Shown: in pieces, positions 1 through 64,000 of the stretch
Numbering within the stretch: position 1 is the first letter of the stretch
How the letters are laid out: the number at the start of each line of letters is the position of its first letter
Assembly (NCBI GenBank): GCA_002633005.1
Contig: NMRA01000308.1
Location: 352,455 to 416,454 of the forward strand
Source: Phoronis australis
Taxonomy: Eukaryota > Animalia > Phoronida
DNA length: 64,000 nucleotides
Reading direction: 5' to 3'
Notes under the pieces: model-generated
Databases searched by the model: none
What the model saw: only the letters and a program-made list of their open reading frames with translations
Told to the model about the DNA's origin: nothing
Program-made: the position numbers and the translations under genes

Positions 1-296
1 TTCTCATTTATCAAAAGCAAATGTTGTGTATATTCCGCTAAAAAAGGGGATAACCACCTAACTGAACAACAGATGCCGCGTAAAGTCTAACCCAGGTACC
101 GACGGTACTAAACGAATAATATTAATAATAAGATGTGGTCACCTAAAATAGAACATAAAACTGATATTGTTTAAATGTGTATTAATGACAAAGTAAATTC
201 GAATACACTACAAAAATAATCAAGACGTTCAGACACCATTTCCCTTAAAGTAGTCCATTATTAGTAGCAAATTATTAAATGTCCCGAATTAAATGT

Positions 297-1435
297 TCAA
301 AGGTCCAGTGGTGACGCCGTCGTCGAACACTTGTCTTTTGGGAAAAAGTAAGTGAGCACGCACTTCTCTTGCAGGTAGGTATTCATAGTGTTATCGCCGC
401 CTAACCGGAATCCTTTGTTGTGGGCCGAGTTACTCTTCGTGGTTTGCAACACTTTGAGATACTTCCCCTTGTCGGTTTCGTTTCTCTGTCGTTGCACTCC
501 TTTACAGCTAAAATGAGATTTACCATCGTCGACGTTTTAGAGGAAAGCGACATGCAGTAGTCCCCTTCAAATTCCAGTTTCAATAAGCCGGGCGTGCGTG
601 TGTCGTAGGCTTCGCTTCCTTCCGTGTCCATTCGCGTAAACCAACGACGTTTTTCCCATTCGAAAGCTGCTTAGATGTCTGGTTTACTCACGTCCCCTAG
701 ACAGTTACCGGATATTGCCATGTACGCCGAGTCTGCTGGAGTCCATCTCGCAATATTCGAAATCGGATTTGTTGACGAATCTTAACATGAAGTCGTAGTA
801 AAACTCCAACATGTGCAACTTCGCGTACTGATAAACAAAGAAGCCTATTTGAAGCGGCAGGTTCAGGCGGATGGTCTTCTTTTTCATCTCCAATTCGCAG
901 GTTCCGTCCCCGATGTAGTTGACGTGTCTAAATTCCGGGAACTGGACTTACCGTTGAACCTTAGCCTCTCCGCAATACTTCACGTCACGGTGCCTTTCTT
1001 GATTCGTTACCGTCTTACCATACGCACTTACCTATTAGCTTCATCGTCTGCGCTACAGTGGTTTTGTTTTTGTCTTTGTCCCCTTCCGGCCTAGCGACGC
1101 TGACTTCCTCACCAAAACACTCGAAGCATTTTACGGGAGCAAATTTGACCACTTGATAGACGTTTGTTATATCTAGGCCGTGTTCCAAGTACCATTTCAG
1201 AAGCGGGGTTGCCAACAGAATTTTCTTACCGAAAAAACTTCCCACCAGATATCGTCGTGGTCGGCTCATGATTTTGTTTCTCTCCGCATACTCCGGCATA
1301 ATGTCTCCTAGGTCGTCTCTGCTGATGTCTACATTCTAGAATATAAGTTGCATTTCTGAAAATCGCTCTCAGATGCCTCGAAACTTAGATGTCACATTCC
1401 ACAACAGAGTACCGTCTAGAGCGAATGCCTTTATT
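297..1435 (-). pseudogene. Polinton/Maverick-type protein-primed DNA polymerase B, C-terminal relic (copy 1, several frameshifts)
   Basis: Fragments KILLATPLLKWYLEHGL, MKLIG, QIGFFVYQYAKLHMLEFYY, YCEMD, RTPGLLKLEFEG and YFFPK fall in different frames; clearly homologous to 10490-11670. Confidence 0.88.
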
Positions 1436-1476
1436 TGTTACACTTCATCTATCAAGCTTAAAACTTTATAAATACT

Positions 1477-1706
1477 ATGGACGCACCCAGGGGGGGGGGG
1501 GTCGGGAGTTCGAACGATCACCCTTCCATTTGGCCTTGTAGAAACAAAAACATCGAAAGTGTAGAAAACAAAAGTCCACAAAAAGGCAAGAACAACCAAA
1601 ATTCCGGGAATGCAAAATTCATAGCTCTGATCCTACCCCTGAATCTGAGTAAAAGGTCTTGATTCTCAAACATTCGAGCCCCCATTTTTGGCTGGGTACA
1701 CGCATG
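1477..1706. mobile_element. Short hAT-like MITE
   Basis: ATGGACGCACCCAG+G-run ... C-run+CTGGGTACACGCAT imperfect inverted ends. Confidence 0.5.
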
Positions 1707-3671
1707 AATACTAGACTGAAAAATAATGCTGATTACAAAGCCTGAGTTCATATATCAAAGAATAATCAAAACTATGCTTGGAACTAAAAATTAGCCTAAT
1801 GATTGCCAAAGTGAACTTTTCCAGTAATTACAGTTTCGTTTCAAGAAATAAAATAGATAAATATGAGCAAATCAACAAATTAACAGAATTATACATATGC
1901 CAAACATTTGGTACAATACAACAAAAACCTTTTCAAGGATACTTAAACAGGGATCCATGGGGCACCATGAAAAACACAGGACATGAGATGCAAATCAATA
2001 AACTAAAATACAAAATATGTGTCTAAATGAACACAAAAGTAGCAAGTAATTAATCAAAAATACTTTAATGAAAAACTGAACGTTAATCAAGCTATGGAAT
2101 AGAAACTCCTGGGATTTAAAGCAATTTTAGCAACTGTAACAATGCATTTATTACAACTGTCTAAGAATTTAATGTATGTTTAAGAAGATGTCTCTCAATA
2201 CTGAGTATTCGTCATAGCTCATGACCAAGCAGTATAAAATTTTAAAAAGATTTAACAGAATGTTAAAGCTTGACCAGACTGAAAGATATCAGTACGAAAT
2301 TAAGGTGCCATCTGCAAGTTAAATATAATACGAATACTTTTAATCAGGCATAAAGAAGTACTCCCTACGAAGTCTTCATTTAAAGCTTTATACACGAAGG
2401 CCCAAGTTAACATGCACTGTAGAATCAATCTGCATATTCTTCCTCGCTACCAAGTTCTCGGACATAATCTAAAACTTGCACAGCTTTCCCTGTAAATTGC
2501 AAGAACTACATGAAAGTAAGTCTTGGTTTCACTACAAAGCAAATTCATCAAAAACATATGTTGACCTCTTGGTTTCATATTTAGAAAGTTTAATTTTAGG
2601 TTTAGCTTGTTATGGAAAACTTAACTTCCCTATATTAAGGAATATTTCTATAAAAGTAGAAAAAGTCAATCAGACGCACTCAGTCGGCTACCTCTGGAAT
2701 TTAAAGGAGAATGTCGCCAAAAAGCAACCTATTTTGTACCAATTTAGATCGTGTAGTTCCACTCGACAACAGCAAATACGGTTCTTTCACCTGACACATG
2801 ACGGCAGACGGAGGGCTTGAAAGGTCAGACACGGCAGTCCAAAATCGTGTTATCGATGATTTTTAGACATTTTGAGATTTCATCGTTTTTCATCTCCTCA
2901 GTGTATAGTTTACAGGATTTTATTATGCCAAATACTTAAAATAATCAGAAAAACAAAAAATATCCATTTATTGTCAAGCACCTCACTTTATTTGAGAAAC
3001 ATTTCGCCAATATGTCCCTCAAAATTACCAAAATTTACGTGGCCCTGCAGCCCCGATGCCTTAGCCGATCGAAATGACTCATAGCGTGTTTTGAAGGGAA
3101 GTGTGTCCTCTATCGGATATTATCGTTCATATCAGGATATTTCTGTGTATATTCGGCAGAGAAATACTTTTGTAGGTCTTGCTTCATTCATTCTTATTGG
3201 CTGCCGAACAAATACGGAAGATAATAAGGACAACGCGCATTCTGATTGGTCAATTGGCACAAGTGTTCAGCTTCGTTTATATCCGTCGTTAGCAACGTGT
3301 TAGCAACCACGAAGAATAGGCAGCCATTTTGACAGCTTCATTACATCATTTGGTCGGAATTTTATTGCGTTTCTTCGATGAAACACAGATTGAAAACAGG
3401 GAAAAAAGATCGGTGCAGCGACCTTTTGGGTTAGCGAAGGGGAGCAGGAAATAATAACTTTCAAAAGCACGTGAAGTAAAATTCGACATTCAACAAGGCG
3501 CAAGTCAACGAGTGCGATGACTCGGCCTACGTCGCTTGTGATAACGAATGGTAAATGTCGGAGGATAGTTCAAGCTATGTTATGTCTGACTGTGAGGGAA
3601 TTGTTCTAGACTCTGCTTCCAGGAGAAAGGGGCTAATGTTTACGTTGATGGCCACGATAATAATCAATTGA

Positions 3672-4160
3672 GTGGGGAGGAAGTCCTACTTATCTCGTTC
3701 CGAGCGATCTCTTCTGGCTCAGCTTAGAGCAGGAAATCTCCCATTGCACTTGGAAACTGGTCGTTATGTAAACACTCCTGTAAGTGGAAGACTTTGCTTG
3801 TGTTGTGATTCTGGTTCTGTGGAGGATGAGCTACACTTTGTGTTTGATTGTTCTCTTTATAACTCACGGAGGTCTATTCTGTTTAATAATGTTTCACTTC
3901 AAATCCCGAACTTTTGCAGATTCTAGTAGATTAGATACCTTAAAACTGTTATGTCAGTATTTCCCTAGGCAATTTGCCAAATATATCAAGTCTGCTTTTG
4001 AACTTAGAAACCGACGCATTTATGGTAGGCCTGAATCTAAGTTGTGTGATTAAAGTGACTAATAAGCTCAATTGAGCTGGGTACTTATCTTTCTTACGAG
4101 TGTTATATCTATAACTGTTTGATTTAATTGTACTTGTCACTATAATAAATAAATACTACT
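3672..4160 (+). mobile_element. 5'-truncated non-LTR retrotransposon (LINE, RTEX/Proto-like) 3' end
   Basis: RSLLAQLRAGNLPLHLETGRY...RLCLCC...VEDELHFVFDCSLY is the C-terminal CCHC zinc-knuckle region of LINE ORF2; followed by an AATAAATAAA-TACTACTAC tail at ~4146-4160. Confidence 0.8.
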
Positions 4161-4499
4161 ACAGAGACTGGTGGTTACTTGACCTGTTGACCTGATGCTA
4201 TTCCAGTTGAATAACAACATAATTTGTTATGGCCTGGGTGTTCTGCAGATACCTGGACATTTACTAAAATTGAGAAGTGTGCTGGCGTTTCACAAGAAAT
4301 AGTCGTGACGTGCATTTCGGTTGACTGTGACTTTTGATTGTATGATTATTCAATTGCACAGTTTGAAATAGGCCTATATCAATTGATGACGGTTTGCTCA
4401 TAACACTGAATTTGATAGCGGTATCGTTTGCTTGCACTTGGCACAAACCTGGTATCTTGTGTCGCTACGGTATTGGAACTGTAATCGGACTTGTCTTGG

Positions 4500-5592
4500 A
4501 CTATGAAGTATTGCCTTCATGTGTTTTGGCAAAAAATGGTTGCTACAACACTCAGACTACTTTGTATGCCCATCCTCTGTTTTCAGTATGTGTCACGACA
4601 AATGCTGGATATGAAGTGGTGGTTGGTTCTCGAAAATGAAAACATAGCATCCTTACAGAAGGCTCTATCAGTCCTGAGAGAGCACAATGAAGAATGGAAT
4701 CCAAGATGTTTTGTAGTTGATGAATCTGAAATAGAAACTCAAGCAATTAAAACTGCGTGTAACTTTGTTTTCGGGTACTTGCTTACTTTACATAGTAGTA
4801 ATGACATTACTGAACTGGTAAATGTTTTGTAAGAGCCTCAACTTAATGCCTATAGCGTTCATCATTTTCCGTTTAACAGCTTGGTCACAACACACTACTT
4901 TCTCCGCATACGATATATAGATTTCACCGCCAATCTTAGGCACTGCATAAAACCACAAGGTTTTGGCCTTAAAGGTACAAAAACTTGTTGCTTCTTCCCC
5001 ACAACTATGTCAGAATTTTAATTTTTAGTAGTTAAAACTACTAATTTTGAGAGATCTGAAACTTTGTTATTACTAGAGACCCTACATGTTTCTTTTCAGA
5101 TGAAATGACAACACAGCCCACCATACAGGAGAAACAGTTCCTTTTAAAATCTGACTTATATTTGCATATTTGCACTCATATTTACGAATGAATTTGGACT
5201 CTTAAAAATGACCAGAAAGCCTTACTAGGCGTTAGTAAGTGTGGTTCCGAATTTTACTCTTGCTGTCATTTTTCGAACAGTTCACTTGTTACAGCCAGCG
5301 AAAAACGTGTTTGCTAGAGAGCACAGATTTAACTTTCGTATCTGCAACAAGTCTTGCTACAATTTCAAAGACCAGGGCTACTCGCATTTACTGTCCCAGA
5401 TATCCTTTCTAAAACTCTAGTAAGGTCAAAGACTAATTTCACACCAAAAAGTCGATGAACAAAAAATCAATTTGTAACACCAAACATGGGTTGCAAAGCC
5501 CATAGAACTACGTACTTGTTAACTTTCTCTATGTGTGTGCAGAGATCTTATTTTGTGACTTCCACAAGGAAGACGCCTGGTACCACTGGGTA
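4500..5592 (+). pseudogene. Degenerate MULE/Mutator-type transposase
   Basis: Frameshifted peptides TTLYAHPLFSVCVTTNAGYEVV, ENIASLQKALSVLREHNEEWNPRCFVVDESEIETQAI and, after a likely intron, ILFCDFHKEDAWYHW (MULE CxxH motif). Confidence 0.7.
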
Positions 5593-6726
5593 TGCTCCTA
5601 CATTAACGAATTGGTGGCACACTTCCCTTCGAGTAAGACCACAACACTGAAAATGCCCATGGTCTTCATGAATAAATACTGCTGAAGTTTGACAGTGATC
5701 TGATGAGAAAGCAAAATAATGTTATTATTAAGTAAGCTTGTCCGCTGCATGAGGACTCATCCTTAAAATGATATCACAAAATAAAACCATAAAGTTTCAA
5801 AATATAAATGACAAGCAGTTAAGATCATGAAGGTCAATGTTTGCAGAATTCAAAGACAAACTGTCAAATGTGTTGTGTTCCAGAATGCAGGATCAATTTC
5901 CACTGAGCTACAAGTGGGAAAATTGAGACAGGAAGGCTGCAAGAAGTAACATGGAGTAAAGAAAACGTTGCATATAAAAGGAACAAATTGAATCCAAGTC
6001 ACATACTAGTAGCTGTGACTCAGTCAATTCCATTTTGATGGACAGTGGACTTATAATCAGAGAATATTTTGATCAACTTTGTGAAAAATATTTTCATCCT
6101 AGGAAAATAATTCGTAAGACATCAATTGTTAGGTCTCATTTACACTTTCAATGCATACATCAACAATAATTATGGGTGAATTGTATTTTGATGATAACTT
6201 CTAAGATACTTTTGTTAGCCAATTAGATGTAAGTTGAGTGAGTCATGGACATACGCTCTGAATTTCTAAGATTAAAATGTTTCTTATAGCTAAGATATCA
6301 ATTCAGAATAATTAAGCTGTTATTGGTAGTTTGCAATGGAATCAAAATTAAATTAGAGCAATGCAACATGTATTCTTTATTAATCAAAATACATCGATTC
6401 GGCCTTTTGCACAAGACCATCATTACAGAGTCTATGCTGTGACTTTATACCCTTTATGATGATTAATTTAAACAAATTGAATATCTTGAAAGATATGAAA
6501 CAATCTCTGACTACTGAGTAAATATGGCCAACCTAAAGATGAAATGTGTAATGTTTAAAAACACAATTGCCGGCAATTCAACAACTTCTAATACTTACCT
6601 GTATTATTCACTTCATATCTTTCATTCGAGCTTGTGTCATCTGGCAGGTAGCGCAACGCCAATCAAAAAACTCCCTGAAAATGTCTTGAAATTTTTGAAA
6701 AACACTTCTGAGTTTCCAGACAAATA

Positions 6727-9420
6727 GTTCTACCTGACTTCACTGGTTGACAGTTTGCAAATGTCAACTAGCTGATCCAGGTATCATCACAAAAATACAA
6801 ACGCTAGGTTCTACTTGACTCCGCTGGTTGACATTTTGCAAATGTCAACTAGCTGATCCAGGTATCATCACAAAAATACAAAGGCTAGGTCCTACCTGAC
6901 TCCGCAGGTTGACATTTTGCAAATGTCAACTACCTGATCCAGGTATCATCACAAAAATACAAATGCTAAGTCCTACCTGACTCCGCTGGTGGATATTTTG
7001 CAAATGTCAACTAGCTGATCCAGGAATCATCACAAAAATACAAATGCTAGGTTCTACCTGACTCCGCTGGTTGACATTTTGCAAATGTTAACTAGCTGAT
7101 CATGGTATCATCACAAAAATACAAATGCTAGGTTCTACCTGACTCTGCTGGTTGACATTTTGCAAATGTCAACCAGCTGATCCAAGTATCATCACAAAAA
7201 TACAAATGCTAGGTTCTACCCGACTCCGTTGGTTGAAATTTTGCAAATGTCAACTACCTGATCCAGGTATCATCACAAAAATACAAATTAATGCTAAGTC
7301 CTACCTGACTCCGCTGGTTGATATTTTGCAAATGTCAACTAGCTGATCCAGGAATCATCACAAAAATGCAAATGCTAGGTTCTACCTAACTCCGCTGGTT
7401 GACACTTTGCAAATGTCATTTAGCTGATCATGGTATCATCACACAAATACAAATGCTAGGTTCTACCTGACTCTGCTGGTTGACATTTTGCAAATGCCAA
7501 CCAGTTGATCCAGGTATCATCACAAAAATACAAATGCTAGGTTCTACCCGACTCCGCTGGTTGAAATTTTGCAAATGTCAACTAGATGATCCAGGTATCA
7601 TCACAAAAATACAAATGCTAGGTTCTACCTGACTCCGCTGGTTGACATTTTGCAAATATCAACTAGCTGATCCAGGTAACATCACACAATTTAGATGCTA
7701 GGTTCTAACTGACTTCGCTGGTTGACATTTTGTAAATGTCAACTAGCTGATCCAGGTATCATCTCACAAATACAAATGCTAGGTTCTACCTGACTCCGCT
7801 GGTTGACATTTTGCAAATATCAACTAGCTGATCCAGGTAACATCACACAATTTAGATGCTAGGTTCTACCTGACTCCGCTGGTTGACATTTTGCAAATGT
7901 TAACTAGCTGATCATGATATCATCACAAAAATACAAATGCTATGTTCTACCTGACTCCGCTGGTTGACATTTTGCAAATGTCAACCAGCTGATCCAGGTA
8001 TCATCACAAAAATACAAATGCTAGGTTCTACCCGACTCCGCTGGTTGAAATTTTGCAAATGTCAACTACCTGATCCAGGTATCATCACAAAAATACAAAT
8101 GCTTGGTTCTACCTGACTCCACTGGTTGACATTTTTCAAATGTGATTTAGCTGATCCAGGTATCATCACAAAAATACAAATGCTAGGTCCTACCTGACTC
8201 CTCTGGTTGATATTTTGCAAATGTCAACTAGCTGATCCAGGTATGATCACAAAAATGCCAATGGTAGGTCCTACCTGACTCCGCTGGTTGACATTTTGCA
8301 AATGTCAACTAGCTGATCCAGGTATCATCACAAAAATACAAATGGTAGGTTCTACCCGACTCCGATGGTTGAAATTTGCAAATGGCAACTACCTGATCCA
8401 GGTATCATCACACACTTTCAGATGCTAGGTTCTACCTGACTCCGCTGGTTGACATTTTGCAAAATGTCAACTAGCTGATCCAGGGATCATCTCACAAATA
8501 CAAGTGCTAAGTCCTGCCTGACTCCGCTGGTTGACATTTTTCAAATGTCAACTATCTGATCCAGGTATCATCACAAAAATATAAATGCTAGGTCCTACCT
8601 GACTCCGCTGGTTGAGATTTTGAAAATGTCAACTACCTGATCCAGGTATGATCACAAAAATACAAATGCTTGGTCCTACCTGACTCCGCTGGTTGACATT
8701 TTGCAAATGTCAACTAGCTGATCCAGGTATTACCACAAAAAAAGAAATGCTAGGTCCTACCTGACTGTGCTGGTTGCCATTTTGAAATGTGAACTAGCTG
8801 ATCCAGGTATCATCACAAAAATACAAATGGTAGGTTCTACCTGACTCCGCTGGTTGACATTTTGCAAATGTCAACTAGCTGATCCAGGTTTCATCACCAA
8901 AATACAAGTGCTAGGTCTTACCTGACTCCGGTGGTTGACGTTTTGCAATTGTCAACTAGATGATCCAGGTATCATCACAAAAATACAAATGCTAGGTCCT
9001 ACCTGACTGTGCTGTTTGCCATTTTGAAATGTGAACTAGCTGATCCAGGTATCATCACAAAAATACAAATGCTAGGTCCTACCTGACTCCGCTGGTTTAC
9101 GTTTTGCAAATGTCAAGTAGCTGATCCAGGTATCATCACAAAAAATGCTAGGTCCTACCTGACTCCGCTGGTTGACATTTTGCAAATGTCAACTAGCTGA
9201 TCCTGGTATCATCATAAAAATACAAATGCTAGGTCCTACCTGATTCCGCTGGTTGACCTTTTGCATATGTCAATTAGCTGATCCAGGTAACATCACAAAA
9301 ATACAAATGCTAGGTCCTACCTGACTCCGCTGGTTGACATTTTGCAAATGTCATCTAGCTGATCCAGGTATCATCACAAAAATACAAATGCTAGGTCCTA
9401 CCTGACTCCGCTGGTGACAT
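6727..9420. repeat. 81-bp tandem satellite, ~33 copies, each with an internal palindrome
   Basis: Unit CTAGGTTCTACCTGACTCCGCTGGTTGACATTTTGCAAATGTCAACTAGCTGATCCAGGTATCATCACAAAAATACAAATG; no unique spacers. Confidence 0.97.
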
Positions 9421-9747
9421 TTCAGTAGGCCTAAATCTCTAAGACTAAGACTCTTAGTCACTAAGAGTAAGAGGCTAAGTATTACAAAACACATATCCGC
9501 TGTGTTCAACTATTTAAAAACACGCCCTTCGCGAAGTTTTAGTTCTTGAATTCGAGAAATTCTCTGCTGAAACAATAACACTTCGAGAGGAAGTAAAGAC
9601 AGGGAATCCCTCTTGGCATAACGCATGCGCGTGAACTACTTCACTTCCACCTGGATTGGCTCGTTGACGTTGTCCCCCCCCCCTATGAAAGATGATTAGG
9701 GGATAACCACCCAGCTAACTCAACAGATGTCGCGTATACCTAACCCA

Positions 9748-10286
9748 AATGACAGCGTTTTCCCGTGCAGTGACTTTACTAGACGTAGGGGGTTCTTAGC
9801 GTGTCATAACATCTAGCTTCTTTGTTAACTGCCAAACACACTCTTTTGTCTGTACTTATGACAATAAGCAGGCCACTTATCTACCAGGTTTATTACAGAC
9901 CATATGTGAACACTGCCAAACTCAGGGTGAATTGGTGTACTCGGAAAGAGTAGATTGTCGTAACTTCGGTTGCAGTTCAGCGATTTTGGCGATTCAAAAA
10001 CGAAACATGATCAGCATTTGACGAAGATTTCAGAAATGCTATTGGTTTATGTTCAAATATGTTATAACTTAACTTTTATTTTTAACAGCACATCCCAGTC
10101 ACGGTAGATACGAACTTATTGGAGATTATAACAATTATCGAACAAAAGAGAGCTGGCCCTCCAAGGATAAATGCCAGAATTGAGTTAATCAGTCGTGTAA
10201 GATATTAGCTAAAGGGGTAAACTTCCCAACTTGTTGTTGGGCTATAGAATCGAACAAGTTGGGAGCAACGGGGAAACGCCGTAATG
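9748..10286. mobile_element. 539-bp non-autonomous DNA transposon (MITE), copy A
   Basis: Short TIRs ATGACAGCGTTTTCCCGT / ACGGGGAAACGCCGTAAT; absent from the paralogous Polinton flank at ~88-100; inverted copy at 13318-13856. Confidence 0.85.
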
Positions 10287-10489
10287 AGGTACCGACGGCA
10301 TTAAATTAACGATTATACTGATAATACTAGTAATGCTAATAATAAATTATTGTGACCACCTAAAATAGAACGGAAAATTAATACTTTTAAACGTGTATTA
10401 ATAACAGTATATTCCAATACACTACAAAAATCATTCAGACGTTCAAACACCGTTATATGTACGAGTAGTCTATTATTAAATGTCCCGAA

Positions 10490-11948
10490 TTAAATGTTCA
10501 AAGGTCCAGTGGTGACGCCGTCGTCGAACACTTGTCTTTTGGGATAAAAGTAGGTGAATGCGCACTTCTCTTGCATATAGCTGTACACGGTGTTATCACC
10601 GCCTAACCGAAATCCTTTGTTGAGGGCCGAGCTACTCTTCGTGGTCTGCAAAACTTTGAGATACCTCGTCTTGTCGATTTCATTTCTCTGTCGTTGTACT
10701 CCTTTACAGCTAAAATGCGATTTACCGTCGTCCCTCCCCACGTAATACGTTTTAGAGCAAAGCGCTTTGTAGTAGTCTCCTTCGAATTCCAACTTCAATA
10801 AGCCGGGCGTGCACGAGTCGTAGGCCACGATTGTTTTCTTCTGAGTCTGTTCGCGGAAACCAAAGATGTTTTCCCTCTCGAAAGCTGCTCGCATGTCGGG
10901 TTTAATCACGTCCTCTAGACAGTTACCGGATATAGCCATGTACGCCGAGTCTGAGTTCATCTCACAATATTCGAAATCGGATCTGTCGACGAATCTTAAC
11001 ATGAAGTCGTAGTAAAACTCCAACATGCACAACTTTGCGTACTGATAAACGAAAAAGCCTATTTGAAGCAGCAGGTTCAGGCGGATGGTCTTCCTTTTCA
11101 TCCCCAATTCGTAGAATCCGTCCCCGATGTAGTTGACGAGTCTAAATTCCGAGAGCTGGACTTCCGGTTGAGCCTTAGCCTCTCCGCAGTACTTCACGTC
11201 ACGATGCCTTTCTTGATTCGTTACCGTCTTACCATACGCACTGTTACCTATTAGCTTCATCGTCTGCGCTGCAATAGCTTTGTTTTTGTATTTGTCCCCT
11301 TCCCGCCTAGTGTCGCTGACTTCCTCACCAAAACGCTCAAAGCATTTTACGGGAGCAAATTCGACCACTTGATAGACGTTTGTTATCTCTAGGCCGTGTT
11401 TGAAATACCATTTCGGAAGCGGGGTTGCCAAAAGTTTTTTCCTCCCGAAGAAACTTCCCACTAAAGATCGTCGTGGTCGGCTCATGATTTTGTTTCTCTT
11501 GTCATACTCTCGCATTAACTCTCCTAGGTGTCTCTGCTGATGTCTACATTCTTGAATATATAGGCTGCATTTCTGAAAATTGCTCTCTCAGATGCCTCGG
11601 GACTTCGATGTCACATTCCACAACCCCGAACAGAGTACCGTCTAGAAAGAATGTCTTTATTTGTTTGTTCGCCAAAGTGTAGAAACGTTCCGTAGCTAAT
11701 TCTCGTCTTCTGAAAAAAGAACGTAGGGTATCGTCTTGCCGTTTCAAATCCTCTAATTTGCACTAACCAATCTCTTCGTAATCGAAGCCTTGATCGATGA
11801 TATAGTCTCTAATTTTTCTGGTGTTTTTCATAAGCTCACTCATGGCGACGTTTCCAGTTTCGTTCCTCGTCCTCGGAGTTCCGTCGTCATTTCTCGAGAG
11901 ACGGCAGTCGTGGCCGTACCAGTAACATCCTTGGAATTTCGATAACAT
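10490..11948 (-). pseudogene. Polinton/Maverick-type pPolB relic (copy 2); 341-aa open C-terminal part plus disrupted upstream part with an inserted VSR-like FxGCYWxG domain
   Basis: Motif B KLIGNSAYGKT, motif C YCEMNSDS, TPGLLKLE, LCSKTY, SCKGV; upstream LFGVVECDIEVP and FQGCYWYGHDC are separated by a frameshift and a stop. Confidence 0.9.
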
Positions 11949-12190
11949 GGCGGCGTTCTACAGGAAAAAGGGCGTCGACCTCTTCATGAAGGAATGCATA
12001 AGCGTGCCTGGACTGACCATGAAGATTCTCTTCAAAGATGTCGGTAACGTATTCTTTGCGCTCTTTGAGGAAAAATACAAAGACTTGTATTATACCTTCA
12101 AACATAATATCGTCGGAAGTCCCAGTATTGTTTTCCACAGATACCACGAAAAGGGAAAGACGTTTATACGCCAAAGGGAGATGGAGACTA
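11945..12190 (+). pseudogene. Inverted internal fragment of the same pPolB
   Basis: Plus-strand peptide KECISVPGLTMKILF...KDLYYTFKHNIVGSPSIVFHRYHEKGKTFIR is the pPolB segment that precedes motif A, but it lies on the opposite strand to the rest of the gene. Confidence 0.8.
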
Positions 12191-13317
12191 CGACCCACGT
12201 CGAGGCCGATCGTTAAACTCGTTACCAACTTGACTGTTAACATAACACACATGATTGATCACCCCATCGGCGCACCTGTTTCACTTCCACCATACTTTGC
12301 AGATAATAAAGGCTCTTGGGCGACGACAAGCGACGCAAACGGGAAACACGACGATCGATTGTGTTTCTGGCCGCTCATCGATCGTGATCTCGAAAGGCTT
12401 TAGAGAAGTTGACCAAACAACTTTACGACCAATATCTTCGTCATAAGGGTATCCCATCGAAACAGTTTCAAGGCGTTTTCCTGGGCGATGTTCCAGAACT
12501 GCAAGTCGTGTTTTAAATCAGCATCTCCGCATACGGGTTGGAAGAGTCCGACGGCGGATCGCTTGCTTTGTCGACCGCATCGCCGGTTTGACGACGAACT
12601 TCTTCTCAACTTGAACGAAGACCGACTTTTCGTACATTCACGACATCAAGAAGTGTTGTAGGTCTTACCAATGCAATCTCTGTGGTTCGTGTTGGGATAC
12701 CGCGTGGAAATTATCTAGACACCAACAAACGTGCGAGAACAGTGTGAGGTACGCTTTCCAAGGAAAAACGTGTTTGTTTGCTAATACAGCGTTAGCAATT
12801 TGATCATTGTTTATTAATTAAGCGTTAACAACGGGTTCAATTAAACCTATTACGTAATGAGGTGTGACGTCATTGACACTTCTGTCTGGTAGTCGGATGA
12901 TGTCCCTTCCAATTGCATACATCTCATGTGACCTTTCCTCTCGGATTTATGACCTTTGACCCAGGAGCCTCCCAAATAGGGCGCCTAAACAACTTACTAT
13001 ATTACTAACGTCCAAAATGGAACGAATGATTGAAATTTGTGAATCCTTAAAACGCTATGAATTGCAGAGCCTGCAAAATTTAACGAGTCAATGAATTTGT
13101 AAACTGCAAAGAAATGATGACGTCATGAAATACGAAGAATCGATGAATCTGTAAAATGCGATGTTTTAATGAACCTGCAAACAAGGGGCGAAGTTAGTTA
13201 ATCGATAATCCATGTAATGCTATAAATTAATCACGAATTGCTGAATCGAGTCTTAAGAGTTCTCCAATGCAAAGAATTGACGAAAACATGAAATAGCTGT
13301 CTCGAAATAAAGCCTCA

Positions 13318-13856
13318 CATTACGGCGTTTTCCTGTTGCTCCCAACTTGTTCGATTCTATAGCCCAACAACAAGTTGGAAAGTTTACCCCTGTAGCCAAT
13401 ATCTTACACGACTGATTAACTCCATTCTGGCATTCATGGTTGGAGGGCCAGCTCTCTTTTGTTCGATAATTGCTCTAATCTCCAATAAGATCGTATCATA
13501 GCATGTGGGCTGTGCTGTTAAAAATAAAAGTTAAGTCATAACATATTTGAACATAAACCAATAGCATTTCTGAAATGCTCGTCAAATGGTGATCATGTTT
13601 AGTTTTTGAATCGCCAAAATCGCCCAACTAAAACCGAAGTTACGACAATCTATTCTTTCCGAACTTACCAATTCGCTTTGGGTTTGACTGTGTTCACACG
13701 TGGTCTGTAATAAGCCTGGTAAATAATTGGCCTGCCTGTTGTCATATCAGACAAAAGTCGGACTGTGCTTGGCAGTTAACAAAGAACATAGGTGTTATCA
13801 CACGCTCACAACCTTCTACGTCTGGTAAAGTCTCTGAACGGGAAAACGCCGTCATG
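13318..13856. mobile_element. 539-bp MITE, copy B (opposite orientation to copy A)
   Basis: CATTACGGCGTTTTCC...GGAAAACGCCGTCATG ends; full-length reverse-complement similarity to 9748-10286. Confidence 0.85.
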
Positions 13857-13944
13857 CCTCCTGTAACGTCACGAAATTGGGTCAAGGAGAAAGTCTAAAG
13901 TCATTTCGTGTCTCTAGCTATTTACCTCCTCTGTTACGGGGACG

Positions 13945-14233
13945 ATCATGCCTCTAACCACTCCGTATCTGATGAATACACACATTTCATGCCCCTATCT
14001 ACTCGGTTACTGATGAATACACACATTTCATGCCCCTAACCACTCGGTTACGGGTGAATACACACATTTCATGCCCCTATCTACTCGGTTACTGATGAAT
14101 ACACACATTTCATGCCCCTAACCACTCGGTTAGTGCTGAATACACACATTTCATGCCCCTAACCACTCGGTTACGGGTGAACACACACATTTCATGCCCC
14201 GAACCACTCGGTTACGGGTGAATACACACATTT
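13945..14233. repeat. ~41-bp minisatellite, ~7 copies
   Basis: GAATACACACATTTCATGCCCCTAACCACTCGGTTACGGGT repeated. Confidence 0.93.
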
Positions 14234-14328
14234 CTACAAGATTTGATAAAACACCGTTAAAATTTTGAATCAATAAGACAATAAAAATGTATGATCGTAC
14301 AAAAGATAAATCTAAAGTCCGTTCTTAA

Positions 14329-14744
14329 AGATACTCTCTCCTTTACTTTCACCAATTTATAACACAGGATATGAGTTTTGTTAGTAGAAAGAAATTACTA
14401 AAATATCAACATTTCGTATTTTCAGCCCTATTTGTGTCTGCCTTATTTTACTATCGTTTTGAAATCCGACTTTCCGCGGAAACCTCATTTACATATGGCG
14501 GCAGTTGAGTGAGTATCCATATCGCATGAGCCAGCTGTCACTCACTGCAGCAGCCATTTTAGGTGGTGGTGCACCAGTAAAATAAAAATTAAACAAAAAA
14601 ATCCCATTGAACTCACTTAAGTTTGAAAATATTTGGAGTGATGTTGAACGAGTAATTATTTGGAGTTAAGTTTCGTTTCAAATAACCTGCGTTAAAATCA
14701 GTTTTATGAAGTTTTTAAACTAGAATGAAGAACACAGAATATCT
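14329..14744. mobile_element. Kolobok-like MITE (TTAA TSD)
   Basis: TTAA|AGATACTCT ... AGAATATCT|TTAA. Confidence 0.5.
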
Positions 14745-15849
14745 TTAACGTTTTGCAGCGGCCCTAAATGTGTATACCCGTGGATCAACTTTTGGAGGTA
14801 GAATTACTATTTTCAATGGTATAAGTAGAAATTATTAATCTTCTTACACTCCACTATTTTCAAAAGTTTTTTTATGTTTTCCACATAAATGTAATGGTGA
14901 AGAATCAGAGATTTCTCGTGAAATCGTCAATTTGACAATGGCGTTAGAATGAATGTTATCAAAATCATATGATTGTTAAGTTTTAGAACAAATTTAATTT
15001 ATCATAGGACAAAAATTTTTTATCTTTCTTTGCGAAAAGCTCGGTCACACGACATAGCGGCCAAATCTCAAAGCGTGCTGGATACCTTAGCCGTTCACAA
15101 AGGTCGCTCGTGTGCCACGTTTCACGCAGTTGCTACGGAGCGCGCGATGAGTGAATTGACTCAGGTAGTAGTCGAGCAGACATTTTTTGACCCTAGAAAT
15201 ACTGTTTCTACTGAACTTTTTTTGCAGATAGAATAAAATATTATAGGTGGAGGTCATTTAGGCCAACGATAAATACACCATAAAACACGTCTGGTGGTGT
15301 TTGAAAATAAAAATAGGTCGCCAATTACAAATTATATGCTGGCCGACAAACTGCCCTCCTCGCATCAGCCGCTTAGATAGCGAAGCCAAGTGACGGCAGA
15401 TAATGAGACAATTGGGTCCCTGATAATGATTCCAGACCCCAGCTTAATTCTTATTTTTCATTACAAGTTCAGTCGCGATTCATGAAGTAATCGGCTGCAA
15501 AATCCTTACCGAATCATTGAACAGTTCATATTATCGCATTTGTGGACTTTAACTATTCACCGAGACTATCGACACGCATCACTAATTTATCATTTTCTTC
15601 GAAATGCGTACGTGATAGTAGTCACAAAAATTTTCCTCCTGTCACGCAAAATTTGTATGACCGATAGTGATCGCAATGAATTGAATAAATCGTCGCTTGC
15701 AGGTCACAGCGACGGTATACATTTTTTTAACAATAATTCTAAAATTATGTTTTATTTCCTTAAGAATTACCCCCAAATTTCCCCGCTCATGCTGGCAAAT
15801 TGTCAAAATTTTGGAAAAATGTGATTACAGCTGAGCGTATTTTCCAGTT

Positions 15850-15960
15850 AGTCACGTGACTGATATTTATTTTAAATACACGCCCCTCAGCAGAGCGCAT
15901 TCATTGTGGCACTCCCGATTTCATTTTCACAGCTTCTGGAAAATACGAATTGCCGATCAG
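15850..15960 (+). promoter_or_regulatory. Candidate promoter and non-coding first exon of the small repeat-peptide gene
   Basis: AGTCACGTGACT palindrome at 15850-15861, TTTAAATA at ~15871, Inr-like TCATT at ~15901, strong CAG|GTAAGG donor at 15960/15961. Confidence 0.45.
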
Positions 15961-17712
15961 GTAAGGCATATATGCGCTTATATGTCAGGTAAGGTAAAAA
16001 TGTATGCACAAATATAGTAACTGAAATAATCCACAACCGGTTTTGAATATTGTGCGATTTTTATTAAAATGTAACATTATTTTCAGACTGAAATTTTCAA
16101 GCAATATTTTAAGATACTAATAATTAAGAACACACGATGCGAAAAATGTCTCAGAAGTAGCTTTAATTCGTATAATATAGTCTTGCATTATATACTACAT
16201 TTTCGTACATTACTCTCTAAAAAGTAAAATTCGTTGGCATTCAACTTGGCCAGCAATTTGGTGGTGCACAAAAAATTCCGAAGTGGTACCCAAAAGTTTA
16301 CATTAAGATATTGGTGTCTAGTTGATGCAAAGTCATTGGCCTTGATTTTATTGATGTATAGCTTTGGCCTAAGCTAATAACTTATGTGAAAATTATTACT
16401 AACGCATGTACATATAAGTTAACTTGAAAAGCTTTACAGTAAGCATAACTGCACGTGGGTTTCCAGGCCCGTAGCCAGCATTGCGCAGGGAGTGGTTCGA
16501 ATTTCTTGACTGGTGGACCTTTGATATTTTACAAACGTCCGTCGAAACCGTGGAGTTTTCATTAAGGGCCTCAGTTGACGCATCTTAATCAAGATGAAGG
16601 AAATTTGTATACGCAACGATGACTCTCAACTCTATGCTTTTGAGATGAGACGGAATTAATAATACCAGAGATGAGATGTCGCAACGTTTGCTTGCAACGA
16701 ACGAGACTCAATTCGGATATAATGTGGTCCAAATCAGGCGTGATTACACCTACTTGGACAGAAATATTTAGTCGGAGAATAACTTGACGAAATTTTTATC
16801 TAGTTATATATTTGTGTGTTACTTAAGTTGCTTACATCGTTGGAAATGGGAACAGCCCACTACTTATCATTCGGTTTGCCATTTAAAACTGCAAACATGC
16901 TTTAGAATTTTATGTAATGTAAACGAAAATAAAACATGTTTTTGAATTTCTGTTGTATTTCATAAAAATTGATATTAACCTCACGAAACCAACGCAAGAT
17001 TTTTTAGTTTTATTACTGTCAGTTTTAAAACACTTAGTGTGAATCTGATGCAAGGTTATAGTCAGTTTGTCACTCAGCTGAAAGAGTGTATTGAAATTAT
17101 CAGTAAAACTAGATAGATGTTGTTACTAATATGACCATAAATTGAAATTAAACTATGTAGCTTTACAATAGACGCGACTTTTGTTCCCTAAAATTTAGAT
17201 CTAATACAAATATGCCAATGTTTTGACAGTATTGTATTTCTAAATTTCACTTTTGATTCATGAATTCAGTGATTACCCAATGTGATCAGATTTCTTCGAA
17301 AAAATCCCAAACGTTTGTAAGAATGTTGAAATGAAAACGACATTAAAAAAATATAATACTGTACTCCGATTCAAACTGATTGATTCAGTTGCGTTTTGTA
17401 ATGTGCCTCGAAATGGAAAGGCAGTTAAAATTAGTAAGATTCACAAGAAAAAGGGCCACATTGGTACCTTTGGACCAGAGATAAGGAAGTCGCCCTTTTT
17501 CTGGGAAAAATGTCACATCACTTTTTCTGGGTACGAAAGTCGCCACTTTCTTAGAAAAAAGAGGCACACCACTATCTCTGGACCAAAGATACGTAAATTA
17601 CCACTTTTTCAAGGAATTTTTTTTTCGACTGCGGCCTAAAAATAGAAAGAAAACTTGGCTGTCCCTTCAATACTTCAGTAACCAATGTCCATGGAACTCG
17701 TATGGTTTCAGA

Positions 17713-18988
17713 ATGAGCTCCTCCCAACAGTCAAAGGGTTATTACGGCGGCACCGGTGACAAAGCCGACCTGGGTAATCATTCCAACCAGTGCAACCCTA
17801 ACCACGGCCAATACCAAGGTCATCAAAGGTGAGTCGGATACCTTTTCTAGTCTTTATGAATTACAGACGCACAGTTGATTCACAAATTTCACGATAGCAC
17901 TTATTTTTATAATTATGCTCAGCTACTATTATTAAACTTTTAATGAATTTTATGGGAACTGACGTCATAGTTAGATTAATCTTAGCTTGTCATCTTGCAG
18001 CAAATACGTAACGACTTATTTAGAAGTTCATGAAAATTGTTTAATCGTCAACATTTAAAGAGGCCTGGAACGCGATAAACAGACTAAATTGCAATAGTGA
18101 AAGTGGTTTCCTGCCACTGAAACAGAATTCAACCTGCTCATCAGGTATTTTTTAGGGTTTTTTCGTAAAGATTTTAAATTTCTGTTGATACCAAAGCGTT
18201 TTCTTTTAGTTTCAAATTTAAAAAAAGATCAGTCAACTATTCGCCCCCTTTTCGATTTTTCTCCCACAAGGCAAAGCACGTCTCCTTATTTGGTATGACA
18301 AGACATTGACGTAGCACATTTCCTTATATGGAAAATACGACCTTTGACTTCAAGCAACTGATTTTGAGCGCATGCGCACATTAATCGTAAGAGGAAAAAA
18401 GATTAGAAACTCTGTGGTAATCACACAAATTTTCCTTCGCGTGTAAATCAAAAATAGTGAATTTTGTGATTGTTTCTGAAAATTTTCTCACAGGGGAAAG
18501 TGAATTACTCTATACTAGACGTTGCAAGATGGTACTTTCTTCAGGAATGGTTTAAAAGTTATTTTTGAAGAGCTTTCGCATTCCACGCCTCTTTAACGTA
18601 AGGGGATTTCGTTTTAGTTTTTAAAGAAATTGTTTATCATAAACCCCATAAACCATATACTTTCTTCCCAGGCGTATTTGCGTTCTCATGGTATCAACGA
18701 GTTTTTTCTGAAGACAAGAAATAAATTTCTCATCTAAGTAAGGAACCAGGTGATACCATTTTTACGACAAGTGGCTAAAATCAAAACGGTTTTTAACAGA
18801 AGACGTGGATTCATTTAACCTTTACAGAAGCAACAGTTGACGCATAATAACTTCTCACTGTTGTTAACGACTCGAAATATTGTGTTTTCAGTGGTTACCA
18901 AGGTACAGGCACCAAGGCGGATTTGTCGAGCCACAGTAACCAAATGAACCCCAACAACCCGCGCTACAACCCCCAGTGGAAGAAGTAG
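17713..18988 (+). CDS. Small uncharacterised 70-aa protein with two YxGTGxKADLxxHSNQxNPN repeats (exons 17713-17828 and 18892-18988)
   Basis: tttcag|AATG start, AG|gtgagt donor and ttttcag|T acceptor (phase 2 matches), TAG stop. Translation: MSSSQQSKGYYGGTGDKADLGNHSNQCNPNHGQYQGHQSGYQGTGTKADLSSHSNQMNPNNPRYNPQWKK. The two repeats differ mainly at synonymous positions. Confidence 0.8.
18059..18592. mobile_element. Kolobok-like MITE in the intron of the small peptide gene
   Basis: TTAA|AGAGGCCTGGAACGCGA ... TCGCATTCCACGCCTCT|TTAA (15/17 TIR match). Confidence 0.75.
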
Positions 18989-19146
18989 GGCATAAACGGG
19001 GAGCTTTCAAAAAGGGACATAGATCTCTTGAAATGTAAATCTGCATAGTACAGAAGACAGAATCAACAGCTTCAACCATCCTTTATAAGTGATTAGCAGT
19101 ACAAAGAATATTTCAACACGCTCATAGTGAAACCTAATATCTAAGT

Positions 19147-19560
19147 TGTGACACGTGCTATAACATCTTGTGACAAATGCTATAACATCTTGTGACACAT
19201 GCTATATCTTGTGACACATGCTATAATATCTTGTGACACATGCTATAACATCTTGTGACACATGCTATAATATCTTGTGACATATGCTATAACATCTTGT
19301 GACACATGCTATAATATCTTGTGACACATGCTATAATATCTTGTGACACGTGCTATAACATGTTGTGACACGTGCTATAATATCTTGTGACACATGCTAT
19401 AACATCTTGTGACACGTGCTATAATATCTTGTGGCACATGCTATAATATCTTGGGACACATGCTATAACATGTTGTGACACATGCTATAATATCTTGTGA
19501 CACATGCTATAACATGTTGTGACACATGCTATAACATCTTGTGACACATGCTATAACATC
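19147..19560. repeat. 22-bp minisatellite, ~19 copies
   Basis: TTGTGACACATGCTATAA(C/T)ATC repeated. Confidence 0.95.
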
Positions 19561-22500
19561 AACGTTTTACTGCAGATATGAATTATTGAAGACGAAATTT
19601 GTAGCAAGGGGTTGAAAATACCTCCGTATTACAATCTCACAGAATTCGAGCTTGTTTAATATTTTTATTATTTTGAAATTGTAAAAAATGAAGTTGTGAT
19701 ATGAACAGACAATTGTAACGAGTAGAGAAGAAAGAAATAAATGAATAAATTGGTGAAATTGGCACGTTCACTTGGTGGCATTGAACAGTTAGGCTGTGGC
19801 GGCGGTCAGTTTGAACTCCCAAAATTTGAAAATCCAGGGGTAGGCCCCTCTAAAATTCTCCCAGATTCCATTTGACAGTTCGGGGGTGCCGAATTTTTGA
19901 CGGCCAAAACCATGGCTAATTCTCTGACCTGCCCCCCCCCCAACTCAAAATCCTGGTTCCGCTCCTTGGACAATCCCGGGGATGCAGCCATCAAGAGTTG
20001 AGTAACCGTGAACCAACACGGAGGGTATACGAATGGGCCTAAGACCAGTTCACTGATCGGTAGCAAGGAGGTGCCTCAATAGCTATAGCTGAGATCTCAC
20101 TGTGGGAAAATACGAAATTCCGGATGAACTAAAGCTAGTTGGTGGTCAGCTTAGCTGTGATTCACTTGAGACAGGCAGCTTGTATCGCCCATCTGCGTTC
20201 GCTCTAAGGTCAAGATTCGTTTTATTGCGCTCCAGCTTCGGGAAAATTTTATTTTATTTTGGTCATTCTTTGAAGGAGTTTTTTCGATGAGGTAAGGCGC
20301 TGAAGTCCCTGTTATAGTGCCTTTGGGGCTATTTCAAAATCCCTCGTTGAAACACGACCGGCAGTCCATTTTCTGGTGGCTGGGGAAAATGATACAGAGT
20401 GTGCCGCAAAAATGTACACACTACAACGCCTGGAATTCAATTTCAGTTGCCGTGGATCACTGAGATTCTGTGCGGGCCTACTGCATGGTTACGTCTTATT
20501 TTTAACGTGGTTGCGTCAGTCATGACGTGCACGAAATCAAGTCAAGCAAACAATTCAGTTTTGAAAAACAAAAATTCATTGGTCAATACTACTGGAAACC
20601 AAAAACACCAAGAAAGTGCAAGGACAACCTTTCCAAGCAATGATTTTAATTTTATTTATTCAAAGTTTTTTTAAAACGTTTTTTCGATCTACGGTTGTGA
20701 GTCCGAATTTCATCAATGTCTGAGAGTTATTTTAGATATGCACAATCGTCTAAGTGTACTTTGCTGTTTGGGGATCTGATTATAGAGTTTTCCAACTTCA
20801 GGCTGCAATTAAATTCACGGAAACATCATCAATTCTTACAAGATTAGTTTCTAATTGTAAAAATCATCTATGAATCTATCGATTTTCGTAGATACATACA
20901 CAAAACGTACCTCGATTGGCGTACATGAAGTAATATCCCACTCGACCTTATTCCGCGTATCGACCGAGACCGAAGAGATATTACTTCATCTACGCCAATC
21001 GAGGTGCGTTTTGTATTTATCCCATGCGCTTCGAATCCCTAAGTTTCTTACATTTTTTCGGCAGATTTTTCAAATACTTCACCCAGACTGTTCACATGGC
21101 AGATCACATCCTATATGTATGTACTTGCGCGTTAGGTTGCAAGTTTTCTCTTGTAAAAGAAACAGAAAAGTAACGATTTATTTCTTGGAAAGAGGTAGCA
21201 AAGATGAAACAAACGGCAACTGTGCAGTGAACTTGTAACATCTCCTGGAAATACTTAAAAAAACAACATTTGATATTTTAGTTTCCTAGGAATCAGCGCC
21301 TGAGTTGCATACGATATAGTATTCAGCAACTGAAAATTGATACATAAGTGTCTTATAATTAACAGTTTTGTTCCAGATTTTACGTTTAGGGCCTGGTTGC
21401 ATGTCGAGTGTTAGTTATACTGCTGCAACTTTAAACTATTTTCAGAAATTTGATGATCGAACCGGTTGAAAACGTTGAGTCGACATTGACCTACCCTTTG
21501 AACTTTCCATGTCAGAGGTCGCTGTTGAAGCAGTGCGGGAGGTGATTATGGAAAACTTTATTACATGGCCGTATTTCCCTCGACAGATTCAACGCGTATG
21601 GGATAAATGTATGTAAACAAGTGAATCCGAACCAGCGAATTTGTTTATCAAAATGGAATATTAAAAGCAATTTCCGCAAGCATGCTCACAGACTTTCGAC
21701 GGGTAATCGGGTACTATGGGAGATGGGGCATTCGTATTAAGGTGTATTTTTGCTTAACTTCCCTCGTGAAAACGGCCCTGTTTCGACAGAGAAGAAAACG
21801 TGACAAATCCAGTGATGTGCATTTCGTTAGGCAAAACCCTATGAAAACTCTTCCGTGCTCCGTTTTGGTCTCATACGCATATACGCGCATAATACATAAT
21901 CTGTAATCTGACAAGTTATCTCCTCATTTTTTCCTCGAAACGCGTCTTCATGTTATGTGACGTTAAACACGTAAGCCTGTATGCAAAAAATGGGAAATTT
22001 AGTTTGTGCGTTTGGCGTCGCCATTTTAAGATGTCAAAAGCCCATGCAACTGAGCAGTGAACTCTGACCCCGGACTCCCTGAAGCGTACGTTTTGTCAGT
22101 TCGTGAAAAAGTGACAATGAAGTCACAACAACACGCGTCAGGTTGAAACGAAACGAGATTATTGGTTTTGTTAGCTGCCTTGTTTCAAATATCATGGACG
22201 TTGTCAATTTATTTCACTACGGTTTATTCAAAATATCTTGAAAGCCTGGTTGAGGTACACAAGCATGTAAAGGAACAGACAAAAATTAATAAAATCCTCA
22301 CATCAAGGTCAATGAATTTGACGTCACGGAAAATTCCTCACAGTCGGGGCATATTGTTAATTTCTTGGAAATTTCACAGGAACTGCAAATCCCTTCCACT
22401 TGCCTTTCTCCCAACGACACTACCAAGTCACGCAAAGGCGCAAGGTTGACCAGTGTAAACAACTGGGCATACGAATGCTCAGAATAACAGTCCGTATGTT

Positions 22501-25500
22501 TCATTATTATCCACCGACTTTTTCCTTGCAGTTAGTCTACTCTTTCTTGCCATGCCTTGCAATGGCATTTTTCTCTCAACACACTACAAGCGACGTTACA
22601 CGCACACGGGATGTTCCAAAAATGACAAAAAGTATGAAAATCAGGATGCGGTTTTACCGGGGACTAGCAGTATTTTTATTACACAAAAAATCCTGCGAGT
22701 TTGATTTATCTTTACTGCAAGGAACAGAAATGGTCGGATTGTGGCACCGAATGCCGCGCTGTGCAGCTCCAGTAGACAACGAGGATTACTAGCCAATAGG
22801 CTAAAGGGAAGAAAGATTAAAACAATTGTTTCTGTTTCATTCTGTAGTTCCTCTCAACAACTCCATGACAGCCACACGTACTTAAAAAACAAAGCATAAC
22901 CACCACTGTAAGTCTAACAACACACCTGGATCTATGACTTCTTTTATTTTACGTAATGACGATCGATACCACCTAGGAGTACGTGCCACAGATAACACGC
23001 GGGGATATGACCTTGAATTGAATGTAACTGAAGCTGTCTAACTTCCTGGGGAGTTTTCAAAACCCAATATTTAATTAACGTATATCTTTGAGTTTTCATT
23101 GCCTCCCTTGTCAATTCTTCAAATGCATTATTCAAGAGTCGAATACTCGACTTATTGAGAAGATTCGGCAAACCGTTATCGGCCGTTTTTAGGCCTTGTG
23201 TTAATTCACCGCTTTTCTTAAAGCCGCTCTAATTTTCTGCAGTGGCATAGGCCGATCCACACAAAATTTATTTATTTGTATGCTTGTTTAATGGTTTTCA
23301 GTATAAAGAAATATATTTCACAATTTCCATTAATTTATTTTCAGCCGTCAAAATGAAGACAAAATGGAAAGGTGGTTCTTATTTTCATTGTTTGGCTCTA
23401 AATCAAAAACCTAAAACACGCTTCCCTTCATAAAACATCAAGTTGACAGCGGTTACGATTTTTAGAAATTCACGTTCAAAATCAGACATGCCACATTTCA
23501 CATCAAATTTATCTCGGACCTTATCGACTAGTCAGTGTATAGAGCCACATATCTGACTTTAACTCAGTGAAAACAGACAGTTTTTATGAAATCAAGAAAG
23601 CCTGTAGAATTTCAAGTTTGCCTTTATACCAATCTGCTATTCGTGATCATGTTTTTAATAAAAGTTAGGAAAAAACGAAAGGTAGATCCATAGCAAAACA
23701 ACACTATAAATAAATAAATAAATAACAAGAACAAATACATAACAAGAACAAATTTCATTTGACATAAATGTTCAAGAAGTTGGAAATCCCAAAAAACGCT
23801 GTTACAGTTTTCAAAACCCATTTTGTTTTCGTTTTATGGCAACTTATGAGCTTTTTAATACCGGTAAAAATCAAAAAATCCTATTTTTGATTGCCCTCGT
23901 GCAAAAATGGAACATTTAAAAACATTTCCAAAAGCATTTTGGAGAACAGAGCACAAAGCATGGTATCTGAAAGTTTCACATGAATCCCATCAACCATTTT
24001 TGAGATTTGATGTTCCAAAGTTTGCAAAACTTGGCCACTTTTCAAGGGTCCTACATAACCTTAGTGACAGTCACATGATCATTTAATGACTGTCTTATGG
24101 TTTACAACATAAAATCACAATTTTCAGTCATTGGGCACTCACTTTACTTTACCCGTGTGGCAATGGGCAGAAAAGGTTTTTTTAAGGAAATGTCTTTAAA
24201 GGAACTTGCAAAGGTTGGCTAAGGAAGTAACCATGGCAACGAACATATTGTTAGGGGGAAAGAACCGAGTTTTGGGAGTATTGTTGAAGGGGTTAGTACA
24301 TAAAACATGGTATCTTAAGTCTGACTTGAGTTCCATCATCCATTCGTAACCTAGATGTTCGGAAATTGGCTAAATATAGACATTTTGCTAGGGTTCAACA
24401 TAACTTTTAAGAGGTCTGCTACTTGCAAAAGACCACACCCCTGTATTTCAATGGGTCTTGGGGCTGATCTCAAATACACAACAACGGAACTCATAATGAT
24501 GTTATTTTAATACTAGTTGATTATACTATAACAAGAGTGCTAATCTGTATATAAAAACAATGTTCAAAGTGTAATCAATAATATAATTATTATGCATAGT
24601 AACTTCCTAAAACACAACACACTAAATTTGACCTCCAGTCTAAGGAATGCACCTCACAATAATGTCTATCACAGCAATTACAATTTTCAGCACAAAACAT
24701 ATCTTTCACATATCACACATTAGAACATTGAAAACAGACCTTGAACACATCCAGACCAGCACACAATGTCAACAGAGTTATGATATCTGACTAGCATTAC
24801 ACAAAAAATGAGAAATATATTACATGGATAATACATGGTAGCACACAATTCCACATTACACACATGCAGGTTAACAAAGTTTATTGGATGAACATTGTTT
24901 TCCCATACGAGACTATAAGTAAATGTAAATCCTCTAGGTACGAGGGAGGGGTAAATTCCAAGCATAATAAATTTGTGAGTATAAACTGGCTAGTTTGGAT
25001 ATGCATTACAGGATGGTAGAAATCATAAAAAATATCTCAGTAATTCGTTTACAGCAAAAACAACTGGCAATAACTGGTAACAGAATAGTGAGTCTGCAAT
25101 CTGCCAATGTTTCCCAAGATGGATAGTCAATATGATACTGAGCTACTAGTGCTCAGATGTCTTAATAGGGAATTGCAGGCACAATATGTCTGGTAATACT
25201 TGGCTGTGTTGAAGGTTATTGTAAGGGAGTAATGAGAGAAATAAGATAGTTGTCACCTTGATGTGATCCCTGCTATGTGCAACAATCAGTCTATTATTTA
25301 GTATATGTCTGAATATTTATAGTCACTAATGCCATTTGTTCTTTGTAAGATGATGCGACTTATGTCAAGCTAGACTGATGATATACATAGATGGCGAGAT
25401 ACACATGGTGATGAGGCATACTGCTTGTAGAGACAACTTAACAATCTTCTGTCTGGATAAGGTCATGAAGAAATGGTTTCCAATTGCCACTTCCTGATAT

Positions 25501-26481
25501 ACAACTCTGAATATACAATATTTACCCACAATGCTGGAGATATGGAGGTTTCACAAGTAGACAGGTATGTGATAAATGTTCTCCGACCCTTCAAAGTAGG
25601 TCACCCTTAGAATACCCATTACTACTTCTGAACAAGGAGAGTTGAATTAGAGGGGTGGTTATTGCAGCAAACATTCTTAAATGCCACTGTTTGCTGTGCA
25701 TGTTGCAGGACTTGGCCACTGTCCAACTATCTGTCACATGGTCAGACTGACAGTTACAGCTGAAGTGAGGATATCCATGGGAGAACAGAGAAGTCACAAA
25801 GACAAGAAAACAAACACACACAAAGACAGAATCGTAGAGCAAATACAACAGAGGCATGGAAAAGTCACTGAAGTTTATGGATGTCCTTAAGTCTTAGTCA
25901 CAATCTAAATTTTAGGGACTGCATCAAAAGTTCCTATTACTTTAAACAGGGACTCAATTATTAAGCCTACGAAAATTAAGCCCAAAAATGAGTTCCAAGC
26001 AAGAAATCATGGAGTATGATGAAGAGAAGTATTTACTGACAATGAGTTATAGTCAGTTTGCATTTCTGAGAAAACTAATTTGAAACTAGAAAACATGAAT
26101 GGATTGCGAGACCTGACCTTTCATTGATTCTTATACAAAACTCTTAAAGGCGAAGGCAACCTTTTTTCATGTCATTTTGAGCTAAAATAAGGTTGGTTGG
26201 TTATCCTTGACATATTTTCCACTTAATTACAGCTTTTCGTAATTTTATTAATTACTCGTCCTCTACTGCGGAAGTGACGTTTTAAGAGGCAAGCGTTTCC
26301 CGCCACTTGGTTTTGCGTTAAGTTTACCGTGCGAATCTGTTCTATTCTACTTTTGTTTTGTGCTGTTTTTCAACAATTGTCGCCACCACTTTCCATCGGC
26401 GAGTATTCTGCGGCAAGATAGGTTAGAAGAGAACTCAACTACGTTGGATTTAGGGATTGTTTAATGTGTTGTAAGCTGAAA

Positions 26482-26790
26482 ATGGATGGAGTCGGAGACC
26501 CGTATCACAGGGACAGTACTGTCAGTGACGGAGACCTTGTTCACAGCAGTGGTGACGAGGAATTTTTTCACGGACATTTAGTGGGTGGGTACATGTTTGA
26601 GCCCAAGTATAACGAGGCAGAGTACGCACAGGCACAGGCAGCTGTTGAGAGAAACGAGGCAGCTACTGAGGACAGATGTGGTGACACATCTTGGTGCAAA
26701 TGCACTTTGTGCGTTGTTATGCCTACCTCAATGGAATGCTTGTGCTGTTCAGAGTTCGACGAGGCCAAGCCACTACTGGACATGGTTAAG
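26482..26790 (+). pseudogene. Truncated P2X7-ballast-like Cys-rich ORF (putative KolX accessory protein)
   Basis: GYMFEP...WCKCTLCVVMPTSMECLCCSE matches the WCxCxxCxxMxTxxExxCCxE zinc-binding motif of P2RX7-like C-terminal domains; similarity stops at ~26790. Confidence 0.75.
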
Positions 26791-27552
26791 TGGACCTCCG
26801 GCATACCACGGACAGAGTAACAACTGTCCCACTTGCCAGAATGTCCCGCGACACACTCCCACTGGATGGTGACCTGAGCACCCAAACTGCTTACATCGTG
26901 TCGTGTGACTCCCTCGCCACACACCTGGCACCTTCTAAATAGCTCCAACACTTTAGACAAGTCCACAATAAACTTACCAAAGTTTGGCTCACCGATCTGT
27001 TCACTGGACGAGGAACTGTCCTCTTCACTGGGTGTCGAACTACTCAATATCGCTGTAGGGCTGCTTAGAGGCTCTGGGCTGGAGAAAACAGCACAGGGCG
27101 AATCACTACTGGTTCCAGGAATGGCACGCTCTGGGGTACGTTCGGAGGCACGGGTGACAGTGGATGAAGTGCCTCCACTGGCTCCAGTCACTGTACTGGC
27201 CACAGCTCACGAGGCTTCTCTTCAAAAACGCACTTCTCGGGGGTGGCGACAGGGAACTGTCGGGAATCAACACAGATGGACTGGCATCCTTCTTCAGGCG
27301 TTGTTTCGCAGGGACCTTCATCAGTTCAGCGTACAAATCCCTTTCGTAATCGGACGGCAGAAAGTGCTTGCCACACACACGGAAATTCTCGACTGCTTTG
27401 TACGTTGCGTGGACGGGTAACGCTGCGTTCTTCACACGAACGAGCCAAGTACTGCGAAGTGTGTCATCCATCGCAAAGCGATGCTAAGGTACTCCCAAAG
27501 CGCGTGTGAGACGATAATGAGTACATCCCGGTACGCAGCAACAGTGTGGCAT
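26788..27552 (-). pseudogene. THAP-domain transposase N-terminal relic
   Basis: MPHCCCVPGC...*HRF...W...RVCGKHF...LKKDASPSV (C2CH THAP with one in-frame TAG), then after a frameshift KFIVDLSKVLELFRRCQVC...CVAGHSGKWDS; the DDE core is missing. Confidence 0.82.
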
Positions 27553-27821
27553 GTTGACGGACTAGTAAATGAAAGCAAACGACGACGTAACTTAACACAA
27601 CCGAGGTAGAACAATGACTGACTTGGCAGCTCTCACACTCAGACTATATGAAAAGAAATTGGCGCGAAATGCTTGCCTCCTAAAAGGTCACTTCCGGAGT
27701 AGCGGACGAGTAATTAACAAAATTAAGAAAAGCTGTAATTAAGTGGAAAATATGTCTAGGATAACCAACCAACCTTATTTTAGCTCAAAATGACATGCAA
27801 AAAGGTTGCCTTTGCCTTTAA

Positions 27822-28269
27822 GTCCTGTCCACACACAGCCTACCCTAGAACAACTTGCACTCATGAAACTTATCCGGTCACTTTTAACACACATCCTATA
27901 ACTTTGGTAAGGCAGAAGCTGTCACTCTGTGCATGACTGTGAACAGTTGGTGTGTATAGGACACACAAAAGACCTGTCTGTTATGAACAGTTGATGTGTA
28001 TAGGACACACAAAAGACCTGTCTGTTATGCAGCCGCAGCTGATAATTACTTCCATCTTGCCTCAGGTTTGGGGCCACAGAGATTAGAAGTGGCGCAAGTT
28101 ACCCTAGAACAAGTTGCCCCACTTTGATAAGGTGAAGTAAGTTATCACAAGTTGAGTAAGTTACACTGGATTAAATAGCGTCCAGACAGCCCTCTAATTG
28201 TGTCACTTGCGACAACTCGTTCCACGAGTAACTTGTTCTAGCTAAGGGTAAGTCATGTGTGGACGGCAC
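27822..28269. mobile_element. MITE abutting the Kolobok element, TTAA-flanked
   Basis: GTCCTGTCCACACA...TGTGTGGACGGCAC ends, with further subterminal matches (CTAGAACAA / TTGTTCTAG). Confidence 0.65.
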
Positions 28270-28636
28270 TTAAGACTACCCTTAAAATATTGCTCCTTAC
28301 CCTTCATCATACCCACAATGCTCCAAAATTAGCAGGTCAGAAGGTTAAGTAGTTTTCTAATTTTCATTGTTGGGATACCCTCATTTATGTCACAACAGAA
28401 TTGTTGTAATCAAGCCTGAAAAAACAATTCTTTTGTCAGATATCACATACAATATTTTGAATCACACAAACTTTACGGTTGGTGGTGTGAGCACAAACTA
28501 ATTAAATTTAAATTTTGTTAGTCCCACAAATTGGTATCTCTTCATGCAACTGGCTATCTAACAAAAAGACGACCACCATTCAGTGACCATGTCCAGAAGT
28601 ATTAAGACATAACTTGTGAAAAATGACCTGGCAGTT

Positions 28637-28824
28637 TCACTTGAACCTAGAGGTGAATACTTTGATAGCACCGCTGAAGTCGGCAGTGACGAGCGCTTCA
28701 CCTGGACACTTCTTGACATCTTTATTTTGAGAACTCTTTAAGGACTGAGCACCACCGCAGGCATTCATAAACATTAGAGATGGGTTTGGTGCAAACACTG
28801 CAGAGGTCACTACAGCCTGGTGAA
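28637..28824 (-). CDS. WDR44: WDR44 terminal coding exon 20 (HQAVVTSAVFAPNP...ALVTADFSGAIKVFTSRFK*)
   Basis: ttacag acceptor; conserved C-terminal motifs; TGA stop. Confidence 0.93.
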
Positions 28825-31800
28825 CTGTAAGAACAATGACACAACGTAAAGATGATGTCATCATGGTGACATGAAACAGTACACATGTTCACCACAGCCA
28901 AGAAACCCACGCAGATATTAGAGACATGTTGACATACTCTTAGGTGCAAGTTAAACAAGTCCTGGATACATTACAGACAAGCTTGATAACACATGTGCCC
29001 ACAATACTTAGCAATAACAATCTTATTTCTACAGCTCAAAAGTCACAATTTACAAAATAACAAGAATACAAAGGTTTACAACAATAACACCGATAGCTCA
29101 ATTATTATGCAAGTAACAAATGAGCCGAAATTGACAATTTTCTGTCTTCCACATACAAACTACCTTGCTTCAAAAAACAACACAGATACTTTTATGAAGT
29201 GGTGTATTATGTCAGCTGCGCAGTCTAGCTCAAGCTAACAATCAAGTAGAATGGGGGAGTTTCAATAAGAAAGGGCAATTTCTCATGTGGGACCGGATGA
29301 CTGTGACTTTTAGAGGACAATTACGAGGCAATTTAACTTTGTTTAAGTGTATCCCGTCTAAACACATAAACTACAAAAAGTTTTTTTCACCAAGTCAAAT
29401 ATTCCTCTGTGCCACCTGCTGCAAAGAAAATTACCTGCTTTAGCCAGGTGGAGATAAAAGTAAACAATCCCAAGTGATAAGTACACATTGCTCCCTTAAC
29501 TAAAGTGTCCTATATCATGACATTCAATTTGCAGAGAATTTGGACAAAACAAAATTCCACCTTTTGCTATATTATTGTGTTTGAACTAAATAAGCATGAC
29601 AAGATTTTCAACTTCTTACCCAAAGGCTTTCTGAAAATGATCCAGAAATATTTCCACAGCAGAACCTGTCTGTTGTATGCTGAGATCCCAAATGGAAAAT
29701 TAAGAAAAAAATTGCCACTAGGGGTCACAGAGCTATTTGGATCTATCCGAAAGTTGTGATCATTTACTGCCACCTTCACAGAAATACTCTTGCTAAATTA
29801 AAAGATTCTGCAAAGAGCTTAGGACATACAGCCAAAGATGCAAAACAAAAACAAACTGCCACTTGTAAGTGCCACAGTAGTCAGGAACATGTACGCCAAT
29901 TTTCACATCATCCTCAGAGTGGCGTGGTCCATGGAGTGGCAGATGCCAAAACAGATTTTAAAACAGTGAACATGGCCAATAGGTGGCGCAAAATATGTCA
30001 AATTTAACCAAAACATGATGGGGGTGTCATCTCCAGAATCCTATTTGCAAAATTTCATGAAATTCCAAAATAAAGAAACAAAGACAAACGTCAACAACTA
30101 CAGTTGCCACAAGGGGTAAACCAGTGTCGAATTCGTCTGAAAATTCGCTCAAGCCGTCCCATCCATAAAAGGACCATATAAGCAACATTTCATAAACATA
30201 CATCTAAAGGCTTCACAGATACAACAGTGGACACTGGATGGACAGGGGTGACGGCATAATGCACCCTCGTGTCCATATAAACATGCACCCTCATATTTAC
30301 ATAAACAAGCACTCTCACGATTATATAAACACAAGGAGTGCCTAAAAATGATCCCATTCCTCATTAAATGCGTAAATATAATTTACCTCTGAATGCCTCC
30401 CAGTAGATGTTGCGGTCCCTCCTGGCAGAGGAGAGCTTGTTGAATTGATGGCTTGTGCGCCAGATGTAGACAAGTCGGTCTTCAGAGCCACAACAGATGT
30501 ATTTACCATCACAGCTGAAAGAACAATGGTGATTTGACCGCCATTAACACACCTCTCACTGGGAAGTGTGCATTCCGCTAAGAAAGTTTCTTGAGAATTT
30601 AGCAAGATCATGCAACACCGTGTATAACCATGTGTGAGTGAAAGGTGTTTCACAAGTACACTGTGCACAACCATGTGTGAGTGAAAGGTGTTTCACAAGT
30701 ACACTGTGCACAACCATGTGTGAGTGAAAGGTGTTTCACAAGTACACTGTGCATTAACCATGTGTGAGTGAAAGGTGTTTCACAAGTACACTGTGCATTA
30801 ACCATGTGTGAGTGAAAGGTGTTTCACAAGTACACCTGGAGCCTTACTAGTGTAGATCTAAGAAAATGGCCACTAAAGATGTAATTGGACAGTATGTAAG
30901 AACAGTCCATAAGTGTGTCATGGACGTTTACAAAAGGCAATTTAACAGCTGCCTGTTGTGGATGGATGATGCATGTTTACAGAGGCCACTTAACAGATGC
31001 CTGTTAGGAGTGGATGTAAGGATATTCTAAGCACAATAAAATATCAGCAATTTAGGATATTAAGTGAAATTTTACTTTAATGTTTCTTAACAAAAGTTAA
31101 GTAACACGAAATAAATGCTATGCCATTTATGAAGATCCATACTCTAGCTATTCTCAAGCAATGATTCTGAGATATAGTCGGTACTCACGATGTAAGGAGA
31201 CTTTGAAAAAAAGACCAATTTAGGTATTAATTACTTTTGTCCAAAAGCGTTGCGATTTTACTGTACTTGTTATAATTGTATTTTTAGGTATATGTTTGAT
31301 CTCTAACAGGTCTGGAAAGACACCGACCCTGTTTCTTTATCTGTAAGTAAATTTATTGAAAAGACAAATTTCGTCGAAAACACGACTAAACTTTTTGTTT
31401 GAAAGCTTGATACAGTCACTCATTGTGTCCAAACAATCTCCTTTCTTTTCAACGAACTTTGTGTTAATGAAGGCATGCTACTGAACTATACTTACTGAAA
31501 AGAGAATTAAATTAAGTTTTTATCATTTTCATTATCATTATATGGTAGATCCCAAGCTAATGACTGGAGTAGAAACAAGATTCGCAATTGGCAAGTCAAT
31601 GCTTTTACAATCCCATTTCAAGCTGTACAAAATCAGCTAATAGTGCACTAATGAAAGGAAAAAACATGGTGAAATATGACTTTTAATATTCCTGATTTAA
31701 GGCTTTTTAACATAAAAATGCATATGCTTTAAGGCAAAAATCTGCTCCAAACTAGGATAATCAAGTTTCAAAGGGTTCAACAAGTAAGCAGTTCTGGGTA

Positions 31801-34800
31801 AGACCTTTGTCCCCAACTGTTAAATATTGATATATTGATGTATTTGTGAACATACCCTAAGCAGTGTAATTGTAGAACAGATAAGTGAAATTGTTTCCTG
31901 CAAACAGTCCGGGCACTATGGTAGTGATGTTCAGTGCAGCTGATGCACTGTTGTTGTTTATTGAGACATGAAAGCTAGACGCTGAACTGCTACACAGTTA
32001 GTGCCTGCTGAAGCTTGAAAGGCAGCATCATTCAGTAGTCTGCAGAGGTACAGGCTAGCATTACTTGTATGCAAATGTGGAACATGTGATGGGTACTGGA
32101 GTTAAGGCATGGATTCTGCAGGAGAGTCTGAGAATGTAAGAGATCGGTCTAGTTATGAACTGGAGGACATGAAGCCAAAGTGGGGTGATTGATTGGATCC
32201 TTACATAGTGGTATTGAGACAGTTGGTGTTGGTCTCATGTATACAGTTGTGTGTTGTATCGTCACATGAGTGTTCTACAGTGTTGTGATAGACTGAAACA
32301 AAACATTGAACTCAGCTCACTCGACATTGGTACAACAGTAAAGGACAATTGGAAACATGGTTTAAAAGCAACGATCCACTAGAACTCTCCAGTATTTCTG
32401 ACTCTATCAGGGCGACAGAATTTCTTTAAGTTGACGGTGTTTACCATTCGCTTAATTATGTAACATTGTACGTGTCATAGTCTCGTTGATTCATAATTGT
32501 TCATGATGTCGGCTGGTGCATGATATACCTGTTCTAATGTTTTTCCAACTTGTTTATGATTTCAGTGATTTTAATTACTTTGTGATACAAACATTGTTCA
32601 AATCATGTCGCACAATGGTAGTGTTAACTTTAACTTATATTATTTCAAAATGGGTTTGAGGCTGTGGTGTAGAGGCTGTGGTGTAGAGGCTGTGGTGTAG
32701 AGGCTGTGGAGTGACAATACATTCTTCACTTCAAAAAGAGCACAAAATGAGTCAGGAAAGTATTTTCGTCAAGGACTACTGGCTCACCTGAAGCTGGCCC
32801 TTATCTGACTGCTGCTGTTTGATCCCCCCTTGTATTTACAAGTGAGGGTCAGATCTCGTAGGTCGTACAGTCGGATACGAGAGTCATTAGATGTGACCAG
32901 AACCTGCAAACAAGCATTTTCAGAGTACAGAATAATCTGAGGAACCATCCATGAAATTCAAAGTCCTGGATTCTCTAGGTACACTTATGCGAAGATAATC
33001 ACAGGGGAAATGATAAAAACTTATGATGTGCGCACAGAACACGCATGCACAGAATCTTAAATTAATAAACTTTTCTCCATGCTCTCCATTAACTGAAAAT
33101 AAAATCCTTTATCCCCTGCATGCATTCCTCCATTTTCTACTATCTCCACAATTCAACTCAAGAATGCACATGTCCATGCCAGTAGATACCTAATAAGCAC
33201 TTTCTCAGCCAAATTTGAACACCAAAGTTTTTTAATTTTTCATCAGTAATCTGTTTTTAAATTATTTATTAAATATTCAATAGAAGTACTTTTCTGTCAT
33301 TAATATGTTTTTAGGGTCTGAAAACCAACATATTGACCTCAGTGAATGTCAATGATTGGACAATATTCCATTAAATTACTAACCTTATCTTCACCAGGAA
33401 GTGATTCAATTCCAGTTATCTTATGACCTTTGGCATTTTTACCTCTCGTTGACCTCACATTAATCACTGTATAGTACTTCAGTTGCTGTAAAATGTAACA
33501 TAAAGCATTAATAGACAAGTAGTGGGAGTTAAAGGTGCTTTGGGAAATCTTTGGACATAATTAACATAACTACAGCCTGTTAGAAATATAACTACAGCCT
33601 GTTAGAAATATAACTACAGCCTGTTAGAAATATAACTACAGCCTGTTAGAAATATAACTACAGCCTGTTAGAAATATAACTACAGCCTGTTAGAAATATA
33701 ACTACAACCTGTTAGAAATATAACTACAACCTGTTAGAAATATAACTACAGCCTACTAGAAGTATGACTACAGCCTATTAGAAATATAACTACAGCTTAC
33801 TAGAAATAGTCATCTCAAAGAGCAATCTAGTTCAAAAAACTTAAAAATATAATATGTCACATGGCATAATGTTCACATCCTTTCTGTTATCAAACTAAAA
33901 GCCTTTTTGAGCCCAATTTTGTATCTCGACCGAGATCAGATAATTGACTATTCTCGTCTATTTCTGTGACCCGAGTTCCTGTGTGTCAGTTCAGGAATGA
34001 TTCCTGAAAGCCAGTCATGTTGTCCTTGAAAACGTATTGACATCACCGTGAGCATAAAATGTGTTGTTACTTTGTTTGGTTATTCTTGATTCCAAATGTG
34101 GTTCTTTTTATACAAACGTGATTATTTATTGTCCAAATTTTACCTGTTCTTTGCACATGACAAATGATATTTAATGCATAATCATAAGTTTGTGAAGTAT
34201 GTCAAATCTCCCGCAGCCAACACTCTGTACTGCAGTCAGCCCTCACTCATCGCCTAGGGTACGTCAAATTTCAGCAACGGTATCCGTATAGGTAATAAAT
34301 TAGAGGAAAAAATTTCTAGATCAGCAAATGTCTTATCTTTATCGCAATATCATGAAACTGATGCAAAGTAACAGCCTGGAGTGAGCAATTGCCGTGTGGC
34401 AACCCAGACGTGTGAGCACAGTGTGTACTTGGCAGCAAATCAACACCGGCTTTACTAGGCGTTAAAATGTGTGCTACCACGACTAACTGCTGTAATTGTA
34501 AGATTCAACTTTGAATGAAATGTAACCTCATGACTTGACTGTAATATTCAACAGGAATAAAGCGTTGTCCTTTTAACTTGTCTTTCATCCATACAGCTCA
34601 TACCTCAGTATTATAGAATATACACCTTCCGTCATACGTTCCAACCACAGCAAACTTGCCATTCTGGCAGAAGCTTGCAGCTGTGATCAACTTAGTGTGT
34701 CCACTGACTTCATTCCACAGTGCCACCTTCTTGTCAGGAATGTTCCACAACCGCAGTTTTCCATCCAGTGAACCACTCAAGAAGTATCGGTCATCCTACA

Positions 34801-37800
34801 ACCAACCAATGGACACGCTTGATCACAGTCCATACCCCTGCTTGAAGCAAACCCAGTGGTGGATTTAGGGGGGAGGGGGGGCAAAGGGGCCACGCCCCCC
34901 CTAAAATTCTAATTCAAATGCACAATGCATAGGCTTTGAATAATAAGGTCCACAAGCCCAAACATTCAAGACCCCCTATATCCCTACATTTTAGGGATTT
35001 TAGGCTGAGCACGCGCATGAGACGAAATTCTGGTTATTCCTGTACCCTGGCCCCCCTAACTCAAAATCCTGGATCCACCCCTGAGACCATCAGACGCACT
35101 TGATCCCAGTCCATGCCCCTGCTTGAAGTAGAGTTTTGTTCTCAATAACACATCAGTGACAGAAGTATGTTTATCCAACAAACCACGCTAAATACAGCTT
35201 TACACACACGATGTTTAAATTCAATTTGATAATATATGATTGATAATGCCAGCCTTTCAAGTTCTGCACACTTGAATTCTGTATACAATTGTCTGATTAA
35301 CAGTTTCTAAGTTTCTACATAACACAGGAATATGTTGTGCTTTATGATAGTGGGGTGAGCCATGATGTCATGGTTTGAAGTGGAGTGAGCCATGATGTCA
35401 TGGTTAGAAGTAGATGCTGCATGCCATTTTCACGAGGACAACAATTAAAGATTTAGATGTTACCAAAATTATTTTTTTGCAATAGTTAAGGATCAAAATT
35501 ATTCACTTTTTGACAAATGCATGAGAATTGGTATACCAATTTTAATGCATTTATCAAATTTAGGCTAGGTAACTATAGCTATCACCATGGTAACTAGACG
35601 CCATCTTGGAATTTATAGTTAATCATAACTCTGGACTTACGACATTGCATAATCATTCTGTTTGGCATACAACTTTGCAAATGGCTGTTCAGTAATTCTC
35701 CAGATAGACAAAAGAAATTTTCTGTTAAGTGACAGTCAAAAAATCTATTACTAATTTAATAAACAATTAATAATGTTAATTATTTCTTGATCATCAATTG
35801 TCTCTCTTGAAATAATAAATGTACTGGGCACACCAAGTATGACTGTTTCTTATGACACCAAGCTAAATAATCCTTCAATTTCCTATGCCAGTTATAATTA
35901 TTATTATTTTTGCTTGTTTTAATACTGCAGTTGCCCTTACTTCACCATTTACTATTTTTTGCGCATAAATTGAACTTTTATTATGTTCAAACACTTCTTT
36001 GCTAAAAAGATGTGCAAATTTTAAACCTAAAACAAGCCAAGATGAGTAAGTTCTTGAGAAAGAGGTGTGGCCATCTTTGAAATCAAGATGGTGGATCACA
36101 CCATGCACAAAATGTTGAATACCTAGCCTTATTTGGTTTACATAATTACGATAAATACATTGAATACCAACTTCCATGCCTTTATCAAAAACTAAACAAT
36201 TTGTCAAAATTTTGGCTCTCAGTCACTACACTAAAATACTGTTCACTGGTTAGGCCAAAAAACACTGCTCGACAAGATGTGAGTCATTTGAAAGGCTGTT
36301 TGTGTCACTTTAATTATCATTTCCAAGGGTTAGGGCAGCAGTACTTTATGTCGGGAGCGCATTCATTGATATTACTTGTGAACACAATGTCTGACACAAA
36401 CTGCGTTATGTCGTGGCTTCATTATTTCAGTTACATCATTGAAATAAAAGCTCGCAAGAAGACGTGCACCTTTTCTTAGGCTTGTTTACGTCACTTTTGT
36501 ATTGTTGCCAGGGGCAACTGGAATTATAATTAATGTTGAACTAGGGATTTGTATTTTTAGTGAAGGTACCACCAAAAATATCTGCTTTCTCCGTTAAGTT
36601 ACATGATTATTTACCCTTGGATGAAATGCTATGGCCGTGACAAAGTCAATATGTTGAAAGCAGCACAGACACTCCCTTCTTGAAGTATGCCAGAGTCGAA
36701 CAGTTTTGTCCATAGAGGAGGTCAGGATAAAATAGTTCTGCAACAACCACAAAACAACATGCAACATTCATTTTTGCATAATCAAATTCAAGCTGCATAA
36801 CGTCCTTGTTTAGCTGTCAATGTTGAATTCTCAACTGAAGCCCTGTGGGTTTTAAAGACATTACCACACTCATCCTGTCTTGTATTATTGTCACATGAGT
36901 GAGCAGCTGAAGGCACACGCACCATTTTTGAATCCACAATTATAGGGTTGGCTAACCCTAATAAACTGTGAAGTGCTTTCTTAAATAGCTGATAGTTTTG
37001 GTGTTCTTGATGGTGATGGAAATAGAACCCTAACATGGTAAGGGGTATTATGAGATTGATTATCTGAGAGTAAAAGGCAAATTTGAGTTTCGCTTTTAGC
37101 CAGCAAGACAGGATGAAATACAGGTTCAAGTATTTATGAGCATTGTTCATGTTTTGACACTTAAGAGAACCTTCCTCAAATCTTCTTCAACAGCAGTACA
37201 TATTACCCATATGAATTCTAGCATCCAAACAAAGAAATAGAATATTTTTCAATTCTCCTTACAACTGTAACACCTGACCAAGGTAAATGAAGGTTTTGAC
37301 AGCCAATTACATCTCACAAACAAGCAACAAATGCTCACAACTCAAAAATAGGAAAATTGACGCCTTTAAACATTTTATTTTTTACCATATATAAGGCCAC
37401 TTCCATAACATTTAGGCAGTAAGTTTATTCAAGAAATGAAGAAAACATTATGTGTATAGACTAACACATGAAAGAGCTCACTGAACATTTACAAAAGTCC
37501 CCTGCCATCAGTGCAACTAAAAAAGAAACGCAACAAACTAGACAGCCAATACTATGCAACATGTGTCCAGGCAATATCACTGTTATCAACAGGTTACCAA
37601 CCTTGGACCACGACACGTCCAGAACATCAGCAGTATGGCCGCGGTATGTACAGAACGATTTCTTCATGAATGGCGTTAAACTGTCCTCTTCATCAGCGCA
37701 CTAAACATGCAAAGAAACATTAAACGACCATTTTTTCTCTTTTAAGTTATCAGTGTTGAATTCTTAACCATAGCGCTTTGGGATTTCAAGACTTTACCAC

Positions 37801-40800
37801 TATTATCCAATCCTGAATTGTGGACAAAAAGGCTCTATAATTCAGAAGTTGGCATTTTCGACATAAAATAATCCAAAGACAAGCGTACTAATTTGTAGAG
37901 GATTTTGAAAATTATTGTATAAAAAAATTTTTGATTAAAGGTGCATTTCACCCTGTCTAGCTGTCATGTTAAACATGTTTAGTTAAACTAAGAAACAAAG
38001 CCAACAGCTGATCTGCGATGCACTCACAGCAAATTGTCACTGATGTGTCTCGATACTGACTTATTTTTTAATGGAATTTACAGCACACCACTTTCGAATT
38101 TCTGAGTAGGACAATTCCAATAAAATGAACAATTTTCTGACATGTTTCTTGACCTGTTGAGCATATGCATGTTTTTCTTGGTTACATAAAAAAGTAGACA
38201 ATCATTTTTGTTGGAATAAAAGGTCCAACTCGATTTCTGTCTCTAGCCAGCTAAACAGGGCAAAATGCAGCTTGAAATGACTATTGGCAGAAAAACTATT
38301 CAGCAAATTATTCAAGTTTCCAAGTTTTAATCACCCCAATCATAACTCTTATCATTATCATTACTTTACCATGAACAAAGTAGCAGTGACAAAATCAATA
38401 CTTGCTGTTTCCATAGTTACAAACCTCATCTGAAATGCTGGCAGTGTCCTCCGTCACTGTGGCAACACCGTCTTGAGTTGGAGTGGGACCAGCTCGAGCT
38501 TTACAAAAGAACAAGGAAAATGAAGACCACTTGAATAAATTTACCAAATGTGAAGAAAGAAAGTAAAACTTCAAAAGACTACAAAACCTGGTTATATAAT
38601 GTGCTGTAGTCATTCTGGTAGAATGTGAGTTTTGGTTTGAATACTCACTCAGAATTTTCAAAAACTTTCTCTTACAAAATGGCCATACTAATCTGTACCC
38701 AGCTCCAATTTTGTGAGTTTCACCCATATCCTTGTGAATACCCATCTGCAGAAAATTTCAGTCACAAAGAAACCACAATTTGATTACCTGTGACTTACAC
38801 CCAGACTGTTTTGCTTGGCTCTTACATGTGAAAATAACCATCATCAACAGATGGAGACACAGTTGTGCGTGTTTTTCTTGGCTCTTACATGTGAAAATAA
38901 CCGTCATCAACAGACGGAGACAGTTGTGCGTGTTTTTCTTGGCTCTTACATGTGAAAATAACCGTCATCAACAGACGGAGACACAGTTGTGCGTGTTTTT
39001 CTTGGCTCTTACATGTGAAAATAACTGACATCGACAGACAAAGACACTGTTGTGCACGTTTTGCTTGGCTCTTACATGACTTGTGAAAATAACTGACATC
39101 GACAGACGAAGACACAGTTGTGCGTGTTTTGCTGGGCTCTTACATGTGAAAATAACCCGCATCGACAGACGAAGACACAGTTGTGCGTGTGCAGCACACT
39201 CACAACCATGTTGTGCCTGTGTGTAGCACAGTCACAACCATGTTGTGCGTGTGTAGCACACTCACAACCGTGTTGTGCCGGTGTGTAGCACACTCACAAC
39301 CATGTTGTGCCTGTGTGTAGCACACTCACAACCATGTTGTGCGTGTGTAGCACACTCACAACCATGTTGTGCCAGTGTGTAGCACACTCACAACCATGGC
39401 ACTATACCAACCTGCTTTATTCTCACTGTACTTCTGTCTCATTTCATCGAAGTATGTGAATGAGTCCTTCAGCACCCACACTCTCAGCATGTTGTCCTGG
39501 CCCCCTGTGGCCAATAGTCGACCACAGTAGGAGAACTTCATTATCCATATCGCACCCTGAAACATAAACAATGTTATGACATGCACGACAACATTTTTAC
39601 ATGATTTGTCAGTTGCACCTTCAAAACAGCCAGTCTTGAAAATGATATAGTGTAGAATTTATTATGTTAAATAACTTTTCAAAAAAGTTTCAACATGGCA
39701 AGAAGTTAAATTCATAAGTTAGAAGTGTTGTTGACATTGAGCATCGAGGCTTCAAATAAAGACAGTGACATTCAGTAAGACAGACGTGCCCTTATAACCA
39801 GTAAGTGCACTTATAACCAGTAAGTGCACTTATAACCAGTAAGTGCACTTGTCTTATAACCAGTAAGCCTAGATGTAATACGTTATAGTGTTTTCTGGGC
39901 TTAGCGTGTGGAGATCGGGTGCCATGGCTTTGTCGCCCAATCAATGTCGTCTCTTTTCCTTCAGATTGGAATCGGTATTTCTGACACTAAGAAAGTTCGG
40001 TGTGTTGCAGAACAAGTATCTTGCTGGATTTGGACAAGAGCTAGAATATCATAGCTTCAGACACTGAACAACTGCTTTGGCTGACTGTCCAACAGACTCT
40101 ACCCGGTGGCTTATTGCTGGTGGCGATGTCGTGGATGGCAGAACAATCAACAGTCACCAACTCTGTGTTGTCATACCTGACTGGCGGCTCAGGAGGGTAA
40201 TATCTTGCCACTCAAAAATTGTTTGTTATATATGATCTATAAAATTGTATACTTTCCATTACAAACATTAAAAAATACCAATAAGGTGGAGTCCTACCGA
40301 GTGTTCTCCGCTTAAATCCTGGCATTGTTTCAAATTTTCAAAATCAAATGGACCCTTGTGATGTCGTGATACTTTCTGAAACAAATAAAACAGCTTGTTC
40401 AATAAAAATTCATACATACAACATCTTTAGAATAAGCTAAGCTGCGACCATGCCCTTGTATTAAGCAAAATAATGTATTTTTGAGAACATTTAAAAAACA
40501 CGCAACAAACATAAGGCCATGCTGTTTCTTCGGATAAAAGGCCAGTCCAAAGGCTGTGACCATAATGTTAATTACTAAACTAAAAAAGATTATAAAACAT
40601 TGGAAGGTTTAAAACTATTACATCAAAATGTTTAGTTAATAATAGAAAAAAACAAGAAACAATACCACAAGTGTTGTGAATTTCACATTGAAATTATTGC
40701 TTTATTCACGCCACAATGCTGACAATGAACTTATCTTCAAATAAAGGTCCACTCCAATATCATTCCACCACCTTCTATAGCCTATTGGATGTTACAGATA

Positions 40801-43800
40801 CTAGAGTCAAGCTATTGAAACCAGCTTACAAACATCTGGACATCTTTTGCTGGGAAACAAGCCGTAAAAAGGTTTTTGTTAACTTTCAACATAAGTTGTA
40901 TTCAAAGTTTGCTGATCTGCTTTCAGACTTTTTGTGAAAGTGTAAAATATTGTCAACTCATAGTTACCGCCAGCATCATGACGGCACTAGGAATAGAAGC
41001 AATTATTTAAAAAACAAGAAACCAATGGAGTGCTAGACAACAAAGCATGTTATACAAATGGGTCTAGGCTGTGTTGCGGAGACTCAAGAAACTTGCAGAA
41101 CGCAAGTTCATGCAAGTTTTTGCGAGATATCGCAAAGTATTACAAGCGAGGCGCCCAATCACACTAGCATTCTTGGCCAAGCACTTGGGTCTCCTACACA
41201 CAGCCCTGTCTACTCCTAGTGCATACTCTGAACAGCCTCTGTGAGTCAGGCAATTCTTCGTCTTCAGAACTTGTCTCGTCACCATGCAAGACTGGAACAA
41301 ACACAGGCAGACAAATGACGAATGCAGTGTTATTTTGTACAACACCTCAGTAATTAGCATGTAATTCTTTCATTATAGTGACATATATTCTTACAGATTA
41401 AAACAATAAATATGTAACAAAACAGGAGCACCCAGCCCACCAGGGGGCTTAAAAGTCACATTAGATACATGAAAAACCAAAAAAAAAACAAGTGTACACG
41501 CATAAGCAAGAGGATCCAAAAGTGAACACAGTGATCATACATAAATGAAATTTCTCCGTACCTCAAAAATATTTTTGATGAAGAATGCAGTTTTCTTGAA
41601 AACATCTTTTTGCATAATGATAAGTAATTTGCTTTCACAGCTTCCTGCATGAAATCATCTTGAGAGTAAAATCAACTTGAGAGTAAAATCAACTTGAGAG
41701 TAAAATCAACTTGAGAGTAAAATCAACTTGAGAGTAAAATCAACTTGAGAGTAAAATCAACTTGAGAGCAAAATCAACTTGAGAGCAAAATCAACTTGAG
41801 AGCAAAATCAACTTGAGAGCAAAATCAACTTGAGAGTAAAATCAACTTGAGAGTAAAATCAACTTGAGAGTAAAATCAACTTGAGAGTAAAATCAACTTG
41901 AGAGTAAAATCAACTTGAGAGTAAAATCAACTTGAGAGTAAAATCAACTTGAGAGTAAAAGGTGTTTCAAGCATCTAAGAAAAATGGACACTCAAATTCA
42001 AAATGTACTTCCGAAATTGGTTGATGAATTATTAATAATCATATTCAGGGTAACAGAGTAAAGTCTTCGTCAAGAAATTAAGGGTAATGCATAGCACACC
42101 TTCATCTGAATTACCAAATAGGCAGTGAGTCACAACAATGAATGTTTTACAAAGTTATCCAAGTACCATTCAAAATATGACCTGAGACAAACAACGAATC
42201 AATGTTTTGGACTTACCTTCATCGGTCACAGATTTGATTTTATGCACAGTGCGCCCAAACAGCTTCTTTAATCGCTTTCTGAAAAGCAGTAGAATAAGAA
42301 AATTGCACTTATAGCAACCCAGTAATAACATTTCAAGATCTGTTGAAGATGCTGCTTCGTTAATATGAGAATTACCTTTGGACATCCCACTTCACACAAT
42401 GGCGAGTGCTGATTGATTTTATTAAATTATGTGACGCTCCATTTTTTGTGTATAGTGCGATTAGAATAGAGCTGATATTCAAGTTATTTGGGGTTTAATA
42501 AACATTCTCATTTTAACTTTACTTTGAAGTAGAACATTTTAAACCACCTATTGCCACCAAAGTTCATAAATGAAAACCTCAATTAAGCAATAACAAACTG
42601 CGGTCAATGTTCATTTCAGGACAATTCTAAGTGTGTGGAGGGGCGTCAGTGACTTTTGATAAGGAGAGACGCACCAATTTCTCAATCACATTGCACACAT
42701 CAGACTATAAACACATGGTTTCTATACATACTTTTTACTTGTCTTGTCATCAGGATTGCTGTTAATTGAGTCAATGCTCTTTGTATCATCTTCATTAGTC
42801 GCCCCTAGGTTACCCCTGAACAAATAAATAAACTCAACACAAAATACATAAAGTTAGGATCTTGATTGATGTTAAGACAGACGCAAAGAAAAATAAAACT
42901 CCCAAAGTAAATCAGTCAAAAAAATAATAGCTGCCACGCTCTCCTCAACAAGAACATATCTGCCAACTTTCAAGATGATTCTACATACAATTTGAAAGAT
43001 AAGGAGGCAGACGTCAAAAACAGACACAGTAACGTGTGAACACAAATAGTCTATTGGCATCAAACGACAGAAAATTTCAACATGAAAGCAGGGTGATATA
43101 TTTCCTACTTATGACCTAAATGTCAAAAATATTAAAAAGGTACACTGTTCTCCAAAATCTATTAGCCAGGGCAGTAGTGTCAAGTAACAAAAAGGTGTCA
43201 AGATATAATCACCTAATGACAAACATGAAGCCGCCAAACTTTGGAAGAGCGGGTCATGTAAACTATAATTGATAGTTATTGACAACTTTTTTGTTTTGAA
43301 ATGCCCAAATGATCACTGGAATTATTGTCTCCCATGGCACAGACTGTTTGAGACAGAAAACATGTCATGTGCACACTTTCTGGCTCACACCATTAAGATT
43401 CTCTTTGCTCTCAGACAACTTATAGTCTATTAACCACACCTTTTGTATTCAGCAAACAAAACAGAGAAGTAATCACTAACGCTACTTTCATAACACTGGT
43501 GGTTGTTATTACAATGAAATTGGTTACTTTGGCATTTTTGCACAGAGTTAGAGCCTGAAATGTTGAACGTACTGTTTTGATTTGGTACATGTTAAATATT
43601 GTAAAACATCAAAACATGGCAACTTGGGTTCATCTAGACAAAGAGCCACTTCCCAAATGAACGTTGGTTTTAAATATGTTTTTTACCAGTTTTCGTCATT
43701 TTTGTCTAATACTCCAGTCTAATTTGTTTCATTTCTTGCCAAGTTGCTATCTTTTAATTTTAAGCTCACAGTGCCAAAACAGCATATTTTGATCATTAGG

Positions 43801-46800
43801 GAAACTTAGAAGTCAGCTCTTACCCACTGACCCACTACAGGAAATGTAGTCACATTCACTGACCTGGAATGTAGTCACATTCAATGATCCCAAACAGTAC
43901 TTGCTGATACAGCAAATAGACTGCCATTCATAAAGTTTCGTGGTATGACATTTTGCAGTGCACTAATATATTTGAAAAGATCCGAGTTTTTAGCAATGGT
44001 CTCGAAAAATCATCCTTTTTTTTCAAAGTCAAAATCCTGCTTCTATTTGAGCCCTGAGAAATTTTGCGTTTGTCAGTGCTCGAATGAACGCCCTGCTAGC
44101 TTGCCCAGTTCCATCAAAATTTCGACGTCAGTGGCCACTGCTTGGGTAAACGCCCAACTCAGACTTTTACCAATTTTCCATTTAAACGCCCACTGCTCGA
44201 GTAATCATCGATCCCATCTGAGCATTCCCAATTTAAGTGCCCAGGGCATTAAACCGCAAGTTTATGGCACAGCAGTTTATGGACACTTAACTGGGCCTCT
44301 CTCGCACTGGACAATGCAGTCATCACAACTGTGTCTGACTTTTGAGCTGTCCACTCTTTCATCCTGGTTAAAGCCGCTCAGACTACAGGTCAAAAACCAG
44401 AGGTGAAAATTCCCGCAGATCTTTAGAAATTCCTTGTAAGGGGATTGTTTATGGCATGGTGGCTGGGTTATAAGGTTCATCAGTTTTATTTTACGTGGTA
44501 AACTTTTATTTCCTTTGAAAAAAATATCTGAAATTGAAATAAACCAAATTTACCTTGGAATTTCCATGGTCCTCTTCAAAATATGTATAGACAAAGGGTT
44601 ACTCTCTGGTGGTAATACTTCATCAGCTTTACTCAAAGGGATTGTCTCCCCTGTGTCGAGGTTGTGTAAGCCAACCATTTCTAAGATTTCCTGCAGACGA
44701 CATTAAAAATGAATTCTGATAAGTAACTCAAAGCTCATTTATGAGCAAAAGTACATAGTTATGAAAATATGTGAGAGCCTGAACTAATATATAATAATTC
44801 CATCAATTACCATTAAGCAAGTTACTAAATTTTAATCAGCACTAGGCTCACTAACTGTACGGTTCACATAAACAAGACACTAGACCAGACCTCTGGAATG
44901 TCTACTCCAGCTTAGTTCACGACCAATGCCTTGATATAAAACTCCATCCTTATTGCAGGTTATGTTGAAAGGAAATCAGTTAACTTGAAGGGAGCTACAA
45001 AAAGGAGGGTTTCAGACTTGTATTCATGTAAACAACACACGGTGCTAAGACCAGTATTCATGTAAACAACACACGGTGCTAAGACCAGTATTCATGTAAA
45101 CAACACACGGTGCTAAGACCAGTATTCATGTAAACAACACACGGTGCTAAGACCAGTATTCATGTAAACAACACACGGTGCTAAGACCAGTCTTTCACAC
45201 TAGTTCTTCAAGCTTAGAATAATGTCAACTCACCAAATGTGAGCTAACAAAATACTTAGCTTGACAAACGAAAACTGAGGTCACCGCCAAATCTTGTTGA
45301 CACGAGCCGAAAACGAAATAAACAAGACACCTAATGTCGGCTGGTGCACTGAAAATTGCCTGGACAGCATTTTTGTGCTTGAATGGAAAATTAGAGGTGT
45401 CTCAATGCTTGGAGGTGTCCAATTTCCCTTACTTGAGTCCAATTTCCACCTCTGGTGTCCAATATCCCACGCACAGGCTCACCTCTTGAGACAGACGAAC
45501 ACAATCAAACCCTTACATCCGATTACATCCTGTAGTATTTTGTGTGTGTGCTGGGATGTGGCCTGGCACCTTCATGGCGACTTGGGATTTCGAACATGTC
45601 GCCAAACAAAATCTGACATGACCAAATCGAGCCCTGCACTCATAAGAAACGACTAAAACACTATATACACCTCCTCTCCAGGAATGATACAACAAACGCC
45701 ATCCTTTACTTGCACAAAGATCTTGCTAGTACAATAGATTCTTTCTTATCTTATTACCTTGTCTGTAAGGAGTCGACCAGACTTAGATCGCGGTCTTGGC
45801 AGTCCACTGGCTGGTGACTTGATAGACTCAAGGATGCTGGCTGCACCATCGTGGTCATCGTTCTTGTCAAACACGGAATCATCAAGAGATTTGTCAAGTT
45901 CCTCACTTGAAACATTTACTGCACTGCAGTCAACATCCTACCGTCATCAAAATAACTTAATGAAATAAAACATGGAACAAGCAAATAGAAAATCTTGGAC
46001 ACAGAACCTGGAATACAAGATTGTGACAGTTAATGGTTTTATCAAAAATTCCAACATGCCTGAAATTATTCCTGAAAGGACAGAAAAGCACTGTGTGACT
46101 AAAATGATCAAAAGGAGTGGAAGGCTCTATCACAAAATGAACAAAGAAGTTTTACACAATTCAGCACTTTTACTCAACACTATTCATAGAAAAGCACTGC
46201 TTGGCAAACGTATGGTATGGGAATATAAGCAGGAAATAAGCCTCGTTTGGGCAGTGTTTGGGCGACGGTGCGATGATATACTAGATATCACTTGCCTTCA
46301 CTCACTCAACAGAGGGCATTATTTTAATCAATACCCTCAAGTTGTAAAGTCTACAGAGCAATTAGGTTTTAATGCTGCTCTGATTGACACCCGATATCAT
46401 CTAACAAAAACACCAACAAAAATAGAAAGTCTAACCTCAGTTTTCACAAGTCGGTCTCCACTGGTTGCCTCTTCTATGTCTAGAGAGAACTGCATGCTGG
46501 GTATCCTGCGCAGATCATTTTCATCCCCAGCAGGAAGCCCCAGAGTGGACTCCAAGTCTTTAGTGAGTGACTCCACCGTCGATGTGGGAGTGGTAAGTGT
46601 GGTAGCAGCAAGCACAGGAGCCTAAAGCACAAATCAGCAATCATATACACTTAATATGCAAGTGCTACTGAACGCTAAACAGGCTTCTGTCAATTCTGGG
46701 TTCCACTTAAGTCCACTCGTAACTTAGGAATGACACACACTCTTGTATAAGCAGACAACTTAGAATGCAACACCTGCTCAATATACAGCTGTTTATATAG

Positions 46801-49800
46801 GCTATATGGTGAAGTGACAGTCACACATAACTCAATATACAGCTGTTTACATAGGCTATATGGTGAAGTGACAGTCACACATAACTCAATATACAGCTGT
46901 TTACATAGGCTATATGGTGAAGTGACAGTCACACATAACTCAATATACAGCTGTTTACATAGGCTATATGGTGAAGTGACTATCACACATAACTCAATAT
47001 ACAGCTGTGTATATAGGCTATATGGTGAAGTGACAGTCACACATAACTCAATAAACAGCTGTGTATATAGGCTATATGGTGAAGTGTCTATCACACATAA
47101 CTCAATATACAGCTGTGTATATAGGCTATATGGTGAAGTGACAGTCACACATAACTCAATATACAGCTGTTTACATAGGCTATATGGTGAAGTGACAGTC
47201 ATACATAATTCATACGTTTCTGCTGTTCTACTATAATGAGAACAATCAATTTTTCCAAATAAATTATATATTTAATAAGAATGACCTCTTCAGTGCTGAG
47301 CCCTCAACACATTCACACCACATTCACTAAGTGTCATACATCAAATGTAAGACAAACTAACGCGAGACTGAGATCAAGGAGACAAGAGACAATTAGTGCT
47401 GTGTGAATACAGCATTGGAACTCATGCTTCGCAAGCGAAAGCCCACAGTTCACACCCCATCATTATAGCACCCTCTTCTACAAGTCCTTAACATGGACAA
47501 GGTCAGCTCATGGATTTCCACTTGTTTCCAAAGTATTGTTAGCCATGTGACAATCAAACTGAGAGAGCCTATGTAACAGGTAAAAACCATTCATTTCACA
47601 TGAAAGCTCCAACTAGACAAAAGCAAGAATAAGCACCAGACAAACCTCAGCATAAGAAGACTTAATTTTCTTTTTCCTCCTGGGAGGTGCAACAGGTGGT
47701 AGAGTCAAGGGTCGAGTATTCCTAGTGCTCTTAACAATATCTGGTTCAGAGGCATCCATCACAGTTTGAGGTTGTGTCACTTCAATTACAGGTATCTCCT
47801 TGGATACCACTTTGTCCATCTGTGGCATGTCCAAATTGATGTCTGCATATGATAGCCTGCAACCAGATGGCGCTGAGGCAGCACCAGTATGAGATGTTTC
47901 ATCGCACACAGCTCTGCTCAAAGGCTCCGCAGAGTCGACAATATTTTTAACGATTGTATCCACATCACTATCGCAGACAGCGCTGGCTTCATTACTCTGA
48001 TTGGTCACACCGTTTACTTGTGTTATGACACAAGCATTTGCTGACAGGTGATGTGCGACACCACAAGTTACTACATTGTCAGTTACAGCACCATCTGTTG
48101 TTTTCTCTGCAGTGCTATTGTCCTTGGCAGGAGTTGATTCACTGACCACAGCTTGTCTCAGCAGATCAAGTTTTTGTCGGCGTAGTTCCCGTTGTTGAGC
48201 TTGTCTTTCAGCCTCCTGAAGTCAAAACATGGGAGTGTGTCATTGAAAATGTTAAATGCATGCATCTGAAAGATTTCTGCCGTTTTTTGGCAAGAAGCCT
48301 AAACAAAATTAGCATACAGGGCATTTTCGAGAATTTTGACAAGTTGGTATCATGAGAAATCATCCTAGCAGATTGTTTTGCTTAAAAAGCACACCATCAC
48401 GTTGTCATACACTCTATCAATTAATCAAAGTTAATCATTTAATCTTAAGATAAACAGCCCACAGTTCATGCATTAATTTTTACCTTCGTATGCTCGATTT
48501 GCTATCTAACGTGATAAAAAAATTTCTCAAGTCAGGTGAAGTCAAAAGGCGTCCACACAAAACTCCCACTTCTCAAATCTCACAACCTCGACTTGCAACC
48601 ACCATGCGTTAGTACACACTGAATCAGCCACATTACCCGAGTGTGTGCGTGTGCGTCACTGTCTACTCTCAGTGTCAGAAAATATTGCACACCGAGTGCT
48701 AATATAGTTTGACAGCTGGAACTGATGATTTTTAAAAACACAGTCAGCTCATCATACATCAGAATTGTGCAAATGGTGCAAAAAAGTGGATTTCAAATTA
48801 TGGCGACATTCACTACACTCACACATGCAATGCATGGACACTCACTACATTCATACATACAATGCATGAACACTCACTACATTCATACATACAATGCATG
48901 AACACTCACTACATTCATACATACAATGCATGGACTGGGAATGTAAATAGTGATAAACAGAAAAGACAGATGGTGTGTTGTGCTCAAAGGGCTAACAGGT
49001 AAAATACTCACCGGTAATTAACTTAATATTGCAGATTACGAAGCAATACCTTGCATGGGCATCATAACTTGAAATCTATTAACAAATGTTCATGCATCAG
49101 TTAGTAACAATAGCCCACAGATGAACTGCACAAGATGCAGCTAAACATTTACCAAACAAACTTCATTCTCCTGTTTTTGACGTTCAACCTCTATTAAATT
49201 TTGCTTCTTTCTCTCAGCTTCTTCTTGTTTCTTCCTTTCCAATGCAGCGAGTTGTTCTTCAATTTCTTGCTCTTCTTGTTTTCGTCTAAAGCAAAAGTAA
49301 CAATAAAAAATTAAAAGGAGAAACGGATACTTCCTTTTCTCAATCTGTCATTTCATCAAATATTGTCGCTTATTAGAACCATGGCAACAACCTCTGTCAG
49401 TGTCTGTGTCATGAAAAGTGATATTTCTGACTGTGGTGTACCCTCTAACTTTGGTTACAACATAGACAAGCAATCATCATACACAACACTGACATAAGTA
49501 TTAAAAGCTACTTTCCACAGAACGAACTCCAGAACTAATCTTCACAGCACAACCCACAACTCAGGGAAGCACCACATACTAAAAGAAATGTTTAGGAATG
49601 TCCACATTATGTTCTGCAGTGTACAGTACTTTGGAAGCCACTATTGTTTGCCAGGTGTTGTACAGATTCATCTGAGTATCATAACTGCACACAGTCCACC
49701 AACATCAGCCCGACAGCCCCGACAGCGGTGTAGAGATTGGTTCGATAGCAACTTAGCTGCACACAGTTGACAACCAACCAGCTTGAGGGCGGTGTAGAGT

Positions 49801-52204
49801 TGGACTGAAAGCATCTTATCTATAGTCAAGAAGCCGCACTCATACCTTTCTTCTACCTCTTTCTTGTGTTCCAACAACTTTCTGGTTTCTTCCTCAAAGT
49901 CTACACTAGCGTTACTTATCTTAGGACTAGTATCTCCAGCTGCAACATCTATGCTGGTCGATCTAAGAACAAAAGATGCACAGGGATCATTATGAACAAG
50001 TATTAAGAATGACAACATGAACCACACATACCATGGAAGGTCACTTTACATTTTAACCTAAGTTTCAGTACCACTGACTTAGAACTTGGTAAATCTATCA
50101 AAACTGCGCCAGAAATATAATCAATTTGGCTTGAGACAGTGTGAACAATACTGACTCTACTCTGACCGCCTGCGCTCGGTTTGACCACAGATACTGTATA
50201 CTATGATCTGACACACTTGACAATTACATCACTAACAAAATACTGTGTGTGAAATTTCATACGGGTCATAATGAAGAATTACTTTTGTGATACAGCTGAC
50301 AGCTATATATAGCCACAGTAAGCTTCTTAAGATAGATGTTGAATATCAGTTTATGTTTATGCTACCTTGGACACAATTTTGATTAGTTATAAGAAAAAAA
50401 ACAACAAATGAAAGTGAAAACCATCCACTTCATTTCTCGGCCACGTTCCTGAAACTTTTGTTTATAAAAGCATCACCAAAGTTGCTCGTTTTTAATAGAC
50501 TTATTTGTCCTTCTGGACAGTTTTCACAGACACCCAACATTTTGGAAGGAACAATATCTTTAACTGAATGACAAGTCATGGTACTCCTGTAAACATCTAT
50601 GCTGCCACCTCCCAGTGTGGCTGACAGACAGGTGACTTCCTATAATAACCCTTTTTATGTTTCCGTTTGACCTTGAAGACACTGACTGTACTTGACTGTA
50701 CTGGCTTTCAATCTTCAATTAAATAAAGAACTACCGTATTTGCCGTAATAAGCGCCCAGGGCGCTTAGAAAAGTTCGGTTCAGGGGGGGGGGGCGCTTAT
50801 TATAACCCAAGGCGGTTGAAACCCGGTCTCCAAAACGGGTGAAATCGGAAGTTAAGATTCATCAAATTTACGCTCTGTGACGTATCTGTAATCTATGAAA
50901 GACTTTCAACAAAACTGTAGTGCCTTGCTATCAAACTTTGCTGCTAAATTACGATCATTTTACAGAAAATTGTGCTGAAATCCCAGGGCGAAAACTCGCC
51001 GACTGACTGCCTCGAAATCGCCGTCTTCGATATGACGACTTCAATGCTTGAATAAAAATGGTTTCGACTCAAGCAAATTACCTGAAATCCTCATTAAGTT
51101 TTATAAGTAGCGTCTCTTAGATTTTTGAAGTTCCCGTGGAGTCTGGATTAACGGAAGGTTTAAGTACAAATCTGTGCAACATCGTGCCATCTACATGTAT
51201 GATCGGTAACACTGCGAGAAAAATGTTGCGTTCTTTTTGAAGTGCTGCGTTACCTTGAAGTGTAAAGTCACGGCTAAATACAAACTAGCAGTGCCGCTGG
51301 TGGTCTAGAAGACCCGTGCAAAATTTTTTTGATAAGTTGAAGACGTTACTGTAGCCGAGTTTTAGGACTGTAGGTACGTCATTGTTCGCATGTACACGTT
51401 CATGGACTGGGCGCTTATTTCAGCAAATTCTGAAAACGCGTGGGGGGGAGCTTATAGGGGCATGGGCGGTTATTACGGCGAATACGGTACTCTAAAATGT
51501 TGATTGCTGGATTATTTGTTCAAGATGGGAAGAGTATAAGGACATTCTGTCCTGTCCTGTCTAGGCATTTTCCATCCACTGCAGGATGTAGCCCTCCTAC
51601 AATGCCTTCCAATTTGTTCGGTCTATTGCTGCTCTCATCATGGTTTCCATTGACAGGCATTGACATGCATATGTCCCAAAAAGAAAGTGGAAAACAGAGC
51701 CTGGATGCTTTCAAACGTTCTAGATATGATCGATAAGTTACAGTAATTACCATCACCATGTGACCTAATGAATAAAGTCACTCTATTGACAATTATCCCC
51801 CTAGTGAAACTGAAAAGTTGATAGAACCCATCCTCCTGAGTCCTGACCATGTGACACTCAGGCTGCAAAAATCATTCTCCAAAGCAATAGGGATGTTTAC
51901 AGGCAACATGTCTTAGATGGGTTAGTCAGCTGGTCAGTATGAGCCATAATTTGTTGAAAAACTTTCAGGGTATGGCGGCCATGTGAGAAGACTAATCCTC
52001 TGCGCCAACTGCGATGGCCCAGTTCAGACGGTGGCACCGTCCGCCCACTTCTGTGTGTGGCTGTGACGATCGATGGTGAAGACGTGCGAAAGGGCGAACA
52101 CTGTGTGTGATAATTGTGTTAATTACCGGTAAATTATACCTAATTTTCAGGGGAGAATCGTCTTCTGCATCAAAAAACTCTTCAGATTCACTCTCTGATG
52201 ACAT
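28637..52204 (-). CDS. WDR44: WD repeat-containing protein 44 (Rabphilin-11, Rab11 effector), complete 20-exon CDS, ~944 aa
   Basis: Hand-assembled GT-AG exons: 52204-52140, 49962-49846, 49285-49162, 48215-47646, 46621-46436, 45937-45758, 44690-44554, 42815-42732, 42278-42217, 41291-41227, 40375-40298, 39556-39412, 38498-38425, 37700-37602, 36737-36615, 34795-34604, 33485-33384, 32903-32788, 30514-30387, 28824-28637. Total 2835 nt and all phases match. Diagnostic WDR44 motifs: N-terminal [175 protein letters not shown]. Confidence 0.95.
29490..30070 (-). mobile_element. Degenerate HINE-like core repeats in WDR44 intron 19
   Basis: Reverse complement shares motifs with the 56.9-59.7 kb modules (gccactaggggg, aaatttcatgaaa, gatccga). 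Confidence 0.5.
30387..30514 (-). CDS. WDR44: WDR44 exon 19 (DGKYICCGSEDRLVYIW...RRDRNIYWEAF)
   Basis: Conserved peptide; phase 2-1. Confidence 0.93.
30626..30835. repeat. 43-44-bp minisatellite, ~5 copies
   Basis: AACCATGTGTGAGTGAAAGGTGTTTCACAAGTACACTGTGCAC. Confidence 0.95.
32658..32710. repeat. 14-bp tandem repeat, ~4 copies
   Basis: GAGGCTGTGGTGTA. Confidence 0.9.
32788..32903 (-). CDS. WDR44: WDR44 exon 18 ([17 protein letters not shown]...SSQIRASFS)
   Basis: Conserved peptide; gtgagc donor. Confidence 0.95.
33384..33485 (-). CDS. WDR44: WDR44 exon 17 (QLKYYTVINVRSTRGKNAKGHKITGIESLPGEDK)
   Basis: Conserved peptide; canonical splice sites. Confidence 0.95.
33566..33808. repeat. 22-bp minisatellite, ~11 copies
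   Basis: TAACTACAGCCTGTTAGAAATA. Confidence 0.95.
34604..34795 (-). CDS. WDR44: WDR44 exon 16 ([24 protein letters not shown]...GTYDGRCIFYNTE)
   Basis: Conserved peptide; canonical splice sites. Confidence 0.95.
34854..35083. mobile_element. Short hAT-like MITE in a WDR44 intron
   Basis: CAGTGGTGGATTTAGGG ... CCTGGATCCACCCCTG inverted ends; a related 3' end occurs at ~19930-19968. Confidence 0.6.
36615..36737 (-). CDS. WDR44: WDR44 exon 15 ([17 protein letters not shown]...AFHPR)
   Basis: Very close to the vertebrate WDR44 peptide; canonical splice sites. Confidence 0.95.
37602..37700 (-). CDS. WDR44: WDR44 exon 14 ([24 protein letters not shown])
   Basis: Conserved WD40 GH motif; canonical splice sites. 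Confidence 0.93.
37939..38272. mobile_element. Kolobok-like MITE in a WDR44 intron
   Basis: TTAA|AGGTGCATTTCACCCTGTCTAGCTG ... CAGCTAAACAGGGCAAAATGCAGCT|TGAA. Confidence 0.7.
38425..38498 (-). CDS. WDR44: WDR44 exon 13 (RAGPTPTQDGVATVTEDTASISDE)
   Basis: aag acceptor, gtttgt donor; phase 1-0 is needed to join exons 12 and 14. Confidence 0.75.
38805..39398. repeat. Compound minisatellite: ~63-bp unit (~6 copies) joined to a ~31-bp unit (~7 copies)
   Basis: CTTACATGTGAAAATAAC...GTTGTGCGTGTTTTTCTTGGCT, then TGTGTAGCACACTCACAACCATGTTGTGC. Confidence 0.92.
39412..39556 (-). CDS. WDR44: WDR44 exon 12 (first WD40 repeat)
   Basis: [30 protein letters not shown]; canonical splice sites. Confidence 0.93.
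39792..39867. repeat. 19-bp tandem repeat, ~4 copies
   Basis: TTATAACCAGTAAGTGCAC. Confidence 0.9.
40298..40375 (-). CDS. WDR44: WDR44 exon 11 ([21 protein letters not shown])
   Basis: ttcag / gtagga splice sites; conserved KGPyDF and QDLSGEH motifs. Confidence 0.9.
41227..41291 (-). CDS. WDR44: WDR44 exon 10 (LHGDETSSEDEELPDSQRLFR)
   Basis: ttccag / gtatgc splice sites, phase 1-0; equivalent to the conserved SSSDDE stretch. Confidence 0.8.
41652..41960. repeat. 17-bp minisatellite, ~18 copies
   Basis: AAATCAACTTGAGAG(T/C)A. Confidence 0.96.
42217..42278 (-). CDS. WDR44: WDR44 exon 9 (KRLKKLFGRTVHKIKSVTDE)
   Basis: ttcag / gtaagt splice sites, phase 2-1. Confidence 0.85.
42732..42815 (-). 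CDS. WDR44: WDR44 exon 8
   Basis: ttcag / gtatgt splice sites, 84 nt, phase 2-2, GNLGATNEDDTKSIDS. Confidence 0.75.
44554..44690 (-). CDS. WDR44: WDR44 exon 7 (Rab11-binding region [41 protein letters not shown])
   Basis: ctgcag / gtaaat splice sites; conserved NLDTGExIPLS and NPLxxHI motifs. Confidence 0.92.
45021..45192. repeat. 34-bp perfect tandem repeat, 5 copies
   Basis: GTATTCATGTAAACAACACACGGTGCTAAGACCA. Confidence 0.96.
45758..45937 (-). CDS. WDR44: WDR44 exon 6 (…[13 protein letters not shown])
   Basis: 180 nt; matches the conserved RPRSNSGRELTDEE motif; gtaata donor. Confidence 0.9.
46436..46621 (-). CDS. WDR44: WDR44 exon 5 (TPTSTVESLTKDLE...SLDIEEATSG)
   Basis: ctttag / gttaga splice sites, 186 nt, phase 0-0. 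Confidence 0.85.
46776..47208. repeat. 54-bp minisatellite, 8 copies
   Basis: CTCAATATACAGCTGTTTACATAGGCTATATGGTGAAGTGACAGTCACACATAA. Confidence 0.96.
47646..48215 (-). CDS. WDR44: WDR44 exon 4 (190 aa, ends PDIVKST...PPVAPPRRKKK)
   Basis: ttcag acceptor, 570-nt open frame, PDIV and proline-rich PPxxPPRRK motif, gtttgt donor. Confidence 0.85.
48808..48935. repeat. ~32-bp tandem repeat, ~4 copies
   Basis: CACTCACTACATTCATACATACAATGCATGAA. Confidence 0.88.
49162..49285 (-). CDS. WDR44: WDR44 exon 3 (charged, coiled-coil-like RKQEEQEIEEQLAALERKKQEEAE)
   Basis: ctttag acceptor, open frame, phase 2-0; an alternative in-frame donor 9 nt further on is possible. Confidence 0.75.
49846..49962 (-). 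CDS. WDR44: WDR44 exon 2 (STSIDVAAGD...KKEVEER)
   Basis: ttag acceptor, gtatga donor, 117 nt, phase 2-2. Confidence 0.75.
50734..51487. mobile_element. Tc1/mariner-pogo-type MITE (TA TSD) in WDR44 intron 1
   Basis: TA|CCGTATTTGCCGTAATAAGCGCCC ... GGGCGGTTATTACGGCGAATACGG|TA. Confidence 0.85.
52140..52204 (-). CDS. WDR44: WDR44 coding exon 1 ([21 protein letters not shown], FFAT motif)
   Basis: ATG at 52204; resembles the vertebrate WDR44 N-terminus; donor AG|gtataa, phase 2. Confidence 0.9.
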
Positions 52205-52506
52205 TTTCGTAAGGATACATTGACAGAATCACAACTCAATTTCAGGCTTTGTAGGAGGTTCCGCTCACACGAAAAGAAACAACTTCGAGAGTGCCTCACC
52301 TATAAACAATAATACCACCAGCAGGGCTTCAAATTATAGCAAATGTGGGAACCAATAGACATATATCAGTAGATTTTGTCCATTGTATTTTGAGGTGTAC
52401 ATACCCGTGACATCGGTGTAATATGTCTTCTGCTTGTAGTCGACGAAATGTTTCTTCTTCTTTTTAGTTAGAGTAAGCGGCCTCACACACCCTGCGTCGA
52501 TCCAAG
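52205..52506. promoter_or_regulatory. Putative bidirectional promoter / 5' UTRs shared by WDR44 and FMR1
   Basis: Only 302 bp between divergent start codons; CCAAT at ~52352; CpG dinucleotides retained. Confidence 0.7.
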
Positions 52507-52557
52507 ATGGATGAACTTGAAGTCGAAGTTTGTGGTTGTAATGGCGTGTTTTATCGG
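52507..52557 (+). CDS. FMR1: Fragile X messenger ribonucleoprotein family (FMR1/FXR) coding exon 1, MDELEVEVCGCNGVFYR
   Basis: Matches the FMR1 N-terminus MEELVVEVRGSNGAFYK; 51 coding nt followed by a gtaatc donor, the same intron position as in human FMR1; start context AAGATGG. Confidence 0.9.
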
Positions 52558-55423
52558 GTAATCGAAACGTAAATTTTGATTAAAGGCGTTTTTAGTAAAA
52601 TCATTGTATTATAGAAGTATCGGCGCAACATGATGCCTAGTTTTACGTTGAAGATTGGTTGAATTGTTCTGTCAAAGTGAAAAATTAGCTACCTTTTTGT
52701 GGGAATTAATGTCAAGTATTCCAAGAAATTTGCCAATTTGATCAATTGTTATGTGAATGAGTGACAGATTTCGTTATTGAAAATGTGAGAACAAATCCAT
52801 TGTTAACAATCATTGTTGATTCAGGTCACTTTTACCAGTGTTTACGTCTGAGTTGGATTTAGTCCCTAATTTGAGAACCGGTTTCTTGCACTTATTAATA
52901 GAATTGTAGGCACTGCCACTGGTCTGGTGACTGGTCGGATATAGCAGTGCCTGATTTTGAGAATAAGTTTCATCCACTAAGTAACAGGCCCGTTATTCAG
53001 TGATTGCCTGGTTCTCTAAATCAGGGACCACTAGTATATATATGTCCAGTGCCCTGATGCTTCCTTCAAATTTCAAATCAATGTTAGTGAACTCAAGAGT
53101 TGGACTAGCCCCTCAGTTTGCCGGTTAGGGGCTATAATACGGATTTCGTCCTGTGTACTTTAAATGGGCGGTAGGCCAAACCCGGTTACTGATTGGGAGT
53201 TTTCACTTTGTCAAAAATACGTTGTACTCTTAAAACTATGACTTAAACTTTCTTCAGTGTTCCTTTCTACTTCTACACATATCTTCGATGAAGTATAGCT
53301 ACGGCAATTAAGGTAACTTTGGTGAAGAATTCCGACTTTTTGGTCATTGTTAACTTTTTCACCACGTGCGCGATAACCACAAAGTATTTCAACAGAGTTA
53401 CGTGAGTTAGGCAAAGGCAGCAGGCTTTATCCAGGATTTGTCCAAAATGGGGTTCCCAATATTCCAAGGCATCCATGATTCCAACTACGCGTTATCCTCA
53501 CTCCACCACCATCATTCACGAGTAACCCCTTCCCCCCACACACAGTGAGGTTTTTTTACAAAAAAATGCATTGAACAAGGCTTTTACATCTAAGTTTACA
53601 AAAACAGCTCCCTTGTAGTGAGCTTTAAATTACTAAAAAAAACTGAGTGAATCAAGACGTACATGTCTAAATTTATGAAAACGGCCAAATAGTTTATTAA
53701 ACAGGTATTGCAGATATTGCGATAAGAGCATTGTTTTTGGTGATCTCAAGTCAAATTATTGTTATAAAGTTGATCATATCTTCTTACCTTGCTTTAATAT
53801 TCTGTACAATGAGTTTCCAACACAAGAAAAATGCACAGATGATGTGTGGTATATATTTTGGCAACAGGTGTCACTGCTGCTCCATATTAAGATGCACATA
53901 GAAAAGAATGAAATGGGCGCAAACTCAAATATTTTAAATGCGCATATTTTTGTAGCACATCGCTTTTGATGTTTTTAAAAAAGATGAAAAACATGAAAGT
54001 ACAGCTCTGAAACACCAGTTTGGAGTTAACTAAGGTTGGTGTCCCCGTATAAAGTACTGAATTGCAGTGAGATATAAGACCGCTGAAAGCAGAGACACTC
54101 TGGCAACCACACAGGTAGTAATGATTGACATGTGTACTAAATACTTTGAAAATAGTTTGAACATTGTAACTTTGTATATTCCTTTCTGAGATGAAAAGGA
54201 CAACTTCTCTCTTGAACAATAGCACATCTTTCATTAACTGGGACTCCTAGTAATCTTACAATGTGGGTGTCCAAACAGGAGAAATTCTGATTGATGGGCA
54301 TCCAAATGATACATTGGGCGTCCTTGCCAGGGTGTCCAGATTAATGCTAGGGCATCCAAATGGACATACTTTGCATGAAAGCCTGAAAGGCAGTAGCGCG
54401 TGACTGAGCGAAGCATTTGACACTTGCAAATAGCATGGGAAGGTATCAGGTGAAATTTGTAAGATTTGTTTGCCATGGACTTTTTATTTGTCAGCATGCG
54501 TGATTTCACGTAACTTCCTCAAAATGGCACCCAGTAAGAGAAACTCGAGCAAACTGTGGCAGATTTTCATTGATTTGTTCAAATTATCTTGACTGAATCA
54601 CCTCCAGACTTATGGTATGTTTAATAATAACTCCATGTGCATATATGCTTGTTTCATTTGATTTTATATTCTGTATTTTGAAATTCTTAACTTTTTGTTG
54701 GGATGTACTATCGCCCCAGTATGCCTGCAGCATCCAGGGCGATGTAATTGCCTGTAGTTGGACTTACATACTATGCTCTGTATATGCTGGAAGTCTCAGC
54801 GCATAAATCCTTTTTAACACAGGAGTGCTAGGGATATTTTTTCTGCTTCCTACACCTAGAGTAGGTGCAAGTGGTAAAAGTGATAGTTGTAGTTTTTGTT
54901 AGCTTCATGGCAGAAAGCTGCATTGATAGGCACACTGGATTGTTCAATTGTGACTTTAATCCCTTTGACCTTATGAAAGCTTTTCTGGATTGTTCAATTG
55001 TGACTATAATCCCTTTGACCTTATGAAAGCTTTTCTGATTCTAATGTAGCATCCTATTTCTTTAGAGTGTATGGCCATTTACTATAGATGTATTTAGGAA
55101 CAAAGCAATGCCCACTTTCTGAATTTATTGATGGTTAATGGTCAACTGTATTGGAGGTCACACTGACACTGTTTAGTTCTAGCATGAAGTGAGACATTTA
55201 ACTTTTAAATCCGAGCGCAGTTACATTTCATGAATATGTGTCGGAACAATTGCACAGCTTTATATAAAACCAAATTTCTGCAGAAAAAAAATCGACCTGA
55301 TTTCTAAACATGAAAAATCTGTCATTCACAGTCTGTAGACTGAATTTACTTTGAACTGATTGTGCATTATAGGTTGTAAAATTTACTAAACAGTCTTTAC
55401 TTGCATTTCATGTATATTTTCAG

Positions 55424-55476
55424 GTGTTTGTAAAAGATGTTCATAGTGATGGTCTCACGGTGGCATTTGAAAATAA
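55424..55476 (+). CDS. FMR1: FMR1/FXR coding exon 2, VFVKDVHSDGLTVAFEN(N) (Agenet/Tudor 1); gene continues beyond the window
   Basis: ttttcag acceptor, gtaagt donor, 53 nt like human exon 2 (AFVKDVHEDSITVAFENN). No exon 3 was recognised before 64000. Confidence 0.9.
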
Positions 55477-56915
55477 GTAAGTAACAGGATTATATTTACT
55501 TGTAGAATAAGTAAGTAAGACAATGACTGACACTTATTGCCCAGTTCAATCTTTGTTGAAGCAAGGGTCAATTTTTAGCACTAGATGTATCCAGCTATTG
55601 TGCGCTTACTTTATTCATCAACGAACAAAAAAGGTTTAACTATTCACACAACAGACAAAGTGCGTATTCCAGATGTGAAATACCTGTTCATGTATTTTTG
55701 AACTTCATGTTGTAGTTGTGTTGTACATTCCACTAATTGACTCCGCAGTGCTCGATTTGGTGACCTGCAGGTCACCGATGTGACCTCAGATTGTGTTTGG
55801 CGACCTTGGAAAAATCTCACAGTTGTCATTGCAAGAATCAAAGCCAGATCATTAACTTTGATTCACAATTGTTCCGTTAATTTCGTGCAAACAGTGCATT
55901 TGCCCACAGCAGTCAACACAAATCAAACACGCACTTAAATTCCAACAGGAAGTAAACAGATTGTTCAGCAAAAATCGGGCAAGATCTGTGAAATATGTGC
56001 CACCAGTTTATGTGGTGGTGTGTTATCTATGTTTGTTTATTGGAGGGAGGAATTGAGTTAGAGAATGAATGAACATTCATGGGGAGATACTGGAGAGGAA
56101 TTCTCAAGATACTGAGTGTGCATGCTACGACCTCTACAAAGATTACATTTGGCAACCTGGGATTTTGGCAACCTCAGATCTTGTTTAGTGACCTGGGATT
56201 TTTGCCACATTGCCAAGTGCGACTTGGCGTTAAGCTAAGCGTTGAGCGCTGCACTGTAGTTAGTGCTTCTCACAGTTCATGGCATAAATTGGTTTAGTGA
56301 CATCATCAACCAAATTGTGATCAAACCTCAATACGTCGCAGCTGAGATACAACCAGGTAAGCTAGAGTGCATGCTTCACTCTTGATATTCCTCAGCTTAT
56401 TGTGTGTGTGATGTCACCAACTTGTTCCATATTAGTATACTGAAGGGATGATAACAGCAGGCAGTTGTTGGGATGGGCTTTTGATTTTTTACGTTGTATG
56501 AACATTAAGTATAAGTTAAACATCTGGGTCTATAGTTTTTAGAGTTGGAATGCCTTGCCCTGTATTTCTAAGATTTGAATGGAAAAGTCTCTTTTTAGTC
56601 ATTTCAGTTTTAAGCACTCCAGATTATTGTCTTAGAATGAGGAACATTGAATGGGTTATCTTCCATTTTTGTCCGAACTGTCAAGATATGTTTTTCCCAT
56701 AATTGCTCAGCTGTAATGACGTTTGTATAAAATGTGTGGAAGCCTTTAGATATTTCTGTTCATTAGCAATAATTTCTGACTGTGAACACACTGCCATTTG
56801 AAAACCAGCTTGAGAGCTTTCTATTTTTATGTTCTGGAATGTTTGGTTAACTTTTTGTCAAGTTCCTTTGACTACCACTAGATTTTCTAGACCATGACAA
56901 ACCCCAAGGTTCTGC

Positions 56916-59735
56916 ATTTTTGTGCGCCCATATATTAATATGTGGGTGCATATTGCCATCATCTCTGTCTGTACGGGCGTCCGTCGTCCGCAGCTGTATC
57001 TCCTAAACTCCTCATAGGATCCTGATGAGATTTGGAAGATGTGTTCCTATGAAGTTGACGACGAATGATGAGTTTAGGATGGATCCGACTGCTGGTGTGC
57101 CTTTAATGGCACTTTTAGATTTGATGTTAACCTCTGTATTTTCAAAGGTACTCAACTGATTTTCATGAAATTTGGCACATAGGCATCTATTAATGAGATA
57201 AGGCTAACCTTCTGTTTTCAGATGGATTCGACGTATTTTGTGCCATGTAGTGGCCATTTTTATTGTTATTGAGTCTGTTTTTTGGCGTCTGCCCTTCTAT
57301 CAACCAAACCACTCTTAGAATGATTGTGAAAATTGGCATGTACGTATGTTCATACTGTGAAGAGGATGGTTGACGATAATTTTCCGATGAGTTCGACTAC
57401 TGTGGGGCCTCCTAGTGATACTTTTGTTTGATTTTGGGCTCGTGACTATATCATCAACGCTCTTCAGGAACTTTTATTATTAAATTTAGCAAGTATGTTT
57501 CTATAAAGTTGACTACAGAAGACGACGACTTTCGGACTGATCGGACTACTGGTATGCCCCCTTGTGGCAATTTTAGTTTTTTACGTTTACCTCTGCATCT
57601 TCAAAAGTCCTCAACAGATTTTCATAAAATTTTGTAGATAGGCTTCTTTTAGTGAGGTGACGCTTTCCTTCCATTTTCGGATGGATTTGGGGTGGTCATT
57701 TTTGGCATCCGCCTCTCTATCAATCAAACCACTCAAAGGATGATTTTAAAAATTGCCATATGCTTGTAGTGTGAAGAGGATGGTTGACGATGATTTTCTG
57801 ACGTCTTTGACTACTGTAGTGTCTCCTTGTGTCAGTTTTGTTTTTTTTGCGTCCTTAGGTCTATCTCCTAAACTCACTACAGGATCTTTATTAAATTTAG
57901 CAAGTGTATTTTTATGAATTGGACAACGAATGACGCCGACTTTCAGATGGATCAAAAAAAAGCTGAGCCCCCATTTTTTCCGTTTTCCTCTGTTTCTCTG
58001 AAATTCATGACGGATTTTAATGAAATTGGGTTAATAGCTTTCCATTAAAGAAATGATGACATGTTGCCATTTTCAGATGGATTCGACACATTTTGCACCA
58101 TCTAGTGGCCATTTTTAGGATACAAACACCCCTATAAGCACATGGCTTTCAGTGCATGCGTGGGTGCATTTCAAAGCTCCATATTGCTCTTGCTATTTAA
58201 TTATACCTGTGGTCTTGGTGATGCTGCTCACCCCTATGTTGGCACCTGCTGCTACACTACTACATGTATGCTGGTGTATATACCAAGCTCACTTATTCTC
58301 TGGCTCCATCCCTCCCACTACCACATACTCTCTATACAAGTAATCACCATATCTTTTTGCACATGTTACATAGGGGAATCCAAGTTCAATCATTTTATGT
58401 AACTATACACATATGCACACAAACACACATACACACATATGCTGTCATCCTTTTCTATCCGTCTGGCATCCTTCCAGCATCCATTGTTCGTTGCTCTATC
58501 TCCAAAACCACTGGATGGATATTCATGAAATTTAGTAGATTTATCCCTGTCATGGATGGAATACCACGGCTGCATTTTTGGACGGATCCGATTACCAGTC
58601 GCAATTTTAATTTTTATGCTTGCCACTTGTATGTTTGAATTCAATGTACTTTGTGCCACTTAGTGGCCATTTTTACTGTTTTCGATTCTGTTTGTTTCGA
58701 TTTTATTTTTTGGTTTCTGCCTATCTCACAACTAAACCACTCTGATTTATGTGTTCCTACTGTGAAGAACACGACTGACAGCTCCAACTATTGTGACGTC
58801 GTCTAGTGGCAGTTTTGTTTTTTTGCTGGTATCTCCGAAGCTCTCTGTAGGATCTTTTTTAAATTTGGCAAGCATATTTCTGTCTTTGAAGATGGCAACA
58901 GATGATTACGACTATTAGTCGAATCCTATACCCGCTGTACCCCCTAGTGGCAATATATTTTTTTCGTTTTCCTGCCTGTCTTTGGAGTTCCTCTTCAGGG
59001 TTTCATGAAATTTGACAACTGTTCGTTTTCGTTTTCAAATGGATTTGGTGCAATGTATGCCGCCTTGTGGTCATTTTTACCATTTTTTTCGAGTTGTTGC
59101 CTCTCTGTCAGTCAAACCCCTTTGAGGATCATTATGAAAATGGGCATGGGATTCATCTGGGAAGTACATGGCTGATGATGAATTTCGGACATGTCCGACT
59201 GCTGTGGTGCCCTCTAGTGGCAATGTTGTTTTTTGCCTGTGCCCAATATCTATCCTTGATGAATGTTCAAGAAATTTGTATGTTTTCTTTTAGAACTGAT
59301 TTGGGTTTTGGGTCAAATAGGATTTTTGCAAAGTTCCTTGTGTTAGTTTTTATTTTTTTGTGAATGTGTTGATTTAGATCAAGTTCTTTCATGAATGTTG
59401 ATGAAGTTTTTTAAATACGTTACTATCACTTAGACAACAGCAAAAACCCTGTTTCACACAAATTCGACATATGGTGTGCCCCTTATTGGCCTTTTTGTTG
59501 TCTATGTGTAAGTTCTTTATTGCCCGCCTCTCTGTCCTCCAAACTTTTTGAAGAGTTTGATGAATGGTGGCATGTTTATTCCTATTGTGTAGAACATAAC
59601 TGATCTGCTGTTTAAGTTCACTACCAAATTGTTTCCATTAATGGAAATACTTAAAGTAATTGTCATCCTGGTGTCCACGCTGTATGCCATGCACACAGTA
59701 GGCCCATATCAATGCTCTGCAGTGCTGTGATTTAA
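56916..59735 (+). mobile_element. Two adjacent Helentron-associated (HINE/DINE-1/pearl-like) non-autonomous elements with degenerate internal tandem modules, in FMR1 intron 2
   Basis: T-run start, GCGCCCATA..TGTGGGTGCA inverted motif, GTCT/GTCC microsatellite-like tract, recurring GATTTTCATGAAATTTGGCA / CCTCTAGTGGC modules; GTGGGTGCAT recurs at ~58160; a second element starts at ~58393. Confidence 0.6.
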
Positions 59736-62634
59736 AAAAGTTGCCTCATCAGTGTTTTGGAAAACATGAAAACTTTTCAGTTCGTGTTTGTTTAATATTT
59801 AAGGAACATTACAAGTTTTGTGGATTTTGGGGCCTATACTACTTTCACAATAGCTGTAAAACAACAAAAATCCGTTGAATTAAAATACTGATTTGTTTAC
59901 AAATCATCAATTCTCACCGTTGTGTTCCTGACATTTACTGATATCGAGGCCAATGTCTTTACCGTTTAAGTACTCTTAAAATATTCTGCTGCATAGTGTT
60001 TGAGGTTTGCTCAACGACAGAGCTTTCAGTTGCTACTGTGGAACTAGCCAGCTAGTGTCTGCAGTACTACTGCTGATTTCTGACTATGATTTTTGAAATG
60101 TCTTGATAAATGTTTTGAAAAAGTCGTCCTCTGCCTTCTTTCGGAAATAGCCATTTGCATGTCCTTGGATGTAGGTACTCTGAACCACCTTTCGTGAGAG
60201 TGTGCTTCTTTTTCAGAGTTTCGTGTTGAAGTTGGCTGTGTTATAGAATAACTCTCAATGTCAAGTTTAACATTCAGATCTATGCAATTTTCCTGATGAT
60301 CTCTATTTCAGTATAGTTATGAGTTAGTGTTAAGCCCACATACTTTGAAGTTCAATTTAGATGTGTTAGGCTTTTGCCTGTGGCTCTGGCAGCTGCTCTA
60401 AGTCACAGTTATGACAGGTTTACTGTCAAGTCAGTGTTAAACTCTGTAATGAAATGTACCTTGGGCCATGCTACTTGTGCTTGTTTACCTGTCCATCTTC
60501 ATTAGTTATGCTATGTGCTTTTCCACCTACACAAAGGAGAAGACTTGAATTTGGTATCTGGAATTTTCTGCTTGTTATTGCCTAGATTCTGGGCAGACTT
60601 GAGAAGTTGTGTTAGTTTGTTATCTGTGGACATAAGACTTAAGACATCGTGGCTCTACAAAATGACTGCTGGGTTGAGAATTTCGATTTTACAGTTATGA
60701 CATGGAAAATCATATCAGTCGACTGCTTCGACCTGAAATCTAACTCGGTTGACCTTTGTCTCGTTTCATAAAAAGTGACTGAAGACTTCAGGCCAAAAAT
60801 TTGTCTAAGTTAAGACCAAAGACGTAAATCCAGAAAAGACCAAACCGTTTCATGAACACTAAGTTGTTTTTTTTACATAAGTGTACATAAAAACTATGCT
60901 TTAGCCACCACTTTAGGAATTCACAAAACTTTGATAAACAGGTAGAGTGTGAAATACAGTTTCAGGAATCATCTTGGGCTTGAAACTTTGGAACACTTTG
61001 AATATAGACTGGCATCTCATTAACCTGTCAAAACACTGGTATGGCTGGAAAATATTTCACATGTGCATTTTCAATGCCCTTTCCAAAACACGGCACTCAA
61101 TTTTAATACAGGAAGCTGTTTCCGTTTCTCATTGTTCCAAAGCCATGGGTCTGCTTCATGAAGTCTTTATCTTTACTTAGACCAACATTGAGCTAACTTG
61201 GGACTAAAATGCCTTGGCACATTTTATGAAATTTCTCTAGGCCAAAATTTAGACTGAGTAGGTTTGTACTTTTGAGATAAATGACCAAAATTACTGTGTA
61301 GAGACAAATTTTGGTGATATTTTTCGCAATATAACTGTGAACAATGTCAAATTGAAGATTGCCTGGTTTAGATTTGAGAAATGGCAAAACACCGTAAACT
61401 CGTAGAGACAACTTTGAAAACAGCACCATTATCAGCAATTTTAAGAACTATTTTTCGACTTGGAATTTTTTGGATGTCAAAATAGTCAACCTGGGAATTT
61501 TACCTGTGTTGAATGCTGAACCTTAGCTTTGACATGCATGTGTTCTAATCAAGAACCTTTATTGTACAGTGGAGTGAGCAAAGACTGAAAATATTTATTA
61601 CACGGTAAGAACGAATGTGCTCAGTTATTTAGAGTTTGTTTGGTGAGGCGAGCAATCAAAAGTCTGTTAGAGAAAGCTTGCAATTTCAAATGTTCCTGTT
61701 TGCTTGGGTCAGATTTCCTTGTACTGTTCACTAATGTATGTGATTCTTCAATTGATGCATCTTTGTGTTTGACTTACCTTGTAGTTATTTTGGTGTGGTA
61801 ATGCTCTAACTATACAATTTTGACCCTTTATGTTGCAAAGGTGAATTTTGTATCAATGCCAGTACACATTTGGCCTATTTCTCTCTCTGAGTCAGATGTT
61901 TGGATTTTAGAAGCAGGCTAGACAGTTAATGGATGGACAAGTATGTCTCATCTCTAAAGTATGTCTTGAACCCAACTTTACACATTTTCCTTTGGGCTTG
62001 AAGTGTGAATGGTTGTCATTTGTTTTCTGGGGAGACTTCAAGTGTTGGCAGATTCTTTGAAATTGACATTGTTATCAAGGGTCTGTGAGAGATTGCAGTA
62101 CATATTTATGAGAAATTGTGATAGTTTTCTATAAACAATAGTGTTGTATTTTGTGTTCTTATCAAAAGAACACAAGCCCACAAGCCATAATGCAGGAGAT
62201 TTGATCATTGGCACCACTTCTTTGATTCGCTCATTTACTGGTTGGTACCTCAGTACTTGTTGACCTCCAGCTACATACTGTAATACAGTGTTCACCCATA
62301 ATGCCCCATCTGAATTCATGTGTGAATTCTTGTCAGACGGCTGCGCTAATAATAGTAACTGGGAATCACTGGGAATGTCTTAGTTGGTTGTGTTTTGTTC
62401 TCTTCACCCTGTAAAGGGGTATTCTGGCTTGTCTGTTTTGATTGTGGTGGTGGAGGTTGATTTAATTGATTTAGCATAGTGTAACATACAGACAGAGTAG
62501 GCTGGGACTGCTTGGTATCTCCTCATCAACATACAGACAGAGTAGGCTGGGACAGCTTGATATCTCCTCATCAAAATTCTTCAGCTGTGGTACATGTGAT
62601 TCAACACCACTTCTTACATGATTAAAAAAGACTG

Positions 62635-64000
62635 TTGCTCTTCCACTAAGTTTGTTACTTGGTGAAATAAATTTCGCCAAGTATGTTGCTCTTCCACTAA
62701 GTTTTTTTTTTACTTGGCAAAATAAATTTCGCCAAGTATGTTGCTCTTCCACTAAGTTTGTTACTAGGCGAAATAAATTTCGCCAAGTATATTGCTCTGA
62801 CACTATGTTTGTTTTTTTTTTTTTNTTTTTTTTTTTTTTTTTTTTTTTTTTGTTCGCACGATACAGGTCGCAATTTTCGTCCGATCATCACGAAATTTAC
62901 AATACGTACTTCCGGAAATACTGGAAGCCTATTGTTTTTCGTCAAAATCGGATCCAAGAGGGCGGCTGTGGCGGCCATGTTGTTTTCATTTAAAGGTTCA
63001 AATGCTTCTGGAGGCTACAATTTTTTACGTAAAAGGCTAAGAATCGGCACAGTAAGAGGACCGGAAGTTTGCTACAAGCATACCGGAAATTGTTTACTTC
63101 CGATTAAAGATGGCGGAAATATCGGCAATCGCGCATGCGCACCTCAATTTTGGCCTAAAAACGTTTTCTCCTGTAGAGGGCGCACTATAAGGCCAATTCC
63201 TTTGAAGTTTTACGGATAGTAGTTTTTTGTGAAATGCTATTATATCAACCCAAAAAACCGGAAGTTGCATTCAAGATGGCGGATCTTGTGCATGTTGACC
63301 TATTTTCAGTCGTACGTAGATGCTTTTTAAACGGGTGAAGGAAAAGACGTGCATTTTGCATATGGATTCTCTAAGGTATACTCTTTCAAATGAACTGTAA
63401 CAATTTTTTTCTCAGACTTACCGTTTTCGAGTTATTTGACTTTGAATTTCTTAAAAAAAAACGCAAAATTTCATTTTTTTCGAAAAATTTACGGAATTAT
63501 CCGATACCATCACTTTAGATAGAACTTTGAACGGGCTTTCAGAAGATGCTTTTAATTTTTCTCTACGATGTCTACTTTTTGAGTTATTTGAGATTTTCTG
63601 ATAACGCTGTTCCTTTGTTGAGCGCTCTTGCTGCATTCAGGTTGGTATATCCTCTTTTGAACTAGACTGTATCCTATTTCTTATTGATTTATGACATCTA
63701 AGTTCGTCATATGAATGTTGTGATGTTGTTCATCATCGCCACCACCATCATCATATTCGTCATCATCTTCGTCATCTTCGTCATCATCTCCGTCGTTGTC
63801 TTTTCCGTTAATTTCGCCAAGTGTCGCACAAGACTGTAGCCTTTTTCTTACTGATTTCGGACCTCTACGTTCGCCATGAGTATGTTATTAATACTTCTTT
63901 TTTTCACCATCGTCGTCATATTCGTCATCTTTGTCATCATCTTTATCGTCATCTTTTTGGTTAATTTCGCCAAGGTTCGCTCCTCGGAGCGCTTTCATTT
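62635..64000 (+). mobile_element. Helentron/HINE-like element with triplicated 5' end
   Basis: 5' CTTGGCGAAA-TAAA-TTTCGCCAAG inverted motif (three tandem copies, 62635-62800); 3' TTTCGCCAAG followed by the hairpin CGCTCC-TC-GGAGCG (63978-63991) and a T-rich end. Confidence 0.7.

Follow-up and report, generated by a model that had tools for sequence, protein, structure and literature searches.

A three-exon gene on the forward strand of a Phoronis australis contig encodes a predicted 70-residue microprotein made of two 30-amino-acid repeats, and this microprotein very probably belongs to an undescribed family spanning bacteria, archaea and eukaryotes. What is new is the family and its context; its members are already present in databases as hypothetical proteins. 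Positions refer to the window, the whole 64-kb stretch of DNA that was analysed.

Structure and transcription of the Phoronis gene

The transcript (+ strand) begins with exon 1 (15914..15960), a non-coding 5' UTR without any ATG, which was defined by a contig of RNA run X2 and two junction reads of run X4; its 5' end is the limit of the RNA contig, and the true start may lie slightly upstream. Two RNA-supported GT..AG introns follow: intron 1 (15961..17711; 1751 nt) and intron 2 (17829..18891; 1063 nt, phase 2), the latter with its donor GT at 17829 and an acceptor AG that ends at 18891. Exon 2 (17712..17828) holds the start codon at 17713, with an A at -3 once spliced, codons 1-38 and two bases of codon 39, and exon 3 (18892..19760, end approximate) holds codons 39-70, the stop codon at 18986-18988 and the 3' UTR. 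The coding nucleotides, 116 in exon 2 and 97 in exon 3, together make 70 codons and a stop, while retention of intron 2 gives an ORF that stops after 39 codons, leaving one repeat. The 3' UTR includes a transcribed 22-nt tandem repeat of 19 copies (19146..19560) and two AATAAA hexamers (19736..19749, starting at 19736 and 19744), which are likely polyadenylation signals; stranded read cover in X3 and X4 reaches the 19600-19783 bin, in which the hexamers lie, and then ends. Where exon 1 ends there are two GTAAGG donor-like sites, one at 15961 and the other 30 nt on, at 15991; reads back the first only.

The splice joint 17828->18892 was found in all four public RNA runs examined (X1-X4), in contigs of depth 22,854 in X1 and 18 in X2 and in raw reads in X3 (18 reads from 14 starts) and X4 (10 reads from 7 starts). 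Two of the four also supported the upstream joint, 15960->17712 (the X2 contig and two X4 reads). In X3 and X4, the first mate of every raw junction read of the microprotein gene is on the - strand, whereas junction reads of a minus-strand WD40 gene in the same window all have the first mate on +, and this opposite orientation places the transcript on the + strand. The initial annotation, made from the letters of the window alone, had proposed the gene and named both joints as the reads to look for; its coordinates, splice sites, phase and codon differences all hold, and there is practically no doubt that the spliced gene is real. A second copy was not found within the 64-kb window.

Expression differs greatly between runs. 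In X1 the junction contig has a depth of 22,854, against 6.7-24.9 for contigs of the neighbouring WD40 gene (about 1000-fold), and in X3 there are 18 junction reads against 1-5 (about four times), although the depth of a contig reflects expression only poorly. The difference between these two excesses suggests strong regulation, and with it tissue- or condition-specific expression of the animal gene.

Repeats, codons and selection

Repeat 1 (residues 11-34; 17743..17814, + strand) comprises a YxGxG flank, an N-H-x-x-Q element on a helix predicted from the homolog P0003, Cys at +1, an NPNH turn and Tyr at +8, positions being numbered from the Gln of that element (Q0). In repeat 2 (residues 41-64; 18896..18967, + strand), codon 52 specifies Ser at a position that is Asn in 98% of the family. 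The likeness between the repeats is above chance, with a best 20-aa identity of 15 against at most 9 in 30 triplet shuffles. Selection at the protein level, which had been proposed from the synonymous codons of the two exons, is borne out by a pS of ~1.1 against a pN of 0.26 and by different codons at 11 of the 15 residues identical between the repeats. The same proposal ascribed the repeats to an old exon duplication; the duplication is indeed ancient, but it need not have been exonic, because the layout of two 30-residue repeats is family-wide and the repeat also occurs in intron-less prokaryotes. The predicted absence of a signal peptide and hydrophobic core also stands, as the best 9-residue Kyte-Doolittle mean is -0.53.

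Four coding differences are among those listed between the window and X1/X2, three synonymous and one changing Ser52 to Asn, and a further 406 differences were found in the stretch. The Ser52 change corresponds to a Ser/Asn polymorphism at position 18930, the near-invariant -4 of repeat 2: Ser is found in the window and most X3 and X4 reads, and Asn in the X1 and X2 contigs and 2 of the 18 X3 reads. X2, which carries a second organism label, contains the whole spliced ORF (15914-19206 of the window) in a 305-nt contig with 8 differences, reflecting either a close relative or a labelling difference.

A repeat family without a name

Exon 2 alone as query retrieved one 65-aa protein, P0003, which contains both repeats and whose cluster includes Ridgeia piscesae. 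P0003 in turn retrieved 22 short proteins, and a profile search from these against 1.84 billion representatives gave 466 clusters at E<=1e-3, of which 141 also passed E<=1e-10. A search for homologs, as the initial annotation had suggested, thus shows that the peptide is not an orphan. Its closest relatives are annelid and mollusc proteins; the nearest homolog is P0003, which is identical to the Phoronis peptide at 44 of 54 residues and has both repeats, spaced as in that peptide. Named members derive from annelids, bivalves, a sea slug, ants, springtails, a barnacle, a rotifer, Euglena and dinoflagellates, and most rows are without a name. Homologs already deposited without a family name include Ridgeia KAK2190604.1, Lamellibrachia LSAT2_007558, Mercenaria LOC123563437, Atta XP_018046276.1, Mytilus CAC5402415.1 and Nylanderia ADE27969.1.

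Two repeats are present in 135 of the 172 sequences examined, with a spacing of 30 or 31 residues (30 in the Phoronis peptide) in 119 of 164 gaps, a share that is biased upward because the profile favours two-repeat proteins. Across the family, the number of repeats ranges from one to four, and the spacing of 30/31 is of eukaryote type, with 18 in many bacterial members. Q0, N+2 and P+3 reach 100% in the tally because they formed the search anchor, which 170 of the 172 sequences had; they are also nearly invariant in an unselected alignment. N-4, N-1, N+4 and Tyr+8 lie outside the anchor, and N-4 is conserved at 98% in both repeats. Insect members read NPTH in the turn, and self-cleavage of the kind that occurs at N-P in FlhB was considered for them.

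Pfam, searched with the two exon peptides, 25 members and 16 longer proteins, held no family for the repeat. At E<=1, the 25 members matched nine Pfam families, of which the most recurrent was Semialdhyde_dhC_1 (16 of 25 members, best E 2.8e-5), whose matches were treated as compositional. NCBIfam (16 + 26 proteins) and PHROGs (8 proteins) likewise assigned the repeat to no family. PDB sequence searches gave no matches at E<=10 for two family queries (A2 and A4) and designed proteins only for a third (A5), and the ESM Atlas gave only 'hypothetical protein' clusters, under 0.9. No match was found among annotated phages, and plasmids gave three matching records, all unnamed. Searches of the main text of largely open-access papers, by motif, accession and genomic context, gave nothing relevant, so members might stand in small-protein catalogues beyond its reach. 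The initial annotation could put no name to the family, and none emerged from Pfam, NCBIfam, PHROG, the PDB or the papers searched.

Two longer homologs (P0052 and P0057) are labelled 'DNA polymerase beta', in which a polymerase domain was not seen by eye; a Pfam or NCBIfam match was not found for P0057. An animal-type two-repeat protein, P0020, is labelled Salmonella/Enterobacteriaceae; the 25 contigs that carry it are 818 bp or shorter, and it is likely a contaminant of those assemblies.

Prokaryotic and viral members

A scan of 185,579 species genomes gave at least 601 pattern matches, with ~1200 estimated, which makes the family patchy, at under 1% of species by that estimate; 124 of the matches were confirmed by tblastn and 80 were kept. 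By record titles, the prokaryotic members span Bacteroidota, Firmicutes, Proteobacteria, Chloroflexota, spirochaetes and archaea, and 19 loci are on viral contigs. Most prokaryotic copies stand alone as ORFs of 30-70 aa that hold a single repeat or two, and 26 of 47 gaps have the 18-residue spacing. They behave as genes under purifying selection: identity between pairs is 0.73 and 0.81 at first and second codon positions but 0.41 at third positions, the 25 closest pairs have a pN/pS of 0.05 (with pN lowered by the choice of segments by motif), and 44 of 93 starts follow a Shine-Dalgarno-like word, vs 187 of 1860 random positions. Contamination was considered as the source of the prokaryotic matches and rejected, as one copy (L015) is flanked by archease and thioredoxin genes within an archaeal chromosome of 2.39 Mb, and several others are from cultured isolates.

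The animal-type YxGxG flank is present in only four of all fetched loci, every one from Nitrosopumilaceae archaea. Over 25 residues, the archaeal copy L004 shares 18 with Phoronis repeat 1 and 17 with repeat 2. The flank and this likeness hint at a transfer between Nitrosopumilaceae archaea and eukaryotes, in either direction.

Four loci (L056:4778-4918, L060:4850-5002, L039 and L080) have, beside the main gene or merged with it, a divergent sister peptide whose turn is NANKG-like and which bears a terminal NRGKQLNP motif.

Genomic context

Across 99 loci, neither a constant neighbour nor a conserved prokaryotic operon was found. Several copies lie inside defence operons, in the same orientation as the flanking genes and closely spaced. 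In L146-L148 the copy is between cas6 and cas8b, 21 and 20 nt from each, with its own ribosome-binding sites, and in L153 a one-repeat form occupies the same cas6-cas8b position as the two-repeat form of L146. Other copies precede cas5c (L150), overlap the hsdS stop 12 nt before hsdR (L057), lie between hsdM and hsdS (L134-L136), precede brxA-brxB of a BREX system (L088) or follow abiEii (L063 and L069), and an archaeal copy (L016) is coupled to a ThiF-like gene and faces a convergent SIR2 gene. The operon-internal examples in L128-L153 came from one sub-clade query and are not a random sample. The defence systems vary by locus, many copies are among housekeeping genes, and the neighbours, drawn from many systems or none, do not have the fixed gene content of one PADLOC anti-phage system. 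A literature search on a small gene between cas6 and cas8b found nothing. An RNase III-like gene lies just upstream in L012, L030, L041, L052, L083 and L088, which belong to one clade and are not independent.

As a control, 22 genome loci on contigs of at least 170 kb were compared with a 10-kb stretch ~100 kb away on each, using PADLOC on ORFs of at least 150 aa (161 of 163 test ORFs, two motif-bearing proteins being omitted, and 152 of 152 control ORFs). Unfiltered matches at E<=1e-15 occurred at 12 vs 7 of 22 loci, which is not significant (p=0.22). After a post hoc filter that dropped kinase, ABC ATPase, OmpA, ThiF, RmuC and oxidoreductase matches, the figures were 11 vs 3 of 22 loci (p=0.022). 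The overall enrichment near defence genes is modest; the link to defence is suggestive rather than established, and hitch-hiking in variable islands could account for it.

Fusions and domain company

The repeat is fused to the C-terminus of a protein family with a GS..DxD..D signature, which was read by eye in nine aligned proteins, 19-31% identical to the first, and is taken to be nucleotidyltransferase-like. The family had no NCBIfam, PADLOC or PDB assignment. This fusion recurs in L128, and in L129 and L130 a separate microprotein gene lies directly downstream; the members noted are L077:4374-5144, L128-L130, P0092, P0113, P0127 and P0135. In P0067 the repeat is N-terminal to a second nucleotidyltransferase-like domain, with similarity to a CCA-adding enzyme (E 3e-7) and a CBASS cyclase (E 4e-4), both below the cut-off. 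RGG tracts flank the repeat in rotifer and dinoflagellate members.

Further fusions, some of which may be gene-model artefacts, involve membrane proteins, HTH proteins, tetraspanin tails, PLAC8, a Hint domain and springtail glycine-zipper proteins. Several proteins of 200-370 aa, unrelated to one another, carry the repeat as an N-terminal tag that is located at residue 9. Ten unnamed proteins of ~365 aa (P0102, P0120, P0122-P0126, P0132, P0136 and P0145) have one N-terminal repeat followed by an acidic run, and an NCBIfam match was not found for P0124 or P0136. Judged by eye, P0078, P0087, P0226 and Flavobacterium proteins have apparent signal peptides or a preceding membrane anchor; in P0226 the apparent signal peptide is followed by a pro-region, a dibasic cleavage site and two repeats.

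Predicted structure

AlphaFold2 on P0003, used as an animal-type stand-in, predicted helices at residues 13-23 and 43-52 (mean pLDDT 77.6, pTM 0.43; other models 54-66), and a bacterial member with 18-residue spacing was predicted as a helix-turn-helix (pLDDT 72.5, pTM 0.41). These models support local helices and not a fixed tertiary fold, and as there is no confident packing between the repeats, the free protein is probably largely unfolded. A fold search with the animal-type model gave no match and the bacterial-type model a best Z of 2.9, which shows neither a new nor a different fold. A homodimer prediction scored 0.02 and gave no usable answer.

Proposed function

The family may act as a small nucleic-acid- or nucleotide-binding module in stress or defence, a reading to which a probability of roughly 0.35 is assigned. 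Base or nucleotide binding is the first choice because of a PUF-like residue triad, the nucleotidyltransferase fusions, the RGG neighbours and the nucleic-acid-acting operons. Each 30-aa unit would form a short predicted helix followed by an NPN[N/H] turn; on the helix face N-[H/R/Y]-x-x-Q, the Asn and Gln would read a base edge and the His, Arg or Tyr would stack, in the manner of PUF proteins, and two repeats would raise avidity. More tentatively, and by analogy with the prokaryotic context, the animal gene could be a strongly regulated cytosolic response gene. A stress-related role had been among those raised for the peptide on first inspection, and the prokaryotic gene context adds a possible link to defence.

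In the PUF five-residue code, positions 1 and 5 are reported to bond the base edge and position 2 to stack (PMC5961129, PMC8384837); NHQ and NYQ are described as natural uracil triads (PMC8384837), and in the helical 12XX5 code stacking is ascribed to Tyr, Arg, His and Asn (PMC5961129). The microproteins resemble the PUF proteins described there in having a predicted helix with Asn, a stacking His, Arg or Tyr and Gln at positions 1, 2 and 5, and in being built of repeated modules (PMC8384837, PMC5961129). Among 318 repeats, the triad is NHQ in 220, NRQ in 73, NKQ in 14 and NYQ in 2 (309 together), and it lies on the predicted helix of both animal-type and bacterial-type members. PUF proteins, however, consist of about eight 36-aa three-helix repeats, which this family does not have; its units of 18 or 30 aa have one short predicted helix each, occur in one to four copies and end in a fixed NPN turn, and its 25 searched members did not match the PUF profile at E<=1. 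With the rest of the PUF architecture absent, the five-residue triad is weak evidence for base reading, and if the reading is right, the microprotein would work like a single PUF recognition helix yet would not be a PUF protein. Net charge is unconserved (pI 4.3-10.0 between the 10th and 90th percentiles), and the apparent signal peptide or membrane anchor of some members is a poor fit to nucleic-acid binding.

A rather unlikely alternative is that these proteins are hydrophilin-like protectants, small Gly-rich hydrophilic repeat proteins that fold on drying or crowding and shield proteins or membranes. Hydrophilins are defined by Gly above 6% and high hydrophilicity, and the Phoronis peptide (Gly 14%, GRAVY -1.71) falls within this compositional definition, as do 62 of 74 short members (Gly >6% and GRAVY < -1). 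The variation from one to four repeats, the several apparent compartments and the large expression differences between runs are also consistent with it, and LEA and KGG-repeat hydrophilins are described as similarly small, Gly-rich, very hydrophilic, repeat-built and patchy over the domains of life (PMC7139818). Against this, 25 members had no LEA, KGG or CsbD match at E<=1, the strict N/Q/P conservation, position by position between archaea and animals (18/25 identical), exceeds the needs of a compositional role, and placement inside CRISPR and R-M operons is left unexplained.

It is also rather unlikely that the repeat is a protein-binding adaptor or inhibitor, a helix-NPN unit that docks on a conserved protein surface and serves as a mobile mini-gene or terminal tag tuning the joined enzyme. 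Its use as an N-terminal tag on unrelated proteins, and its place at the C-terminus of membrane, HTH, tetraspanin and glycine-zipper proteins, would fit this role, and short conserved helix-forming motifs commonly fold on a protein partner. The absence of a constant neighbour gene across the 99 loci argues against it, as does a conserved face made almost entirely of polar amides with little hydrophobic surface. TPR is a 34-aa two-helix repeat with a small/large hydrophobic pattern, and bacterial members resemble it in an A-x-x-L-N-P-N-N helix end and turn followed by aromatic and Gly residues; TPR_17 gave a weak, sub-threshold match to one fusion protein (P0065, E 0.053). The microproteins differ from TPR in having a polar N/Q face and neither the 34-aa two-helix repeat nor the hydrophobic pattern.

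A metal buffer, in which Zn, Cu or Ni would be bound through the His, Cys and Met residues of the helix and turn, is improbable for the family. Metal binding had been one of the roles raised for the peptide on first inspection, and it is possible for the Phoronis member, whose repeat 1 has H-x-x-x-C and His at +5 and whose repeat 2 has H-x-x-x-M; His is also found at -3 in 90% of second repeats. The three first-repeat ligands (His/Cys/His) occur together in only 16 of 130 proteins, unlike the conserved Cys/His ligand set of metallothioneins; His is swapped for Arg, Lys or Tyr and Cys for Leu or Met, while Asn and Gln are the most conserved.

Amyloid signalling by a prion-like motif of the HET-s/BASS kind, the amyloid-like nature first suggested for the peptide, is highly improbable: its two repeats, Asn+Gln content of 26%, terminal position on glycine-zipper and membrane proteins and defence context resemble the short, N/Q-rich, terminal and cross-domain motifs described near defence genes for HET-s and BASS11 (Bab/Agp) (10.1101/2024.11.07.622273), but it is disfavoured by a fixed proline (Asn-to-Pro changes are reported to abolish BASS11 function in the same source), by the predicted helix, though AlphaFold2 does not model amyloid states, and by mostly stand-alone genes without adjacent motif-sharing pairs, a second motif frame being above threshold in only 1 of 139 motif-bearing loci, as a small paralogue and not a receptor-effector pair.

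Other features of the window

The window has a GC content of 38% and many tandem repeats, including an 81-bp array of 33 copies at 6727-9422. The spliced WD40-repeat gene (32000-40400, - strand) has four CT..AC joints in X3/X5, its exon at 39413-39556 matches WD40 proteins, and it presumably resembles WDR44. Family-B DNA polymerase-like pieces at 10493-11587 (-), 1018-1335 (-) and 11926-12400 (+), which form at least two similar copies with a weak PDB match (E 0.17), are taken to be remnants of a Polinton-type element. At 26422-27483 a Cys-rich ORF on the + strand and further ORFs on the - strand presumably represent THAP and P2X7-tail-like transposon genes, and 27109-27483 had no PDB match.

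Implications

The fullest version of the nucleic-acid-binding proposal, in which the microprotein would be a minimal base-reading, one-helix counterpart of PUF in CRISPR, R-M and BREX operons and the animal gene a strongly inducible innate-defence gene of invertebrates, is decidedly unlikely; if true, prokaryotic and animal immunity would have a further, new component in common. It is rare for a 25-residue motif to keep ~70% identity from an archaeon to an animal, and motifs that do so usually bind something universal. The family has hundreds of members, which are too short and intron-split for ordinary annotation, and should the defence link fail, it would still be a new and widespread family of small proteins.
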